From Candidatus Nanopelagicales bacterium (GTDB lineage Bacteria; Actinomycetota; Actinomycetes; S36-B12): a stretch of 61,333 bases of DNA. Below the pieces are notes generated by a model. The model did no database searches. It saw nothing but the letters and a program-made list of their open reading frames with translations, and was not told the origin of the DNA. The stretch spans positions 1 through 61,333 of the forward strand of contig JBDNFH010000164.1 in NCBI GenBank assembly GCA_041689915.1, written 5' to 3'. This document shows, one piece after another, positions 1 to 61,333 of this stretch (positions are counted from its first letter, which is position 1; every line of letters starts with the position of its first letter). The translations under genes and the position numbers were made by a program.

Positions 1-87
1 AGCGGCGCAGTACGTTGTTGGGATTTCAAGGGCTTCAAATACTGCCCGGTCACCTTGGGACTCAATGGCATTAAGGATCTCTCGCAT
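1..87 (-). CDS. hypothetical protein, first 29 codons only (continues past window edge)
   Basis: ATG at 87-85 opens MREILNAIESQGDRAVFEALEIPTTYCAA with no stop before position 1. It is on the same strand as the small ORF at 115-282 and 27 nt downstream of it. No family recognised. Confidence 0.25.
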   Translation of the reverse strand, partial: MREILNAIESQGDRAVFEALEIPTTYCAA

Positions 88-114
88 GGGGACATTAAAC
101 CTGAGAAAGTATGT

Positions 115-282
115 CTAGGAACTCATTTTGGCCACAAACGCCACGGTGGTGATTGTGATACCCAGCACACCGATCAGGAGCAGTTTGCGCGCCTTTCTAA
201 ATAGACCGATCAGCATGAGTGCAGCACATGCACCGATTGCGAGGGAAAATCCTGGATTGCTCAGAAGATCAGCATCAGGCAT
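115..282 (-). CDS. small predicted two-helix membrane protein (55 aa, below ORF-track cutoff)
   Basis: Hand translation gives [55 protein letters not shown]. Two hydrophobic stretches are split by RKARK. Its ATG (282-280) overlaps the mce stop (277-275) as ATGCCTGA. Confidence 0.35.
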   Translation of the reverse strand: MPDADLLSNPGFSLAIGACAALMLIGLFRKARKLLLIGVLGITITTVAFVAKMSS

Positions 283-715
283 GCTGGACGAACTCGATTA
301 AAACCCCACCGCAGTCTGCCGGGTGGGCAAAATTAACCAAACTGCCGGCGGTACCAACTCGCGGTGTGTCATAGAGCATTCGAATTCCGTTAGCTCGAAC
401 ATGAGTGGCCACCAGTTCGACATCGCTGACTCTTAGAGCGAGTTGTTGAATTCCAGGCCCTCTCGTGGCAAGGAACTTTCCAATTGTGGTCTCGGGGCCA
501 AGGGGAGCAAGGAGTTGGACTTCCGCGCCCTGGTCAGGGAAAGCGATCATCGATTCGCTCACACCCTGATTCTCATTGACTTCAGCATGATGCTCACGTA
601 AGCCGAAGACACCCTCAAAGAGCGCCCGCCCCACGCCAAGGTCAGGGACCGCAATTCCAATGTGATCAATACCAAGGATCAAGTTTGCCAAATCGGGACC
701 ATTTTCTTTGAACAT
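275..715 (-). CDS. mce: methylmalonyl-CoA epimerase (glyoxalase/VOC fold)
   Basis: 146 aa with [11 protein letters not shown] near the N-terminus and a VOC-type pattern. It sits beside thiolase and meaB, as in other actinobacteria. Confidence 0.75.
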
Positions 716-776
716 GGCACTAATCTATCAAAGAGAAGAGCAGCGAGCCCCGAAGTGTTTGAGTCAAGGAGTCGGC

Positions 777-1997
777 ATGACGCAACCAAGAATAACTATC
801 GGCGATTTTGAGCCCAGTGTGATTATTGAGGGGGCTCGGACACCGGTGGGAAGATTGCAAGGAGGGCTCAAGTCCTTATCGGGCGCGCAACTTGGTGGAG
901 TCGCTATTGCGGGAGCACTTGAGCGTTCCGGTGTTCCCGCTTCCGAAGTTGACTACGTAATTATGGGACAAGTTTTGCAAGCTGGTGCGGGACAAGTCCC
1001 GGCTCGCCAGGCCGCGGTTCTGGGCGGAATCAGCATGGAGGTTCCGGCAATCACCATTAACAAGGTATGCCTTTCCGGGCTAGATGCAATCGCACTAGCG
1101 GATCAATTGATCCGTGCGGGTGAGGCCGAGTGCATTGTGGCCGGTGGCATGGAGTCCATGAGTCAAGCCCCGCATTTACTCCTAGGTTCACGTGAGGGAG
1201 TCAAGTTTGGAGAATGGTCGATGGTCGACTCGATGGCCTTTGACGGGCTCACCTGCGCTTTCGATCAAGAAGCGATGGGTGCCGCAACTGATCGTTACAA
1301 CGACCGCTACGGCCTCACGCGCGAGGAGCAGGATGAAGCGGCTGCGCTGTCGCATCAACGTGCCGCGGCTGCGCGTGAACTCTTCAATAGTGAAATAGTC
1401 CCGGTCCACATACCGGTGCGCAAAGGGGATCCCATCACTGTCGCTTTCGACGAAGGAATTCGCGCAGAGACGACCGCGCAAAGCCTGGCTGGACTTCGTC
1501 CTGCTTTTAACAAAGAAGGAAGCGTTACGGCCGGAAATGCCTCACAAATCTCTGATGGCGCCGCTGCCGTTATCGTCATGAGTAAGGGTAAAGCCATTGA
1601 ATTAGGACTCACCTGGCTAGCCGAGATTGGTGCACACGGCAATGTCGCCGGGCCTGATGCCAGCTTGCACGAGCAACCTGCACGAGCCATTTTGGCTGCC
1701 GCCCGCCGAGCAGGCCTTGGCCCCGAGGACATTGACCTGTTTGAAATCAACGAGGCCTTTGCAGCCGTTTCAATCGTCTCAAGTCGAATCTTGTCTGCCG
1801 AAGGTGCCCGCGCAGATCTTGAGCATGTGAATGTCAACGGTGGCGCGATTGCTCTTGGCCACCCAATAGGTGCATCCGGTGCTCGCTTAGTACTGCACCT
1901 GGCGCATGAACTGCGCCGACGTGGGGGCGGCATCGGTGCGGCGGCCCTGTGTGGCGGCGGTGGGCAAGGAGATGCACTACTCATCCGTGTCCCGTGA
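777..1997 (+). CDS. acetyl-CoA acetyltransferase (thiolase II)
   Basis: Thiolase motifs are present: [11 protein letters not shown] (active-site Cys), [31 protein letters not shown] and CGGGGQG. The start was moved to ATG 777, which is preceded by AAGGAG at 764-769. The track start at 708 would overlap mce. Confidence 0.9.
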
Positions 1998-2030
1998 AGT
2001 ACGCAAACACCGTGGCAATAATCTGGCTAC

Positions 2031-2954
2031 ATGAACTCGGGTGAGGTGGCAGGCGCAAAGATTCGCGAGTTGGCTCAGCAGGTCACGCTGGTCGAAAACT
2101 CTGGAGCTGGTTCAGCCGAGCTGCTTGCGTCACTACCAACGCCGAGCGCGCACATTGTGGGCCTCACCGGTCCGCCAGGGGTGGGGAAATCCACGGCGAC
2201 CTCCGCTTTGATAACTGAATTGCGCAGTGAGGGTAAAAGTGTCGCGGTTCTGGCGATTGACCCTTCATCAACTTTTAGCAAAGGTGCGCTATTGGGCGAT
2301 CGAATCCGCATGCAAGAACATGCGATGGATTCTGGAGTCTTTATCCGATCCTTGGCGACCCGGGGACATCTCGGTGGGCTCACCGGGAGTATTTACAGTG
2401 TGCTGAAAGTAATTTCTGCCGCCGGATTTGAAGTAATAATCATTGAGACCGTTGGGGTTGGTCAATCCGAAATTGAAATCGCGAGAATGGCCGACACTTC
2501 GATTGTCATTGCCGCACCCGGTGCAGGTGACGGAATCCAGGCCGCCAAAGCAGGAATTTTGGAGATCGCGGATATTTTCGCAGTAAATAAGGCGGACCGC
2601 CCCGGGGCTGATGCAACCGCGCGAGAACTCAAAAGCATGCTCTCCATGGCGACGAATCACTCAGGCTGGGAGACACCGGTGATTCCCACAATCGCTACCG
2701 ACGGTTCGGGATTCGTCGAGCTAGGTGAAGCAATTGCCCAGCATTACGCCTTTTTGATTGGACAGGGTTTGCTTGAGCGCAAGCGAATTGGACGAATTCG
2801 CGAGTCGCTCCTGGCTCGGACAATGAACGACTTGGCGCTGCGGGCACTGGCAGTTGAAGCAGATCAGGACATAGCAGTTCAGTGCGCCGCTGGCACATTG
2901 AGTGAAGACCAGGCATGTGATCTGATCCGCAATGGCATAAATGCGCAGCCATAA
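2031..2954 (+). CDS. meaB: methylmalonyl-CoA mutase-associated GTPase MeaB/ArgK
   Basis: P-loop GPPGVGKST, ETVGVGQSE and NKADR (NKxD) motifs. Confidence 0.85.
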   Translation: MNSGEVAGAKIRELAQQVTLVENSGAGSAELLASLPTPSAHIVGLTGPPGVGKSTATSALITELRSEGKSVAVLAIDPSSTFSKGALLGDRIRMQEHAMDSGVFIRSLATRGHLGGLTGSIYSVLKVISAAGFEVIIIETVGVGQSEIEIARMADTSIVIAAPGAGDGIQAAKAGILEIADIFAVNKADRPGADATARELKSMLSMATNHSGWETPVIPTIATDGSGFVELGEAIAQHYAFLIGQGLLERKRIGRIRESLLARTMNDLALRALAVEADQDIAVQCAAGTLSEDQACDLIRNGINAQP

Positions 2955-2968
2955 GCCACAATGGGGTC

Positions 2969-3838
2969 ATGAGTACCCCTTCATTTGCCGGAGCAATTGA
3001 CCTTTCTTCATTGGGCGCCAAAAAGGCACCCGCTCCAGCGGGGGATTCACCGGTCATCGATGTCACCACCGACGCATTCGAATCGTTGATCCTCAAGGCC
3101 TCAGAAACAATTCCGGTCATTATTGACGTGTGGGCAACGTGGTGCGCACCGTGTAAACAACTTTCACCGATCCTTGCAGAACTTGCGCACGAATATGCCG
3201 GGCGCCTACTCATTGCCAAGGTTGATGCAGATGCAGAACCGTCAATCTCCCAAGCCTTGCAGGTGCAGTCGATTCCCTCTGTATTCGCGGTAATCAAGGG
3301 CCAATTAATTCCGCTATTCCAAGGTGCGTATCCCAAAGATCAGGTTAAACAAATATTTGACAAACTCTTGGAACTTGCGGCAGAGCAAGGACTGAACCCA
3401 TCACCCGTGGATACTGGTCAGGAGCCTGGCGAAGTAGAAATTGAAGAGCCGGCCGATCCACGCTTTGACGCCGCGGTCGACGCGGTAAATGCAGGGGACT
3501 GGGATCTGGCCAAGAAGGCGTATCAGGGAATCCTTGACAGCGACCCTGGTGATCTTGATGCCCAAGGCGGTTTGATCATGGCCGGAATTTTTGAGCGCAC
3601 TGATGGTGTCGTGCCACCACAGGGTGATTCATTTGATGAACTTCTCATCTTGGCGGACCTGGCTGCCGCAAGTGGTGAATGGGGGAGCGCATTGGCAGCA
3701 GCGATCAAGGCTGTTCAGCTTTCGAGCGGCACCGAACGTGAACTCGCGCGCACCAGACTTGTTGAGTACTTTGCCTTAGCTGGTGCGGACCCCAGTGTTT
3801 CGGGCGCGCGCATTGCTTTGGCTAATGCGCTTTTCTAG
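2969..3838 (+). CDS. thioredoxin-domain protein with C-terminal TPR-like region (YbbN-type co-chaperone)
   Basis: WATWCAPCKQL CxxC thioredoxin motif, followed by a helical repeat tail. Confidence 0.8.
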   Translation: MSTPSFAGAIDLSSLGAKKAPAPAGDSPVIDVTTDAFESLILKASETIPVIIDVWATWCAPCKQLSPILAELAHEYAGRLLIAKVDADAEPSISQALQVQSIPSVFAVIKGQLIPLFQGAYPKDQVKQIFDKLLELAAEQGLNPSPVDTGQEPGEVEIEEPADPRFDAAVDAVNAGDWDLAKKAYQGILDSDPGDLDAQGGLIMAGIFERTDGVVPPQGDSFDELLILADLAAASGEWGSALAAAIKAVQLSSGTERELARTRLVEYFALAGADPSVSGARIALANALF

Positions 3839-6000
3839 CCTTTAAATTCAAAAAACACGGCGGCTAATGGTGGCACCGTTATGCGAGCCACTGCTGGTTT
3901 TCCTGACCACTCGTAAAGCTTGGCTTCGATGTGGCCTAGGTTGCCCGCCCCACTTCCGCCATAGTGCGATGAATCGGTATTAAGCACCTCTGTCCATCTG
4001 CCTGGTTTAGGTAGCGCGAGTGGAAAGTCGTGACGAGCCTCGGGTGAGAAATTTGCAATAAATGCAATGCATTCACCATGGTCGGACCAACGGATCCAAC
4101 TGAAAATATTGGATTCGGTGTCAGCACCGTCAATCCATTCGAATCCTCGCGGGTCACTGTCTCGCTCCCACAGTGCACGACTATTTGAATAAAGGTTGTT
4201 CAGATCGGTGACAGTATTGAGGATTCCTTGGTGTTCCTCGAACTGTAGGAGGTGCCAGTCCAGTCCTCGCTCGCTTGACCATTCGTCGGACTGGGCGAAT
4301 TCTGAGCCCATAAATAAAAGTTTCTTACCTGGATGGGCCCACATGAAGGCGAGATAGGTTCGCAAATTTGCCAGTGCTTGCCAGCGGTCGCCGGGCATGC
4401 GGGCAATGAGTGAACCTTTGCCATGCACTACTTCGTCATGTGAGAAAGGCAAAACAAAATTTTCATTGAAGGAATACATCAAACTGAAAGTCATTTCATC
4501 ATGGTGATATTTACGATGAATACTTTCGTGCTGGACGTATCCCAGTGAGTCATGCATCCAGCCCATGTTCCACTTGAATCCAAAGCCTAAACCACCAAGG
4601 TCAGTGGATCGGGTGACACCGGGCCAAGCCGTTGACTCTTCAGCGATGGTGATCACACCCGGAACCCGCTTATAAACCGTTGCATTCATTTCTTGGAGAA
4701 ATGACACTGCATCAAGATTTTCGTTTCCACCGTATTGATTGGGAAGCCATTGACCACTCTCGCGCGAATAATCGAGATAGAGCATTGAGGCAACAGCATC
4801 AACCCGCAGACCATCAATGTGAAACTCTTCAAGCCAATACAGTGCGTTAGCAACCAGGAAATTGCGCACTTCCTTGCGTCCAAAGTCAAATATCAACGTC
4901 CCCCAGTCGGGGTGCTCGCCGCGACGCGGGTCTTCATGTTCATAGAGGTGCGTGCCGTCGAAATTGGCCAGTGCCCAATCATCCTTTGGGAAGTGCGCGG
5001 GAACCCAGTCAAGGATTACTCCGATTCCATGTTGGTGCAAAGTGTCAACGAGATACCGGAACTGATCGGGTGTTCCAAATCGCGAAGTGGGGGCGTAATA
5101 AGAAGTGACCTGATAGCCCCAAGAAGGTCCATAAGGGTGTTCAGCCACGGGCAGGAGTTCAACATGGGTGAATCCCGCGGCCTTCACGTAATCAACGAGT
5201 TCACGTGCCAGGCTCAGATAACCCAAGCCCAACCTCCATGAGCCCAAGTGCACTTCGTAGGTGGTCATGGGCTGCACATGTGGATTGTGGCTAACTCGCT
5301 TTTCTAGCCACGGCGAATCACCCCAAACGTAATCGGATTCAAAGACTATTGAGGCGGTTGCGGGAGGAACTTGTGTTGCAAAAGCCATTGGGTCTGCTTT
5401 GGTGAGCCAGGCCCCTTGGGTGCCCAAAATGCTGAATTTATAAGCACTACCCGTTACAACACCGGGAATGAAAATTTCCCAGACACCAGTTGACCCAAGT
5501 GATCGCATTGGGTGAGCTGACCCATCCCAATAGTTGAAATCTCCGATCACCCGCACACCTCGGGCATTTGGCGCCCACACGGAAAAGGCGGTGCCCGCTA
5601 CCGCAACTTCGCCTTGATCCATGGTCCGAGGGTGGGCTCCGAGTACTTGCCAGAGTTGCTCATGTCTGCCCTCACCAATCAAGTGCAGGTCAATTTCCCC
5701 GAGGGTTGGAGCAAACGCGAATGGATCGTGGCTTTGGAAACTTCCGGTTTCGTAGCGCGCATCCAGGAGATACGCTGTCGAGTCAAGTTCGCCAACCGCG
5801 ATTGACAGGGTCCAGACTCCCGGAGCCTCTGGGGTCATCGGAAATATTGACCCTCCAATGTGAACGTCAACGGAAAGGGCATGTGGTTTGAGAGTCCGAA
5901 AAGTTACTTGACCGCCGCTCACATGTCTTCCGAGTAGCACGTGTGGATCAAAGTGTGACCCACCGAGAAGTCTGTCTAATTCGTGGTGCGGTGCGTTCAC
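3835..6000 (-). CDS. glgB: 1,4-alpha-glucan branching enzyme
   Basis: GH13 motifs VILDWVPAHF, DGLRVDAVASM, IAEESTAW and FSHDEVVHGK. GTG start at 6000 overlaps the glgE stop by 1 nt. Confidence 0.95.
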   Translation of the reverse strand: MNAPHHELDRLLGGSHFDPHVLLGRHVSGGQVTFRTLKPHALSVDVHIGGSIFPMTPEAPGVWTLSIAVGELDSTAYLLDARYETGSFQSHDPFAFAPTLGEIDLHLIGEGRHEQLWQVLGAHPRTMDQGEVAVAGTAFSVWAPNARGVRVIGDFNYWDGSAHPMRSLGSTGVWEIFIPGVVTGSAYKFSILGTQGAWLTKADPMAFATQVPPATASIVFESDYVWGDSPWLEKRVSHNPHVQPMTTYEVHLGSWRLGLGYLSLARELVDYVKAAGFTHVELLPVAEHPYGPSWGYQVTSYYAPTSRFGTPDQFRYLVDTLHQHGIGVILDWVPAHFPKDDWALANFDGTHLYEHEDPRRGEHPDWGTLIFDFGRKEVRNFLVANALYWLEEFHIDGLRVDAVASMLYLDYSRESGQWLPNQYGGNENLDAVSFLQEMNATVYKRVPGVITIAEESTAWPGVTRSTDLGGLGFGFKWNMGWMHDSLGYVQHESIHRKYHHDEMTFSLMYSFNENFVLPFSHDEVVHGKGSLIARMPGDRWQALANLRTYLAFMWAHPGKKLLFMGSEFAQSDEWSSERGLDWHLLQFEEHQGILNTVTDLNNLYSNSRALWERDSDPRGFEWIDGADTESNIFSWIRWSDHGECIAFIANFSPEARHDFPLALPKPGRWTEVLNTDSSHYGGSGAGNLGHIEAKLYEWSGKPAVARITVPPLAAVFFEFKG

Positions 6001-8039
6001 TATTTTTTCGCACCTCCACTTGCGGAGTCTGACTCAGAAAAAACCTTGAGTGGTTCTAAGGGTGAAATGATTTTGGCAATATGCGCGACATCTCCAGAAG
6101 GCATTAGTTTAGCGAATGTGTGTTCACTCCAACGCCAAGTAGCGCCGGTGATCTGATCCGTGACCGCAAATTGGTCACCTCGCGACAGTCCAAGCTCATG
6201 CATATTCCAATGAACGGTCGTTGAATGCTCGTTGTCGGGATCCGTGTTGCAGACAACCAAGATTACGTCCGCACCATTCACGCCACCGCGTTTTGAGAAA
6301 GCTATAACGTCGGGGGAGTCACTGGGGTGAAAACGAAGTGTGCGAAGTTCCTGCAGAGCCGGATTGTTGCGTCGAATCTCATTGAGCAACGTTAAATAGG
6401 GAGCAAGTGAGCGACCTTGTTCGTGTGCGAGGCACCAGTCGCGCGGACGCAATTGAAACTTCTCGGTATCAAGGTATTCCTCGCTACCGGGGCGAAGGGC
6501 CACATGTTCGTAGAGTTCATATCCGCTGTAAATTCCAAAAGTGGGTGACAAAGTAGCGGCAAGTGTTGCCCTAATTGCAAATGCTGCGGGTATTCCTGAT
6601 TGCAAGTAGGCATGCAAAATATCCGGGGTATTTGTGAAAAGGTTGGGCCTCATGTACGCGGCCTTTGGCCCGGCAAGTTCGGTGAAATATTCCTCGAGTT
6701 CCCACTTTGAGTTTTTCCAAGTGAAGTAGGTGTAAGACTGCTGGAATCCCACTTCCGCCAGAACTCGCATCATGGGCTCGCGAGTAAATGCCTCTGCAAG
6801 GAAGATCACATCAGGGTGTTCGGTATTGATGGAACCAATAAGACGGTGCCAAAACCAAACGGGCTTCGTGTGAGGGTTGTCCACCCGAAAAATGAATACA
6901 CCAGCCTTGATCCAAAAAAGAACAATTCGCTTAATTTCTTGGTAGAGGCCTTCTGGGTCATTATCAAAATTCAATGGATAAATGTCTTGATATTTTTTTG
7001 GTGGATTCTCCGCGTATGCGATGCTTCCGTCGCTGCGGTGGGTAAACCACTCGGGATTGCTGGTGACCCACGGGTGATCCGGGGCGCATTGCAAGGCTAG
7101 ATCTAAGGCTACTTCCACGTTTAATTTCTTTGCTTCTGCCACAAAATTTGAGAAGTCTTTCAGCGTTCCCAGATCTGGGTTGACGCTGTCGTGTCCACCA
7201 AGGGTTGAACCGATTGCCCAGGGCGAACCTGGATCATGTGGGTTGGTTGTCAGCGTGTTGTTAGGGCCTTTTCGGTTTATCTCACCTATTGGGTGAATGG
7301 GTGGGAGGTAAACCACATCAAAGCCCATTTTGGCAATTCGCGGGAGGGCTAATGCGGCGCTGGCAAAAGTTCCAGATTTAATTGGCGCAAGTGTGGCGCC
7401 CTCGCTGCGCGGAAAGAATTCATACCATGAGCCAACAAGGGCCCGGCGCCGCTCAATGAGGAGCGGCCAAGGCCCATGAACGCAGGGATTTTCACGAATC
7501 GGATGCGCAACGAGAATTTCTGCAATGGCCGTGTCCACGGTAGCGGCGTACCTCACACTTACGGGTAGAGTTGCATTGCGCATCGTTGCAACTGCGCCGA
7601 TCAGAGTCTTATGGTCTTTCGGATTCAATTCATTGGCCACTTGCTCAATCAAGGACGCGCCTTCACTTAATTCAAGATCAGTATCAAGTCCGGCAGGAAT
7701 TTTTATTGTCGCTCGGCGTTGCCACGTTGCTAAAGGATCACTCCACGCCGTCATACTAAATCTCCATGCTCCCGTCGAGGTGGCGGTGAAGTTCGCCAGG
7801 TACCGGTCGCTGTCTCGTTGTGTTGACATGGGGAAGGGGCCAATTGTTTTACCGTTTGGATCTGTGAGGAGAAGTTCAACGCTAAGACAATCATGTCCTT
7901 CACGAAAGGCGGTCACCGCGAAAGGAATTATCTCCCCAACGACGGCTTTCGCGGGATACTTTCCACATTCCACGATCGGCGACACGTCAAAAACTGTGAA
8001 TCTCGCGATGGTCGGCTGTGGTGAGAATCTGCGCGACAT
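6000..8039 (-). CDS. glgE: alpha-1,4-glucan:maltose-1-phosphate maltosyltransferase
   Basis: 679 aa with the GlgE-type FRVDNPHTKP and FLAEAFT motifs. It lies upstream of glgB in one operon. Confidence 0.92.
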   Translation of the reverse strand: MSRRFSPQPTIARFTVFDVSPIVECGKYPAKAVVGEIIPFAVTAFREGHDCLSVELLLTDPNGKTIGPFPMSTQRDSDRYLANFTATSTGAWRFSMTAWSDPLATWQRRATIKIPAGLDTDLELSEGASLIEQVANELNPKDHKTLIGAVATMRNATLPVSVRYAATVDTAIAEILVAHPIRENPCVHGPWPLLIERRRALVGSWYEFFPRSEGATLAPIKSGTFASAALALPRIAKMGFDVVYLPPIHPIGEINRKGPNNTLTTNPHDPGSPWAIGSTLGGHDSVNPDLGTLKDFSNFVAEAKKLNVEVALDLALQCAPDHPWVTSNPEWFTHRSDGSIAYAENPPKKYQDIYPLNFDNDPEGLYQEIKRIVLFWIKAGVFIFRVDNPHTKPVWFWHRLIGSINTEHPDVIFLAEAFTREPMMRVLAEVGFQQSYTYFTWKNSKWELEEYFTELAGPKAAYMRPNLFTNTPDILHAYLQSGIPAAFAIRATLAATLSPTFGIYSGYELYEHVALRPGSEEYLDTEKFQLRPRDWCLAHEQGRSLAPYLTLLNEIRRNNPALQELRTLRFHPSDSPDVIAFSKRGGVNGADVILVVCNTDPDNEHSTTVHWNMHELGLSRGDQFAVTDQITGATWRWSEHTFAKLMPSGDVAHIAKIISPLEPLKVFSESDSASGGAKK

Positions 8040-8048
8040 GGACTAAGG

Positions 8049-8640
8049 CTAGTGGAGCACCGCGCAGGTTTTCCCAGATGTCATGTATACGTTTGCAAGC
8101 ACATGGCCGGTAACTCGTGGAGTCTGGCCGGGTGTGCGACGGATTTGTTGGTAGCGGGTCAGGCCCCCCTCGTCTGAGTGTCGAGGCGTTGCCAGATCTC
8201 TTGCGATTGGCCACTGGCTTCTTGGCAGCGCAGGGTGAGGATGCTGGTGGCGCCACGTACGTTCCAGCGTATTCCGGAGAGTTTGAGGCGCTGGGCAACG
8301 ATGGCTTTGCAGTCGAGGGCGTGCACGTGCTCGCGGGCGTGGTAGAGGTCCACGATGTGGGTTGCGGTGGGGAAGTGTTTGCCGGCCAGGTTCCAGATCC
8401 ACGGTGCCCCATCGCCGAGCACGACCAGCTGCTGGGCGTGGCAGAACGGCGCAACGCCGTGCTGCATGCCAGGCCTACAATCACGCCTTCTGGTGATGAG
8501 TAGTTGCTGCGGCTCCGTGAGGGCGCCGATCCGGGTCTGGGTCGACGACGCCTATCTCGACAAGCAAATTGTCGCTGTCAACTATTGGCTTGAGCGTGTG
8601 GAGTCCGCACGGCTTCATCCACTTGGCTGACACGGCCAAG
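8049..8640 (-). pseudogene. ISKra4-like DDE transposase remnant (C-terminal part, fragmented)
   Basis: The frame at 8159-8467 reads VVLGDGAPWIWNLAGKHFPTATHIVDLYHAREH...LKLSGIRWNVRGATSILTLRCQEASG. This is the conserved C-terminal pattern of that family, with the intervening region missing. There is no intact N-terminus and upstream frames are broken. Confidence 0.5.
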
Positions 8641-8723
8641 CCCTACATAAACGGGTAATACCTCCGCTACGATCAGTTAAACTCAGTTAGATCGTGTTCG
8701 AACTACCCGGAGGGTCATGCGCT

Positions 8724-8891
8724 ATGTCTGAGCCTTGGTTTTCTGCCGACGGCATCGCCGCGCATTTAGGCGTCACGAAGGACACGGTCGTCGCCTGGAT
8801 CGCCGAGAAGCGAATGCCGGCTCACGAGGTCGGCAGACTCTGTAAGTTCCAGACCAGTGAGGTCGACGAGTGGGTCTGCAGCGGTGGGTAG
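8724..8891 (+). CDS. small excisionase/MerR-like helix-turn-helix DNA-binding protein (HTH_17-type)
   Basis: MSEPWFSADGIAAHLGVTKDTVVAWIAEKRMPAHEVGRLCKFQTSEVDEWV. GGAGGG at 8709-8714 lies upstream of ATG 8724. The gene ends 42 nt before brxA. Confidence 0.7.
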   Translation: MSEPWFSADGIAAHLGVTKDTVVAWIAEKRMPAHEVGRLCKFQTSEVDEWVCSGG

Positions 8892-8933
8892 CCATATCCT
8901 GAGCGACTTGCCTGAAACCGGATGGAGGTACCT

Positions 8934-9545
8934 ATGGCGAACGAGACCGCACGCGCATCACGCTACGCGTTGTCCTTCACCAGCGGCGCCCTCCTGATGC
9001 GCGAAGCGCTCGTCGCGGCCCCGATCTATCTCCATGAGCACGACTGGGCGAAGGTCCGTGAGCTGATCGAGGAGGACAACCTCCTTCAGTCCCGCACGCG
9101 TTCCTCCGGCTTCCGCCTAGCCCGCGAGGTCGCCCAGCGGCTCTCGGTGCTCACTGACGCCGAGATCGAGTTGCTCATCGACTCCACTACCTCTGAGCGG
9201 GGGCACCTTCTGTGGGCCGCGGCCTGCCGCCGTTACGACCTCATTGGGGAGTTCGCCGAAGAGGTGCTGCGTGAGCGCTACCTCATCCTCGCCCCGACGT
9301 TGGGCTACGACGACTTCGACAGTTTCGTCCGTGGCAAGGCCCTCTGGCACGAAGAAGTCGCTGACCTCAAGGACTCCACCTTGCGCAAGCTCCGTTCCAC
9401 CGTTTTTCGCATGCTCGTCGAGGCTGGCCTCGTGCCGGAGGACGGCCGGATCCTCCAAGCGGTGTTGTCCACGCGCGTTGCCGACGCGCTCTCGGCACGG
9501 ACACCCAGCGACATCCGCTTCTTTCCGACCGGAGGTACCCCGTGA
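8934..9545 (+). CDS. brxA: BREX protein BrxA (DUF1819 family)
   Basis: 203 aa with YALSFTSGALLMREAL...NLLQSRTRSS...EIELLIDS...LLWAAACRRYDLIGEFAEEVL, matching the DUF1819 pattern. GGAGG lies 5 nt upstream of ATG 8934. The track start at 8922 is less likely. Confidence 0.85.
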   Translation: MANETARASRYALSFTSGALLMREALVAAPIYLHEHDWAKVRELIEEDNLLQSRTRSSGFRLAREVAQRLSVLTDAEIELLIDSTTSERGHLLWAAACRRYDLIGEFAEEVLRERYLILAPTLGYDDFDSFVRGKALWHEEVADLKDSTLRKLRSTVFRMLVEAGLVPEDGRILQAVLSTRVADALSARTPSDIRFFPTGGTP

Positions 9546-10147
9546 TGAAGACGGCTGACCTGACCAAGCAGGAGGATCATCTGTTCGCTGTCCTCAGCGG
9601 CAAGCGCTTCCTGCAGATGGAGGGCCTCAGCAATGAGGTTCCGTTCTTCATTTACCCCTACCCGCCTGAGGCATCTCTCGCGGTGGCGCAAGCGAAGAAG
9701 CGAATCAAGACCAAGCTGTCCACGCAGCACGGCATCACGGTTCGTGAGGTCAACCTCTACGACCTGTCGGTAAAGATCCTCAAGGCCAGCGGTGACTGGG
9801 CTGAAGTACTCGAAGTCGAGCCGGGTCTCGACAAGTCGGACTTCTCCGAGATGTTGCAGTCCATGCTCAATCCGCAGCTGCACCTGGCACCGGCGATCCG
9901 GGAGAAGCTGGCGGGCGGCGACTTCGACATCGTCTTCCTCACGGGCATCGGTGAGGTCTTCCCTTACATCCGGTCGCACAACGTGCTCAACAACCTTCAG
10001 AGCGTTGTCACCGGCAAGCCAATGCTCATGTTCTTCCCCGGCCGCTACGAGCAATCCGACACCCTCGGCTCATCGCTTGTGCTCTTCGGGCGGTTGAAGG
10101 ACGACCAGTACTACCGAGCCAAGAATATTTTGGAACAGGAAGCGTGA
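9542..10147 (+). CDS. brxB: BREX protein BrxB (DUF1788 family)
   Basis: 201 aa with the FFIYPYPPE motif, in the position between brxA and brxC. Confidence 0.85.
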   Translation: MMKTADLTKQEDHLFAVLSGKRFLQMEGLSNEVPFFIYPYPPEASLAVAQAKKRIKTKLSTQHGITVREVNLYDLSVKILKASGDWAEVLEVEPGLDKSDFSEMLQSMLNPQLHLAPAIREKLAGGDFDIVFLTGIGEVFPYIRSHNVLNNLQSVVTGKPMLMFFPGRYEQSDTLGSSLVLFGRLKDDQYYRAKNILEQEA

Positions 10148-13100
10148 CCCAGATGCTGCTTAACGAGATCTTCGCCAAAGACGTCCAGCGCCCCATCGAG
10201 GGCGTCATCAAGGCGGACGACACTGCGCACCTGGGCACCGAGGTTGAGGAGTACGTCCTCACCAACGAGGCAGCCAAGAGCTTAGAGCTCCTACTCGAGG
10301 AGTACACGAACTACACCAACGCTAACGGCGTGTGGATCTCCGGCTTCTTCGGTTCCGGTAAGTCGCACCTCTTGAAGATGCTCGCCCACCTGCTCGGGGA
10401 CGTCGAGGGGCAGGCGCTTGAACGAGGCAACGTCTCCGAGAGTTTCCAGGCCAAGGCCCGCGGCGCGTTCCTGCCTGCCCTTCTCACCAAGACCGAGCGC
10501 ATCCCGGCCAGGAGCCTGCTGTTCAACATCGACCAGAAGGCATCGCTGATCACCAAAGACCAGGCCGACGCCCTGCTGAAGGTGTTCGTGAAGGTCTTCG
10601 ACGAGAGTCGCGGCTACTACGGGGATCAGGGGCATATCGCTCGATTCGAGCGCCAGCTCGACGAGGAAGGTCAGCTGGAAGCCTTCAAAGGTGTGTTTAA
10701 GTCGATCTCGGGCCGTGACTGGATGGAACGTCGGCCGAGCTTTGGGCTCCCCACGGTGCGAAAGCAGGTAGACGAGGCTTATGCGCAGGTGACGGGCGTC
10801 GACGTATCTAGCTCACTCGACATCCTGGCTACGTATCAAGCGACGTACGAAGTTTCGATCGAGGACTTCGCCGACGAGGTCAAGACGTGGCTAGACAAGC
10901 AGTCCGCCGATTTCCGCCTCAACTTCTTCGTCGACGAGGTCGGCCAGTTCATCGGCTCCAACACACACCTGATGCTCAATCTCCAGACGATCGCCGAGAG
11001 CCTCAACACCAAGTGCGCCGGACGAGCATGGGTGTTCGTCACCTCTCAGGAGGACATGGACAAGGTCGTCGGCGACCGCACCAAGGCGCAGGGCAACGAC
11101 TTCTCCAAGATCCAGGCCCGCTTCAAGACCCGCGTGAAGCTCACCAGCGCCGACGTCGAGGAGGTCATTCGCAAGCGTCTGCTCGACAAGAGCGACGCGG
11201 GCGCATCGGAGCTGAAGTCGATCTACGTCAAGGAGTCGGCGAACTTCAAGACTCTGTTCGACTTCGTCGACGGTGCGAAGACCTACCGCAACTACACAGA
11301 CGAGGCCCACTTCGTCGGCACATATCCGTTCGTGAGCTATCAGTTCCCGCTCTTCCAGGCAGCGATCGAGGGCATCTCCGATCACAATGTTTTCGAGGGC
11401 CGCAACAGCTCGGTGGGCGAGCGCTCGATGCTCGGAGTCGTCCAGCAGGTCGCCAAGGACATCGGTGACGTCGGAGTCGGCACGCTCGCAACCTTCGATC
11501 ACATGTTCGCTGGTATTCGGGCCTCACTGAAGTCCGCCGCACAGCGTTCCATCGACGTCGCCGAGCACAACCTCGACAATCCGCTCGCAATCCGCCTACT
11601 CAAGGCGCTGTTTCTCGTCAAGTACATCGAGAGCTTCCAGGCCACCCCCCGCAACCTGACCGTGCTGGTCTACGACCGCTTCGGCCTTGACCTTCCCGCC
11701 CTGGCGGAGGAGGTCAAGGAGGCGCTCACGCTGCTGGAGACGCAGACCTACGTTCAGCGCAACGGCAACATCTACGAGTACCTCACGAACGAAGAGCAGG
11801 TGATTGAGGAGGAGATCAAGAACGTCGACATCGATGCCTCCGAGGTCAGCAGTCGGCTTTTCAAGATCCTCTCCAACGACGTCATCAAGACCAACAAGCT
11901 GCGCTACGCCACGAACAGCCAGGACTTCCCGTTCGGCTTCAAGCTCGACGACCAGGTCCACGGCCCACATCGCGAACTCTCGGTCCACTTCATCACTCCG
12001 GAGTACCCCTTCGGCCCGGATGAGATCCGCATGCACAGCGCGGGCAAAGACGAGTTGCGCGTCATCCTCGAACCCGACGAGCGAGTCCTGACGGATCTGC
12101 GGCTCCTGATCAGGACCGAGAAGTACACCAAGCGCAAACAGACGACATCGCTCTCTGTGGTCGAGGACCAGATCCTGCGTTCAAAGGCGGTACAAAACGT
12201 CGAGCGCGAGAAGGAACTCATTGCTCGCATCCAGCGCGCCGCGGGTCAGTCCGCGCTCATCATCAACGCGGCCGACGTCACTTCCTCTTCGCAGGATGCT
12301 CTGACGAGAGTCACCGACGGCTTCCAAGAACTCGTCAGCCGCACCTACACCCAACTCAAGTTGCTGGGCGGTGTTACGTACAGCGAGCAGCAGGTAGCGG
12401 GTGCCGCCAACCCGGACAGCGGACTGTTCGACGCGGACGCGTTGTCGAAGATCAACCCGCCAGCCGAGGAGCTGCTGTCCTTCATCCTGCGCAAGGAGAA
12501 GCTAGGCGAGCAGGTCACCGTCAAGACGACTGTCGACACTTTCCAGGCCAAGCCCTACGGGTGGGACCTCGCCTCGATCGAGGTCATCGTCGCCTCGCTC
12601 ATTGGAGCCTCAAAAATCACGCTCACGGTGGACGGCAACGTCCTCAAGCGCAGCGAAATCGCGACGGCACTGCGCAACACGCAGAAGCACTCGCACGCAG
12701 TCGTCGCCCCGCAGAAGACCTTCGATGAGCGCAAGGTCGCCAACTTCCGCAAGTTCTGCACTGACTTCTTCGACGAGGGCAACGCACCCAAGGACCCGCT
12801 CGAACTCGCTCGCCACGGCGCGGACAAGCTCAAGGGCAAGCTTGACGAGCTGAAGGCGACCGTCAGCGGCTCGAAGTATCCGTTCATTGAGCAACTCAGC
12901 GGACCCATCACCCTCCTTGAGCAGGGCGTGGGCAAGTCCGATGACTGGTATCTCAACGACTTCGACCTCGACGACGAACTGCTCGAAGCCAAGGAGAACC
13001 TCATCGACCCGATCCAGTCGTTCCTCAACGGTGCGCAGCGGTCGATCTTCGACGAGGCCTCGGTGCTCCTATCCACGCATAGCAGCAACCTCAGCTACCT

Positions 13101-13632
13101 GCCCGCGGGCAGCGACGAGTCCATCAAGAACGCGCTCACCGACCCCAATGCCTTCCGCGGCAACAAGATGGCGCAGCTCAAGCAGGCCGCCGACAACCTC
13201 CGCGGCCAGATCGACACGATCGTGTCCGAGCGCCGAGGGGATGTCACGGCCGCGATCGAGAGCCGCAAGACCGAACTGGTCGGCGCGCACTACTACGCCA
13301 AGGCGACGCCAGAAGCCCAGCAGCGCGTCGTGCAGCGGATCGACTCGACATTGTCGCGAATTGGGAGCGAAAGCCAGGTCGCCCTCATCCTCCAGATCGG
13401 AGCGAACTTCGAGGCCAGCGACTACCCGGCCCTGCTCGACGTCCTTGCTTCCTGTCCGCAAGACCCGGGTCCCGACCCCACGCCCATGAAACAAACGGTC
13501 TCCGTGAGGACGATCGGAGTTCCCGGTGCATCGGGTGTGCTCGAAACCGAAGATGACGTCGACAAGTACCTCGCGGCTCTCCGTAGTGCGCTCGTCCAGA
13601 CTCTGAACGATGGAAAGCGAATCTCACTGTAA
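10144..13632 (+). CDS. brxC: BREX ATPase BrxC/PglY
   Basis: 1162 aa. Walker A GFFGSGKSH is at 10342-10365, followed by a DEVGQF Walker-B-like motif. Confidence 0.9.
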   Translation: MTQMLLNEIFAKDVQRPIEGVIKADDTAHLGTEVEEYVLTNEAAKSLELLLEEYTNYTNANGVWISGFFGSGKSHLLKMLAHLLGDVEGQALERGNVSESFQAKARGAFLPALLTKTERIPARSLLFNIDQKASLITKDQADALLKVFVKVFDESRGYYGDQGHIARFERQLDEEGQLEAFKGVFKSISGRDWMERRPSFGLPTVRKQVDEAYAQVTGVDVSSSLDILATYQATYEVSIEDFADEVKTWLDKQSADFRLNFFVDEVGQFIGSNTHLMLNLQTIAESLNTKCAGRAWVFVTSQEDMDKVVGDRTKAQGNDFSKIQARFKTRVKLTSADVEEVIRKRLLDKSDAGASELKSIYVKESANFKTLFDFVDGAKTYRNYTDEAHFVGTYPFVSYQFPLFQAAIEGISDHNVFEGRNSSVGERSMLGVVQQVAKDIGDVGVGTLATFDHMFAGIRASLKSAAQRSIDVAEHNLDNPLAIRLLKALFLVKYIESFQATPRNLTVLVYDRFGLDLPALAEEVKEALTLLETQTYVQRNGNIYEYLTNEEQVIEEEIKNVDIDASEVSSRLFKILSNDVIKTNKLRYATNSQDFPFGFKLDDQVHGPHRELSVHFITPEYPFGPDEIRMHSAGKDELRVILEPDERVLTDLRLLIRTEKYTKRKQTTSLSVVEDQILRSKAVQNVEREKELIARIQRAAGQSALIINAADVTSSSQDALTRVTDGFQELVSRTYTQLKLLGGVTYSEQQVAGAANPDSGLFDADALSKINPPAEELLSFILRKEKLGEQVTVKTTVDTFQAKPYGWDLASIEVIVASLIGASKITLTVDGNVLKRSEIATALRNTQKHSHAVVAPQKTFDERKVANFRKFCTDFFDEGNAPKDPLELARHGADKLKGKLDELKATVSGSKYPFIEQLSGPITLLEQGVGKSDDWYLNDFDLDDELLEAKENLIDPIQSFLNGAQRSIFDEASVLLSTHSSNLSYLPAGSDESIKNALTDPNAFRGNKMAQLKQAADNLRGQIDTIVSERRGDVTAAIESRKTELVGAHYYAKATPEAQQRVVQRIDSTLSRIGSESQVALILQIGANFEASDYPALLDVLASCPQDPGPDPTPMKQTVSVRTIGVPGASGVLETEDDVDKYLAALRSALVQTLNDGKRISL

Positions 13633-13648
13633 TGAACGAAGCACTTTG

Positions 13649-16600
13649 ATGGAAACCGCACCGCTGAAGTCCTTCGCGACGTGGGCTCGCAGTGCGCTCA
13701 TCCGCGAGGTCACCGCGCGCATCGCCACCGTGCTTGCGCCGGGCTCCTCCGAGCGAGTCGAGCAGACGAACGCTGTCGCCGCTCTGGAGAAGGCAGTCAC
13801 CGCTACGGGGGGAGGCGACAAGGGCCGCGCTGCCGTCGCTGACAAGGTTGCCTACACCTGGTTCAACCGGATTGTCGCGCTGCGATTCATGGACGCGAAC
13901 GGCTATACGGGCGTTGGTGTGCTCTCGCCGCAGTCAGGCGTTGAGGTCGGACAGCCTGAGATCCTCGCTGAGGCGAAACGCGGCGTCATCGACACCGAGG
14001 TTGTCAGCCGCCAGACCCGCGAGGCTGTCACGGGCTTGCTCGACGGCACGCGCAGTAGCGGCGACCCGCAGGGCGAGGCGTACGCGCTGCTGCTCGCGGA
14101 CTACTGCCGCCACTGGAACCGCTCGATGCCGTTCATGTTCGAGCGCGAGGGCGACTTCACCGAGTTGCTGATCCCGGCCAACCTACTCGCCGACGACTCA
14201 GTGCTCAACCGCTCCGTCAAGGTGCTGACCACCGAAGTCTGCCAGGACGTCGAAGTCATCGGTTGGCTCTACCAGTTCTACATCTCCGAGCGGAAAGACG
14301 AAGTCTTCGCCGGGTTCAAGAAGAACAAGAAGGCCGGCGCCGACGAGATCCCCGCAGCCACCCAGCTCTTCACCCCGCACTGGATTGTCCGCTACCTCGT
14401 CGAGAACTCACTCGGCAGACTCTGGATGCTCAACCGCCCGTCATCGCGGCTTACCGACCAGATGGACTTCTACATTGCCCCGGTCGACGAAGAAACGGAC
14501 TTCCTGAAGATCGCCAGCCCCGAGGAGCTGAAGATCATCGACCCCGCTTGCGGCTCGGGCCACCTGCTCACCTACGCCTTTGACCTCCTATACGCGATCT
14601 ACGAGGAGGAGGGCTACGCACCGTCCGAGATCCCCGGCCTGATCCTCGCCAACAACCTGTACGGAACCGAGATCGACCCGCGTGCGGGGGCCCTCGCTGC
14701 CTTCGCGCTCACCATGAAGGCCCGTGCAAAGCAGAGGACGTTCTTCAATCAGCACGTTGCGCCCAACGTTTGTGTCATCGAGCCGATCTCGTTCGGTCCC
14801 GACGAACTCGACCTTCTGTTGACCCAGGGGGGCGATCGCCACGAGGAGATCGCGTTCTGGAATCAGTTCGCGGAGGCAGACACGCTGGGTTCGTTGATCA
14901 AGCCAGATCTAGATCTGACGACTCGACTTCGACGCCACCTGGAGACACTCGACGGTGGCGACGACCTATTCACGGCGGACGTGATCGAGCAGGCTGCTCG
15001 AGTTGTGCGCCAAGCGGAGATCCTCGCCACGAGATACTCCGTGGTAGTGGCAAACCCGCCCTACATGGGGGCCAAAAGCATGGACAATCGCCTGGCCGAG
15101 TTTGCCAAGGCGGCGTACCAGCGGTCGCGATCTGACCTGTTCGCCATGTTCATTGAACGTTGCATTGGCCTCGTTAGAACCGGTGGCAACATTGGCATGA
15201 TCACCATGCAGTCTTGGATGTTCGGTTCTTCATTGGAACCGCTCCGCGACACCGTTCTACGTTCTACGTCAGTTCGTTCGATGGCTCACCTTGGCACAGG
15301 TGCTTTCGACACCATTAGCGGTGCGGTTGTTTCAACGACGGCGTTCGTGCTCGAGAAGCAGGATCCATTAGGCGATATGGCGGGAACATTTATTGATGTG
15401 ACTCGGTCGTCGACAGAGTCGGCAAAGCAAGCTCAATTGTTGCGAGCCATCGCGGATCGTTCAACCACGTTCGAGGTGAATACTTCCACCTTCAGGGGGA
15501 TCCCGGGCCAGCCGATCGCGTACTGGGTTTCGGAGGCAGTTGTGAAGACCTTTGAAAGTCACGAACCGCTCAGCGTCCTTGCAGACTTAAAGGCTGGCGT
15601 CTCCACGGGCGACAACACCATATTCCAACGCCAGTGGCACGAGGTTGGATGGTCACGGGTGAGTTCGACCGGATCTGGTGATACGCCTGTGGCTAACAGG
15701 TGGACTCCATGCAGTAGCGGTGGTCGATTGCGCCGTTGGTACGGCAACCGCGAAACCGTTATGGACTGGGAGCAGGATGGCAAACGCATTCGCTCTCATC
15801 TTGGCTCAGCGGTCAGGAACCCAACTTTCATGAGACGAGCTGGCCTGACCTACTCGAAGATTGGAGGAGCATTGTTCGCCGTCCGATTTGTAGAGCCCGG
15901 ATTTGTCTTTGATGACACTGGAAGGATGATCTTTCCTCGGCTTGAGGAGCACTCGCATGTCCTTGCAGCCGTGCTCAATTCGTCCATTGGGCAGTATTTT
16001 CTGGACGTCATGTCGCCGGGCCTTAGTTTCACTAGCTCGGAGATCGGCAATATCCCGGTGCCCCTCATTACGTTGGATGGATTGGCTAACTTGGTTGGTC
16101 GGGCGACGGAGATCGCCAAAAGGGACTGGGACATGAGCGAGACGTCCTGGGATCTCGTCGGCTCCCCTTTGCTGGATCCCTCATTGCCCGCGACAGCTTC
16201 ACTACGGGAACGTAACTCAGAGCTCTTGAGTCGAGCGCTCGCGACTAGCGAAGAGTTGAGAGGCCTTGAGGAGGCGATCAATGTCCGCGTTGCAGCCGAA
16301 TACGGTCTTGAGCATGTTGTCCACACGAACGTTCCACTTGGTCGGGTGACGCTCACTCAAAACCCAGCATTCCGATACGCGAGTGCGGAATCCACTTCTT
16401 ATGAGGAGATGGCATCCGCAGATTCCTGCCGCGATCTCGTATCGTTCGCGGTCGGTTGCGTGTTCGGGCGCTTCAGCCTGGATGAGCCGGGTCTGATCCT
16501 GGCTGACCAGGGTGCGACATTGCAGGACTACTTCGCCAAGGTGCCCGCACCGAGCTTCACCCCCGACGCCGACAATGTCATCCCGATCGTGGAGGGCGAC

Positions 16601-17119
16601 TGGTTTGAGGACGACATCGTGGCTCGGTTCCGCCAGTTCCTCCGGGTTGCCTTCGGTGAGCAGCACTTCGAGGAGAACTTGCGGTTCGTTACCGAGTCGC
16701 TGGGGGTGAAGGACATCCGCGACTACTTCGTGAAGTCTTTCTACAAGGACCACGTCCAGCGGTACAAGAAGCGCCCGATCTACTGGCTGTTCTCCAGCCC
16801 AAAGGGCTCGTTCAACGCGCTGATCTACATGCACCGGTACACCCCGTCGACGGTCTCAACTGTGCTCAACGAGTACCTCCGTGAGTTCCAGGCGAAGCTC
16901 AAAGCGAGCCTTGAGCACGCTGAGCGCTCCAATAATGCGAAGGAAGCCGACCGGCTCCGTAAGGTGCTGCTGGAGCTCGACGAGTACGAGCACGACGTCC
17001 TCTACCCGCTGGCGTCGCAGAACATTGTGATCGACCTGGACGACGGTGTGAAGGCGAACTACCCCAAGTTCGGTGCGGCGCTCAAGAAGATCGCGGGGCT
17101 TGAGGCGAGCCATGACTGA
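13649..17119 (+). CDS. pglX: BREX N6-adenine DNA methyltransferase PglX
   Basis: SAM motif I DPACGSGH is at 14540-14563 and motif IV NPPY at 15053-15064. Length is about 1157 aa. The start was moved to ATG 13649 (METAPLKSFA), downstream of the brxC stop. Confidence 0.9.
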   Translation: METAPLKSFATWARSALIREVTARIATVLAPGSSERVEQTNAVAALEKAVTATGGGDKGRAAVADKVAYTWFNRIVALRFMDANGYTGVGVLSPQSGVEVGQPEILAEAKRGVIDTEVVSRQTREAVTGLLDGTRSSGDPQGEAYALLLADYCRHWNRSMPFMFEREGDFTELLIPANLLADDSVLNRSVKVLTTEVCQDVEVIGWLYQFYISERKDEVFAGFKKNKKAGADEIPAATQLFTPHWIVRYLVENSLGRLWMLNRPSSRLTDQMDFYIAPVDEETDFLKIASPEELKIIDPACGSGHLLTYAFDLLYAIYEEEGYAPSEIPGLILANNLYGTEIDPRAGALAAFALTMKARAKQRTFFNQHVAPNVCVIEPISFGPDELDLLLTQGGDRHEEIAFWNQFAEADTLGSLIKPDLDLTTRLRRHLETLDGGDDLFTADVIEQAARVVRQAEILATRYSVVVANPPYMGAKSMDNRLAEFAKAAYQRSRSDLFAMFIERCIGLVRTGGNIGMITMQSWMFGSSLEPLRDTVLRSTSVRSMAHLGTGAFDTISGAVVSTTAFVLEKQDPLGDMAGTFIDVTRSSTESAKQAQLLRAIADRSTTFEVNTSTFRGIPGQPIAYWVSEAVVKTFESHEPLSVLADLKAGVSTGDNTIFQRQWHEVGWSRVSSTGSGDTPVANRWTPCSSGGRLRRWYGNRETVMDWEQDGKRIRSHLGSAVRNPTFMRRAGLTYSKIGGALFAVRFVEPGFVFDDTGRMIFPRLEEHSHVLAAVLNSSIGQYFLDVMSPGLSFTSSEIGNIPVPLITLDGLANLVGRATEIAKRDWDMSETSWDLVGSPLLDPSLPATASLRERNSELLSRALATSEELRGLEEAINVRVAAEYGLEHVVHTNVPLGRVTLTQNPAFRYASAESTSYEEMASADSCRDLVSFAVGCVFGRFSLDEPGLILADQGATLQDYFAKVPAPSFTPDADNVIPIVEGDWFEDDIVARFRQFLRVAFGEQHFEENLRFVTESLGVKDIRDYFVKSFYKDHVQRYKKRPIYWLFSSPKGSFNALIYMHRYTPSTVSTVLNEYLREFQAKLKASLEHAERSNNAKEADRLRKVLLELDEYEHDVLYPLASQNIVIDLDDGVKANYPKFGAALKKIAGLEASHD

Positions 17120-18116
17120 CCACGGCGAACTGATTCTGTATACCGCCGTGGACGGTGCGCGTTTCCAGTTGCGTGCCATTGACGGTACGGTCTGGCTCGC
17201 ACAGGCGCAGGTCGCTGATCTGTATGGCACGTCGACCCAGAACGTGCAGCAAACGATCGCCCGGGTTCTGGCCGATGGCGAGGTCGACGAGCGAACTATC
17301 AACTTTGAGTTGATAGTTCAGCAGGAAGGCTCCCGCACTGTTCGCCGTGAGGTCAAGGTGTACAACCTGGACATGGTGCTGGCAGTGGGCTACCGCGTCA
17401 CGACCCCGCGCGCGATCGCGTTCCGGCAGTGGGCGACGAGCGTTCTGCGCGAGTACCTCGTCAAGGGTTTTGCGATGGATGACCAGAAACTCAAGGCCGC
17501 CGACGGGTGGGACTACTTCGACGAGTGGCTGGCGCGGATCCGCGACATCCGAGCCTCGGAGAAGCGTTTTTACCAGAAGGTCCGAGATCTCTTTGCCACC
17601 GCCGTGGATTACGAGAAGTCCAGCGAGGCGGCCAGGGTTTTCTTCCAGAAGGTCCAGAACAAGATGCTTTGGGCCGTGACGGGGCACACCGCAGCAGAGA
17701 TCATCAGCGTTCGGAGCGACCCGGATGTAGTAAACATGGGCCTCACCTCGTGGGGCGGCAGCGTCGTGCGCAAGTCCGATGTGCCGGTTGCGAAGAACTA
17801 CCTGAACGCCGATGAGATCGCCGAACTGGATCTGATCGTCACCATGTACTTGGACTACGCCGAACTGCAAGCAAGGAATCGTCAGGCAATGACCATGGCC
17901 CAGTGGGCCGACCGGCTGGATGCGTTCCTGAAGTTCAACGAGCGGGAACTGCTCACCCATGCCGGGAGGGTTCGAGCTGAAGTCGCGAGAACGCTGGCAG
18001 AGTCCCGGTACGAAGAGTTCGAGCAGCAGCGCAAGCGTGACGCTTTGGCCGATGCCGATGCCGAGGACCTTGCAGCAATCGAGGCTCTCGAACAGCGCGG
18101 GAAGGACTTCGGGTGA
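17112..18116 (+). CDS. RhuM-family protein (Virulence_RhuM / COG3943-type) embedded in the BREX operon
   Basis: Family-typical strings are LILYTAVDG..VWLAQAQVADLYG, YNLDMVLAVGYRV, AFRQWATSVLREYLVKGF, IRDIRASEKRFYQKV, VQNKMLWAVTGHTAAEII, MGLTSW and VAKNYL..EI.EL. ATG 17112 overlaps the pglX stop and the gene's own stop overlaps the pglZ GTG. Confidence 0.85.
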   Translation: MTDHGELILYTAVDGARFQLRAIDGTVWLAQAQVADLYGTSTQNVQQTIARVLADGEVDERTINFELIVQQEGSRTVRREVKVYNLDMVLAVGYRVTTPRAIAFRQWATSVLREYLVKGFAMDDQKLKAADGWDYFDEWLARIRDIRASEKRFYQKVRDLFATAVDYEKSSEAARVFFQKVQNKMLWAVTGHTAAEIISVRSDPDVVNMGLTSWGGSVVRKSDVPVAKNYLNADEIAELDLIVTMYLDYAELQARNRQAMTMAQWADRLDAFLKFNERELLTHAGRVRAEVARTLAESRYEEFEQQRKRDALADADAEDLAAIEALEQRGKDFG

Positions 18117-20602
18117 CCGGACTTCGCGACCACCTCCTCCGACGATTCGACGAGCGCCGCGTGGTCTTCTGGCACGATCCGGAGGGTCAGCACTCCGCCG
18201 AGCTCGACAGCCTGGACCTTCCTGGCGTGACGACTGTTCGAGTCGCCAACGACGAGTACGCCATCAAGAATCGGCTCCTACACGATCGACCCGATGACAA
18301 GTTTCTCGTCTACCGTTGCGGCACCGTGCCCACTGGCATCGGCAACTGGCTGTACGACTTGGAGCTTGCCTACGGCGTGTTCACCGCCGACCGGACTTCC
18401 CTGGTGTCTCAGGATCTCGGCCTGACCGCTGACGGGATCGACGAGGTTGTTCAAGAGCACGAGAAGTTCTTCAACGCCAGTAAGCGCGTCCAGAGCCTCA
18501 AGGCATTGTTGAGGCCCGAGGATGACGCGGCCCGGCTCCGCGCCAAAATGTCCGCCGTCATGCTCAACCAGCGGGAGCACAGCCTGCTGGAGATCACCCG
18601 CACACTGCTTTCCGAGAACGCCAAGGGGCAGCGCACCAAGTACGACACGCTCGCCGACTACGCCCTCGACGACTTCTACTGGCGCGGCGTCGCCTCGATC
18701 TACGGCTACGAGTGCGCCTCGCCGAGCATTGACGACTTCACCCTCTGGATCTTCCGCAAGGCCATCGAAGGCTTCACGTCTGAGCGTCCCGGCGGCCTCC
18801 AGAACATCCAGCTCGACTTCGCGAGTTTGCGCAATGATCGTCGGAGTCAGGATGCCCTCTCGATTCTCGCGAAGCGTGCGTCGGCCGACCTCAACTACAA
18901 GGCGAGCATTGAGGATGCCAGCTTCCGCGATCTCGTCTCAGTCGACCTCTTTGAGGAGACCGACCAGAAGATCACCAGCGACCTTGCCCGAGCGGTCACC
19001 GAGCAGAGCGTCACGGCGCGCGAGGTCGCTGAAGTTGTTCGCGCCCGCCAGAGCAGTGTCTGGATCGATGGCTACCGCCAGCTCTACGCGGCGATTGGCG
19101 CTGCGGCGGAACTACTATCGGCGCTGGTGTCCATCGACTTCACGATGTCCTCGTTCGATGACGCGCTGGATCATTACCGGAACGACTGGTTCCGAATCGA
19201 CCAGCTCTACCGCCAGTTCACCTACGCCCACCGCACGTTCGAGGGACCCCATCCACTCGACCCGCTGCGCGAGCAGGTTGAGAAGCGATACACCAACAAG
19301 TTCGTCTACGAATTGGGCAACGCCTGGCAGGAGAAGGTCGACGAGGCTGACCAGTGGGCGTCGTCGGTGCTTCGCTCCCAGCGGTCGTTCTACGCCGACT
19401 ACATCGCGCGGCTCGTCCGTGACGATAAGAAAGCGGTCGTCATCATTTCCGACGCCCTCCGCTACGAGGTTGCCGAGGAACTGGGCTCACGGATCCGCCA
19501 AGAGGACCGCTTCGACGCCGACCTTGACGCGGTTCTGGGTGTCCTTCCTAGCTACACGCAACTCGGTATGGCGGCCCTGCTCCCGCACCGCACGCTCAAG
19601 CACTCGCTCGACGGGAAGACCGTGCTCGCCGACGACCAGCCGACGAATGGCACCGGCCCAAGAGGCAAGATTCTTGCAACGGTCGGCGGTTCCGCGATCC
19701 AAGCCGAGGACTTCAAGGCGCTAAACCCCGAGGAACGCCGCGAACTCTTCAAGAACAACCGTGTTCTGTACGTCTACCACGACGTCATCGATGCCACCGG
19801 TGACAAGCAGGGAACCGAGCGGCGCGTCTTCGAGGCGGCGGAGCAGGCTCTTGGCGAACTGGTCGACTTGGTGAAGAAGGCCGCGAACGCCAACGCGACC
19901 AACATCTTTATCACGGCCGATCACGGGTTCCTGTTCCAGGACGAGGCTCTGCCCGAACAGTTCTACCTCTCCGTGCAGCCGCAGGGCGACAAGATCTTGG
20001 TGACCAACCGCCGCTACGTCCTCGGACACGGGCTCAAGGTTGACTACGCCTTCACGACGTTCAGTTCAGTGCAGCTCGCGTTGGACAGCGACATCGAGGT
20101 GCAGATCCCCAAGTCGATCCACCGGCTCAAGTTGGCAGGCGGCGGCTCGCGGTTCGTCCATGGGGGAGCGACGCTCCAAGAGGTCGTCGTTCCGGTCCTC
20201 TCGATCAACAAGAAACGCAAGAGCGACACCCGCCTGGTCAACGTCGCGGTGCTACCCGAGTCCGACAAGATCACGACCGGCCAGATTGTCGTGAAGCTCT
20301 TCCAATCCGAGCCCGCGAGCGACAAGGTGCAGCCGCGCACGCTCCGCGCTGGCCTCTACGTCGGCGAGACGCTGATCTCTAACGACCCGCGGCCGGAGCT
20401 GAACTTCGACTCGACCTCGCCAGAGAAGCGGGATCGTTATCAGAGTGTGCAGTTGCTCCTCAACAAGGACTCCACCGACTACAACAACCGCGCCGTCGAG
20501 TTCCGCCTCGAAGAGCGCGTCCCCAACACCAACCACTGGCGCGTCTTTGCCAAGGCGATCTACACACTCAAGCGGTCCTTCGCATCAGACTTCGACTTCT
20601 AA
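18113..20602 (+). CDS. pglZ: BREX alkaline-phosphatase-superfamily protein PglZ
   Basis: 829 aa with VVFWHDPEG at the N-terminus. PglZ-domain strings are VVIISDALRYEVAEELG and FITADHGF. Confidence 0.9.
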   Translation: MTGLRDHLLRRFDERRVVFWHDPEGQHSAELDSLDLPGVTTVRVANDEYAIKNRLLHDRPDDKFLVYRCGTVPTGIGNWLYDLELAYGVFTADRTSLVSQDLGLTADGIDEVVQEHEKFFNASKRVQSLKALLRPEDDAARLRAKMSAVMLNQREHSLLEITRTLLSENAKGQRTKYDTLADYALDDFYWRGVASIYGYECASPSIDDFTLWIFRKAIEGFTSERPGGLQNIQLDFASLRNDRRSQDALSILAKRASADLNYKASIEDASFRDLVSVDLFEETDQKITSDLARAVTEQSVTAREVAEVVRARQSSVWIDGYRQLYAAIGAAAELLSALVSIDFTMSSFDDALDHYRNDWFRIDQLYRQFTYAHRTFEGPHPLDPLREQVEKRYTNKFVYELGNAWQEKVDEADQWASSVLRSQRSFYADYIARLVRDDKKAVVIISDALRYEVAEELGSRIRQEDRFDADLDAVLGVLPSYTQLGMAALLPHRTLKHSLDGKTVLADDQPTNGTGPRGKILATVGGSAIQAEDFKALNPEERRELFKNNRVLYVYHDVIDATGDKQGTERRVFEAAEQALGELVDLVKKAANANATNIFITADHGFLFQDEALPEQFYLSVQPQGDKILVTNRRYVLGHGLKVDYAFTTFSSVQLALDSDIEVQIPKSIHRLKLAGGGSRFVHGGATLQEVVVPVLSINKKRKSDTRLVNVAVLPESDKITTGQIVVKLFQSEPASDKVQPRTLRAGLYVGETLISNDPRPELNFDSTSPEKRDRYQSVQLLLNKDSTDYNNRAVEFRLEERVPNTNHWRVFAKAIYTLKRSFASDFDF

Positions 20603-20608
20603 GGCGGC

Positions 20609-22768
20609 ATGATGACCGAAGACACTGATCAGCCCGTGATCGACGACGACTTCCCCGAAGACGTCGCCGACGAGAGCACGACCAACCAGACACCCGAGCA
20701 GTCCGCCCTCGACATAAAAATCAACCAGCACTTCGCCGGAGTCGTCGTCCGCAAGGACCTGGTCAAGGCGGTCAAGGGCAACGCCATCGTTCCGTCGTAC
20801 GTCCTGGAGTACCTGCTCGGCCAGTACGCAGCGTCGGACGACGAGGCGACGATCCAGGCCGGCATCGGAACAGTTCGCCAGATTCTCTCCGACCATTACG
20901 TACACCGGAATCAGTCCGAGTTGGTGAAGTCGACCATCCGCGAGCGCGGGCGCTACAAGATCATCGACAGGGTTGCCGTCACCCTCAATGACAAGGACGA
21001 TGTTTACGAGGCTGAGTTCGCCAACCTCGGAATCAAGGGCGTCCTCGTCGAGCCAGCGACAATCACCGCCCACCCCAAACTCCTGGTTGGCGGTGTTTGG
21101 TGCATCTGCGATATCGAGTACTTCCATAGTGACAACGCCCGGGATGTTCCATGGATTCTCGGTTCGATCAAGCCGATCCAGCTGTCCAACTTCGATCTCG
21201 AGGGCTACCTCGCTGCCCGCCGGGAGTTCCCCACCGATGACTGGATCGACCTTCTGATCCAGTCGATCGGCTTCAACCCGGCCCTGTTCGGGCGTCGAGC
21301 GAAGCTCATCCAGCTTGTCCGGCTCATTCCGTTCGCCGAGCGCAACTACAACCTCGTGGAACTCGGCCCAAAGGGCACCGGCAAGTCACACATCTTCTCG
21401 GAGTTCTCACCCCACGGCATGCTGATCTCCGGTGGCGAAGTCACCGTTGCGAAGCTGTTCGTGAACAACTCCAACGGCCGTCTCGGCCTGGTCGGCTATT
21501 GGGACGTCGTGGCATTCGACGAGTTTGCCGGTCAGAAGAAGCGCACGGACAAGGCGCTGGTCGACATCATGAAGAACTACATGGCGAACAAGTCGTTCTC
21601 ACGTGGCGTCGAGACCCTTGGGGCCGAGGCGTCGATGGTTTTCGTTGGCAACACGTCCCACAACGTGCCGTATATGCTCAAGCACTCAGACCTGTTCGAT
21701 GAACTGCCAGAGAGCTACCACGATTCGGCGTTCCTCGATCGCCTGCACCACTACATCCCTGGCTGGGAGGTCGACACGATCCGGGGAGAGATGTTCTCTG
21801 ACGGCTACGGCTTCGTCGTTGACTACATCGCTGAGGTCCTCAAGTCGATGCGGGACGCCGACTATTCCGACCGCTACCAGCAGTACTTCACGCTCGGGTC
21901 GGATATCTCGACCCGCGACCGCGATGGCATCCACAAGACGTTCTCGGGCTTGATGAAGATCATCTATCCGCACGGAGAAGCGACCCAGGAGGAGATCCAG
22001 GAGATCCTCAGTTTCGCGATTGAGGGCCGCAAGCGCGTCAAGGACCAGATCCTGCGCATCGACTCGACTATGACGGACGTGAAGTTCGGCTACCTCGACA
22101 ACGCGGGCGAGTGGCACGGCGTCACGACCCTGGAAGAGGACGAGTACCCAAGGTATTACCGCCAGACGCGTCACGAGGATGCGGAGGACGCTGATAGCGA
22201 AGGAGTCGAAGCGGACGTCCCCGATGGCGGCGGCACCGAGTCTGAGCAAACGCCGGTACCAACGCTCTTCGAGGGGCATCGTGAGTATCAAGAGAACCAA
22301 CGGGGTGTGGCCTACGAGTCGTTGCTGATCCCTTACCTCAGGGGCGCAACCGAGATCACCATCACGGACCCCTACATCCGGCAGTTCCACCAAGCGCGAA
22401 ACCTGATGGAACTAATCGAGGGCATCGCCGCAATAAAAGACGCTGCCGACGAGGTGGCCGTCAAGCTCATCACCTCCGAGAACCCAGACGGCGTGGACAA
22501 GGTCCGAAAGCAGTTGGAGAACTTGATCAAGGTCCAGAAGGGTGCTGAAGCTGCCGGGATCAAGTTCGATGTCATCCTCGACAACACGATCCACGACCGC
22601 TCGATCGTTACCGATACCGGCTGGAAGATTCTTCTCGGTCGTGGCCTGGACATCTTCCAATTTGTATCTGGCGATGCGTTCGACCTCGCGACCAGGCTCC
22701 AGGAGTACCGCCAGGTCAAGGCATTCGGCGTGACCTACATCCGCGAGGGCGAAGGGACAGGTCGGTGA
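20609..22768 (+). CDS. brxL: BrxL-family AAA+ protein; C-terminal Lon-like domain replaced by an MIT_C-type PLD-fold domain
   Basis: The N-terminal ~515 aa carry BrxL strings: INQHFAGVVVRKDL, VPSYVLEYLLGQY, YEAEFANLGIK, Walker A GPKGTGKS at 21365-21388, WDVVAFDE and FLDRLHHYIPGWE. The last ~150 aa (from 22304) read YESLLIPYL..TDPYIRQFHQARN...IHDRSIVTDTGWKILLGRGLDIF. Confidence 0.85.
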   Translation: MMTEDTDQPVIDDDFPEDVADESTTNQTPEQSALDIKINQHFAGVVVRKDLVKAVKGNAIVPSYVLEYLLGQYAASDDEATIQAGIGTVRQILSDHYVHRNQSELVKSTIRERGRYKIIDRVAVTLNDKDDVYEAEFANLGIKGVLVEPATITAHPKLLVGGVWCICDIEYFHSDNARDVPWILGSIKPIQLSNFDLEGYLAARREFPTDDWIDLLIQSIGFNPALFGRRAKLIQLVRLIPFAERNYNLVELGPKGTGKSHIFSEFSPHGMLISGGEVTVAKLFVNNSNGRLGLVGYWDVVAFDEFAGQKKRTDKALVDIMKNYMANKSFSRGVETLGAEASMVFVGNTSHNVPYMLKHSDLFDELPESYHDSAFLDRLHHYIPGWEVDTIRGEMFSDGYGFVVDYIAEVLKSMRDADYSDRYQQYFTLGSDISTRDRDGIHKTFSGLMKIIYPHGEATQEEIQEILSFAIEGRKRVKDQILRIDSTMTDVKFGYLDNAGEWHGVTTLEEDEYPRYYRQTRHEDAEDADSEGVEADVPDGGGTESEQTPVPTLFEGHREYQENQRGVAYESLLIPYLRGATEITITDPYIRQFHQARNLMELIEGIAAIKDAADEVAVKLITSENPDGVDKVRKQLENLIKVQKGAEAAGIKFDVILDNTIHDRSIVTDTGWKILLGRGLDIFQFVSGDAFDLATRLQEYRQVKAFGVTYIREGEGTGR

Positions 22769-23114
22769 GCTTGGGAAAGTATTGTCGGAAAAGTCTGTTG
22801 GTGTTCTCGTTGCTTCCTGGTTGCCAGGGACTTGCAGGGTCGCAGAAGTACACCTTGACACCGATATCACGTGTGACGTCGAGGTGGCTGGCCATTTCGG
22901 TTCCTTGGTCCCAGGTCAAGGACTTGCGCAATTCTTGCGGTAGTTGTCCAAGGCCAGCAACCAGAGCGGCGTGCAGTGTCTGCGAATCGCGCCTCGCGAG
23001 ATGGAGTAATTTCACTTTGCGTGTTTGCCGATTGAAGAGTGTTCCAATCGCGGAGTGGTTCTGTTTCCCAACGATTAAGTCGCCTTCTTTACTATTTAGC
23101 CAGGGTGAGTTCAT
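22760..23114 (-). pseudogene. IS30-family transposase remnant (DDE core only, truncated at both ends)
   Basis: EGDLIVGK...SLTWDQGTEMA...VYFCDPASPWQPGSNENTNRLFRQYFPKLTDLS. Family similarity stops at TDLS, which coincides with the brxL stop (22766-22768). More degenerate, frame-broken similarity is possible up to about 23250. Confidence 0.7.
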
Positions 23115-23271
23115 GGCTGTTATGGTGTCGTGATCATCTCAGGTGATCACCACACCTTGATTTGGAATTCAGATCTCGGACTTCAGGTTGTGCCCGGAGT
23201 CGACTCGCAGGGACTGCTCACCGATTTTCCTCGAAAGGTAACCCAAAAGTCCGTTATCTCTACCTGCCTAC

Positions 23272-25344
23272 CTATCTCTGCACTGTCAGAACGTAGGTTG
23301 ATCGTGGCTGGCACACGAGTACTTCACCAGCTTCATGTAGGTGTTCAACAGGTTGCCCATTGGTTGCGTAGGTGTCCAGAATTGCGACATACGATTTCGC
23401 ATACGGCAATGCAGGGAGCGTGAAATTCGCGGGATCGCTACCCGTATGGAAAATGGCGAAGATACTTTCTTCACTTTCATCAGTTGGTGTCAGAAACATT
23501 CCGATTGATGTGTGCTCACCGTGATGCCAGTCCGTGATTTCTAGGGCATCTGGCCCAAACCAGGCGAGATCTTTAGGCCCCCCCGCGTGGTTGGGCTCAC
23601 CAGAGTAGAAATCAAGTGGGCGCAGCATGGGGTGTGAACGACGAATGTGCGCCATGGTTGCAACGAAGTCAATCAGGTCCCAGTCAGGTTGATTGAGATC
23701 CCAGTTAACCCAGGAGTAGGTATTGTCTTGACAGTAGACGTTGTTGTTCCCTCTCTGTGTTTTATGCAGTTCATCCCCTGAAGTGATCATGGGGACTCCA
23801 CCGGAGAGAAATAAAGTCGCGAGGAAATTTCGCACCATTCGATTCCGAGTCTGAACAATTGTTGTTTCCTCGCTGTGACCCTCGACGCCAAAATTGTATG
23901 AACGATTGTTGTCGGTGCCATCGCGATTTTCTTCCAGGTTGGCTTCATTGTGTTTTTCGTTGAAGCTGACTAAATCAAGCAGGGTGAAACCGTCATGGGC
24001 AGTAATGAAATTAATGGATGAATATGGATCGGTACCGTCACCTCCATAGAGATCTTGGGATCCGGAAAGCCGCCAGCCGATTCCGGCTATTCCGCCTGCA
24101 CCTCGCCAGAAATCCCTGACGTCATCGCGGTACTTGTCATTCCACTCGCTCCAGAGTGGCGGGAATGACCCCAATTGGTAGCCACCTGGGCCGACATCCC
24201 ATGGTTCGGCAATGAGTTTTGAGCGCCGTAAAACGGGATCCTGAGAGATCGTGGTCAAGAAATTCCCGAGCATGTCGACTTCATGAAACGAACGCGCCAA
24301 GGTTGACGCGAGGTCGAATCGAAAACCGTCCACATGCATTTCGCTCACCCAGTAGCGCAGTGAGTCCATGATCAATTGAAGTGCCTGCGGTTGTGCTGCG
24401 TTAATCGTGTTGCCGCAGCCGGCGAAATTGACGTAGTCGCCCGTGTCTGTGAGTCGGTAAAAATCCTTGTTGTTAATGCCTTTGAACGACAGGCTTGGGC
24501 CCAGAGCGCCACCCTCAGCCGTGTGGTTGTACACGACGTCAAGAATTACTTCAATATCTGCGCGGTGTAGTTCCTTTACCATGTATTTAAAGTCGTCTAT
24601 TTGATTTCCAGGTGTGCTGGCATAGCCGGCATGTGGAGCAAAAAATCCGATCGTGTTGTATCCCCAATAATTGGAAAGTCCGGTATCCATTACGTGGGTT
24701 TCAGTGACGAAATGATGAACGGGCAAAAGTTCAATTGCAGAGACCCCAATGTGAACTAGGTGGTCAATTACTTCCTTGCAGGCAATCCCCCTAAATGTTC
24801 CTCGATCCTGCTCAGGCACAGATGGATGCAAATAGGTGAGCCCCTTAACGTGGGCTTCGTAAATACAGGTTTCGTTCCAAGGGCGTTCGAGGGGTTTGTC
24901 CCCCTCCCAGTCAAAGTCGGATACAACGGTGAGGCCGTGCGGCACAAAATCTCGGCTGTCCAGGATCGACATGGATGACGGGTCGTCGATCGCGTAGTCA
25001 AAAATTGCGGGGTCATTGCGAAGTTCGCCTGTGATCGAAAGTGCATAGGGATCAAGGAGAAATTTATTAGCGTTAAAGCGCATTCCATTGCTCGGATCCC
25101 AAGGTCCGTGAACCCGAAAGCCATAACGCGTCCCTGGACCAATGCCAGGAACGATTGAGTAGTGCACGTTTTGTACACGATGTTCAAGTTCGTGCCTGGT
25201 TTCGGTAAAGCCTTGTGTTTCGTCACCACTTACGACACAGAATTCCACTTTGTCAGCGTGAGGGGCCCAGAGGGAAACCTTTGCGCTGCCATCTTCGAGA
25301 AGGGTGACTCCGAAAGGATCCCAGTGTCCAACTTTGGTGCGCAC
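23272..25344 (-). CDS. glgX: glycogen debranching enzyme
   Basis: GH13 motifs VILDVVYNHT, DGFRFDLAS, LIAEPWD and FITAHDGFTL. GTG start. Confidence 0.95.
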   Translation of the reverse strand: MRTKVGHWDPFGVTLLEDGSAKVSLWAPHADKVEFCVVSGDETQGFTETRHELEHRVQNVHYSIVPGIGPGTRYGFRVHGPWDPSNGMRFNANKFLLDPYALSITGELRNDPAIFDYAIDDPSSMSILDSRDFVPHGLTVVSDFDWEGDKPLERPWNETCIYEAHVKGLTYLHPSVPEQDRGTFRGIACKEVIDHLVHIGVSAIELLPVHHFVTETHVMDTGLSNYWGYNTIGFFAPHAGYASTPGNQIDDFKYMVKELHRADIEVILDVVYNHTAEGGALGPSLSFKGINNKDFYRLTDTGDYVNFAGCGNTINAAQPQALQLIMDSLRYWVSEMHVDGFRFDLASTLARSFHEVDMLGNFLTTISQDPVLRRSKLIAEPWDVGPGGYQLGSFPPLWSEWNDKYRDDVRDFWRGAGGIAGIGWRLSGSQDLYGGDGTDPYSSINFITAHDGFTLLDLVSFNEKHNEANLEENRDGTDNNRSYNFGVEGHSEETTIVQTRNRMVRNFLATLFLSGGVPMITSGDELHKTQRGNNNVYCQDNTYSWVNWDLNQPDWDLIDFVATMAHIRRSHPMLRPLDFYSGEPNHAGGPKDLAWFGPDALEITDWHHGEHTSIGMFLTPTDESEESIFAIFHTGSDPANFTLPALPYAKSYVAILDTYATNGQPVEHLHEAGEVLVCQPRSTYVLTVQR

Positions 25345-25414
25345 TGACCAAACCTACCGTGGCGGGAAATATTGCAGCTGATTGTCCGTTCGACATTTGA
25401 GTAGGATCAACCAT

Positions 25415-26239
25415 ATGAGTACAGACGCAAATGTCAATTCCGTCCGTGAAGAGCTGTTTTCGCGGGAATTTATTCAGGTGGAATCACAAGGGAATATTGC
25501 AATTATTAACCTGCGAAGGCCACCAATGAACGCGTTTAATTTACAAATGCAGCGCGAGATCGCCGAGGCAGCAACATTTGTCTCCAGCCGAGTTGGCATA
25601 GATGCTGTAGTTCTCTACGGTGGAGAAAAAGTGTTCGCCGCCGGGGCGGACGTGAAAGAAATGGCAAATATGACATACGCGGACATGACTATTGCGGCCC
25701 TTGGCCTGCAAAGCGCATTCGACACGGTGGCCAAGATTTCACAGCCCACGATTGCCGCCATTACCGGTTTTGCATTGGGTGGGGGGTTGGAACTTGCTAT
25801 GTGCGCGGACTTTCGAGTCGCTGGTGACAACGCCAAACTTGGCCAGCCTGAAATCATGCTCGGAATCATTCCGGGAGCAGGCGGAACGCAGCGGTTGCCT
25901 AGGCTTGTCGGTCAATCCAGAGCGAAGGAATTGATTTTTGGTGGTCACATGATCACGGCCGAGCAAGCCTTGAACATGGGGTTGGTCAATCAGATTGCCC
26001 CGCCGGCGCAGGTACTTGAGGCCGCGCTTGTTTGGGCCAATAAATTCTCCGACGGTCCCAAGCTTGCTCTTGCAGCGGCCAAACGCGCGATTGATAACGG
26101 TGCAAATGTGGACCTGCGAACTGGGCTTTCAATTGAGAGTACGGAATTTGCCGCACTTTTTGCGACCGATGATCAAAAAACTGGCATGAATTCATTTGTG
26201 AATGAAGGCCCAGGTAAAGCAAGTTTTATAGGTCGATAG
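25415..26239 (+). CDS. enoyl-CoA hydratase/isomerase (crotonase family)
   Basis: FAAGADVKEM and AAITGFALGGGLELAMCAD motifs. ATG 25415 is preferred over the TTG at 25382. Confidence 0.85.
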   Translation: MSTDANVNSVREELFSREFIQVESQGNIAIINLRRPPMNAFNLQMQREIAEAATFVSSRVGIDAVVLYGGEKVFAAGADVKEMANMTYADMTIAALGLQSAFDTVAKISQPTIAAITGFALGGGLELAMCADFRVAGDNAKLGQPEIMLGIIPGAGGTQRLPRLVGQSRAKELIFGGHMITAEQALNMGLVNQIAPPAQVLEAALVWANKFSDGPKLALAAAKRAIDNGANVDLRTGLSIESTEFAALFATDDQKTGMNSFVNEGPGKASFIGR

Positions 26240-27183
26240 TGGGCATTTCACAAGAGCAATTTGACTTGGCAAAGTCCGATCCAAAACTTGCAAACATTGT
26301 TTACCATGATTGGGAATCAAAATCCTACGACGACAAGTGGTCGATTTCCTATGACCAGAGGTGTGTGGACTACGCACGCAATTGCTTCGATCATGTAGTG
26401 CCAACTGCCCTTCACAGTGCTGACTTAGCACATGCAACCGTTGTTGAACTAGGGTCAGGGACCGGGTTTTTTTTGCTCAACCTGATGCAATCAGGCATTG
26501 GCAGGACTGGAATTCTCACGGATCTCAGTTCGGGAATGATCACGGTAGCTGTACAAAATGGCAAGAAATTGAATCTAGATGTCACAGGTCTCGTTGCTGA
26601 TGCTGAGCTACTGCCATTTGCCGATTCAAGTGTTGACCTGGTGGTGGGCCATGCTGTTCTGCACCATGTGCCAGATCTCGACGCACTTTTCACCGAAGTG
26701 AACCGGGTGTTGCGCCCCGGTGGTCGATTTGTGTTTTGTGGTGAACCGACCCAAAAGGGTGATGTAGTTGCTCGCGCGCTTTCACGCCTGACCTGGTGGA
26801 CGAGTACGAGAGTCACCAAGCTGCCGCCTCTGGCCGGTAAATGGGCCCGCCCAGAACATGAACTAACTGCTTCATCGCGTGAAGCGGCATTGGAATCCGT
26901 GGTGGACATTCATACTTTTGACCCTGATCAATTGGCCCGAATAGCACTGCGTAATGGCTGTGTTGATGTGAGTACCGTCACGGAAGAACTGACTGCTTCT
27001 TGGTTTGGGTGGCCGGTGCGAACATTCGAGAGTTCGGTGAAGTCTGACGCATTGGGTTGGGGTTGGGCCAATTTTGCTTATGGAACGTGGAAGAGGCTTG
27101 AAAGCTTGGATCGCAATCTGTTATCAAAGGTTGTTCCGGACGAGTTTTTCTACAACGTGTGCATTACCGGTGTATCGCCTTAA
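26239..27183 (+). CDS. class I SAM-dependent methyltransferase
   Basis: Motif I VVELGSGTGFF, followed by LRPGGRFVF. GTG start. Confidence 0.8.
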   Translation: MGISQEQFDLAKSDPKLANIVYHDWESKSYDDKWSISYDQRCVDYARNCFDHVVPTALHSADLAHATVVELGSGTGFFLLNLMQSGIGRTGILTDLSSGMITVAVQNGKKLNLDVTGLVADAELLPFADSSVDLVVGHAVLHHVPDLDALFTEVNRVLRPGGRFVFCGEPTQKGDVVARALSRLTWWTSTRVTKLPPLAGKWARPEHELTASSREAALESVVDIHTFDPDQLARIALRNGCVDVSTVTEELTASWFGWPVRTFESSVKSDALGWGWANFAYGTWKRLESLDRNLLSKVVPDEFFYNVCITGVSP

Positions 27184-27195
27184 CCGGAGGAACAC

Positions 27196-28344
27196 ATGCG
27201 AATTCTGCACTTTTCATGGGAATACCCACCGGTCATGTACGGAGGGCTGGGTGCACATGTTTTGGCCCTGACCCAAGCGCAGGCGCGACGCGGTCATGAG
27301 GTGACCGTGATTACGCAGGCCCCAGCGGGGGAGCTTGGAACAAGTGAGGACTGCGGTGGTGTTCGGGTGATTCGGGTTGCCAATTACTACCCTGATTCAC
27401 GACTCACTCAGGAGAACTTTGATTACTGGGTGCACGGATTTTCATTAGCGAGCCAAAATGCTTGTGAATCGTTAGAAAAGATGCCAGAAATTGTCCATGG
27501 GCACGATTGGATCGCGGCTAATCAACTCATTGTTGCCGCAAGAAGATTCTCTGTCCCCAGTGTCCTAACTGTTCATGCAACAGAATTCGGTCGACATAAT
27601 GGATGGCTTAGCTCGCGACTTTCGCAAATGGTTTACGCCAATGAACGCAGAGCAGTGCAGTCCGCGGGCTCAGTAATTGTGTGTAGCGAATACATGACCC
27701 ATGAAATTCGAAACGGTTATGGAGTTGATCCCAAATCAATCAACGTCGTCGCGAATGCCGTTACGCCGCCTTCGTCAGTGCTAAAAAGAGTCGCACGCAA
27801 TTCCGAGAAAATCGTGGTGGGTTTTATCGGTCGACTTGAATGGGAAAAAGGGGTGCATCACATTATTGACGCTATGGGATTAATCAAAGACCCGAGAGTG
27901 GAACTCGAGATCGTTGGTAGTGGAAGCCAGCTCGCCGACCTACAAGCAAAAGTGGCCAGAAAAGGCTTGAGTGATCGGGTTTCATTCTTAGGGCACGTTG
28001 ACGACAATGACAGGCTTGATGTTTTGCTACCCTGGAATCTGGCAGTCATTCCGTCAAGTTACGAACCATTTGGAATTGTGGCACTTGAACTCGGACAACT
28101 TGGGATCCCAATCATTGCCTCTCAGGTCGGTGGGCTTGCCGACATCATTTCATCAACTGAGTTTGGGTATCCGATCCGTGAGATTACTGGAGCAGCAATT
28201 GCAAGGGAAATCGAATCGATCATGAGCAATCAAGCGCAAGCTATTCAAAGAGCCAGTCGCTTGCGTGAGCGAATTGCAGCGGAGTTCACTTGGGAACGAG
28301 TGACCCACCTGACAGATAGTGTTTATGAAAAGATAAGGGCATGA
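27196..28344 (+). CDS. GT4-family alpha-glucosyltransferase (glycogen-synthase-like)
   Basis: MRILHFSWEYPPVMYGGLGAHV N-terminus and the C-terminal SYEPFGIVALELGQLGIPIIAS (E-x7-E) motif. Confidence 0.85.
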   Translation: MRILHFSWEYPPVMYGGLGAHVLALTQAQARRGHEVTVITQAPAGELGTSEDCGGVRVIRVANYYPDSRLTQENFDYWVHGFSLASQNACESLEKMPEIVHGHDWIAANQLIVAARRFSVPSVLTVHATEFGRHNGWLSSRLSQMVYANERRAVQSAGSVIVCSEYMTHEIRNGYGVDPKSINVVANAVTPPSSVLKRVARNSEKIVVGFIGRLEWEKGVHHIIDAMGLIKDPRVELEIVGSGSQLADLQAKVARKGLSDRVSFLGHVDDNDRLDVLLPWNLAVIPSSYEPFGIVALELGQLGIPIIASQVGGLADIISSTEFGYPIREITGAAIAREIESIMSNQAQAIQRASRLRERIAAEFTWERVTHLTDSVYEKIRA

Positions 28345-29060
28345 AGCCGTTTAATCCATGGCGCCTATCCAATGTGAATTGGATAATTCGTAATCGTGCC
28401 TGGAGCTGGTACTACCTGGTGCGCTACCTGCGATTCTTGAAATTGCATCACTTTGGGCCGAGCGCTGTTGTGTGTACCGGATTCGTCTTCTTAGGCAAAG
28501 GAGTTGAACTCAGCGCTCGAAAAGGATATGGGCGAATCGTAATTGAAAGTTGGGTTCACATTGGCGATCATTGCCACATTCGAGCACATGAAGGCAATAT
28601 TCACATTGGTTCGAAAACGGTCATGGGTCGAGACAACACGATTAATGCCTATCTCGACATCTCGATCGGTGCTGAGTGCGTGATTTCGGACTCTATCTAC
28701 GTGTGTGATTTTGACCACACATTCTCGCAGGTTAGGACCGCCATCCGGTTGCAAGGGATTACGAAGTCACCGGTCCGGATTGGTTCCAATGTGTGGCTCG
28801 GCACAAAAGTCAGTGTTTTGCGGGGATCCGTTGTTGGCTCGGGTAGTGTGATTGGCGCTCATTCGGTCGTGCGAGGGGTCATCGCCCCGATGTCAGTTGC
28901 GGCCGGGATTCCCGCCAAAGTTGTTAAATCCAGACTCGAAGTTGATGACGCACAGTTCGAAGTAGAGCGTCATGCGGAGTCTGTGCGACTGCGCACCCGC
29001 GATGCCCTCAATGAAATGAGCGGAAAGGGAATGTCTGAATCGACTCCCGATTTAAGTTGA
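28341..29060 (+). CDS. left-handed beta-helix (hexapeptide-repeat) acyltransferase
   Basis: Hexapeptide repeats, e.g. IGSNVWLGTKVSVLRGSVVGSGSVIGAHSVV. ATGA overlap with the GT4 gene. A ~40-aa tail overlaps the convergent GH57 gene. Confidence 0.75.
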   Translation: MKPFNPWRLSNVNWIIRNRAWSWYYLVRYLRFLKLHHFGPSAVVCTGFVFLGKGVELSARKGYGRIVIESWVHIGDHCHIRAHEGNIHIGSKTVMGRDNTINAYLDISIGAECVISDSIYVCDFDHTFSQVRTAIRLQGITKSPVRIGSNVWLGTKVSVLRGSVVGSGSVIGAHSVVRGVIAPMSVAAGIPAKVVKSRLEVDDAQFEVERHAESVRLRTRDALNEMSGKGMSESTPDLS

Positions 29061-30445
29061 TTCACGTGATTGAGTACTCGATCACGGGCATATCGGGCAG
29101 CGCTCTCGCGGTTAATCATAAAGGCCCAGTCACTGGATAATTGCAACATCAATTGGTTGAGATGTTGGGATGTGCAGGTACCCCGGTCAATCAAGTCAAG
29201 TACGTAGTCCTGGCTCTGATTATTCATCACCACAAGGTCGCGCACTCGATCTCCGGTCCATACCGACCAGTCTTTCCCGCTACCCCATGAGGACTCTGTA
29301 AGTTGGATTGATGTTCGGGCCCTTGAAGTGACGTCTTCTAGTGTCGAAGTGACTATTCCAGATTTGGGCAGGAGTTCAATCACTCGTTCGAACCAGGAGA
29401 CACCTTCATGCCACCAATGTCCGAGTAGTTCAGTGTCGATTCCAATGACAAGAGTGGGCAATTCCACACCGGAATTACGTTGTTGTTTAAAAGTCTTTAC
29501 GAGTTCGCCTACAAAGTTTCTCGCATCCACTTCAACCTGTACTTGTGCAGATTGCGGATCGTAGAGTGGCTTTTCTCGTTGTGATTTATTTCCGACAGCA
29601 CTGAGTTTGAGTCCGTGATCCTGGTCAACCAGATGAAAGTCGCGGTAGACGCTAGAACCGGCGTAGCCCAGTTCATGTGACCACAGCAGATCACTTACCC
29701 CTGCGTCGCGGGCCGTGACATTGATACTTGAGCCGGCAAGGTGATAGGGGATGGATGCATTGCCACCGGCGGCAACCACCGCGGGTTCGTCAACCATAAA
29801 GTGGGTGACACCCAATTGTTCATAAACACTTTCTTGCCCAGGTCGGTATGCGCATTCAGGCACCCAGATCCCAGTGGGTGACGTGCCGTAGCGCCGGACT
29901 GCGTCATCGAGTCCAACCCGCAGCGCGATCTCGTGGATGCGCTGATCAAGGCCTGGAGTAAATGGGTGTGTGGCTGGGCCACTCAAGAACTCAACCACGT
30001 GGTCATCAATAAGTGATCGAATGCGTGGGGCCGCACCGCGTGAAAAGTCACTACGAAAAATATCCAACGTGGACTGGACTGTGCTCAATTCGTATTTGCG
30101 CAAGGGGTGGGTACTGGGCAAGTTGAGTGCACGAAGTTGCCAGTTGTGCAACCACGATTCAAGTGCGCTCAAAGCCCTTGGATCATCCAGTTGAACTGCA
30201 AGGACTGGGGTAATTCCAAGGCTGGCAATGTTTCGAAAACCTCTTTGCCCTAATCGCGTGAGTGCATTAAAAAGCGGGAGATAAGAGTGTGCATAAGCCT
30301 GATAGAGCCACTCTTCACCCACCGGCCAACCACCGTGGCCCAGAACCCACGGCAGGTGACTGTGCAGAACGAAAGCAATCCGACCCGTGGGGCTAGTTCC
30401 GAGTCCAGGTGTGCGATTGCCCACAGATTGCCGGTTTGATCCCAC
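28970..30445 (-). CDS. GH57-family alpha-glucan branching-type protein (DUF1957-containing)
   Basis: FVLHSHLPWV near the N-terminus and DTELLGHWWHEG. GTG start at 30445 is uncertain. Confidence 0.8.
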   Translation of the reverse strand: MGSNRQSVGNRTPGLGTSPTGRIAFVLHSHLPWVLGHGGWPVGEEWLYQAYAHSYLPLFNALTRLGQRGFRNIASLGITPVLAVQLDDPRALSALESWLHNWQLRALNLPSTHPLRKYELSTVQSTLDIFRSDFSRGAAPRIRSLIDDHVVEFLSGPATHPFTPGLDQRIHEIALRVGLDDAVRRYGTSPTGIWVPECAYRPGQESVYEQLGVTHFMVDEPAVVAAGGNASIPYHLAGSSINVTARDAGVSDLLWSHELGYAGSSVYRDFHLVDQDHGLKLSAVGNKSQREKPLYDPQSAQVQVEVDARNFVGELVKTFKQQRNSGVELPTLVIGIDTELLGHWWHEGVSWFERVIELLPKSGIVTSTLEDVTSRARTSIQLTESSWGSGKDWSVWTGDRVRDLVVMNNQSQDYVLDLIDRGTCTSQHLNQLMLQLSSDWAFMINRESAARYARDRVLNHVNQLKSGVDSDIPFPLISLRASRVRSRTDSA

Positions 30446-30579
30446 AAAGTGACTCTAGAGGGCCATGATTGCACTGAAACGCGAGTGGCCGGTTTTTTGT
30501 TACTCGCGGGTAACGTAAGATTCGGCCAAGGAAATTCGTAAATATTAGTAAATATTCGCCCGGCAAAGGAGTCAAGCAC

Positions 30580-31359
30580 GTGAAGATCGCTGTCTGTGTC
30601 AAGCAGGTCCCCGATACCTGGGCCGAGAAAAAACTTAAAGCCGATACGTCCACTTTAGATCGTGAGAGCGCTGATGGCGTGCTCAACGAACTCGACGAGT
30701 ACGCGATTGAGCAAGCGTTGCAACTTGTGGAGGAAAATGGCGGTGAAGTTGTAATTGTCACGATGGGTCCAGAGCGAGCCGCTGAAACCTTGCGCAAAGC
30801 CATCAGCATGGGTGCGAACGCAGGAATTCATATTGTTGACGACAATCTTGCTGGCTCCGACGCCATTGCGACTTCGGCAGTGCTGGCTAAAGCACTTGAG
30901 GGACGCGATTTTGACTTGATTCTTTTTGGGTCTGAATCAACTGATGCTCGCATGTCAGTTATTCCGGCCATGGTTGCGCAGCGACTGGGTCTTGCCCAAG
31001 TTACTTTTGCTCAGAAAGTAGATGTCGAAGGAACAACATTGACCGCGCAGCGCGTAACGGACTACGGCTTTGACACGCTGACCACCTCACTACCGGCGGT
31101 AGTCAGTGTCGTGGAGAAAATCAATGAACCTCGTTACCCGTCATTCAAGGGAATCATGGCTGCTAAGAAAAAGCCGGTTGACATTTTGACAATTGCGGAT
31201 CTGGGACTCGACACCGCGGTAGTTGGCGCGGGTGCAGCGTGGTCTGAAGTAGCGGATTTCGCGGCTCGTCCACCAAAACCTGCAGGTGTTGTTGTCACCG
31301 ATGAAGGCTCAGGCGGAATCGCAATCGCTGATTACCTCACAACATCCAAATTCATCTGA
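30580..31359 (+). CDS. etfB: electron transfer flavoprotein beta subunit
   Basis: (V)KIAVCVKQVPD N-terminus, 259 aa, GTG start preceded by AAGGAG. Confidence 0.9.
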   Translation: MKIAVCVKQVPDTWAEKKLKADTSTLDRESADGVLNELDEYAIEQALQLVEENGGEVVIVTMGPERAAETLRKAISMGANAGIHIVDDNLAGSDAIATSAVLAKALEGRDFDLILFGSESTDARMSVIPAMVAQRLGLAQVTFAQKVDVEGTTLTAQRVTDYGFDTLTTSLPAVVSVVEKINEPRYPSFKGIMAAKKKPVDILTIADLGLDTAVVGAGAAWSEVADFAARPPKPAGVVVTDEGSGGIAIADYLTTSKFI

Positions 31360-31392
31360 AAATATTCAACTAAGATTTTTAAGGAGAGCAAC

Positions 31393-32346
31393 ATGAGTGA
31401 CGTACTCGTTCTAGTTGAGCACCATGAATCAGAAATTCGAAAAGTAACTTTTGAGTTGATCACAGCCGCTCGAGAGCTTGGAACACCTGTCGTCCTGTGG
31501 CTGGGAACCGGCTGTGACGATGCTGTCGTTGCGGCTTTGGGTAGTTACGGGGCCGCGAAGATTCTCGTAGCCGACTCCGCTGACGTAAACGATCACTCCG
31601 TCGCACCCGGTGCAGAGATTGTGGCAAGCCTCATTGAATCTATGCACCCGGTCGCGGTACTCGTAGCGTCCAGCGCTGATGGGAAAGAGATTGCAGCGCG
31701 CGCTGCAATTAAGGCCGGAGGCGGGATCATCACCGATGCGGTTGAGATCGCAGCTGATGGCACAGTCACTCAAAATGTTTTTGGTGGCAGCACAATTGTG
31801 CACTCCAAGGTGACGCACGGTACGCCGATTATTACTGTGCGACCCAACTCAATTTCAGCTAGCGAGTCTGCGTCTAGCGCAGTAACTGAAAATATTACAA
31901 TTGAAATCTCCGACTCAGCGAAATTGGTTTCAGTGACGAACCGAAGTGTTGTTGAAAAAGGCGCACGCCCGGAATTGACGGAAGCTGACGTCGTTGTTAG
32001 CGGCGGCCGGGGAGTTGGCGGCGCCGAAGGATTCGGAGTAATTGAAGCCTTGGCCGATAGCCTTAATGCAGCGGTCGGCGCCTCACGTGCCGCAACCGAC
32101 GCCGGTTGGTACCCGCATCAATTTCAGGTAGGGCAGACGGGCAAAACCGTTTCTCCTTCACTGTACATTGCAAACGGGATTTCGGGAGCAATTCAGCATC
32201 GTGCCGGGATGCAGACCTCCAAGGTAGTGATCGTGGTTAATAAGGATCCCGAGGCTCCGATCTTTGAGCTGGCTGACTTCGGAGTTGTGGGAGATCTGTT
32301 CACAGTTGTGCCCCAATTAACCGAAGAAATTGCCAAACGCAAATAA
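31393..32346 (+). CDS. etfA: electron transfer flavoprotein alpha subunit
   Basis: YIANGISGAIQHRAGM signature and VVSGGRGVG motif. Confidence 0.9.
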   Translation: MSDVLVLVEHHESEIRKVTFELITAARELGTPVVLWLGTGCDDAVVAALGSYGAAKILVADSADVNDHSVAPGAEIVASLIESMHPVAVLVASSADGKEIAARAAIKAGGGIITDAVEIAADGTVTQNVFGGSTIVHSKVTHGTPIITVRPNSISASESASSAVTENITIEISDSAKLVSVTNRSVVEKGARPELTEADVVVSGGRGVGGAEGFGVIEALADSLNAAVGASRAATDAGWYPHQFQVGQTGKTVSPSLYIANGISGAIQHRAGMQTSKVVIVVNKDPEAPIFELADFGVVGDLFTVVPQLTEEIAKRK

Positions 32347-32388
32347 CCGAATGTGCAGGTGTCGGTGCGTTAGGTAGTGTTCGGGACT

Positions 32389-33567
32389 ATGCAACGCGTT
32401 TATCTTGATCATGCGGCAACTACTCAGATGTTGCCCCAGGCGCGTGCGGCCTGGCTTCAGGTGTCGCAGCAGGTCGGAAACGCATCGAGTTTGCACACAT
32501 CAGGCCGTGCGGCCCGCCGCGTTGTTGAATCAGCGCGGGAGTCAATCGCCGAAGATTTAGGCATGAGGCCTTCGGCGGTGATTTTCACGGGCGGCGGTAC
32601 GGAATCTGACAACCTTGCCATCAAAGGTCTGTATTGGGCTCGCTGTGCACAATTGGGTAAAAGTCCGCGCACCATCGTCACAAGTGCGATTGAGCATCAC
32701 GCCGTGCTCGACCCCGTCTTGTGGTTAGGTGAACATGAAGGTGCGGTCGTCGAGCTTGCGAATACTGACGCACAGGGTTGTGTCAGTCTGGTAGAAATTG
32801 AGAGGGCTCTGGTGCGTGGAGATATTGCTCTAGTTTCCATCATGTGGGCCAATAATGAAATCGGGGCGATTCAGCCCGTTCATGAAATTGCTGGGTTGTG
32901 TCAGAAATTTGATGTTCCATTTCACACCGACGCTGTTCAGGCACTGGGGCAGGTACCGCTGAATTTAGGGGACCTCGATGCCACCGCAGTGACAATCAGC
33001 AGTCACAAAATTGGTGGACCGGTTGGGGTTGGTGCACTCCTGGTGGATCCCATCGCCAAATTTACTCCGGTGCTTCATGGCGGCGGACAAGAGCGTGAAA
33101 TTCGATCCGGAACACTTGATCCAGCATCAATCGCTGCGTTTGCGGCCGCGGTTCGCTACTCGGTTTCCGAGTTAGATGAACATGGCGCCGCATTGCGTGA
33201 ATTACAGGAGTACCTCGTAAGCGCAGTTACTAGTGCAGTCCCGGGTGCGATCCTAAATGGCCCGCTCCCCGGTGAAGCACGTTTGCCAAACAACACACAT
33301 TTCTCATTCCCCGGTTGCGAGGGCGACTCGTTACTCATGCTCCTGGACGCTGCCGGTATTGATTGCGCAACCGGTTCAGCGTGCACGGCTGGCATCCCCG
33401 AGCCAAGCCATGTTCTGCTGTCCATGGGATTAGACGAAAAAACTGCGCGCGCGTCACTGCGTTTCAGTTTGGGTCGGGGTAGTTCAAAAGAGGGCATTGA
33501 TCAATTGGCTCAAGCTTTGCCCGGTGTCGTTGAACGGGCACAGCGAGCAGGGTCGGTGTCAGTATGA
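32389..33567 (+). CDS. iscS: cysteine desulfurase (NifS/IscS class)
   Basis: YLDHAATT, SSHKIGGPVGVGAL (PLP Lys) and GSACTAG (active Cys). ATG 32389 is preferred over GTG 32377. Confidence 0.9.
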   Translation: MQRVYLDHAATTQMLPQARAAWLQVSQQVGNASSLHTSGRAARRVVESARESIAEDLGMRPSAVIFTGGGTESDNLAIKGLYWARCAQLGKSPRTIVTSAIEHHAVLDPVLWLGEHEGAVVELANTDAQGCVSLVEIERALVRGDIALVSIMWANNEIGAIQPVHEIAGLCQKFDVPFHTDAVQALGQVPLNLGDLDATAVTISSHKIGGPVGVGALLVDPIAKFTPVLHGGGQEREIRSGTLDPASIAAFAAAVRYSVSELDEHGAALRELQEYLVSAVTSAVPGAILNGPLPGEARLPNNTHFSFPGCEGDSLLMLLDAAGIDCATGSACTAGIPEPSHVLLSMGLDEKTARASLRFSLGRGSSKEGIDQLAQALPGVVERAQRAGSVSV

Positions 33568-34672
33568 GTAAGCTGCGCGTAATTTCAGCCATGAGCGGTG
33601 GCGTTGATTCCTCTGTCGCTACCGCGCGTATGGTTGATCAAGGCCATGAAGTCGTAGGGATTCACCTGGCGCTGTCGCGCAAAGACTCGAATGGGAAAGG
33701 CCGCGGGTGCTGCACGCTTGACGATGCGCGCGATGCTCGCCGTGTTGCGGACAAATTAGGTATCCCGTTTTACGTCTGGGACTTCTCCACAGCATTTGCC
33801 GAGAGTGTGATGGACAACTTTCATTCCGAGTACGAACAAGGTAGAACACCCAACCCGTGCTTGCGTTGCAATGAGAAAATTAAGTTCAGCGCGGTTCTTG
33901 ATCGCGCCCTCGCACTTGGCTTTGATGCAGTCGCAACCGGGCACTACGCCCAGATCGAGCATGGACCAGACGGGGTTGAACTGCATCGCGCAATTGATCC
34001 GCTCAAAGATCAGTCCTATGTTCTCGGGGTTTTGACCCAATTTCAACTTGCTCACTCGCTTTTTCCACTTGGAGGGAATTACAAGGTTCACATCAGAGAA
34101 GAAGCGGAAGAGCGAGGTCTGATCACGGCTAAGAAGCCGGATAGTCACGATATTTGTTTCATTCCTGATGGGGACACCGCGGGCTATCTACTTCGCAAAC
34201 TTGGTGAGCAGCCCGGAGATATCACCGATGCCACAACGGGTGAAGTACTCGGTCGACATAGTGGGACATTCACGGTCACTATCGGTCAGCGCCGTGGGCT
34301 TAATTTGACGGTACCCGCTGAAGACGGAGCCCCTCGCTATGTCGTTGACATTGACCGTGAAACTGGCACCGTAATAGTGGGCGCACCTGAACTCCTTGAT
34401 GTTGACTTCATCCGCGCCGTCAATCCGATCTGGGCCGGCGCTCCGTTGGGAGAGGACGCCGTTGAAGTGAGTGCTCAGGTTCGCGCGCACGCCGAACCGG
34501 TGCCAGCTAGCGCCTACGTTCATGACGGGGAGTTGCTTATTAATTTGCACGAGCAAATTAGGGGATTAGCACCTGGCCAAGCTGCAGTCCTCTATTCCGG
34601 CACCAAAGTTTTAGGTTCTGCAACAGTTGCCAGTACCAACCGTGTTGGCAAGCAGACTTCCTTGCATGGAAG

Positions 34673-34676
<4 letters not shown>
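33564..34676 (+). CDS. mnmA: tRNA 2-thiouridine(34) synthase
   Basis: PP-loop AMSGGVDSSV and the CLRCNEKIKF motif. ATGA overlap with iscS. Confidence 0.95.
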
Positions 34677-38176
<3,500 letters not shown>

Positions 38177-38180
<4 letters not shown>

Positions 38181-39670
38181 GTGATTTAACCCGTCAAAGT
38201 GCTGCAACACTCGCGGGTGCAATTGCTCGCAAAGAGGTATCAAGTGAGGAAGTGACCAGGGCGCACCTCGACCGCATTTCCCAGGTCGACGAGCGCATAC
38301 ACGCATTTCTCTATGTTGACCCGGAAAGATCAATCGCGCGGGCACGCGAGGTTGATCAACAATTAGCCAAGGGAGAGTTGTCATCTCCGCTTGCGGGTGT
38401 CCCCATTGCGCTCAAAGACTTGCTTGCGACAAAGGGCGTTCCTACAACGTGCGGTTCTCGCATTCTTGAAGGCTGGCGTCCGCCATATAATGCAACAATC
38501 GTCGACAAACTCAATGCAGCAGGTATCGTCTTATTGGGCAAGACAAATATGGACGAGTTCGCCATGGGCTCATCAACCGAACACAGTGGCTACGGACCCA
38601 CCCACAATCCGTGGGATCTTGACCGCATTCCGGGTGGGTCAGGTGGGGGCTCGGCTGCGGCCTTAGCAAGTTTTGAGTCACCGCTTGCAATTGGCACCGA
38701 CACGGGTGGCTCAATTCGCCAACCGGCTGCGGTCACGGGAACCGTTGGTGTCAAACCCACTTACGGCGGCGTTTCCCGTTATGGAATCGTGGCACTGGCT
38801 TCCTCTCTCGATCAGGGCGGTCCATGTGCGCGAGACGTGATGGATACGGCTTTATTGCATTCAGTGATAGCTGGCCATGACCCCCGAGACTCGACCTCAA
38901 TTAATGGACCGGTTCCTGATTTTGTTGCGGCTGCACTTAAAGCCGACGTTCGTGGCTTGAAACTTGGAGTCATCAAGGAATTACAAGGTGAGGGATTCCA
39001 AGCAGGTGTGATTGAGCGTTTTCATCAGTCGCTAGAGGTCCTGACTGAACTTGGTGCAGAAATTATTGAGGTGTCGTGCCCTCATTTTGAGTACGCGCTC
39101 GGTGCTTATTACCTAATTCTGCCTTCAGAGGCTTCCAGCAATCTTGCACGTTTTGACGGTATGCGATTTGGTATTCGAGAAGATGACGGTAAAGATCGCA
39201 GTGTTGAGCAGGTCATGAGTGCAACGCGCGAAAAAGGTTTTGGACCGGAGGTGAAGCGACGCATCATGCTGGGAACCTACGCACTGTCAAGTGGGTATTA
39301 CGACGCCTATTACGGACAAGCCCAACGGATTAGAACCTTGATTATTCGAGATTTCTCGGCAGCTTTTTCGAAAGTTGATGTTTTGGTCTCACCGACCGCA
39401 CCGACTACCGCGTTCAAGATTGGCGAGAAACTCGACGACCCGCTCGCCATGTACCTCAATGATATTGCCACGATTCCGGTTAACTTGGCCGGTAATTGCG
39501 CCATGTCACTTCCTATTGGCCTGGCACCAGAAGACGGGCTTCCCGTAGGTTTGCAAATAATTGCACCGCCAATGGCCGATCAATTGTTGTACCAGGTTGG
39601 GTCCGCACTGGAAAGTGCACTTGCCGATCGCTGGGGTGGGCTCTTGATTTCGGAGGCGCCATCATTATGA
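38177..39670 (+). CDS. gatA: Asp/Glu-tRNA amidotransferase subunit A
   Basis: Amidase signature [12 protein letters not shown] and [12 protein letters not shown]. Confidence 0.95.
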
Positions 39671-41166
39671 CAACGGAATACAATGCGGTAATCACAGAAT
39701 TTGATCCCATTATTGGAATCGAAACGCATATTGAACTGGGCACGAACTCAAAAATGTTCTGCTCATGCTCAACGCAATTTGGTGGCGATCCCAACACCCA
39801 CGTGTGCCCGGTTTGTCTTGGCATGCCGGGAAGTATGCCGGTCGTAAACCGGGTGGCTGTTGAGTCAACGATCCGCATGGGCCTTGCATTGAACTGCTCG
39901 ATCGCACCATGGTGCCGATTTGCGCGCAAGAACTACTTCTACCCTGATATGCCAAAGAACTATCAAATTTCGCAGTACGACGAGCCCTTGTGCACTAATG
40001 GGTACCTTGATGTCACCGTTGCCGCAGAGAACGGACCTCAAGTTTTCCGGGTTGAAATTGAGCGAGTTCACATGGAAGAAGACACCGGTAAATTGCTACA
40101 TGCCGGTGGCGCAGGTCGCATTCACGGCGCGACTCATTCACTCGTTGACTACAACCGTGCGGGTATCCCGTTGATCGAGGTCGTTACTAAACCGATTCTG
40201 GGAACGGGTGATTTGGCCCCCGAAGTTGCCAAGGCCTATGTTTCAGAATTACGCGACCTGATGAGAGCACTCGGTGTATCTGATGTCCGCATGGAAGAGG
40301 GTTCACTCCGTAGTGATGTCAACGTGTCGCTGAGCCGGCCGGGTGAAGAATGGGGGACTCGCACCGAGACCAAAAACGTTAACTCACTTCGCTCTGTTGA
40401 ACGTGCGGTTCGCACAGAAATGTTACGCCAAGCAGATCAACTTCGCGCTGGAGTGCGTATTATCCAAGAGACCCGGCACTTCAATGAAGAGACCGGAGAC
40501 ACGACATCGGGTCGCTCAAAGGAGGCGGCCGAGGATTACCGGTACTTCCCAGAACCAGATCTTGTTCCGGTCGCGCCGAGTATTGAATGGATTGAGGAAT
40601 TGCGTGGGACTTTGCCAGAAGTTCCCTCGATTCGTCGGGCACGTCTGCAACAGGACTGGGGAGTCAGCGAGTTTGACATGCAAAGTCTGGTCAACGCTGG
40701 GGCACTTGAATTCATCGTGGCATCAATTGATGCTGGCGTGCAACCGACTGCCGCTCGAAAATGGTGGACGGGTGAGTTGGCGCGGGTCGCTAATGAGCGC
40801 AATTGCGAACTGAAGGAACTTACGGTCACTCCCAACGATATTGCCCAGATTGAAGGATTAATTTCGGCAGGTGATCTCACGGACAAAATGGCACGTTCGG
40901 TATTCGAAGGTTTACTTGAGGGGGAAGGAACCGTCACCGAAATCGTGAGCCAGCGTGGACTTGTTGTGGTCAACGACGACGCGTCATTGATTGCTGCGAT
41001 AACCGCGGCCTTGGGCGATTCACCCGATGTTGCGGAAAAAATTCAAGCTGGGAAAATAGCAGCCGCAGGTTCAATCGTAGGTGCGGTAATGAAGGCAACA
41101 AAAGGTCAGGCAGATGCAGCGTTAGTGCGCACTTTGCTACTCGAACAACTTGGAGTGAAGGAATAG
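39667..41166 (+). CDS. gatB: Asp/Glu-tRNA amidotransferase subunit B
   Basis: [12 protein letters not shown] and [12 protein letters not shown]. The true start ATG 39667 overlaps the gatA stop (ATGA). The track extension from 39496 lies inside gatA. Confidence 0.95.
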
Positions 41167-41175
41167 GGTCCCCAA

Positions 41176-42864
41176 ATGGCAAATATGAAACCACGCAGTG
41201 GAGATGTAACCGACGGACTTGAGCGCGCCCCAGCGCGTGGCATGTTACGTGCGGTCGGCATGGGTGACAAAGATTTCACCAAACCACAAATTGGAATTGC
41301 TTCAAGTTGGAATGAGATCACTCCATGCAACCTCTCGTTGGATCGCCTTGCTAAGGCAGCCAAGGAAGGCGTCCACGCAGGTGGTGGTTTCCCCATGCAA
41401 TTTGGAACTATTTCGGTCTCTGACGGCATTTCCATGGGACATGAAGGAATGCACTTCTCGCTCGTGAGCCGAGAAATCATTGCTGACTCGGTTGAAGCAG
41501 TAATGCAGGCCGAGCGCATGGACGGCATGGTGACATTTGCAGGCTGCGATAAATCGCTACCCGGAATGCTCATGGCGTCAGCCCGAATTGATGTCGCCTC
41601 CGTTTTCGTATACGCCGGCTCAATTTTGCCCGGATTCGTGAAACTTTCTGATGGCACTGAAAAAGATGTCACAATCATCGACGCCTTTGAAGCCGTTGGT
41701 GCGTGCGCACGTGGCCTGATGTCACGTGACGACGTAGATCGGATTGAACGTGCAATTTGCCCAGGTGAAGGTGCTTGCGGCGGCATGTATACGGCAAACA
41801 CCATGGCAAGTGCTGCGGAAGCAATGGGAATGTCACTGCCAGGTTCAGCTGCCCCGCCCGCGGTTGATCGTCGCCGTGATGGATTCGCGCGCCAATCCGG
41901 TGAAGCTGTAGTTGAATTAATCCGTCAAGGCATAACAACGAGGGACATCATTACTCGTCAGTCACTGGAAAACGCGATCGCGATTGTTATGGCCTTCGGT
42001 GGTTCAACCAATGCGGTACTGCATCTTTTGGCGATCGCCCATGAAGCCGAAGTCGAATTGCACTTGGAAGATTTCCACCGAATCGGTTCTAAAGTGCCAT
42101 TACTCGCTGACGTTAAACCATTTGGGCGTTACGTCATGAGTGACGTCGACCGAGTCGGCGGTGTTCCTGTGATTTTGCGGGCACTCCTTGATGCGGGTTT
42201 GATTCATGGAGATGCGCTTACGGTGACTGGCAAAACCATGGCAGAGAATCTTCGAGACATCAACCCACCGGATCCTGATGGAGATATTTTGTACGCTTCC
42301 AAAAATGCGATCGCTACAAGTGGCGGAATCACGATTCTGAGCGGATCCCTGGCCCCCGAGGGCGCTGTTGTGAAAAGCGCAGGTGTTCCCGTTGACAAGT
42401 TTGAAGGCAAGGCTCGCGTTTTTGAGAGAGAACAGAGCGCCATGGCAGCACTTGAAGACGGCACCATTACAGCAGGTGACGTTGTCGTGATTCGTTATGA
42501 AGGGCCAAAAGGCGGACCCGGTATGCGCGAGATGCTCATGATTACGGGTGCAATCAAGGGAGCGGGCCTTGGTAAAGAGGTTCTCCTGATCACCGATGGT
42601 CGATTCTCGGGTGGTACTACCGGACTGTGCGTGGGACATGTCACTCCTGAGACCGTTGATGGGGGTCCAATCGCACTCGTGGCCGAAGGTGATCGAATCT
42701 CCGTTGATCTAGTGGCCCGAACCCTGGATTTACATGTTGACCCGGCGGAGCTAGAGCGACGTAGGGCAGCATTTGTGCCATTGCCTAATCGATACACGCG
42801 TGGGGTTCTGGCAAAATATGCCAAATTGGTGGGTTCAGCGTCACTGGGAGCAGTTCTCGACTAG
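41176..42864 (+). CDS. ilvD: dihydroxy-acid dehydratase
   Basis: [22 protein letters not shown] and TDGRFSGGT motifs. Confidence 0.95.
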
Positions 42865-42943
42865 TGCTGCGAAATTGGCTGCGGTTCAGGGTGTGTCCAA
42901 GGTCACTGATGACAAGCGAGCGTTGACGCGTTATGGTTCTCAT

Positions 42944-43042
42944 GTGTCACACATGTCACTTGTAGTTATTAGGCGCACGGGCTAAGCAGCAGCCAGTATC
43001 CGTGCGCAGCCCTCCGCAACCCTTAGGGGTCGGGGGGTTTTT
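42944..43042 (+). promoter_or_regulatory. ilvBNC leader: branched-chain-rich leader peptide plus attenuator structures
   Basis: The short ORF ATG 42953 to TAA 42985 encodes MSLVVIRRTG, with an in-frame GTG at 42944. Stem GCGCACGG 42973-42980 pairs with CCGTGCGC 43000-43007. This is followed by the terminator hairpin 43010-43037 and TTTTT. Confidence 0.7.
43010..43042 (+). terminator. intrinsic terminator (attenuator) upstream of ilvB
   Basis: CCCUCCG (43010-43016) pairs with CGGGGGG (43031-43037). There is an inner ACCC/GGGU stem with a UUAG loop, followed by U5 at 43038-43042. It lies 46 nt before the ilvB GTG. Confidence 0.7.
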
Positions 43043-43088
43043 CATTACCGAGCCGAGTTGAACCGAACCGAAAGGAGGCACAGCAATC

Positions 43089-44870
43089 GTGATAAATTCA
43101 CAAGACATAAACTCCGAAGCAGGCCGACAAGCGGCCCAGATGACCGGGGCTCAGAGTTTGATTGCTTCAATGGAGGCCGCGGGCGTCGAGGTTATTTTCG
43201 GTATTCCCGGCGGAGCAATCCTGCCGGCCTACGACCCGCTGATGGACTCAACGAAGATCCGCCACATTTTGGTCCGACATGAACAGGGCGCGGGTCACGC
43301 TGCAGAAGGTTACGCCAGCGCAACCGGCCGAGTTGGCGTCTGCATGGCAACAAGCGGTCCGGGCGCAACCAATTTAGTCACGCCGATCTCAGATGCCTAT
43401 ATGGATTCGGTACCCATGGTCGCAATAACGGGACAGGTCCCCAGCGCTTCCATTGGCACCGATGCGTTCCAAGAGGCTGATATTCGAGGCATCACCATGC
43501 CGATCACCAAACATAATTTCCTGATCACTGACCCCGCTGAAATCCCCAGGGCGATCGCGGAAGCATTCCATTTGGCATCAACAGGTCGGACGGGACCTGT
43601 TCTCGTTGACATTGCCAAGGACGCACTACAAGGGCAAACAATTTTTAATTGGCCGGAATCAATTGACCTTCCCGGTTATAACCCACGAACTCGACCTCAC
43701 TCCAAACAAATTCGCGAAGCTGCGAAATTGATCTTGTCCAGTCGGCAACCGGTTCTCTATGTCGGTGGAGGGGTAATTCGAGCAAATGCTTCGGCATCCC
43801 TTCGCACGTTGGCTGAATTAACAGGAATCCCGGTCGTTACGACCCTCATGGCTCGTGGAGCATTCCCTGATTCGCACACCCAGCATTTGGGTATGCCCGG
43901 CATGCACGGAACGGTCTCAGCCGTCGGCGCATTGCAAAAGGCTGATTTGCTTATTACTCTTGGGGCCCGTTTTGACGACCGTGTCACGGGAAAACTTTCG
44001 TCATTTGCACCAAATGCCGCGGTGATTCACGCAGATATTGATCCCGCTGAGATTGGCAAGAATCGCGGTGCCGACATTCCAATCGTTGGTGACGTAGCAG
44101 AAGTTATTCCTGAACTCATCGCGGCAATCAATGCTGAGATCGAGTTGGGAAATGTCGGCGACTATGCAGGGTGGTGGACAGAGCTCAACAGGCTCCGTGA
44201 CACTTACCCATTGGGCTACGACCTACCCACCGACGGAACCCTGTCCCCCCAATACGTCATCGAACGGCTCGGCAAAATTTCCGGTCCCGAGTCGATTTAC
44301 GCGGCGGGCGTTGGTCAGCATCAAATGTGGGCTGCTCAATTCATTGGTTACGAATATCCCGGTACTTGGCTGAACTCGGGTGGTGCCGGAACCATGGGCT
44401 ATTCAGTTCCAGCCGCAATGGGTGCAAAAGTGGGTTGCCCTGATAAGACCGTTTGGGCAATTGATGGTGATGGATGCTTCCAAATGACAAACCAAGAACT
44501 CGCTACGTGCACGATCAACGACATCCCGATTAAAGTTGCTCTCATTAACAATTCAAGTCTTGGCATGGTTCGTCAGTGGCAAACACTTTTCTACAACGAG
44601 CGCTATTCAAATACGGACTTGGAGTCGCACCAAGTCCCCGATTTCGTCAAGTTGGCGGAAGCCTATGGTGCCTACGGACTTCGGTGTAACAACACGGAAT
44701 CAGTAGACTCAATCATCGAAAAAGCTCTAAGCCTTACCGACGCCCCAGTGGTAATCGACTTCGTAGTCAACCGTGATGCCATGGTGTGGCCCATGGTTGC
44801 AGCCGGAACAGGGAATGACGAAATCCTTTATGCGCGTTCTATGGCGCCTGAATGGGGGAGTCACGACTAA
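43089..44870 (+). CDS. ilvB: acetolactate synthase large subunit
   Basis: ThDP motif [16 protein letters not shown]...[16 protein letters not shown] start preceded by AAAGGAGG at 43071-43078. Confidence 0.95.
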
Positions 44871-45394
44871 TGACTCGGCACACACTTTCCGTACTCGTAC
44901 AAGATCAGCCAGGGGTTTTGGCACGAGTGGCTATTCTGTTCGCACGCAGAGGTTTCAACATTGAATCCCTTGCCGTGGGACCAACTGAATTACCTGACGT
45001 CTCCCGCATGACGATCGTTGTCAACGTCGAGGGTCTGGCGCTTGAGCAGATCACCAAGCAGTTAAATAAATTGATCAATGTTCTCAAGATTGTCGAACTT
45101 GAAGCCGATGCATCGGTTCAGCGCGAGATCCTATTGGTCAAAGTCAAGGTTGACCTTGGGTCCCGGAGCCACATTTTGGAAACGGCACAACTCTTTCGGG
45201 CGAAAGTGGTCGACGTCTCCCTAGACTCCGTCACAATTGAGGCTACGGGTGCGCCCGATAAGTTGGAGGCCTTGCTTAGCATTCTCGAACCCTTCGGGAT
45301 TCGGGAATTAGTCCAGTCAGGCATGGTCGCCATGGGGCGTGGTTCACGTTCCATAAGTGATCGAAGTGTGCGTCCCTCTGATAAAACTGCATAG
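44870..45394 (+). CDS. ilvN: acetolactate synthase small (regulatory) subunit
   Basis: [23 protein letters not shown]-domain N-terminus. ATG 44870 overlaps the ilvB TAA by 1 nt. Confidence 0.9.
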   Translation: MTRHTLSVLVQDQPGVLARVAILFARRGFNIESLAVGPTELPDVSRMTIVVNVEGLALEQITKQLNKLINVLKIVELEADASVQREILLVKVKVDLGSRSHILETAQLFRAKVVDVSLDSVTIEATGAPDKLEALLSILEPFGIRELVQSGMVAMGRGSRSISDRSVRPSDKTA

Positions 45395-45440
45395 AAAACC
45401 TCGTTGAAACCCTGTAAATTTAAACGGAAAACCAATATGA

Positions 45441-46481
<1,041 letters not shown>

Positions 46482-46539
46482 GTACTCAGTGAGGAAAGGC
46501 TAAAGAGCAATGCCATTGTCAGGTGATTAGGATTACGTC

Positions 46540-50077
<3,538 letters not shown>

Positions 50078-50148
50078 GTAGGCGCGTTCATAATGGCTAA
50101 AGCCTAGCACCGAAGTTTTCGCAGGCGCGTACCCACTAAAGTTCACGC

Positions 50149-51213
50149 ATGAGCGCCAACTACTCGATAGCACTTATCCCAGGGGATGGAATTGGCACCG
50201 AAGTGGTCGCTGAAGCCCTCAAGGTTCTGGAAGTCGTCGCGCGAGTAGCCGGTTTCACGTTTGAAACCACGGAATACGACCTGAGCGCCAAGCGATACAA
50301 CGCCACGGGCGAACTGCTGCCTGACTACATAGTTGAAGAGTTGCGCTCAAGAGATGCAATCCTCTTGGGCGCTATCGGAGATCCCAGCGTTGCACCTGGA
50401 GTCCTTGAGCGCGGGGTCTTACTGCCGTTGCGTTTCACCATGGATCAGCACGTTAATTTGCGCCCGGTCAAACTATTCGAAGGTGTCACTGGACCGCTTG
50501 CAGGCAAAGGACCAAAAGATATTGACTTCATTGTGTGTCGCGAGGGTACCGAAGGCCCCTATGTTGGCGCGGGCGGCGTTTTACGCAAGGGCACCCCGCA
50601 TGAAGTTGCAACAGAAGTAAGCCTTAACACTGCGTTCGGTGTTGAGCGCATTGTGCGCGACGCATTTGATCGAGCATCAAAGCGACCTCGCAAAAAAGTG
50701 ACGCTGGTTCACAAAACCAACGTTTTGGTATTTGCTGGCAACCTGTGGGAGAGAACATTCGATCGAGTTGCCGCGGAATACCCTGATATTGCAACCGAGT
50801 ATTTGCATGTTGATGCTGCTTCTATGTTCTTCTTAACCAACCCTGAACGCTTTGACGTTGTAGTAACCGACAATCTTTTCGGAGATATCCTCACTGATAT
50901 TGGGGCGGCAATCGGCGGTGGGATTGGGCTGGCGGCTAGCGGAAACATTGACCCAAGCCGCAGCAATCCCAGCATGTTCGAACCGGTTCATGGATCTGCA
51001 CCAGACATTGCGGGCCAAGGGAAAGCAGATCCCACCGCAACCGTGATGTCACTCGCCATGCTTTTGGACCATATTGGAGAGAGCCAAGCTGCCCACTGGA
51101 TTGAGCAGGCGGTCGCAGTGGACCTTGCTGCGCGCGGTACCAAACTTCGATCAACTTCTGAAATCGGTACGGCATTGGCCAATGCAAGTTTGACAGTGGC
51201 AGAAGGAAATTAA
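50149..51213 (+). CDS. leuB: 3-isopropylmalate dehydrogenase
   Basis: [13 protein letters not shown] and NLFGDILTD motifs. Confidence 0.95.
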
Positions 51214-51214
51214 A

Positions 51215-52324
51215 GTGTCCGAACTTTGGAAGATTGAAAACAAGACTGCTGGTGCAGTGCGCCAAAGCGATGGGAAGCGCGAGGAAATTCTTGCGAACCC
51301 GGGATTTGGAAAATACTTCACTGACTCCATGGTGACGGCAGACTGGGATGTCAAGAATGGCTGGCATGACGCCCAGTTGATTCCCTATGGTCCGTTAGTA
51401 CTCAATCCGGCGACTAACTTCATCCACTATGGCCAGGCAATTTTCGAAGGACTCAAGGCCTACCGCCATGAAGACGGCAGTATCAAAACCTTCCGGCCAT
51501 TTGAAAACGCGCGGCGCTTTGAACGCTCGGCCAGACGCCTTGCCATGGCTGAGGTTCCCGAAGAACTTTTCGTGGCAAGTATCGAAGAATTGGTAGTCTA
51601 TGATCAGGAGTGGGTTCCTGGTGGGCGAGAGCGGTCTTTGTATCTGCGACCGTTTCTGATTTCAACGGAAGTTGGTCTTGGGGTAAGGCCGGCCAATGCA
51701 TATAAATATGTGCTCATTGCATCTCCGGCCGGTGCCTATTTTGCTGGGGGAATCAATCCGGTTTCAGTCTGGATCTCTGACGAATATGTGCGAGCGGCCC
51801 CGGGTGGAACCGGTGAAGCCAAGTGTGCCGGAAACTACGCTGCCTCATTGCTTGCGCAGACAGAGGCAGCCGCTCACGGCTGTGACCAAGTGGTATGGCT
51901 TGACGCAGTTGATCGGCAGAGGATTGAAGAGATGGGGGGCATGAATCTTTATTTTGTCTATGGCACTGGGGATTCAGCTCAAATAATGACCCCGAAACTG
52001 ACCGGTTCACTACTCCCAGGAATTACCCGTGAATCCCTCATCACGGTGGCTGCAGATCTTGGTATTCGGGTTGATCAAGGAGAAATTACTGTGGATCAAC
52101 TCAGGACTGGCTGTGAAAATGGTGAGATCACCGAAGTCTTTGCCTGTGGAACTGCTGCAGTGATCACTCCCGTAGGAACGGTCAAGAGTCGTCGCAATGG
52201 TTCATTTGACGTGGCCGGAGGTAAGTCCGGAGAGGTCACTCTGGCATTACGCGATGCCCTGCTTGATATTCAGTCAGGTGCAGTGCCTGATCGTCACAGC
52301 TGGATGCATGTACTCGTTGACTAG
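51215..52324 (+). CDS. ilvE: branched-chain amino acid aminotransferase
   Basis: 369 aa, PLP fold-type IV pattern ([13 protein letters not shown]). GTG start 1 nt after the leuB stop. Confidence 0.9.
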
Positions 52325-52374
52325 GCAAATCTTGTTAGAGCGTATATGCAATGCAGTGGAAACGGAGTAGGGAA

Positions 52375-53946
52375 ATGACTAAGAGCGACGCTTTCCATGT
52401 CTATGACACCACGCTGCGCGACGGTGCTCAGCGAGAAGGCATTTCCTATTCGGTAAATGACAAACTTGCCGTTGCGCGTTTACTCGATGATTATGGTGTT
52501 GATTTCATCGAGGGTGGTTGGCCCGGAGCTATGCCTAAAGACACCGAATTCTTTGAAAAGGCCCGAGCGATTCCATTTCGTAATGCCCAACTTGTCGCAT
52601 TCGGTGCGACCCGCAAAGCGGGAGTGGCAGTAAAAGAAGATTTGCAGGTCAAGGCACTCCTTGACAGTCAAGCACCCGTAATCACTTTGGTGGCGAAATC
52701 TGATATCCGTCACGTTGAACAGGCACTCAAGACAACGGGCGCCGAAAACTTAGACATGGTGTCAGACACGGTCCGTTATTTAGTTTCACAAGGTCGCCGA
52801 GTATTTGTCGATTTAGAACATTTCTTTGACGGCTACAAAACTGATCCGAATTACGCACTTTCAGTAGTTGAGAGTGCACGTGATGCTGGTGCGTCCGTTG
52901 TAGTGCTGTGTGACACCAATGGCGGAATGTTGCCAAGTGGAATCGAAAGAATCGTGAGTGAAGTAGGGCAGCGTTCGGGTGCTAGGCTTGGAATTCATTG
53001 TCAGGATGACACCGCGTGCGCGGTTGCCAACACGTTAGCGGCGGTTGAGGCCGGAGCAACACATGTGCAATGCACGGCTAATGGTTACGGCGAGCGAACT
53101 GGTAACGCTGACTTGTTCCCGGTCGTGGCTAACTTGCAGTTAAAGATGGGAATTGAGTGCATTCCTGCGGAATCCTTGGCTGACACGTATCGGGTCTCAC
53201 ACGCAATCGCAGAAATTGCAAATATTGCACCGGCCACACACCAGGCGTATGCGGGAGTTTCGTCATTCGCACATAAAGCTGGATTACATGCCAGCGCTTT
53301 GAAAATTAATGCTGATTTATACAACCATATTGATCCCGTGAGTGTTGGAAATATTCAGCGCGTATTGGTGACTGAAATGGCCGGCCGCGCGTCGGTGGAG
53401 CTAAAAGGTGCGGAACTGGGACTGGATCTCAGCGGGAGTCCGGCCGTGGTCTCAGCTGTTGTGGAGCGAGTCAAAGCTCTAGAGGCACAGGGTTGGTCAT
53501 TTGAGGCAGCTGACGCGTCTTTTGAACTGCTCGTGCGCGAGCAACAAGGTTCGGAGCGGAAATTTATGGTGGAATCATGGCGGACAATCGTCGAGCAGCG
53601 CGAAGATGGGAAAGTTGTCAGTGAGGCGACTGTCAAATTGCATGCAAATGGCGAACGCCTAGTTTCCACAGGCGAAGGAAACGGTCCCGTTAACGCACTA
53701 GATAACGCCCTGAGAAACGCTGTATCGCAGCTATTCCCAGATCTCGGCAAGCTCGAGCTAACTGACTACAAGGTTCGAATTTTGGAAGGAATCAAAGGAA
53801 CGGGTGCCATTACGCGCGTTCTGATTGAAACGAGCGACGGTGAACGTGAATGGACCACGATCGGGGTGCATGAGAATGTCATCGCAGCATCATGGCAAGC
53901 TCTCGACGACGCCGTTCATTACGGACTCGTGCGCGGGCGTAAGTGA
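52375..53946 (+). CDS. cimA: citramalate synthase / short IPMS-family enzyme
   Basis: VYDTTLRDGAQ, GIHCQDDTACAVANTLAAV and a LeuA-dimer-like C-terminus. ATG 52375 is preferred. Confidence 0.8.
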   Translation: MTKSDAFHVYDTTLRDGAQREGISYSVNDKLAVARLLDDYGVDFIEGGWPGAMPKDTEFFEKARAIPFRNAQLVAFGATRKAGVAVKEDLQVKALLDSQAPVITLVAKSDIRHVEQALKTTGAENLDMVSDTVRYLVSQGRRVFVDLEHFFDGYKTDPNYALSVVESARDAGASVVVLCDTNGGMLPSGIERIVSEVGQRSGARLGIHCQDDTACAVANTLAAVEAGATHVQCTANGYGERTGNADLFPVVANLQLKMGIECIPAESLADTYRVSHAIAEIANIAPATHQAYAGVSSFAHKAGLHASALKINADLYNHIDPVSVGNIQRVLVTEMAGRASVELKGAELGLDLSGSPAVVSAVVERVKALEAQGWSFEAADASFELLVREQQGSERKFMVESWRTIVEQREDGKVVSEATVKLHANGERLVSTGEGNGPVNALDNALRNAVSQLFPDLGKLELTDYKVRILEGIKGTGAITRVLIETSDGEREWTTIGVHENVIAASWQALDDAVHYGLVRGRK

Positions 53947-53979
53947 GATACAAGTAGCCGCAACGAGTAGTGTGTCCAA

Positions 53980-54768
53980 GTGCGCATCTGTCGATTCTCT
54001 CATGGTGAAGAAGTAAGTTTTGGTGTCCTTGACAACCTTGATGCGCAAGGCGGACTCACTGACAATTCAATTATTGCAATTCTTAGGGGTCACCCATTTG
54101 GTGAGCCTGATCCTGACGGCCGCGTGATTGCCGCATCAGCAGTAAAACTGTTGGCGCCAATCCTTCCGAACAAGATAATTGGAATTGGTAAGAACTACGC
54201 GGATCACGCAGCCGAGATGGATGGCGTGCTTCCACCCGAGCCTTTGATGTTCCTCAAGCCAAGTACATCTGTCATCGGCCCGAATGAATTTATCGTGCTC
54301 CCAAAGCAAACCTCGGTGGTTCACCATGAAGCGGAGTTGGCGGTCGTTATTGGTCGGTTCTGCAAGGATGTTCCGCGAGAGCGGGTAGCAGAGGTTATTT
54401 TGGGTTACACCTGCGCCAATGACGTTTCAGCACGTGACGTGCAAAAGTCAGATGTCCAATGGGCGAGGGCGAAGGGCTTCGATACTTTTTGCCCGCTAGG
54501 TCCATGGATTGAAACCGATCTAGATCCAAGTGATCTCGCGGTCACGGCATATGTTGGTGATCAACTACGTCAATCGGGGAGCACGAAGGACCTGATTTTT
54601 TCAGTTGTTGATCTGGTGAGCTATGTCAGTCACCAAATGACTTTACTGCCAGGGGATGTAATCCTGACCGGAACCCCGGCCGGTGTGGGCCCGCTTCTTG
54701 CGGGCGACGAAGTGGAAGTCGCAATTGAAGGAATTGGAAGTTTGGTCAACAAGGTGGAGCATGCTTAA
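53980..54768 (+). CDS. fumarylacetoacetate hydrolase family protein
   Basis: 262 aa with GIGKNYADHA, HHEAELAVVIG and LLPGDVILTGTPAGVG motifs. Confidence 0.85.
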   Translation: MRICRFSHGEEVSFGVLDNLDAQGGLTDNSIIAILRGHPFGEPDPDGRVIAASAVKLLAPILPNKIIGIGKNYADHAAEMDGVLPPEPLMFLKPSTSVIGPNEFIVLPKQTSVVHHEAELAVVIGRFCKDVPRERVAEVILGYTCANDVSARDVQKSDVQWARAKGFDTFCPLGPWIETDLDPSDLAVTAYVGDQLRQSGSTKDLIFSVVDLVSYVSHQMTLLPGDVILTGTPAGVGPLLAGDEVEVAIEGIGSLVNKVEHA

Positions 54769-56252
54769 TGAGTGACATTCGAGTTCGATTCTGCCCGTCA
54801 CCCACGGGCAACCCACACGTTGGCATGATCCGAACCGCACTCTTCAATTGGGCATTTGCTCGACATGTCGGCGGCACCTTTGTATTTCGAATAGAAGACA
54901 CCGATGCGGCTCGAGACTCACAGGATTCCTACGACGCACTCGTGGAAAGTATGCGTTGGCTTGGTTTGGATTGGGATGAAGGTCCCGAGGTCGGGGGTGG
55001 GTACGGTCCCTACCGCCAATCAGAGCGAATGGGTATCTACGCAGATGTTGTTGAAAAACTTCTTGAGTCAGGGTTTGCCTACCGTTGCTATTGCAGTGCC
55101 ACGGAACTTGACGCTAAACGTGAACTTGCCACTGCAGAAAAGCGAACGCCAGGTTATGACGGTTCCTGTCGGGTGCTGAGCAAGGAACAGGTTGAGGCTT
55201 TTGTGGCCCAAGGTCGCGAGCCGGTAATCCGCTATCGCATGCCGGGCATTGACTTTACGTGGAAAGACCTTATTCGTGGGGATGTAACTTTCCAAGCGGA
55301 ACATGTTCCTGACTTCGTATTAGTCCGGGCCAATGGTGATCCGTTGTATACGTTGGTGAATCCGGTCGACGACGCAATGATGCGTATTACACATGTTCTG
55401 CGGGGCGAGGATCTGCTTTCATCGACACCGAGACAGCTTGCCTTATTTGAGGGGCTCAAAGTAATCGGAGTCGCAAAGGAAACGCCAGCCTACGGCCATT
55501 TGCCATACGTTATGGGCGAAGGTAACAAGAAACTGTCAAAGCGTGATCCCGAATCTTCACTTGCCATGTACCGATCGAGTGGTTACCTCCCTGAAGCGCT
55601 ATTGAACTACTTGGCGCTTCTGGGATGGTCCATGGGCAATGACGTTGAGTTCTTCTCTCCTCATGAATTGACACAGGCATTTACTTTGGAACGAGTGAAC
55701 CCCAATCCGGCACGATTTGATCTAAAGAAGTGCACGTCGATCAACGGAGACTGGATTCGTCACATATCTGAATCCGACTTGTGCCAACGACTCATCCCGT
55801 TCTTGGAGTCCGCCGCGGTCACGTCAACACCAATTTCAGCAGGTGAACGTGAGCGACTGGCTCTGGTTATCCCACTCATTCAAGAACGACTCGACACACT
55901 CGCTGCGGCCCCCGAGCTAATCACCTTTCTTTTCATTCCGGCGGCGCAGTTGAGCATTGACCCTGATTTGTGGACACCAGAGTCAGCACAGGTGCTGGGT
56001 TTGGCTGGAAAAGTGCTAGCTGAACTGGAGTTCTGGAATGCCGGCGAGATCCAAGGCGCCTTACGTGAATCCCTCGTTGAAGGCTTGACGCTCAAACCCA
56101 AACTGGCATTTGGTCCGGTGCGCACAGCAATCTGTGGACGGAAAATATCACCGCCGCTATTCGAGTCCATGGAAATTTTGGGCAAACAGGAGTCATTGCT
56201 TCGAATTGAGAATGCCACGGCTCAGGCTTTGGCTAGACCTTTGAGTGAGTGA
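54768..56252 (+). CDS. gltX: glutamate--tRNA ligase
   Basis: RFCPSPTGNPHVG (HIGH-type) and KLSKR (KMSKS-type) motifs. Confidence 0.95.
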   Translation: MSDIRVRFCPSPTGNPHVGMIRTALFNWAFARHVGGTFVFRIEDTDAARDSQDSYDALVESMRWLGLDWDEGPEVGGGYGPYRQSERMGIYADVVEKLLESGFAYRCYCSATELDAKRELATAEKRTPGYDGSCRVLSKEQVEAFVAQGREPVIRYRMPGIDFTWKDLIRGDVTFQAEHVPDFVLVRANGDPLYTLVNPVDDAMMRITHVLRGEDLLSSTPRQLALFEGLKVIGVAKETPAYGHLPYVMGEGNKKLSKRDPESSLAMYRSSGYLPEALLNYLALLGWSMGNDVEFFSPHELTQAFTLERVNPNPARFDLKKCTSINGDWIRHISESDLCQRLIPFLESAAVTSTPISAGERERLALVIPLIQERLDTLAAAPELITFLFIPAAQLSIDPDLWTPESAQVLGLAGKVLAELEFWNAGEIQGALRESLVEGLTLKPKLAFGPVRTAICGRKISPPLFESMEILGKQESLLRIENATAQALARPLSE

Positions 56253-56285
56253 TTTATTCTCGGCGATAGACTACTGCGGCACCCT

Positions 56286-56357
56286 TGGGGTATGGGGTAA
56301 TTGGCAGCCCAACTGATTCTGATTCAGTTAGTCTAGGTTCGAGTCCTGGTACCCCAG
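56286..56357 (+). tRNA. tRNA-Gln (anticodon CTG)
   Basis: Hand-folded cloverleaf. Acceptor is TGGGGTA/TACCCCA, anticodon stem ACTGA/TCAGT, loop TTCTGAT, T-arm CTAGG-TTCGAGT-CCTGG. Length 72 nt, no encoded CCA. Confidence 0.85.
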
Positions 56358-56397
56358 CGAATCGCGCATAAACGCGATTTTTTCCATGGCCCCGTTG

Positions 56398-56473
56398 TGT
56401 AGTGGCCTAGCACGCCGCCCTCTCAAGGCGGTAGCGCGGGTTCGAATCCCGTCGGGGCTACCAAGGGAATAGT
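56398..56473 (+). tRNA. tRNA-Glu (anticodon CTC), CCA encoded
   Basis: Acceptor is GGCCCCG/CGGGGCT (G1-U72), anticodon stem CCGCC/GGCGG, loop CTCTCAA, T-loop TTCGAAT, discriminator A plus CCA. Confidence 0.9.
56427..56471 (+). repeat. attL-like copy of a 45-bp direct repeat (3' part of tRNA-Glu)
   Basis: GCCCTCTCAAGGCGGTAGCGCGGGTTCGAATCCCGTCGGGGCTAC is identical to 58947-58991. Confidence 0.9.
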
Positions 56474-56481
56474 GCCCCTGA

Positions 56482-56517
56482 CCGGCAGCGATGCCGGTCA
56501 GGGGCACTTCGCGGTTT
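56482..56517. terminator. perfect 15-bp-stem hairpin just past tRNA-Glu
   Basis: GTGCCCCTGACCGGC, then AGCGAT, then GCCGGTCAGGGGCAC. A T-run follows only after 8 nt, so it may act bidirectionally between the tRNA and the recombinase remnant. Confidence 0.4.
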
Positions 56518-56519
56518 TG

Positions 56520-56700
56520 GGGCGTGGGTGTGTTTGGCACCAGTAGAATCAGTGATCGCAACGGTGTCGACTGCCTGACGAGATTTGTCGAGCATCGTGG
56601 TTGTGGCAGTGTGGCGTAGCTCGTGGGGGTGCCGGTAAACACCAGGTCGTTGAGGACCTCGGCGCCGCGTCATCGGCCAGTGGCGAGAGCGGTCTGGCCT
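56520..56700 (-). pseudogene. tyrosine recombinase (integrase) C-terminal remnant
   Basis: The minus-frame peptide VYRHPHELRHTATTTMLDKS resembles the box II H-x-L-R-H-T motif. No intact ORF exists and the upstream high-GC frames (to about 57030) are broken. Confidence 0.4.
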
Positions 56701-57102
56701 CGCAGATCGCTTCGCTGACCTCCACGGTCTGCTCGCTCACTGCCAGGAACTCCTGGTAGGTGGCCAACTCCTTGCGCACCTTCGCCACGTCCGGGCCCAC
56801 CAGCTGACGCCCTTTCGTTTTGCCACCGGCCACCGAGCGGGTCCACAGAAACCGTGGCCCATGGCCCCGATGGTCCGGTTGCGCGCCCGCCAGAGTTGCC
56901 GCGCGCACCGCACCACCGAAACGGTCTCACTCCTTTCCACCGAATCAAGCACGCGACCCCCACTATTGCGTAATTCTCACACAGATACCGTCCCCATTTC
57001 GTTACTGAAAAATCGGTGATGCACACGATGAACCTGTGGATAGCAAAATCCGCGACTCGTTAATTCCGGCTAATGTGGCTCAATGACAGCTTGGCAACGA
57101 GA

Positions 57103-57744
57103 ATGAAAATCGAATTTCACGCATACGTCGATGAGTCAGTGAAGCCAATCCGCGATTTTCGAACTCTCCGGCCCCTCGCAGATCGTCATTATGTCGTCGC
57201 CGCAATCACGGTTTTTGAATCCGACGCCCAGCACCTAAGACTCGAATTGCAGACTTTGAGAAATCAGATTCAGGTGCCCGTTCATTACTCTGAAATGAAT
57301 CAGGTCACACGGCTTCATACGCTTGACGCCGTGTCCAAATTTCCAGATTGGGATGGCTATCTATTTGAAACTTCCAATCCAAATACACGATCCGAGCGGC
57401 ATACTCGAGACAAAATACTCAAAGTCGCACTCGTTGATCTGGCTCAGAAGCGAGGAGCCAGCGAGGTAACAATCGAGTCGCGAAATATCAATCTTGATGA
57501 ACAGATTGAAGTGACGCACCACGGTCTAGACAGACACGACATCTCAACGCTTGCCAGCTTGCGATCAAAAGGAGTCCTCGGGCAAGATCTCGGTCTCGAT
57601 CATGCAACAAAATCCGAAGAAATCCTGTGGTTAGCTGATTTGCTTGCAAGTTCGCGAACTGACTTTCTATGTCACCCAAAAAGGCTCGGCTACTACGCTC
57701 GAATTTCACACCGGGTTCGTGAAATTACCCAAGTTCCCATCTAG
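57103..57744 (+). CDS. hypothetical protein, DUF3800-like motif pattern
   Basis: 213 aa. MKIEFHAYVDES near the N-terminus, VHYSEM in the middle and ILWLADLLASS near the C-terminus resemble the three conserved DUF3800 blocks. GC appears lower than its high-GC flanks. Confidence 0.4.
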   Translation: MKIEFHAYVDESVKPIRDFRTLRPLADRHYVVAAITVFESDAQHLRLELQTLRNQIQVPVHYSEMNQVTRLHTLDAVSKFPDWDGYLFETSNPNTRSERHTRDKILKVALVDLAQKRGASEVTIESRNINLDEQIEVTHHGLDRHDISTLASLRSKGVLGQDLGLDHATKSEEILWLADLLASSRTDFLCHPKRLGYYARISHRVREITQVPI

Positions 57745-57768
57745 GTAATTACCTCCTGGAAACGCAGA

Positions 57769-57802
57769 GGCCCCGGGACGCTGATCCAGCGCCAATCCGG
57801 GG
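57769..57802 (+). terminator. possible terminator hairpin after the DUF3800-like gene
   Basis: GCCCCGG (57769-57775) pairs with CCGGGGC (57796-57802). There is an inner CGCTG/CAGCG stem. It is followed by GTACTTTTA. Confidence 0.35.
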
Positions 57803-57884
57803 CGTACTTTTAACGACGTCCCAAGACGAATCCAAGAACAACTCGCTAACCAAGGAAAATGTACAACGTGGTGATGAATGTTGT

Positions 57885-57925
57885 CAATAGCGCAATAGCG
57901 CAATGGTGTAATGGTGTAATGGTGT
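57885..57925. repeat. compound 8-bp microsatellite
   Basis: (CAATAGCG)x2 at 57885-57900, then C, then (AATGGTGT)x3 at 57902-57925. Confidence 0.85.
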
Positions 57926-58132
57926 ACCCAACCACCGACACGACCCAGACGTAATGGTCACGCTGATCCCATTCGATGGTGTATGCGCGAGTTGGACCGG
58001 ATCGAGATCGAAGGCACAACCGTCGCCGCAGTCATTCAGGTGATTCTCGACTGCTACGGCGACCCCGGCCGCCTGGGGCCGAGCAGGCCGACATTGTCTC
58101 GGGTACCGACCACACCGCCAAACCCGAGCGAC

Positions 58133-58534
58133 TCAGGGCGTGATGAGGCGCAAGCCCTCATACTCGGCGAAGTCTTCGAAGTCGGAGACATTTAGCGTTG
58201 CCAAAGGCAGATCATAGGCAAGACAATTAGGTGGCGATCCACGAGTCGTTGACCGGTCCAGGTCGGCCACGCTTCTGGGCATAGGCCCACGATCTCGCCC
58301 CATCTCCGGGCGACGTCAGTGCCACCTGGAATCTTCCGGCCTCATCCCGAGAAAGACCTCGATAGCTCCGCGTCGGCGCGCGCCAAGATCACGGAGATAG
58401 ACCCACTTCGTCAACTCGCCCACCGTCACAAAAGTGATCGCTGCTTCGTGGGGCGCCAGAAGTTCGCGGAAGTTGGGCGCCAACGAGCCCTTGAGGAGAT
58501 TCGACGCGACGTCGGTGTCGAGGACGATCCGCAT
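58133..58534 (-). pseudogene. vapC: PIN-domain VapC toxin gene disrupted by frameshifts
   Basis: Frame A reads MRIVLDTDVASNLL...ITFVTVGEL...EVFLG and then hits TGA at 58316. The expected continuation is scattered: TDVARRWGEIVG in a second frame, YAQKRGRPGPVNDSWIAT in a third, then NCLAYDLPLATLNVSDFEDFAEYEGLRLITP* back in frame A. Confidence 0.7.
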
Positions 58535-58570
58535 GCGTTCAGCTCACGCGATGCTGGCGGCGCGCTCAGC

Positions 58571-58723
58571 CTAAAGCCAGACCAGAAACTCGGCGTCGCT
58601 CTCGAAGAAGCCCGGGACCGTCCATTCGCTGCCGTCGCCAATCGGTTTGGCGTCTCGGAAGATGTCATCAAGGTCGACACGGTCGACCCACGCCTCGCGC
58701 GTGACCGGATGCGGTTTGCTCAT
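58571..58723 (-). pseudogene. possible VapB-type antitoxin remnant
   Basis: A 50-codon ORF, MSKPHPVTREAWVDRVDLDDIFRDAKPIGDGSEWTVPGFFESDAEFLVWL, ends at TAG. The same frame continues for 8 codons to a TGA at 58544, 10 nt before the vapC ATG, which suggests a nonsense mutation. No family motif recognised. Confidence 0.3.
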
Positions 58724-58946
58724 CGTGGTTGACCTCCCAAAGTTGCCGACAGGACCAGTGTCCTATGGGCGACCCACAACGACGGGAGGCGACGCCGCAA
58801 CGAGGCCGCCACCGTGGCCGATTTGGCAACAATTTGACAACACCAGGTCCAGAAACAGTCCGATTCGGCCAACAACGCCCATTCGTCAAAACGACGTCAG
58901 ACTTGCGATTTCATTGATTTTCACCACATCACATCGCCGTCTGGAG

Positions 58947-58991
58947 GCCCTCTCAAGGCGGTAGCGCGGGTTCGAATCCCGTCGGGGCTAC
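58947..58991 (+). repeat. attR-like copy of the 45-bp tRNA-Glu-derived direct repeat
   Basis: Identical to 56427-56471. The upstream tRNA half is absent here. Confidence 0.9.
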
Positions 58992-59068
58992 AATCCGGTG
59001 GGGGAGTCAAAATAGATTCCCCCAGCGCGTGAGTTATTCGAGTACACCGCGAGGAATTGGAGTCAGAC

Positions 59069-60475
59069 ATGGGCCGCACATTGGCAGAGAAGGTTTGGTC
59101 GGACCACGTTGTTCATGAAGGTGACGGACTACCTGATTTGCTTTACATTGATTTGCACCTGATTCACGAGGTCACCAGCCCGCAGGCATTTGACGGATTA
59201 CGGGCAGCGGGTAGGCCCCTGCGCAGGCCTGATCTGACGGTAGCAACCGAAGATCACAATATTCCCACCGTTGATGTTGACAAGCCGATTGCGGACCCAG
59301 TTTCGCGCATACAGGTAGAGACGCTTCGCAAGAACTGTGAAGAATTCAGAGTCACGCTTTTCCCCCTTGGTGACGTCGAGCAAGGAATCGTGCACGTTGT
59401 TGGACCGCAAATGGGCCTGACCCAACCGGGCATGACGATTGTCTGCGGGGATTCGCATACCAGTACACATGGCGCATTTGGCGCATTAGCATTTGGGATC
59501 GGCACCAGCGAAGTTGAGCATGTTATGGCAACCCAGACGCTTCCGCTGAAACCATTTAAGACAATGGCCATAACCGTGGAGGGTGATCTACCAGTCGGGG
59601 TCACCTCCAAGGACATCATCCTTGCTGTTATTGCCAAAATCGGGACTGCTGGAGGCCAAGGCTATGTACTTGAATACCGGGGCTCGGCGATTAAAGCGCT
59701 TTCTATGGAAGGTCGCATGACCATTTGCAACATGTCCATTGAGGCTGGTGCTCGCGCCGGAATGGTTGCCCCAGACGCTACAACTTTTGAATACATAAAG
59801 GGAAAATCGCATGCGCCGCAAGGTTCGGATTGGGAAGCCGCGGTTGCTTACTGGGAAACCCTTGTCACAGATCCTGATGCGAGATTTGATAAAGAAATTA
59901 CATTCGATGCGTCGACTTTGCGACCATTCGTTACTTGGGGCACCAATCCAGGGCAGGGTTTGCCACTTGACCAAGTCGTTCCAGACCCTCAATCTTACAC
60001 CGACCCAGTTGAGCGGGCCGCGATCGAAAGTGCACTCGCTTACATGGACCTACGTCCTGGTCAGCCGCTAAAGGAAATCCCCATTGACACGGTCTTCCTT
60101 GGGTCCTGTACAAATGGGCGAATAGAAGATCTGCGCGCGGCCGCGCACGTTATCAAGAACCGCAAGGTGGCAGACGGAGTTCGACTACTTGTCGTACCAG
60201 GGTCCACTCGAGTGCGTCTTGAGGCTGAGTCTGAAGGCTTGGATCAAATATTTCTTGACGCAGGCGCGGAGTGGCGCGGAGCCGGTTGCTCAATGTGTTT
60301 GGCCATGAACTCAGACAAATTAAACCCCGGTGAGCGAAGCGCCTCGACATCGAATCGTAACTTTGAAGGACGGCAAGGGCCTGGTGGTCGAACCCACTTG
60401 GTCTCGCCAGAAGTCGCTGCTGCAACTGCAGTTCGCGGCACTCTCAGTGCCCCAGCTGATTTAGTGGAGGTTTAA
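59069..60475 (+). CDS. leuC: 3-isopropylmalate dehydratase large subunit
   Basis: [11 protein letters not shown]-terminus, with VCGDSHT and GSCTNGR Fe-S ligand motifs. GGAG lies 6 nt upstream of ATG 59069. Confidence 0.95.
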
Positions 60476-60477
60476 TA

Positions 60478-61074
60478 ATGGAGGCATTCACCGCTCACAC
60501 TGGAACCGCGGCACCCCTGCGTCGCAGTAACGTTGATACGGATCAAATAATTCCCGCCGAGTACCTCAAGCGAATAACCCGGCACGGCTTTGAAGATGCA
60601 CTATTTGCTAGTTGGCGCAAGGACCCGGAGTTTGTACTCAACCTTCCGCAGTATCAAGATGTCTCGATATTAATCACTGGCCCCGATTTCGGAACGGGAT
60701 CTTCACGCGAGCATGCCGTCTGGGCATTGCAGGATTACGGATTCAAAGTCGTTCTCAGTTCACGTTTCGCAGATATTTTCCGAGGTAATTCAGGGAAAGG
60801 TGGACTACTCACCGCTGTCATTCCTCAAACCGCGATTGAGACGCTCTGGGAAATCATTGAATCAAGCCCAAATACGCCGATCACGGTGGATCTGCAGGAC
60901 CGTAAAGTTACTGCTGGGGAGTACAGCTGTGATTTCGAGGTAGATGACTATGTTCGCTGGCGTCTGTTAGAGGGCCTGGACGACATTGGGATCACACTTG
61001 AACAAGCTGATGCAATTGATGAGTTTGAGAAAAGCCGCCCATCGTTTAAACCTGTTCTTACTTCATCTCCGTAA
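60478..61074 (+). CDS. leuD: 3-isopropylmalate dehydratase small subunit
   Basis: [13 protein letters not shown] motif, 198 aa. Confidence 0.95.
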
Positions 61075-61228
61075 TGTCAGAAGGCCACAAATTGCCAGAC
61101 TACGGATCCCGAAAGATGTTGCGCGCCAACACCTTTGGGCGTGGCTAAAGCGTAATCTGGCGACTTTAGAGTTAGATTTAGGTGTTGATCACAAGATCAA
61201 CCTAATCACCCTCCGGAGGGGTTAAATC

Positions 61229-61333
61229 GTGAACAAAGCAGAACTCATTGATGCAGTAGCGGGTCGAGGCGACGTTAGTAAGCGTGAAGTCACCGAGATC
61301 GTTGATGCATTCATCGAAGAAATTAAGAAGTCC
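61229..61333 (+). CDS. hupB: HU-type nucleoid-associated DNA-binding protein, first 35 codons (runs off window)
   Basis: GTG 61229 is preceded by GGAGGGG. (V)NKAELIDAVAGRGDVSKREVTEIVDAFIEEIKKS is a typical HU N-terminus. The position after leuCD matches other actinobacteria. Confidence 0.85.
   Translation, partial: MNKAELIDAVAGRGDVSKREVTEIVDAFIEEIKKS

Follow-up and report, generated by a model that had tools for sequence, protein, structure and literature searches.

The criterion for PDC candidates was embedding within an operon of a BREX, DISARM or type I restriction-modification (R-M) system, and the RhuM family is listed as embedded family FAM_00003 in the supplement of the same study (Payne 2024). 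When one RhuM-domain PDC-S05 gene was assayed alone in E. coli B, plating of the phages T7 and T5 was reduced approximately 1000-fold and plating of T4 approximately 10-fold (Nat Commun 2026). The family, a PDC-S05 candidate (Payne 2024) of which one member defends against T7, T5 and T4, is thus no longer functionally uncharacterised, contrary to the initial annotation of the DNA described here. The assayed gene stems from another organism and lies outside the BREX sub-clade to which the RhuM protein of this locus belongs. E. coli B has a type I R-M system of its own, and its methyltransferase may have helped the assayed protein in trans. RhuM was further reported to stand in for DOC next to R-M genes, frequent fusions of the two were described, and RhuM was proposed to be a protein-modifying toxin (Anantharaman et al. 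2013). In addition, an excess of RhuM genes has been described close to specificity genes that undergo programmed inversion (odds ratio 14), and a CDD 'dinD' label was reported for some RhuM proteins (PMC9881135). No mechanistic literature on RhuM was found, a search by name giving mostly unrelated papers.

Genes embedded in BREX operons are viewed as second-layer or back-up effectors (Payne 2024; a 2026 BREX survey); the text of this survey and a part of its supplements contain no mention of RhuM. For an embedded effector that comes into play upon inhibition of its host system, PrrC of the EcoprrI type I R-M system provides a precedent; like rhuM, it is a single gene nested in its host operon, here among the hsd genes, with which it is co-expressed. 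However, PrrC consists of an ABC ATPase and a HEPN RNase, neither of which is present in RhuM, and is found almost only in type I R-M systems (Payne 2024), whereas RhuM is found outside R-M and BREX operons in 31 of 80 loci. Here, we describe a rhuM gene located in a complete type 1 BREX operon and argue that it is probably a self-sufficient single-gene anti-phage module, which occupies a cargo slot between pglX and pglZ and is separable from BREX.

Position of rhuM in the BREX operon

The window, a stretch of 61,333 nucleotides from a Candidatus Nanopelagicales bacterium, contains a type 1 BREX operon, for which all six components, BrxA, BrxB, BrxC, PglX, PglZ and BrxL, were identified with Pfam. 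All genes and motifs described below lie on the forward strand. The operon starts with brxA (positions 8922 to 9545; Pfam BrxA, E 5e-53), brxB (9542 to 10147; BrxB, E 3e-39), brxC (10144 to 13632; BrxC domains with E-values down to 6e-47) and pglX (13610 to 17119; Eco57I, N6_Mtase and MmeI_Mtase), which codes for the BREX N6-adenine methyltransferase. Downstream of rhuM follow pglZ (18113 to 20602; PglZ, E 6e-57) and brxL (20609 to 22768; BrxL_N, BrxL_ATPase and MIT_C in Pfam, BrxL in PADLOC), whose product is a variant with a PLD/HKD-like C-terminus (MIT_C). A small open reading frame (ORF) is located just 5' of brxA (8694 to 8891) and could encode a regulator of the operon; judged by its position and by the HTH_17 genes that precede brxA in the related loci L093 and L094, its product is a putative HTH_17/excisionase-like protein.

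The rhuM ORF extends from the ATG at position 17112 to the TGA at 18114 to 18116 and codes for a protein of 334 amino acids. Its first description as a RhuM-family gene between pglX and pglZ is borne out by the ORF, by matches to PF13310 (E 6.8e-107) and PADLOC PDC-S05 and by the BREX-1 neighbours, and its embedding on the strand of a BREX operon is the arrangement by which PDC candidates were selected among BREX, DISARM and type I R-M loci. Both junctions overlap, as had been annotated: the start of rhuM shares eight nucleotides with the end of pglX at 17119 (ATGACTGA, 17112 to 17119), an overlap that is identical in L085, L088, L001 and L003, and its stop shares four nucleotides with the GTG start codon of pglZ at 18113 (GTGA, 18113 to 18116). 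The Shine-Dalgarno sequence of rhuM (GAGG, 17102 to 17105), six nucleotides 5' of the ATG, lies in the 3' end of pglX, and that of pglZ (GGAAGGA, 18100 to 18106), six nucleotides 5' of the GTG, in the 3' end of rhuM. A longer rhuM ORF with a GTG start at 17073 is also listed; the ATG at 17112 is favoured because homologs start at the equal aligned position (MTDHGELILY versus MSDGELILY). Neither a promoter nor a terminator of its own was detected near rhuM, and the total of the scan did not exceed that of shuffled controls. Together with the start and stop overlaps, this fits co-transcription and translational coupling, in agreement with the co-translation that had been proposed. The only neighbours are pglX and pglZ, whose overlapping codons leave no space for a further ORF, and an antitoxin-like partner is absent.

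The GC content of rhuM had been given as 73%, on the basis of one sample stretch. This holds for the gene neither as a whole (60.6%) nor beyond one 60-nt stretch of approximately 75%, but the likeness to the operon stands: with a GC content at third codon positions (GC3) of 77%, rhuM lies within both ranges of the operon (GC 58 to 65%, GC3 74 to 84%), and rhuM and the operon are unlike the flanking genes glgB, glgE and glgX (GC 51 to 52%, GC3 50 to 53%).

Predicted fold of the RhuM protein

As had been expected, the protein is recognised by the Pfam model Virulence_RhuM (PF13310), with 356.9 bits (cut-off 33.7) and coverage of profile positions 4 to 250 of 252. PADLOC PDC-S05 matches residues 3 to 329 with 450.5 bits (E 7.6e-136), and NCBIfam yielded no model for the protein. 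In this full-length match, in its identical motifs and in the same-strand embedding in BREX or type I R-M operons, RhuM of the window resembles PDC-S05 (PF13310, COG3943); it differs in that its actinobacterial sub-clade resides in BREX and not in type I R-M operons. An alignment of 83 RhuM sequences, which are 41 to 100% identical to the window protein, contains 50 invariant columns. Conservation within the family is highest in the motif RASEKRFYQK (residues 147 to 156, positions 17550 to 17579), in which R147, E150, R152, Y154, Q155 and K156 are invariant; a second motif, VQNKMLWA (residues 181 to 188, positions 17652 to 17675), contains the invariant residues Q182, N183 and A188. Both motifs served as patterns for the genome searches described below.

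A first AlphaFold2 (AF2) model built from 37 sequences (pLDDT 65) had a poor C-terminal domain and was replaced by a model based on the 83-sequence alignment, which covers three clades (pLDDT 78.6); residues 119 to 151 are of low confidence, and a part of the motif with the highest conservation falls into this region. Residues 1 to 118 (positions 17112 to 17465; pLDDT 82 to 94 over most of the domain) are predicted to form a DNA-binding domain of the Bro-N/KilA-N type, which is anti-repressor-like. This domain has 48 BFVD Foldseek matches at E ≤ 1e-3 (best 8e-9), and the named proteins among those listed are mostly Bro-N, anti-repressor, repressor-domain or KilA-N proteins. The similarity to phage Bro-N, KilA-N and Ant proteins concerns the fold of residues ~1 to 118 and is weak in sequence, as reflected in the scores for the PHROG anti-repressor Ant (E 1.1e-4), Phage_pRha (E 0.08) and Pfam Bro-N (E 0.033, 15.2 bits, below the cut-off of 25.6); unlike RhuM, these phage proteins lack the region with RASEKRFYQK and VQNKMLWA. 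Residues 160 to 332 (positions 17589 to 18107) form an all-helical C-terminal domain in the second AF2 model (pLDDT mostly 80 to 92), which contains many invariant charged and polar residues.

The initial annotation had raised the choice between a DNA-binding and a Fic/DOC-like module. The models point to the former for the N-terminal domain and speak against a Fic/DOC fold: neither half of the protein has a Fic match in Pfam even at E ≤ 10, a motif of the HxFx(D/E)GNGRxxR type is absent from the translation, and Foldseek searches of the PDB with both models returned neither Fic/DOC proteins nor nucleases nor any other enzyme fold. The sole PDB fold match of both models is DdrC, a protein of the response to DNA damage in Deinococcus radiodurans (7udi, 8u0g and 7qvb; E 1e-4 to 2e-3). 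DdrC and RhuM each have an N-terminal domain of a DNA-binding type followed by helices, with TM-scores of 0.18 to 0.41, an rmsd of 9 to 17 Å, 12 to 14% identity and no sequence match, and we regard this resemblance as a lead rather than a family assignment. PDB sequence searches, with the single sequence and with a profile, gave only chance-level matches. A relationship to DinD was rejected (hhalign probability 0.2%, blastp E 29 against E. coli DinD), the single-sequence template limiting the sensitivity of this comparison.

Genomic contexts of RhuM genes

The RhuM family comprises 18,537 clusters at 50% identity (E ≤ 1e-3) and is also found on phages, phage satellites and plasmids. ORF calling in the loci was crude and greedy, and therefore context classes were assigned by phmmer and tblastn matches to Pfam-verified seeds. 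Among 80 species-level loci, 46 rhuM genes reside in type I R-M operons, one in BREX and two beside type IIG systems (two by automated labels, three by inspection); the remaining 31 lie elsewhere and were characterised by pooled Pfam and PADLOC tallies. The assumption that RhuM genes are repeatedly nested in type I R-M operons is thereby confirmed. A labelled R-M or BREX gene is located immediately 5' of rhuM in 40 loci; this gene encodes a methyltransferase in 30 of them, a preference seen with type I and type IIG systems as well as with BREX, and in 28 the two genes overlap by 4 or 8 nt.

To our knowledge, experimentally studied BREX systems function as a six-gene set without RhuM. In related BREX loci, 71 junctions between pglX and pglZ could be assessed: the genes are direct neighbours in 40, four have a short gap, 26 carry other cargo and one carries RhuM, the latter being a rough frequency, as the metagenome BREX loci were taken from the 600 pattern matches listed. 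Type 1 BREX operons repeatedly carry cargo at the pglX-pglZ junction. Other genes found there code for Schlafen/AlbA_2-HATPase_c_4 proteins, DUF4276 proteins, Shedu, Fic and ABC ATPases of the AriA, PDC-S06 or HEC-01 type. Like the BREX-embedded BrxU/GmrSD, PARIS, Schlafen-like, HEPN and Shedu genes, rhuM occupies the same slot in the same orientation; unlike in other BREX cargo, no nuclease, ATPase or RNase domain can be recognised in RhuM, and its gene overlaps its neighbours at both ends and adds no non-coding DNA. Where PglZ is at least 70% identical, 19 of 20 junctions are direct. In sister loci with PglZ proteins of 73 to 85% identity, pglX abuts pglZ, and RhuM-bearing loci are interleaved with RhuM-less sisters in the PglZ tree. 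Compared with the RhuM-less loci L096, L097, L099 and L101, nucleotide homology stops at positions 17119 to 17124 and restarts near 18140 to 18161, and therefore the loci differ by exactly one ORF.

The BREX-embedded RhuM proteins form a single actinobacterial clade, whose branching order broadly agrees with that of PglZ, which argues for an old association. Indeed, the identity of RhuM to its nearer relatives follows that of BrxC, PglZ and BrxL (94% versus 93, 93 and 90%; 81% versus 82, 80 and 81%), and the slot between pglX and pglZ is kept across Nanopelagicales-like metagenome-assembled genomes, Actinomyces and Leucobacter. Some loci deviate from this arrangement: in L092, rhuM lies between brxC and pglX; in L093, an additional ORF of 196 amino acids separates pglX and rhuM; and in L090, a rhuM gene of the clade is part of a type I R-M operon. 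In L001 and L002 (RhuM proteins with 97% amino acid identity) and in L003 and L004 (85%), rhuM is intact, and BREX is reduced to stubs. Those of L001 contain in-frame fusions of BrxA to BrxB and of BrxC to PglX, with the 8-nt coupled junction retained. The dN/dS ratios of the rhuM branches are 0.20 for L001 and 0.12 for L003, low values that may partly predate the decay of BREX; for L001, the comparison with the window rests on small counts, 13 non-synonymous and 16 synonymous differences.

Possible functions of RhuM

Taken together, rhuM is better read as a stand-alone defence gene that is separable from its host operon than as a new BREX subunit. The claim that it is a co-evolved component and not a hitchhiker holds with regard to the age of the association (one clade, identity gradients), but RhuM as a component of BREX is contradicted by 1/71 junctions and by the decayed loci. 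RhuM is neither present in essentially all loci of the lineage nor restricted to the company of other BREX genes (46/80 in type I R-M operons, 31/80 in other contexts), as would be expected of a BREX core protein. We suggest that a type I R-M operon was the most likely source of the gene, which would have entered the actinobacterial BREX lineage with the HKD-like BrxL C-terminus at an early date and since have been mostly inherited together with it, neither needing the other. RhuM would be translated from the BREX transcript by translational coupling, without a promoter or terminator of its own, so that it is made whenever the cell makes BREX. The Bro-N-type domain may bind DNA or a DNA-like phage component, and the conserved region from RASEKRFYQK into the helical C-terminal domain may perform or trigger the block of infection. 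Of the roles previously proposed, the observations agree best with that of a back-up effector or an independent second layer, one that would act once the methylation-based system has been evaded or inhibited, and least with those of a regulator and an obligate accessory. The understanding of how BREX itself works is unchanged by this locus. In the locus and its relatives, three natural states can be compared: BREX that contains rhuM, members of this BREX lineage that lack it, and rhuM that has outlived BREX.

Co-inheritance, coupling on both sides and the position behind the methyltransferase gene could also reflect a functional link to the methyltransferase, which would be compatible with separability. 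A possible, though rather improbable, version of such a link is that RhuM is produced together with its neighbour, an N6-adenine methyltransferase (HsdM, PglX or an enzyme of the MmeI type), because it partners with this enzyme, is restrained by it or keeps watch over it. The trigger, which we consider just as tentative, would be the disabling of the methyltransferase by an anti-restriction protein of the phage, for instance a DNA mimic, a logic like that of PrrC/EcoprrI and PARIS/Ocr; an activation also by nicked or broken DNA left by restriction or PglZ is a doubtful variant of similar standing. In favour of this explanation, a methyltransferase gene directly precedes rhuM in 30/40 labelled loci of type I, type IIG and BREX systems, PARIS-like AriA ATPases occupy the identical pglX-pglZ slot, the PrrC and PARIS precedents have been discussed for embedded genes (Payne 2024), the predicted DNA-binding-type domain of RhuM could recognise a DNA mimic, and the assayed PDC-S05 protein was strongest against T7 and T5. 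However, rhuM lacks an R-M or BREX neighbour in 31/80 loci, it outlasts the deletion of pglX, and the preference for this slot may only reflect tolerance to insertions. If true, a gene family that is among the most abundant embedded ones would be a general counter to anti-restriction, common to BREX and to R-M systems of type I and type IIG. The slot behind the methyltransferase gene and the 4- and 8-nt overlaps make it testable whether RhuM acts alone or via the methyltransferase.

Slightly less probable still is that RhuM is an integral accessory subunit, that is, a co-evolved part of BREX which cooperates with PglX or PglZ in sensing or regulation and whose stoichiometry is ensured by coupling. 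The overlaps on both sides with Shine-Dalgarno sequences inside the neighbouring genes, the operon-like composition, the single clade broadly congruent with PglZ and the slot maintained from Nanopelagicales-like genomes to Actinomyces and Leucobacter would all be consistent with a subunit, but close sister operons do without rhuM, the gene changes its position or immediate neighbour in L092 and L093, it persists intact in decayed BREX loci, and L090 carries it in a type I R-M operon; the six-gene sets studied experimentally also count against this explanation.

RhuM might also be a protein-modifying toxin equivalent to DOC/Fic, which would stabilise the island or kill infected cells. RhuM occurs in the place of DOC in R-M neighbourhoods, with DOC fusions reported, Fic genes are found in the same BREX slot in our sample, several database records label RhuM proteins 'toxin Fic', and the many invariant polar residues suggest catalysis. 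We nevertheless consider a toxin unlikely, as RhuM shows neither a Fic/DOC match, motif or fold nor any enzyme fold in the PDB, no antitoxin-like partner accompanies it between pglX and pglZ, and a family member could be expressed in E. coli, whose lawns still formed for plaque assays.

Least plausible is an anti-repressor- or Bro-like transcription regulator that modulates its host operon, either in expression or in phase variation, since the 200-residue C-terminal region is conserved beyond the need of a regulator, 31/80 loci have no operon to regulate and a member cloned alone still defends, even though the N-terminal domain is Bro-N/anti-repressor-like. A regulator would also fit the inverted copies of pglX target-recognition regions that lie next to rhuM in L005 and L089, as well as the excess of RhuM genes close to inverting specificity genes (odds ratio 14), but this excess is expected simply from residence in type I R-M and BREX loci.

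The rhuM gene within its operon and island

A complete type 1 BREX operon with one extra ORF lies on the plus strand of the window, as judged from Pfam matches and ORF reading: brxA (8922-9545), brxB (9542-10147), brxC (10144-13632), pglX (13610-17119), the 334-aa ORF rhuM (17112-18116), pglZ (18113-20602) and brxL (20609-22768). The rhuM product matches the Pfam family PF13310 (E 6.8e-107) and the PADLOC phage defence candidate PDC-S05 (E 7.6e-136, residues 3-329) over its full length, which confirms the family identity proposed in the initial annotation; these profiles mark it as a true RhuM/PDC-S05 gene within a BREX operon. The ATG of rhuM and the stop codon of pglX are contained in ATGACTGA (17112-17119), and the TGA of rhuM and the start codon of pglZ share the sequence GTGA (18113-18116). 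The Shine-Dalgarno sequence of rhuM (GAGG) lies within pglX, 6 nt ahead of the ATG, and that of pglZ (GGAAGGA) lies within the rhuM ORF, 6 nt ahead of the GTG. Translational coupling thus links rhuM to both of its neighbours, and no promoter- or terminator-like sites flanking it were found in a scan, which gave no more hits than shuffled controls.

The operon is part of a 15-kb island (8040-23271) with a GC content of 60.4%, compared to 52.7% in the surrounding DNA, and is flanked by glgE (6000-8039, minus strand) on the left and glgX (23272-25344, minus strand) on the right; neither a tRNA nor an integrase marks the island borders. The GC content of 73% initially read from one sample stretch is wrong for rhuM as a whole, for which 60.6% was measured; the match in composition to the operon holds, with a GC3 of 77% for rhuM and values of 58-65% (GC) and 74-84% (GC3) for the operon genes. 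Two small ORFs are found just upstream of brxA, one of which (8159-8467, minus strand) resembles a transposase fragment by eye only, and the other (8694-8891) is putatively HTH_17/excisionase-like. A 122-aa ORF (22765-23133) overlaps the brxL stop codon by 4 nt, has no matches in Pfam, PADLOC or NCBIfam and is host-like rather than island-like in its GC content (52%). In BrxL itself, the Lon-protease C-domain is replaced by a PLD/HKD-like MIT_C domain, a variant common to all RhuM-bearing BREX relatives with a visible brxL; HKD-type BrxL variants have been described in a 2026 BREX survey (PMC12839542).

Genomic contexts of the RhuM family

The RhuM family comprises 18,537 clusters at 50% identity in a full HMMER scan (E<=1e-3), and each RhuM protein search yielded at least 8000 candidates. 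Its contexts were sampled in 80 loci of species-representative genomes, whose RhuM proteins are 51-73% identical to that of the window and whose neighbours were classified using seeds first checked against Pfam. Nesting in type I restriction-modification (R-M) operons, which had been stated in the initial annotation, is borne out by 46 of the 80 loci, usually in the order hsdM-rhuM-hsdS...hsdR and often followed by a YgjP-like peptidase. Two loci were labelled type IIG by script and a further one (L020) was recognized by inspection, with rhuM located directly 3' of MmeI-like or Eco57I-like enzymes, and a single locus is BREX. Where a labelled R-M or BREX gene is located immediately upstream on the same strand (40 loci), it overlaps rhuM by 4 nt in 19 cases and by 8 nt in nine; the "welded" arrangement is therefore the usual nesting mode of the family and not peculiar to the window locus. 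This upstream gene encodes a methyltransferase in 30 of the 40 loci (HsdM in 27, PglX, MmeI and an Eco57I-like enzyme in one each). RhuM might guard the methyltransferase encoded next to it or sense DNA lesions made by restriction, which we consider unlikely; by the script's labels, 31 of the 80 loci lie in neither R-M (type I/IIG) nor BREX and their neighbours are mixed, including integrases, HerA/SIR2, type III R-M, SoFic, AbiE and housekeeping genes.

RhuM proteins embedded in type I R-M operons are often accompanied by further cargo (L050, L059, L064, L067, about 11000-12760; L014, L028, 12168-13839). DUF6119 can be found between hsdS and hsdR and the YgjP-like metallopeptidase after hsdR, and in an hsdR-rhuM-kinase arrangement, a Ser/Thr protein kinase lies 3' of rhuM. 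RhuM homologues are also encoded by 128 plasmids, the Gordonia phages Bakery and Sidious, Wolbachia phage WO (gp8) and Streptococcus satellite phages; the phage proteins are full-length and 40-62% identical (MK937603.1, 56318-57235; MK967384.1; AB036666.1; MK448542.1).

BREX loci with and without rhuM

The closest RhuM relatives differ in context from the family at large. L085-L087 (P0004, 94% identity) carry a full BREX system with two tandem pglX genes, and L088 (P0008, 80-81%) has the architecture of the window. The order is 'pglX-rhuM-Schlafen-like-pglZ-brxL in L089 (P0012, 78%), pglX-rhuM-pglZ-brxL in Actinomyces sp. B33 (L005; P0022, 73%), rhuM-pglZ-SIR2-HerA-brxL in Leucobacter insecticola (L091; P0026, 72%) and pglX-orf196-rhuM-pglZ-SIR2-HerA-brxL in L093 (P0030, 69%), and an Actinomyces locus (L092; P0044, 69%) uses another slot (brxC-rhuM-pglX). 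In a neighbour-joining tree, the BREX-embedded proteins form a single clade, within which the type I R-M-associated RhuM of Microbacterium profundi (L090; P0017, 73%) is nested and whose sister group consists of actinobacterial RhuMs of type I R-M operons. Identities to the window for RhuM/BrxC/PglZ/BrxL are 94/93/93/90% in L085, 81/82/80/81% in L088, 69/78/70/76% in L093 and 73/57/51/60% in L005. The single clade and these identities, which match in the nearer relatives, indicate that the RhuM-BREX association is old and largely vertical, which agrees with the initial view that rhuM is not a recent hitchhiker, and the gene has resided for long in one actinobacterial BREX lineage.

Several of these loci show further peculiarities. 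L091 (13510-17059) and L093 (13502-17031) carry a SIR2-HerA (DUF87) pair in the stretch from pglZ to brxL and thus have two separate filled cargo slots. In L005 (6469-7578, minus strand) and L089 (40-2301), pglX is adjoined by incomplete copies of its target-recognition region (about aa 496-855) in inverted orientation, in the latter locus together with an integrase gene, and these copies resemble phase-variable shufflons; L085 (2904-10008) has two full-length tandem pglX genes in their place. Programmed inversions show an enrichment of RhuM genes in their vicinity, as well as of BrxC, PglZ and HsdS (PMC9881135).

In L001 and L002, whose RhuM is 97% identical to that of the window, the locus is cut down around an intact rhuM (L001, 9185-11173): BrxA(2-133) is fused in frame to BrxB(113-201) and BrxC(1-35) to PglX(1127-1169), the 8-nt overlap with the rhuM ATG is kept, and about 150 nt of pglZ remain. 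L003 and L004 (85% identity) have decayed in another pattern with the same outcome, an intact rhuM, which in L003 (9052-11226) is likewise surrounded by in-frame fusion stubs; there, the gene is flanked on both sides by about 90 nt from the 5' part of pglZ. The dN/dS of rhuM is 0.11-0.27 across all pairs and 0.20 (L001) and 0.12 (L003) on the branches to decayed loci, the latter values being derived from small counts and possibly reflecting in part the time before the decay. With these low ratios, rhuM looks maintained in the decayed loci, along with its coupled upstream reading frames.

Conversely, 80 related BREX loci from metagenomes were picked via PglZ alignment (PglZ 40-85% identical). 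The pglX-pglZ junction could be assessed in 71 of them and is direct in 40, has a short gap in four, another insert of 0.5-4 kb in 26 and RhuM in one; at PglZ identities of at least 70%, all junctions lack RhuM, 19 being direct and one holding a different insert. The other inserts are defence-type cargo, namely Schlafen/AlbA_2-HATPase_c_4-Fic-like_C genes (15 ORFs), AriA-, PDC-S06- or HEC-01-type ABC ATPases (11 ORFs), DUF4276, Shedu and Fic. Loci with and without RhuM are intermixed as sisters in the PglZ tree: the window and L085 pair with L097, L088 with L096 and L093 with L114. Nucleotide homology of the window to L096, L097, L099 and L101 ends at 17119-17124 and returns at about 18140-18161, so that the window and these RhuM-less loci differ by exactly the rhuM ORF. 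An imperfect 8-nt repeat is present at both rhuM borders (ATGACTGA, 17112-17119; GTGACCGG, 18113-18120), and the pglZ start of RhuM-less sister loci reads ATGACCGA or GTGACTGA; the repeat may be microhomology for insertion or precise loss, or a coincidence.

Judging from these loci, BREX and rhuM appear to be dispensable to each other. rhuM is quite probably a defence gene of a second layer that occupies a cargo slot, is separable from BREX and suffices on its own; this reading is favoured over an integral BREX subunit, an improbable role when the coupling and the single clade are held against the stubs and the RhuM-less sisters.

Predicted domains and role of RhuM

The type of gene is already known; new are this member and a useful natural set of presence/absence variants. 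Anantharaman et al. (2013) found RhuM in R-M neighbourhoods at the position of DOC toxins and proposed that it is a toxin within multilevel defence (PMC3710099). Payne et al. (2024) reported that genes are often embedded in BREX, DISARM and type I R-M systems (96.7% co-oriented) and used them as a source of PDC candidates; their supplementary table lists RhuM as FAM_00003. One RhuM-domain PDC-S05 gene assayed in E. coli B reduced plating of T7 and T5 about 1000-fold and of T4 about 10-fold (Nature Communications 2026, PMC12881386). Schlafen-like genes and back-up effectors nested within BREX loci are described in the 2026 BREX survey, which does not mention RhuM (PMC12839542).

A first AF2 model of RhuM from 37 sequences was weak (pLDDT 65); a second, built from 83 sequences of three clades (41-100% identity), reached a pLDDT of 78.6. 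It contains a confident beta-plus-helix domain (residues 1-118), a low-confidence stretch (119-151) and a helical domain (160-332, pLDDT mostly 80-92). The N-domain is predicted to be of the Bro-N/KilA-N/anti-repressor type: it has 48 fold matches in BFVD at E<=1e-3, and the named ones among those listed are mostly Bro-N, anti-repressor, repressor-domain and KilA-N proteins. The PHROG anti-repressor Ant matches RhuM with an E-value of 1.1e-4, and Pfam Bro-N with 0.033, under the Pfam threshold. Inspection of the translated sequence, Pfam and the PDB structure search revealed no enzyme fold or motif, be it Fic/DOC, nuclease, ATPase or another; of the DNA-binding and Fic/DOC-like modules initially envisaged, only the former has a predicted counterpart. 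In the proposed mode of action, a Bro-N-type domain that would bind DNA or a DNA mimic is paired with the conserved helical domain. In the PDB, DdrC of Deinococcus radiodurans is the sole significant match to both models (E 1e-4 to 2e-3), but with low TM-scores of 0.18-0.41. A kinship with E. coli DinD was rejected, as no similarity was detected with hhalign, using a single template sequence, or with blastp.

PADLOC PDC-S23 models have residues 1-170 in common with RhuM and diverge beyond, so the Bro-N domain and the RASEKRFYQK helix (147-156) may form a module joined to alternative C-termini. In the 83-sequence alignment, the charged or polar residues R144, R147, E150, R152, Y154, Q155, K156, D166, Q182, N183, R201, D223, K228, E235 and E251 are invariant, which suggests a binding pocket or catalytic site.

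What the first reader, a model, noticed from the sequence alone, without database searches (positions are those of the whole stretch)
22157..22768. BrxL whose Lon-protease-like C-terminal domain is replaced by an MIT_C-type PLD-fold domain
Residues 1 to about 515 follow the BrxL pattern (N-domain plus AAA+/MCM-like ATPase). Canonical BrxL then ends in a ~180-aa Lon-protease-like domain. Here an acidic low-complexity linker (aa 517-555, RQTRHEDAEDADSEGVEADVPDGGGTESEQTPVPT) is followed by GVAYESLLIPYLRGATEITITDPYIRQFHQARNLMELIE ... KLITSENPDG ... IKFDVILDNTIHDRSIVTDTGWKILLGRGLDIFQ ... FDLATRL. From memory, this matches block for block the C-terminal PLD-like domain of human MITD1 ([34 protein letters not shown] ... 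IHLLTSLDEG ... [26 protein letters not shown] ... FSLGY). I see no Lon_C-like Ser-Lys dyad context. PLD-fold domains include nucleases (Nuc, BfiI), and the MITD1 version binds membranes. Either activity would imply a different output for this BREX motor protein than the proposed Lon-like one. Hand GC counts in this module (about 50-58%) are slightly below the rest of brxL (about 60%), which is a weak hint of domain swapping.
Basis: partly seen in the sequence, partly recalled or inferred. Interest (0 to 1): 0.78.

Follow-up and report, generated by a model that had tools for sequence, protein, structure and literature searches.

The report
BrxL with PLD-like (MIT_C) tail
The last gene of this BREX phage-defence operon encodes a DNA-ring ATPase that ends in a phospholipase-D-like "MIT_C" domain instead of the usual Lon-like domain; this is real, but about a third of such systems share it and two recent papers describe it.

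Summary
ORF 20609-22768 (+, 719 aa) is BrxL, the last gene of a complete type-1 BREX operon. It has BrxL_N, the BrxL AAA+ ATPase, an unconserved acidic linker of about 38 residues, and a full-length MIT_C domain (Pfam E 1e-38). A confident AF2 model of that domain matches the human MITD1 C-domain (TM 0.85-0.90), then PLD-family enzymes. Nothing Lon-like is present.

It is not new. PADLOC has an end-to-end model of this BrxL subtype. Li et al. 2025 noted MIT_C on many BrxL proteins. A 2026 NAR survey counted it in 1030 of 2913 type-1 BREX taxa and called it an HKD endoDNase with an HxR motif. I found it in at least 582 species, fused to BrxL in 77 of the 80 best loci. No experimental test turned up.

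The most likely role is a tethered, dimerising phosphodiesterase acting on DNA held by the ring. That is inference only. The K-to-R change and the enzymatically silent MITD1 argue for caution, and a purely dimerising role is a serious rival.

The GC hint of a Lon-to-MIT_C swap is not supported. However, nt about 22422-22744 inside MIT_C is a recombination tract from a different MIT_C allele, and such motor/MIT_C discordance recurs across the family.

The parts
20609..22768 (+). brxL CDS (719 aa; the NCBI gene call starts one codon later, giving 718 aa). It is the last gene of the type-1 BREX operon.
   Evidence: P0121 is this protein
20726..21121 (+). BrxL_N domain (aa 40-171).
   Evidence: Pfam PF20442, E 4e-47. 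It aligns with 8emc. K129 occupies the position of the DNA-contacting R104 of Acinetobacter BrxL.
21155..22075 (+). BrxL AAA+ (MCM-like) ATPase domain (aa 183-489). Walker A is GPKGTGKS (aa 253-260, nt 21365-21388). Walker B is D304-E305 (nt 21518-21523).
   Evidence: Pfam PF13337, E 2e-128. Alignment to 8emc; E305 aligns with E280 of Acinetobacter BrxL.
22151..22264 (+). Acidic low-complexity linker (aa 515-552; 11 D/E against 3 K/R).
   Evidence: In 73 homologues the linker is 31-63 aa, has no conserved positions and carries a median net charge of -4.
22274..22744 (+). MIT_C / PLD-fold domain (aa 556-712; the Pfam match covers aa 566-712).
   Evidence: Pfam PF16565, E 1e-38. MITD1 E 2e-17 with the single sequence and 6e-32 with a profile. 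AF2 pLDDT 93.5. Foldseek TM 0.85-0.90 to 4a5z/2ymb.
22367..22375 (+). Invariant D587-P588-Y589 just after strand beta2. D587 is the candidate carboxylate partner of the active-site His.
   Evidence: 73 of 73 sequences; secondary structure; the same motif is noted by Li et al. 2025.
22592..22600 (+). H662-D663-R664, the HxR counterpart of the PLD HxK motif. D669 lies four residues further on.
   Evidence: H and R are present in 73 of 73 sequences. The middle residue is D in 53 and A in 20. Position 669 is D in 61, N in 11 and E in 1. Sequence read.
22637..22651 (+). G677-R678-G679-L680-D681 loop after strand beta6, at the position of the PLD 'GSxN' motif.
   Evidence: G679, L680 and D681 are present in 73 of 73 sequences and R678 in 72 of 73.
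22422..22744 (+). Recombination (gene-conversion) tract inside MIT_C (aa about 605-712). It derives from a different MIT_C allele lineage, Aeromicrobium-MAG-like, than the rest of the gene.
   Evidence: Nucleotide identity to the closest relative L083 is 0.93-0.95 outside the tract and 0.64 inside. Identity to L084 is 0.73-0.80 outside and 0.85 inside. dS is 2.3 inside against 0.2-0.4 in the flanks. Informative sites: 75 of 88 are L084-like inside and 324 of 373 are L083-like outside, Fisher p = 5e-39. The window, not L083, is the incongruent sequence.
8922..20602 (+). Rest of the BREX type-1 operon: brxA 8922-9545, brxB 9542-10147, brxC 10144-13632, pglX 13610-17119, rhuM 17073-18116 (an inserted accessory gene), pglZ 18113-20602.
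   Evidence: Pfam hits.
22769..23114 (-). Truncated IS30-like transposase remnant (rve core) directly abutting the brxL stop codon. It marks the right edge of the high-GC BREX island.
   Evidence: Pfam rve, E 7e-8. GC falls from about 0.60 to about 0.51 here. Similarity to L083 ends at the stop codon.

Best explanation
This is a BrxL of the MIT_C subtype, the terminal component of an apparently intact type-1 BREX system.

**Shown**
- The N-domain and the MCM-like AAA+ ATPase are about 60% identical to Acinetobacter BrxL and have intact Walker A and B motifs.
- An unconserved acidic linker of about 38 residues follows.
- The protein ends in a single-copy PLD-fold MIT_C domain. Its polar residues D587, R591, Q595, N598, K610, H662, R664, D681, Q698 and R701 are invariant across phyla, and most are shared with human MITD1.

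**Inferred mechanism**
1. The motor assembles as a hexameric ring around phage DNA that lacks PglX methylation, as shown for the Lon-type protein.
2. The six tethered MIT_C domains pair up. MITD1's MIT_C is a homodimerisation domain, and single-copy PLD nucleases need a dimer to build one active site from two His motifs.
3. The paired HxR motifs form a metal-independent phosphodiesterase site that nicks or cuts the DNA held by the ring.

On this reading, BREX systems of this subtype have a built-in nuclease where the Lon-type systems have an inactive domain. The domain evolves much faster than the motor and is exchanged between alleles by recombination, as in this window. That fits an exposed module that phages act on.
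For: - **Domain identity and fold:**
- **PLD enzymes and the ATP-dependent PLD restriction enzyme SauUSI** appear as the next structural neighbours.
- **Invariant polar residues:** H662 and R664 are present in 73 of 73 proteins from Actinomycetota, Proteobacteria, Planctomycetota, Chloroflexota and others. D587, N598, K610, D681 and further polar residues are also invariant. The motif H-x-R-x4-D/N fits HxK(x)4D. This is far more polar invariance than a pure packing or dimer interface needs. Mean pairwise identity in the domain is only 0.57, against 0.83 in the ATPase.
- **Motor:** intact and homologous to the DNA-encircling Acinetobacter BrxL.
- **Context:** the operon is complete, with pglX and pglZ intact. 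The fusion is maintained in 77 of 80 genomes directly after pglZ.
- **Literature:** the same hypothesis is published on comparative grounds (PMC12065111; PMC12839542).
- **Other architecture:** MIT_C also occurs with a GIY-YIG nuclease domain in another protein, P0423. That fits a DNA-directed context.
Against: - No MIT_C domain has a demonstrated enzymatic activity. The papers I could read describe the only characterised member, human MITD1, as a dimerising, membrane-binding module, yet it keeps the same DPY/HDR/GRGLD residues.
- The Lys of HxK is invariantly Arg here. In mammalian PLD1 the K898R change in an HKD motif is the standard catalytically dead allele (papers found; that K898 lies in the HKD motif is from my own knowledge). 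So 'conservative, likely active' is not a safe assumption.
- The GSxN motif is replaced by (G/D)RGLD, and no PLDc Pfam model matches at E<=1. TM-scores to true PLD enzymes are only 0.4-0.5.
- The domain is mildly acidic (median pI 5.9, net charge -2), so it is not an obvious DNA binder by itself.
- The dimer geometry could not be examined: no coordinates and no multimer prediction were available, and the full-length AF2 model failed with pLDDT 39.
Confidence: 0.45

Rival explanations
1. Non-catalytic dimerisation or tethering module. MIT_C would replace the Lon-like domain in the one role shown for that domain, which is joining two BrxL rings tail to tail or pairing protomers. The PLD-like pocket would be a conserved structural or ligand-binding relic.
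For: - In Acinetobacter BrxL the Lon-like C-terminal domain lacks catalytic residues, is monomeric on its own, and mediates tail-to-tail dimerisation of the hexamer or heptamer rings (PMC10164562).
- MITD1 dimerises through exactly this domain (PMC3496609).
- Replacing one domain with a non-homologous one that does the same job is parsimonious.
- The K-to-R change and the loss of GSxN are compatible with an inactive PLD.
Against: - Eleven or more invariant polar or charged residues are kept across phyla and into human MITD1. A simple interface does not explain this.
- A disordered acidic linker of 31-63 residues does not suit rigid ring-on-ring stacking like that of the Lon-type protein.
- The surface of the domain is the fastest-evolving part of the protein, whereas a homodimer interface should be constrained.
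Confidence: 0.25
2. Membrane or phospholipid-headgroup binding module, as reported for MITD1. It would hold the BrxL ring at the inner face of the cell membrane, where phage DNA enters.
For: MITD1's PLD-like domain is described as mediating membrane association (title of Hadders et al. 2012, cited). The fold match is very close (TM 0.85-0.90) and the pocket residues are shared.
Against: - The argument rests on analogy only.
- The bacterial domains are net acidic, which works against binding anionic bacterial lipids.
- No amphipathic or hydrophobic insertion element stands out in the sequence.
- The Hadders paper was not in the held library, so the membrane-binding residues could not be compared.
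Confidence: 0.1
3. The fusion is an artefact: a misassembly, or a recent chimera created at the island boundary next to the IS remnant.
For: The gene ends exactly at an IS30-like remnant and at a GC step. Its 3' third has a different ancestry from the rest of the gene.
Against: - The same architecture is present in the best 120 homologue clusters and in 77 of 80 independent genomes.
- The PADLOC model PDLC02508 matches end to end.
- The closest relative, L083, has the same C-terminal tail (...TYIREGEG) in a different downstream context.
- The foreign tract is itself an MIT_C sequence, in frame, with every invariant residue kept.
Confidence: 0.01

Closest known systems
BrxL, MIT_C/'HKD-endoDNase' subtype (PADLOC PDLC02508; NCBIfam TIGR02688; described in Li et al. 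2025, PMC12065111, and in the 2026 NAR BREX survey, PMC12839542)
   Same: The architecture is identical: BrxL_N, BrxL_ATPase, linker, then MIT_C with the HxR motif. The operon position after pglZ is the same. The PADLOC profile matches end to end at 1127 bits.
   Different: Nothing differs at the level of kind. Three features are particular to this copy: the 3' two-thirds of its MIT_C domain is a recombinant tract, rhuM is inserted between pglX and pglZ, and an IS remnant abuts the stop codon.
Acinetobacter sp. BrxL (PDB 8emc/8emh), the characterised Lon-type BrxL
   Same: The N-domain and AAA+ ATPase are homologous over aa 32-507 (E 2e-147). Walker A and B motifs and the basic pore residues are retained. 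The operon role is the same.
   Different: Its C-terminal domain of about 180 aa is Lon/RadA-like, follows the ATPase directly and stacks ring on ring. Here that domain is absent. An acidic linker plus a PLD-fold MIT_C domain takes its place.
Human MITD1 C-terminal domain (PDB 4a5z, 2ymb; Pfam MIT_C PF16565)
   Same: Same fold: TM 0.85-0.90, rmsd about 2 A, 30% identity. The DPY, HQ..N, HDR, GW and GRGLD motifs are shared. In MITD1 the domain is a homodimerisation domain.
   Different: MITD1 joins the domain to an N-terminal ESCRT-III-binding MIT domain and works in cytokinesis and membrane binding. Here it is joined to a DNA-ring ATPase of a phage-defence system. R597, nearly invariant in the bacterial proteins, is Tyr in MITD1.
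Single-HKD PLD-superfamily nucleases and ATP-dependent PLD restriction enzymes (Nuc, Zucchini/PLD6 4ggj, BfiI, SauUSI 7clg)
   Same: PLD fold (Foldseek probability 0.99-1.0). One His motif per domain, so a dimer would be needed for an active site. In SauUSI a PLD nuclease domain is coupled to an ATP-driven motor.
   Different: The motif is HxR rather than HxK, and (G/D)RGLD replaces GSxN. No PLDc Pfam match is found. TM-scores are only 0.4-0.5. No activity is known for any MIT_C domain.
NsnC 'PB-PLD1' domain of the Menshen system (Li et al. 2025)
   Same: Li et al. describe it as an MIT_C-like PLD domain with the same D/E-after-beta2 and HDR motifs, in a defence protein. A weak PADLOC NsnC hit covers aa 61-165 of the C-terminal fragment (E 0.016).
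   Different: It is fused to ParB-like proteins, not to BrxL. The sequence similarity here is marginal.

Membership tests
BrxL (type-1 BREX AAA+ protein) | BrxL_N domain and BrxL AAA+ ATPase domain with Walker A and B motifs | tested here: met
   PF20442 E 4e-47 and PF13337 E 2e-128. TIGR02688 scores 624 bits against a cut-off of 329. GPKGTGKS and the DE Walker B motif align with 8emc.
BrxL (type-1 BREX AAA+ protein) | Encoded at the end of a brxA-brxB-brxC-pglX-pglZ operon | tested here: met
   All five partner genes lie upstream on the same strand, with rhuM inserted between pglX and pglZ.
BrxL, Lon-type subfamily (TIGR02653; 8emc) | C-terminal Lon/RadA-like domain of about 180 aa | tested here: not met
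   TIGR02653 aligns only over its positions 3-470 of 675 and scores below its cut-off. No Lon_C Pfam hit. The 8emc alignment stops at aa 507. No Lon-like Foldseek hit.
BrxL, MIT_C subtype (PADLOC PDLC02508) | End-to-end match, including the C-terminal domain | tested here: met
   aa 32-713 match profile positions 2-695 of 698 at 1127 bits. The C-terminal fragment alone matches positions 523-695 with E 2e-56.
MIT_C (Pfam PF16565) | Profile match above the gathering score over the whole domain | tested here: met
   132.8 bits against 25, covering profile positions 1-142 of 142.
MIT_C (Pfam PF16565) | Fold of the MITD1 C-domain | tested here: met
   AF2 pLDDT 93.5. Foldseek E 1e-16, TM 0.85-0.90 to 4a5z/2ymb.
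MIT_C (Pfam PF16565) | Homodimerisation through the domain | not testable with these tools
   Shown for MITD1. No multimer prediction or model coordinates were available here.
PLD superfamily (HKD) nucleases | PLD fold | tested here: met
   Foldseek probability 0.98-1.0 to PLD2, PLD3, Zucchini, Streptomyces PLD and SauUSI, but TM-scores are only 0.38-0.50.
PLD superfamily (HKD) nucleases | HxK(x)4D motif with the catalytic Lys | tested here: not met
   The motif is H662-x-R664-x4-D669. Arg is present in 73 of 73 sequences and Lys in none.
PLD superfamily (HKD) nucleases | GSxN motif and a match to the PLDc sequence models | tested here: not met
   The loop reads (G/D)RGLD. No PLDc or PLDc_2 Pfam hit at E<=1.
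PLD superfamily (HKD) nucleases | Phosphodiesterase or nuclease activity through a phospho-His intermediate | not testable with these tools
   This needs biochemistry. I found no report of activity for any MIT_C domain.

The most novel reading that the evidence does not exclude
The MIT_C module is the exposed, fast-diversifying effector end of BrxL. It would be an active HxR-type PLD phosphodiesterase supplying DNA cleavage in about a third of type-1 BREX systems. Its surface would be under arms-race selection, for example from phage inhibitors. That would explain why it evolves about 2.5 times faster than the motor and why MIT_C alleles are repeatedly swapped between brxL genes by gene conversion, as in this window (tract 22422-22744). 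By extension, the identical pocket in human MITD1 would be a relic of, or still be, an enzyme active site.
Probability: 0.3. Interest if true: 0.6.

Novelty: already known. Interest (0 to 1): 0.3.

Why it matters
How BREX stops phage DNA is still debated. The characterised Lon-type BrxL has an inactive C-terminal domain. If the MIT_C tail is a working nuclease, roughly a third of type-1 BREX systems would have a built-in DNA-cutting effector. The enzymatically silent human MITD1 domain would then also deserve re-examination.

The architecture and this hypothesis are already in the literature (2025, 2026) and in annotation resources, so this window adds no new kind of system. Its small contribution is a clean example of allelic recombination inside the MIT_C domain, together with evidence that the domain diversifies independently of the motor.

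Tried and rejected
- **Full-length AF2 model.** I built it from 29 homologues that are all 79-90% identical to the query. It failed (mean pLDDT 39). It therefore says nothing about linker disorder or about docking of MIT_C on the ring.
- **Profile search of the 50%-identity representative library.** It found 1701 clusters at E<=1e-3 and 275 at E<=1e-30. The listed representatives are mostly gene fragments, so they are of little use for counting architectures.
- **Apparent stand-alone MIT_C genes.** P0097 and P0118 sit on long contigs, but each overlaps an upstream BrxL_N+ATPase ORF, and pglZ is split in the same contigs. They are frameshift-split brxL genes, not free-standing MIT_C.
- **GC-based domain swap.** Not significant.
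- **rhuM and MIT_C co-occurrence.** Absent in 80 of 80 surveyed loci and shared only with the nearest relative.
- **MITD1 structure paper (Hadders 2012).** It is not in the held library, so its statements on the active site and the dimer interface could not be checked.
- **Host identification.** Searches with GlgE and GlgX gave only unnamed metagenome hits. The nearest named hits are Actinomycetales and Nanopelagicales MAGs at about 60% identity.
- **Island-end repeats.** A direct and inverted repeat scan of 7900-23400 found no island-end repeats. The two tRNA genes in the window lie far from the island.
Full report
**1. What is in the sequence**

The finding lies in the 3' part of ORF 20609-22768 (+, 719 aa).
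- Pfam finds BrxL_N (aa 40-171, E 4e-47) and BrxL_ATPase (aa 183-489, E 2e-128).
- It also finds a complete MIT_C domain at aa 566-712 (profile positions 1-142 of 142, E 1e-38, 132.8 bits against a cut-off of 25). No Lon_C match appears even at E<=1.
- NCBIfam's Lon-type BrxL model TIGR02653 aligns only over its first 470 of 675 positions and falls below its cut-off. The 449-position BrxL equivalog TIGR02688 passes.
- Against PDB sequences, aa 32-507 match Acinetobacter BrxL (8emc, E 2e-147). aa 560-684 match the human MITD1 C-domain (4a5z/2ymb, E about 2e-17, improving to 6e-32 with a profile of bacterial homologues).
The H662/R664 codon coordinates (22592-22600) are correct. The quoted linker string starts at aa 518 rather than 517, which is trivial.

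An AF2 model of aa 556-719, built on a 42-sequence alignment, is confident (pLDDT 93.5, pTM 0.88). Foldseek against the PDB returns MITD1 first (TM 0.85-0.90, rmsd about 2 A, 30% identity). PLD2, PLD3, vaccinia F13, Zucchini, Streptomyces PLD and the ATP-dependent restriction enzyme SauUSI follow, at probability 0.98-1.0 but TM 0.4-0.5. No Lon or BrxL C-terminal domain appears.

**2. Context**

The gene closes a complete type-1 BREX operon: brxA 8922-9545, brxB 9542-10147, brxC 10144-13632, pglX 13610-17119, pglZ 18113-20602 and brxL. A RhuM-family gene (17073-18116) is inserted between pglX and pglZ.

The operon is a high-GC island (0.58-0.65 per gene) in a context of about 51% GC. That context consists of the glgB and glgE genes on one side and glgX on the other.
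- The island's right edge is a truncated IS30-like transposase remnant (22769-23114, minus strand) that begins directly after the brxL stop codon.
- The left side holds a weak transposase-like fragment (8159-8467, minus strand) and a small HTH_17 gene (8694-8891).
- The host is an uncultured actinobacterium. GlgE has only unnamed close relatives, and the nearest named ones are Actinomycetales and Nanopelagicales MAGs at about 60% identity.

**3. How common the architecture is**

- All of the best 120 homologue clusters (79-90% identical; Streptomyces, Micromonospora, Arthrobacter, Georgenia, Aeromicrobium and others) carry BrxL_N + BrxL_ATPase + MIT_C.
They span Actinomycetota, Alpha-, Beta-, Gamma- and Deltaproteobacteria, Planctomycetota, Chloroflexota, Bacteroidota and others.
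- In 77 of the best 80 loci the domain sits 120-200 nt downstream of a BrxL ATPase match on the same strand, usually with pglZ directly upstream. The three exceptions are truncated remnants or a contig end.
- Two apparent stand-alone MIT_C genes that I checked (P0097, P0118) turned out to be frameshift-split brxL genes.
- PADLOC (2023) already holds a 698-position BrxL model that matches this protein end to end.

**4. What the literature says**

- Li et al. [quoted passage not shown] They note the conserved acidic residue after beta2 and the HDR motif, and suggest that both MITD1 and BrxL may be enzymes.
- The 2026 NAR survey of BREX diversity (PMC12839542) counts 1030 of 2913 type-1 BREX taxa in which the Lon-like domain is replaced by an 'HKD-endoDNase' with a K-to-R (HRD) motif. 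It shows an AF3 model and proposes that the domain degrades invading DNA.
- I found no experimental test of this.

**5. Anatomy and conservation**

I compared 73 full-length BrxL-MIT_C proteins from different species.
- The linker between the ATPase and MIT_C is 31-63 residues long, has no conserved positions and is net acidic (median net charge -4; this copy has 11 D/E against 3 K/R).
- Within MIT_C the invariant residues are D587, P588, Y589, R591, Q595, N598, K610, T622, G650, H662, R664, G671, W672, L676, G679, L680, D681, Q698, R701 and F706. R597 and R678 are each present in 72 of 73.
- On the model's secondary structure, D587 follows beta2 and H662-x-R664 precedes beta5. D669 (D/N/E) lies four residues after R664. 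(G/D)RGLD follows beta6, in the place of the PLD GSxN motif.
- Most of these residues are shared with human MITD1.
- The motor has intact Walker A and B motifs, and basic residues occupy the DNA-contact positions of the Acinetobacter protein.

**6. Mechanism**

The best-supported reading is that the ring loads on unmodified DNA, as shown for the Lon-type BrxL. The tethered MIT_C domains would then dimerise. The precedents are MITD1's self-association through this domain and, from established knowledge, the need of single-motif PLD nucleases such as Nuc, Zucchini and BfiI to dimerise. The dimer would form a two-His phosphodiesterase site acting on the captured DNA.

Only the domain identities and the conservation are shown. 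Loading, dimerisation and catalysis are inferred.

Several points weigh against treating it as a proven 'HKD endoDNase':
- The catalytic Lys is never present.
- The corresponding K-to-R change is the standard way to inactivate mammalian PLD1 (K898R; papers found).
- GSxN is absent, and no PLDc model matches.
- MITD1 has the same residues but no reported activity.
- The domain is mildly acidic.

A serious rival is that MIT_C simply takes over the ring-to-ring or protomer-pairing role shown for the Lon-like domain. The many invariant polar residues and the long floppy linker fit that less well. Membrane binding, as in MITD1, rests on analogy only. I put the catalytic model at about 0.45, the structural one at 0.25 and membrane binding at 0.1.

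**7. The 'domain swap' hint**

GC does not support a swap. MIT_C is 57.5% GC against 60.6 +/- 2.3% for same-sized windows of the operon, and 9% of those windows are as low. The Lon/MIT_C alternative is ancient, not a recent event in this contig.

There is, however, a real mosaic, in a different place.
- **Identity profile.** Against the closest relative (locus L083, 90% protein identity, also carrying rhuM), nucleotide identity is 0.88-0.98 from pglZ to about nt 22420. It falls to 0.60-0.68 up to about 22700 and then recovers.
- **Substitution rates.** dS is 0.2-0.4 in every segment except aa 605-690, where it is 2.3. dN there is 0.33, against 0.01-0.08 elsewhere. Saturated synonymous sites rule out mere fast evolution.
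- **Three-way comparison.** In a comparison with an Aeromicrobium-MAG brxL (L084), the window is L083-like at 324 of 373 informative sites outside 22422-22744. It is L084-like at 75 of 88 sites inside (Fisher p = 5e-39).
- **Direction.** Third-party comparisons show that the window, not L083, is the incongruent sequence.
- **Tract content.** The tract starts just after the conserved HQARNLME coding stretch and runs almost to the end of the domain. All invariant residues are kept.

The pattern recurs across the family.
- MIT_C evolves much faster than the motor. Mean pairwise identity is 0.57, against 0.83 for the ATPase.
- Of 147 sequences whose nearest ATPase neighbour is at least 95% identical, 16 have under 75% identity to that neighbour in the MIT_C core.
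- Variability concentrates in helix aa 629-648 and the adjacent strands, while the pocket motifs are fixed.
- The two papers do not appear to mention this; the word 'recombination' does not occur in the 2026 survey. It fits a module under diversifying pressure, but that reading is speculative.

**8. Verdict**

The finding is real, correctly read and statistically overwhelming, but already described and very common. Its function is untested. Novelty: already known. Interest is about 0.3, most of it coming from the open mechanistic question and the newly seen intradomain recombination.

Noticed in passing
window 22422-22744 (inside brxL MIT_C): A recombination tract of about 320 nt from a different MIT_C allele lineage. 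dS is 2.3 inside against 0.2-0.4 in the flanks. Informative sites are 75 of 88 L084-like inside and 324 of 373 L083-like outside, p = 5e-39. Across the family, 16 of 147 close ATPase neighbours have discordant MIT_C cores.
   Followed up: yes
window 17073-18116 (+): A RhuM-family gene (Pfam E 8e-107) is inserted between pglX and pglZ, and its reading frame overlaps both neighbours. The closest relative, L083, has the same insertion. None of the 80 other BrxL-MIT_C loci has it, although several of them have a gap of 1.2-1.5 kb at the same position that may hold other accessory genes.
   Followed up: partly
window 22769-23114 (-): A truncated IS30-like transposase remnant (rve core, cut at both ends) starts immediately after the brxL stop codon. 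It coincides with the drop from about 60% to about 51% GC and so marks the right edge of the BREX island.
   Followed up: partly
window 8040-8921: The left edge of the island is high-GC (0.60) non-coding or degraded sequence. It holds a weak transposase-like fragment (8159-8467, minus strand; UPF0236/ISL3-like, E about 0.01) and a small HTH_17 gene (8694-8891, plus strand, E 9e-9) just upstream of brxA. The HTH gene may be a regulator.
   Followed up: partly
window 3835-8039 and 23272-25344: The BREX island sits between glycogen and alpha-glucan genes: glgB and glgE on one side, glgX on the other, all on the minus strand at about 51% GC. The host is an uncultured actinobacterium with no close named relative.
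   Followed up: partly
L083:1-6507: The closest related BREX locus carries two consecutive pglX-like methyltransferase genes (1163 aa, cut by the locus end, and 1154 aa) upstream of rhuM. The window has one.
   Followed up: no
protein P0423 (652 aa; representative library): MIT_C occurs in a different architecture, DUF7669 + MIT_C + DUF6884 + GIY-YIG nuclease. P0382 shows MIT_C followed by S1 domains, which may be a gene-fusion artefact. I did not check whether these are real proteins.
   Followed up: no
L036 and L037 (Propionibacteriaceae): These loci keep only the last 100 or so residues of the BrxL ATPase plus MIT_C, with no pglZ, pglX or brxC within 10 kb upstream. They are probably decayed BREX remnants.
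   Followed up: no
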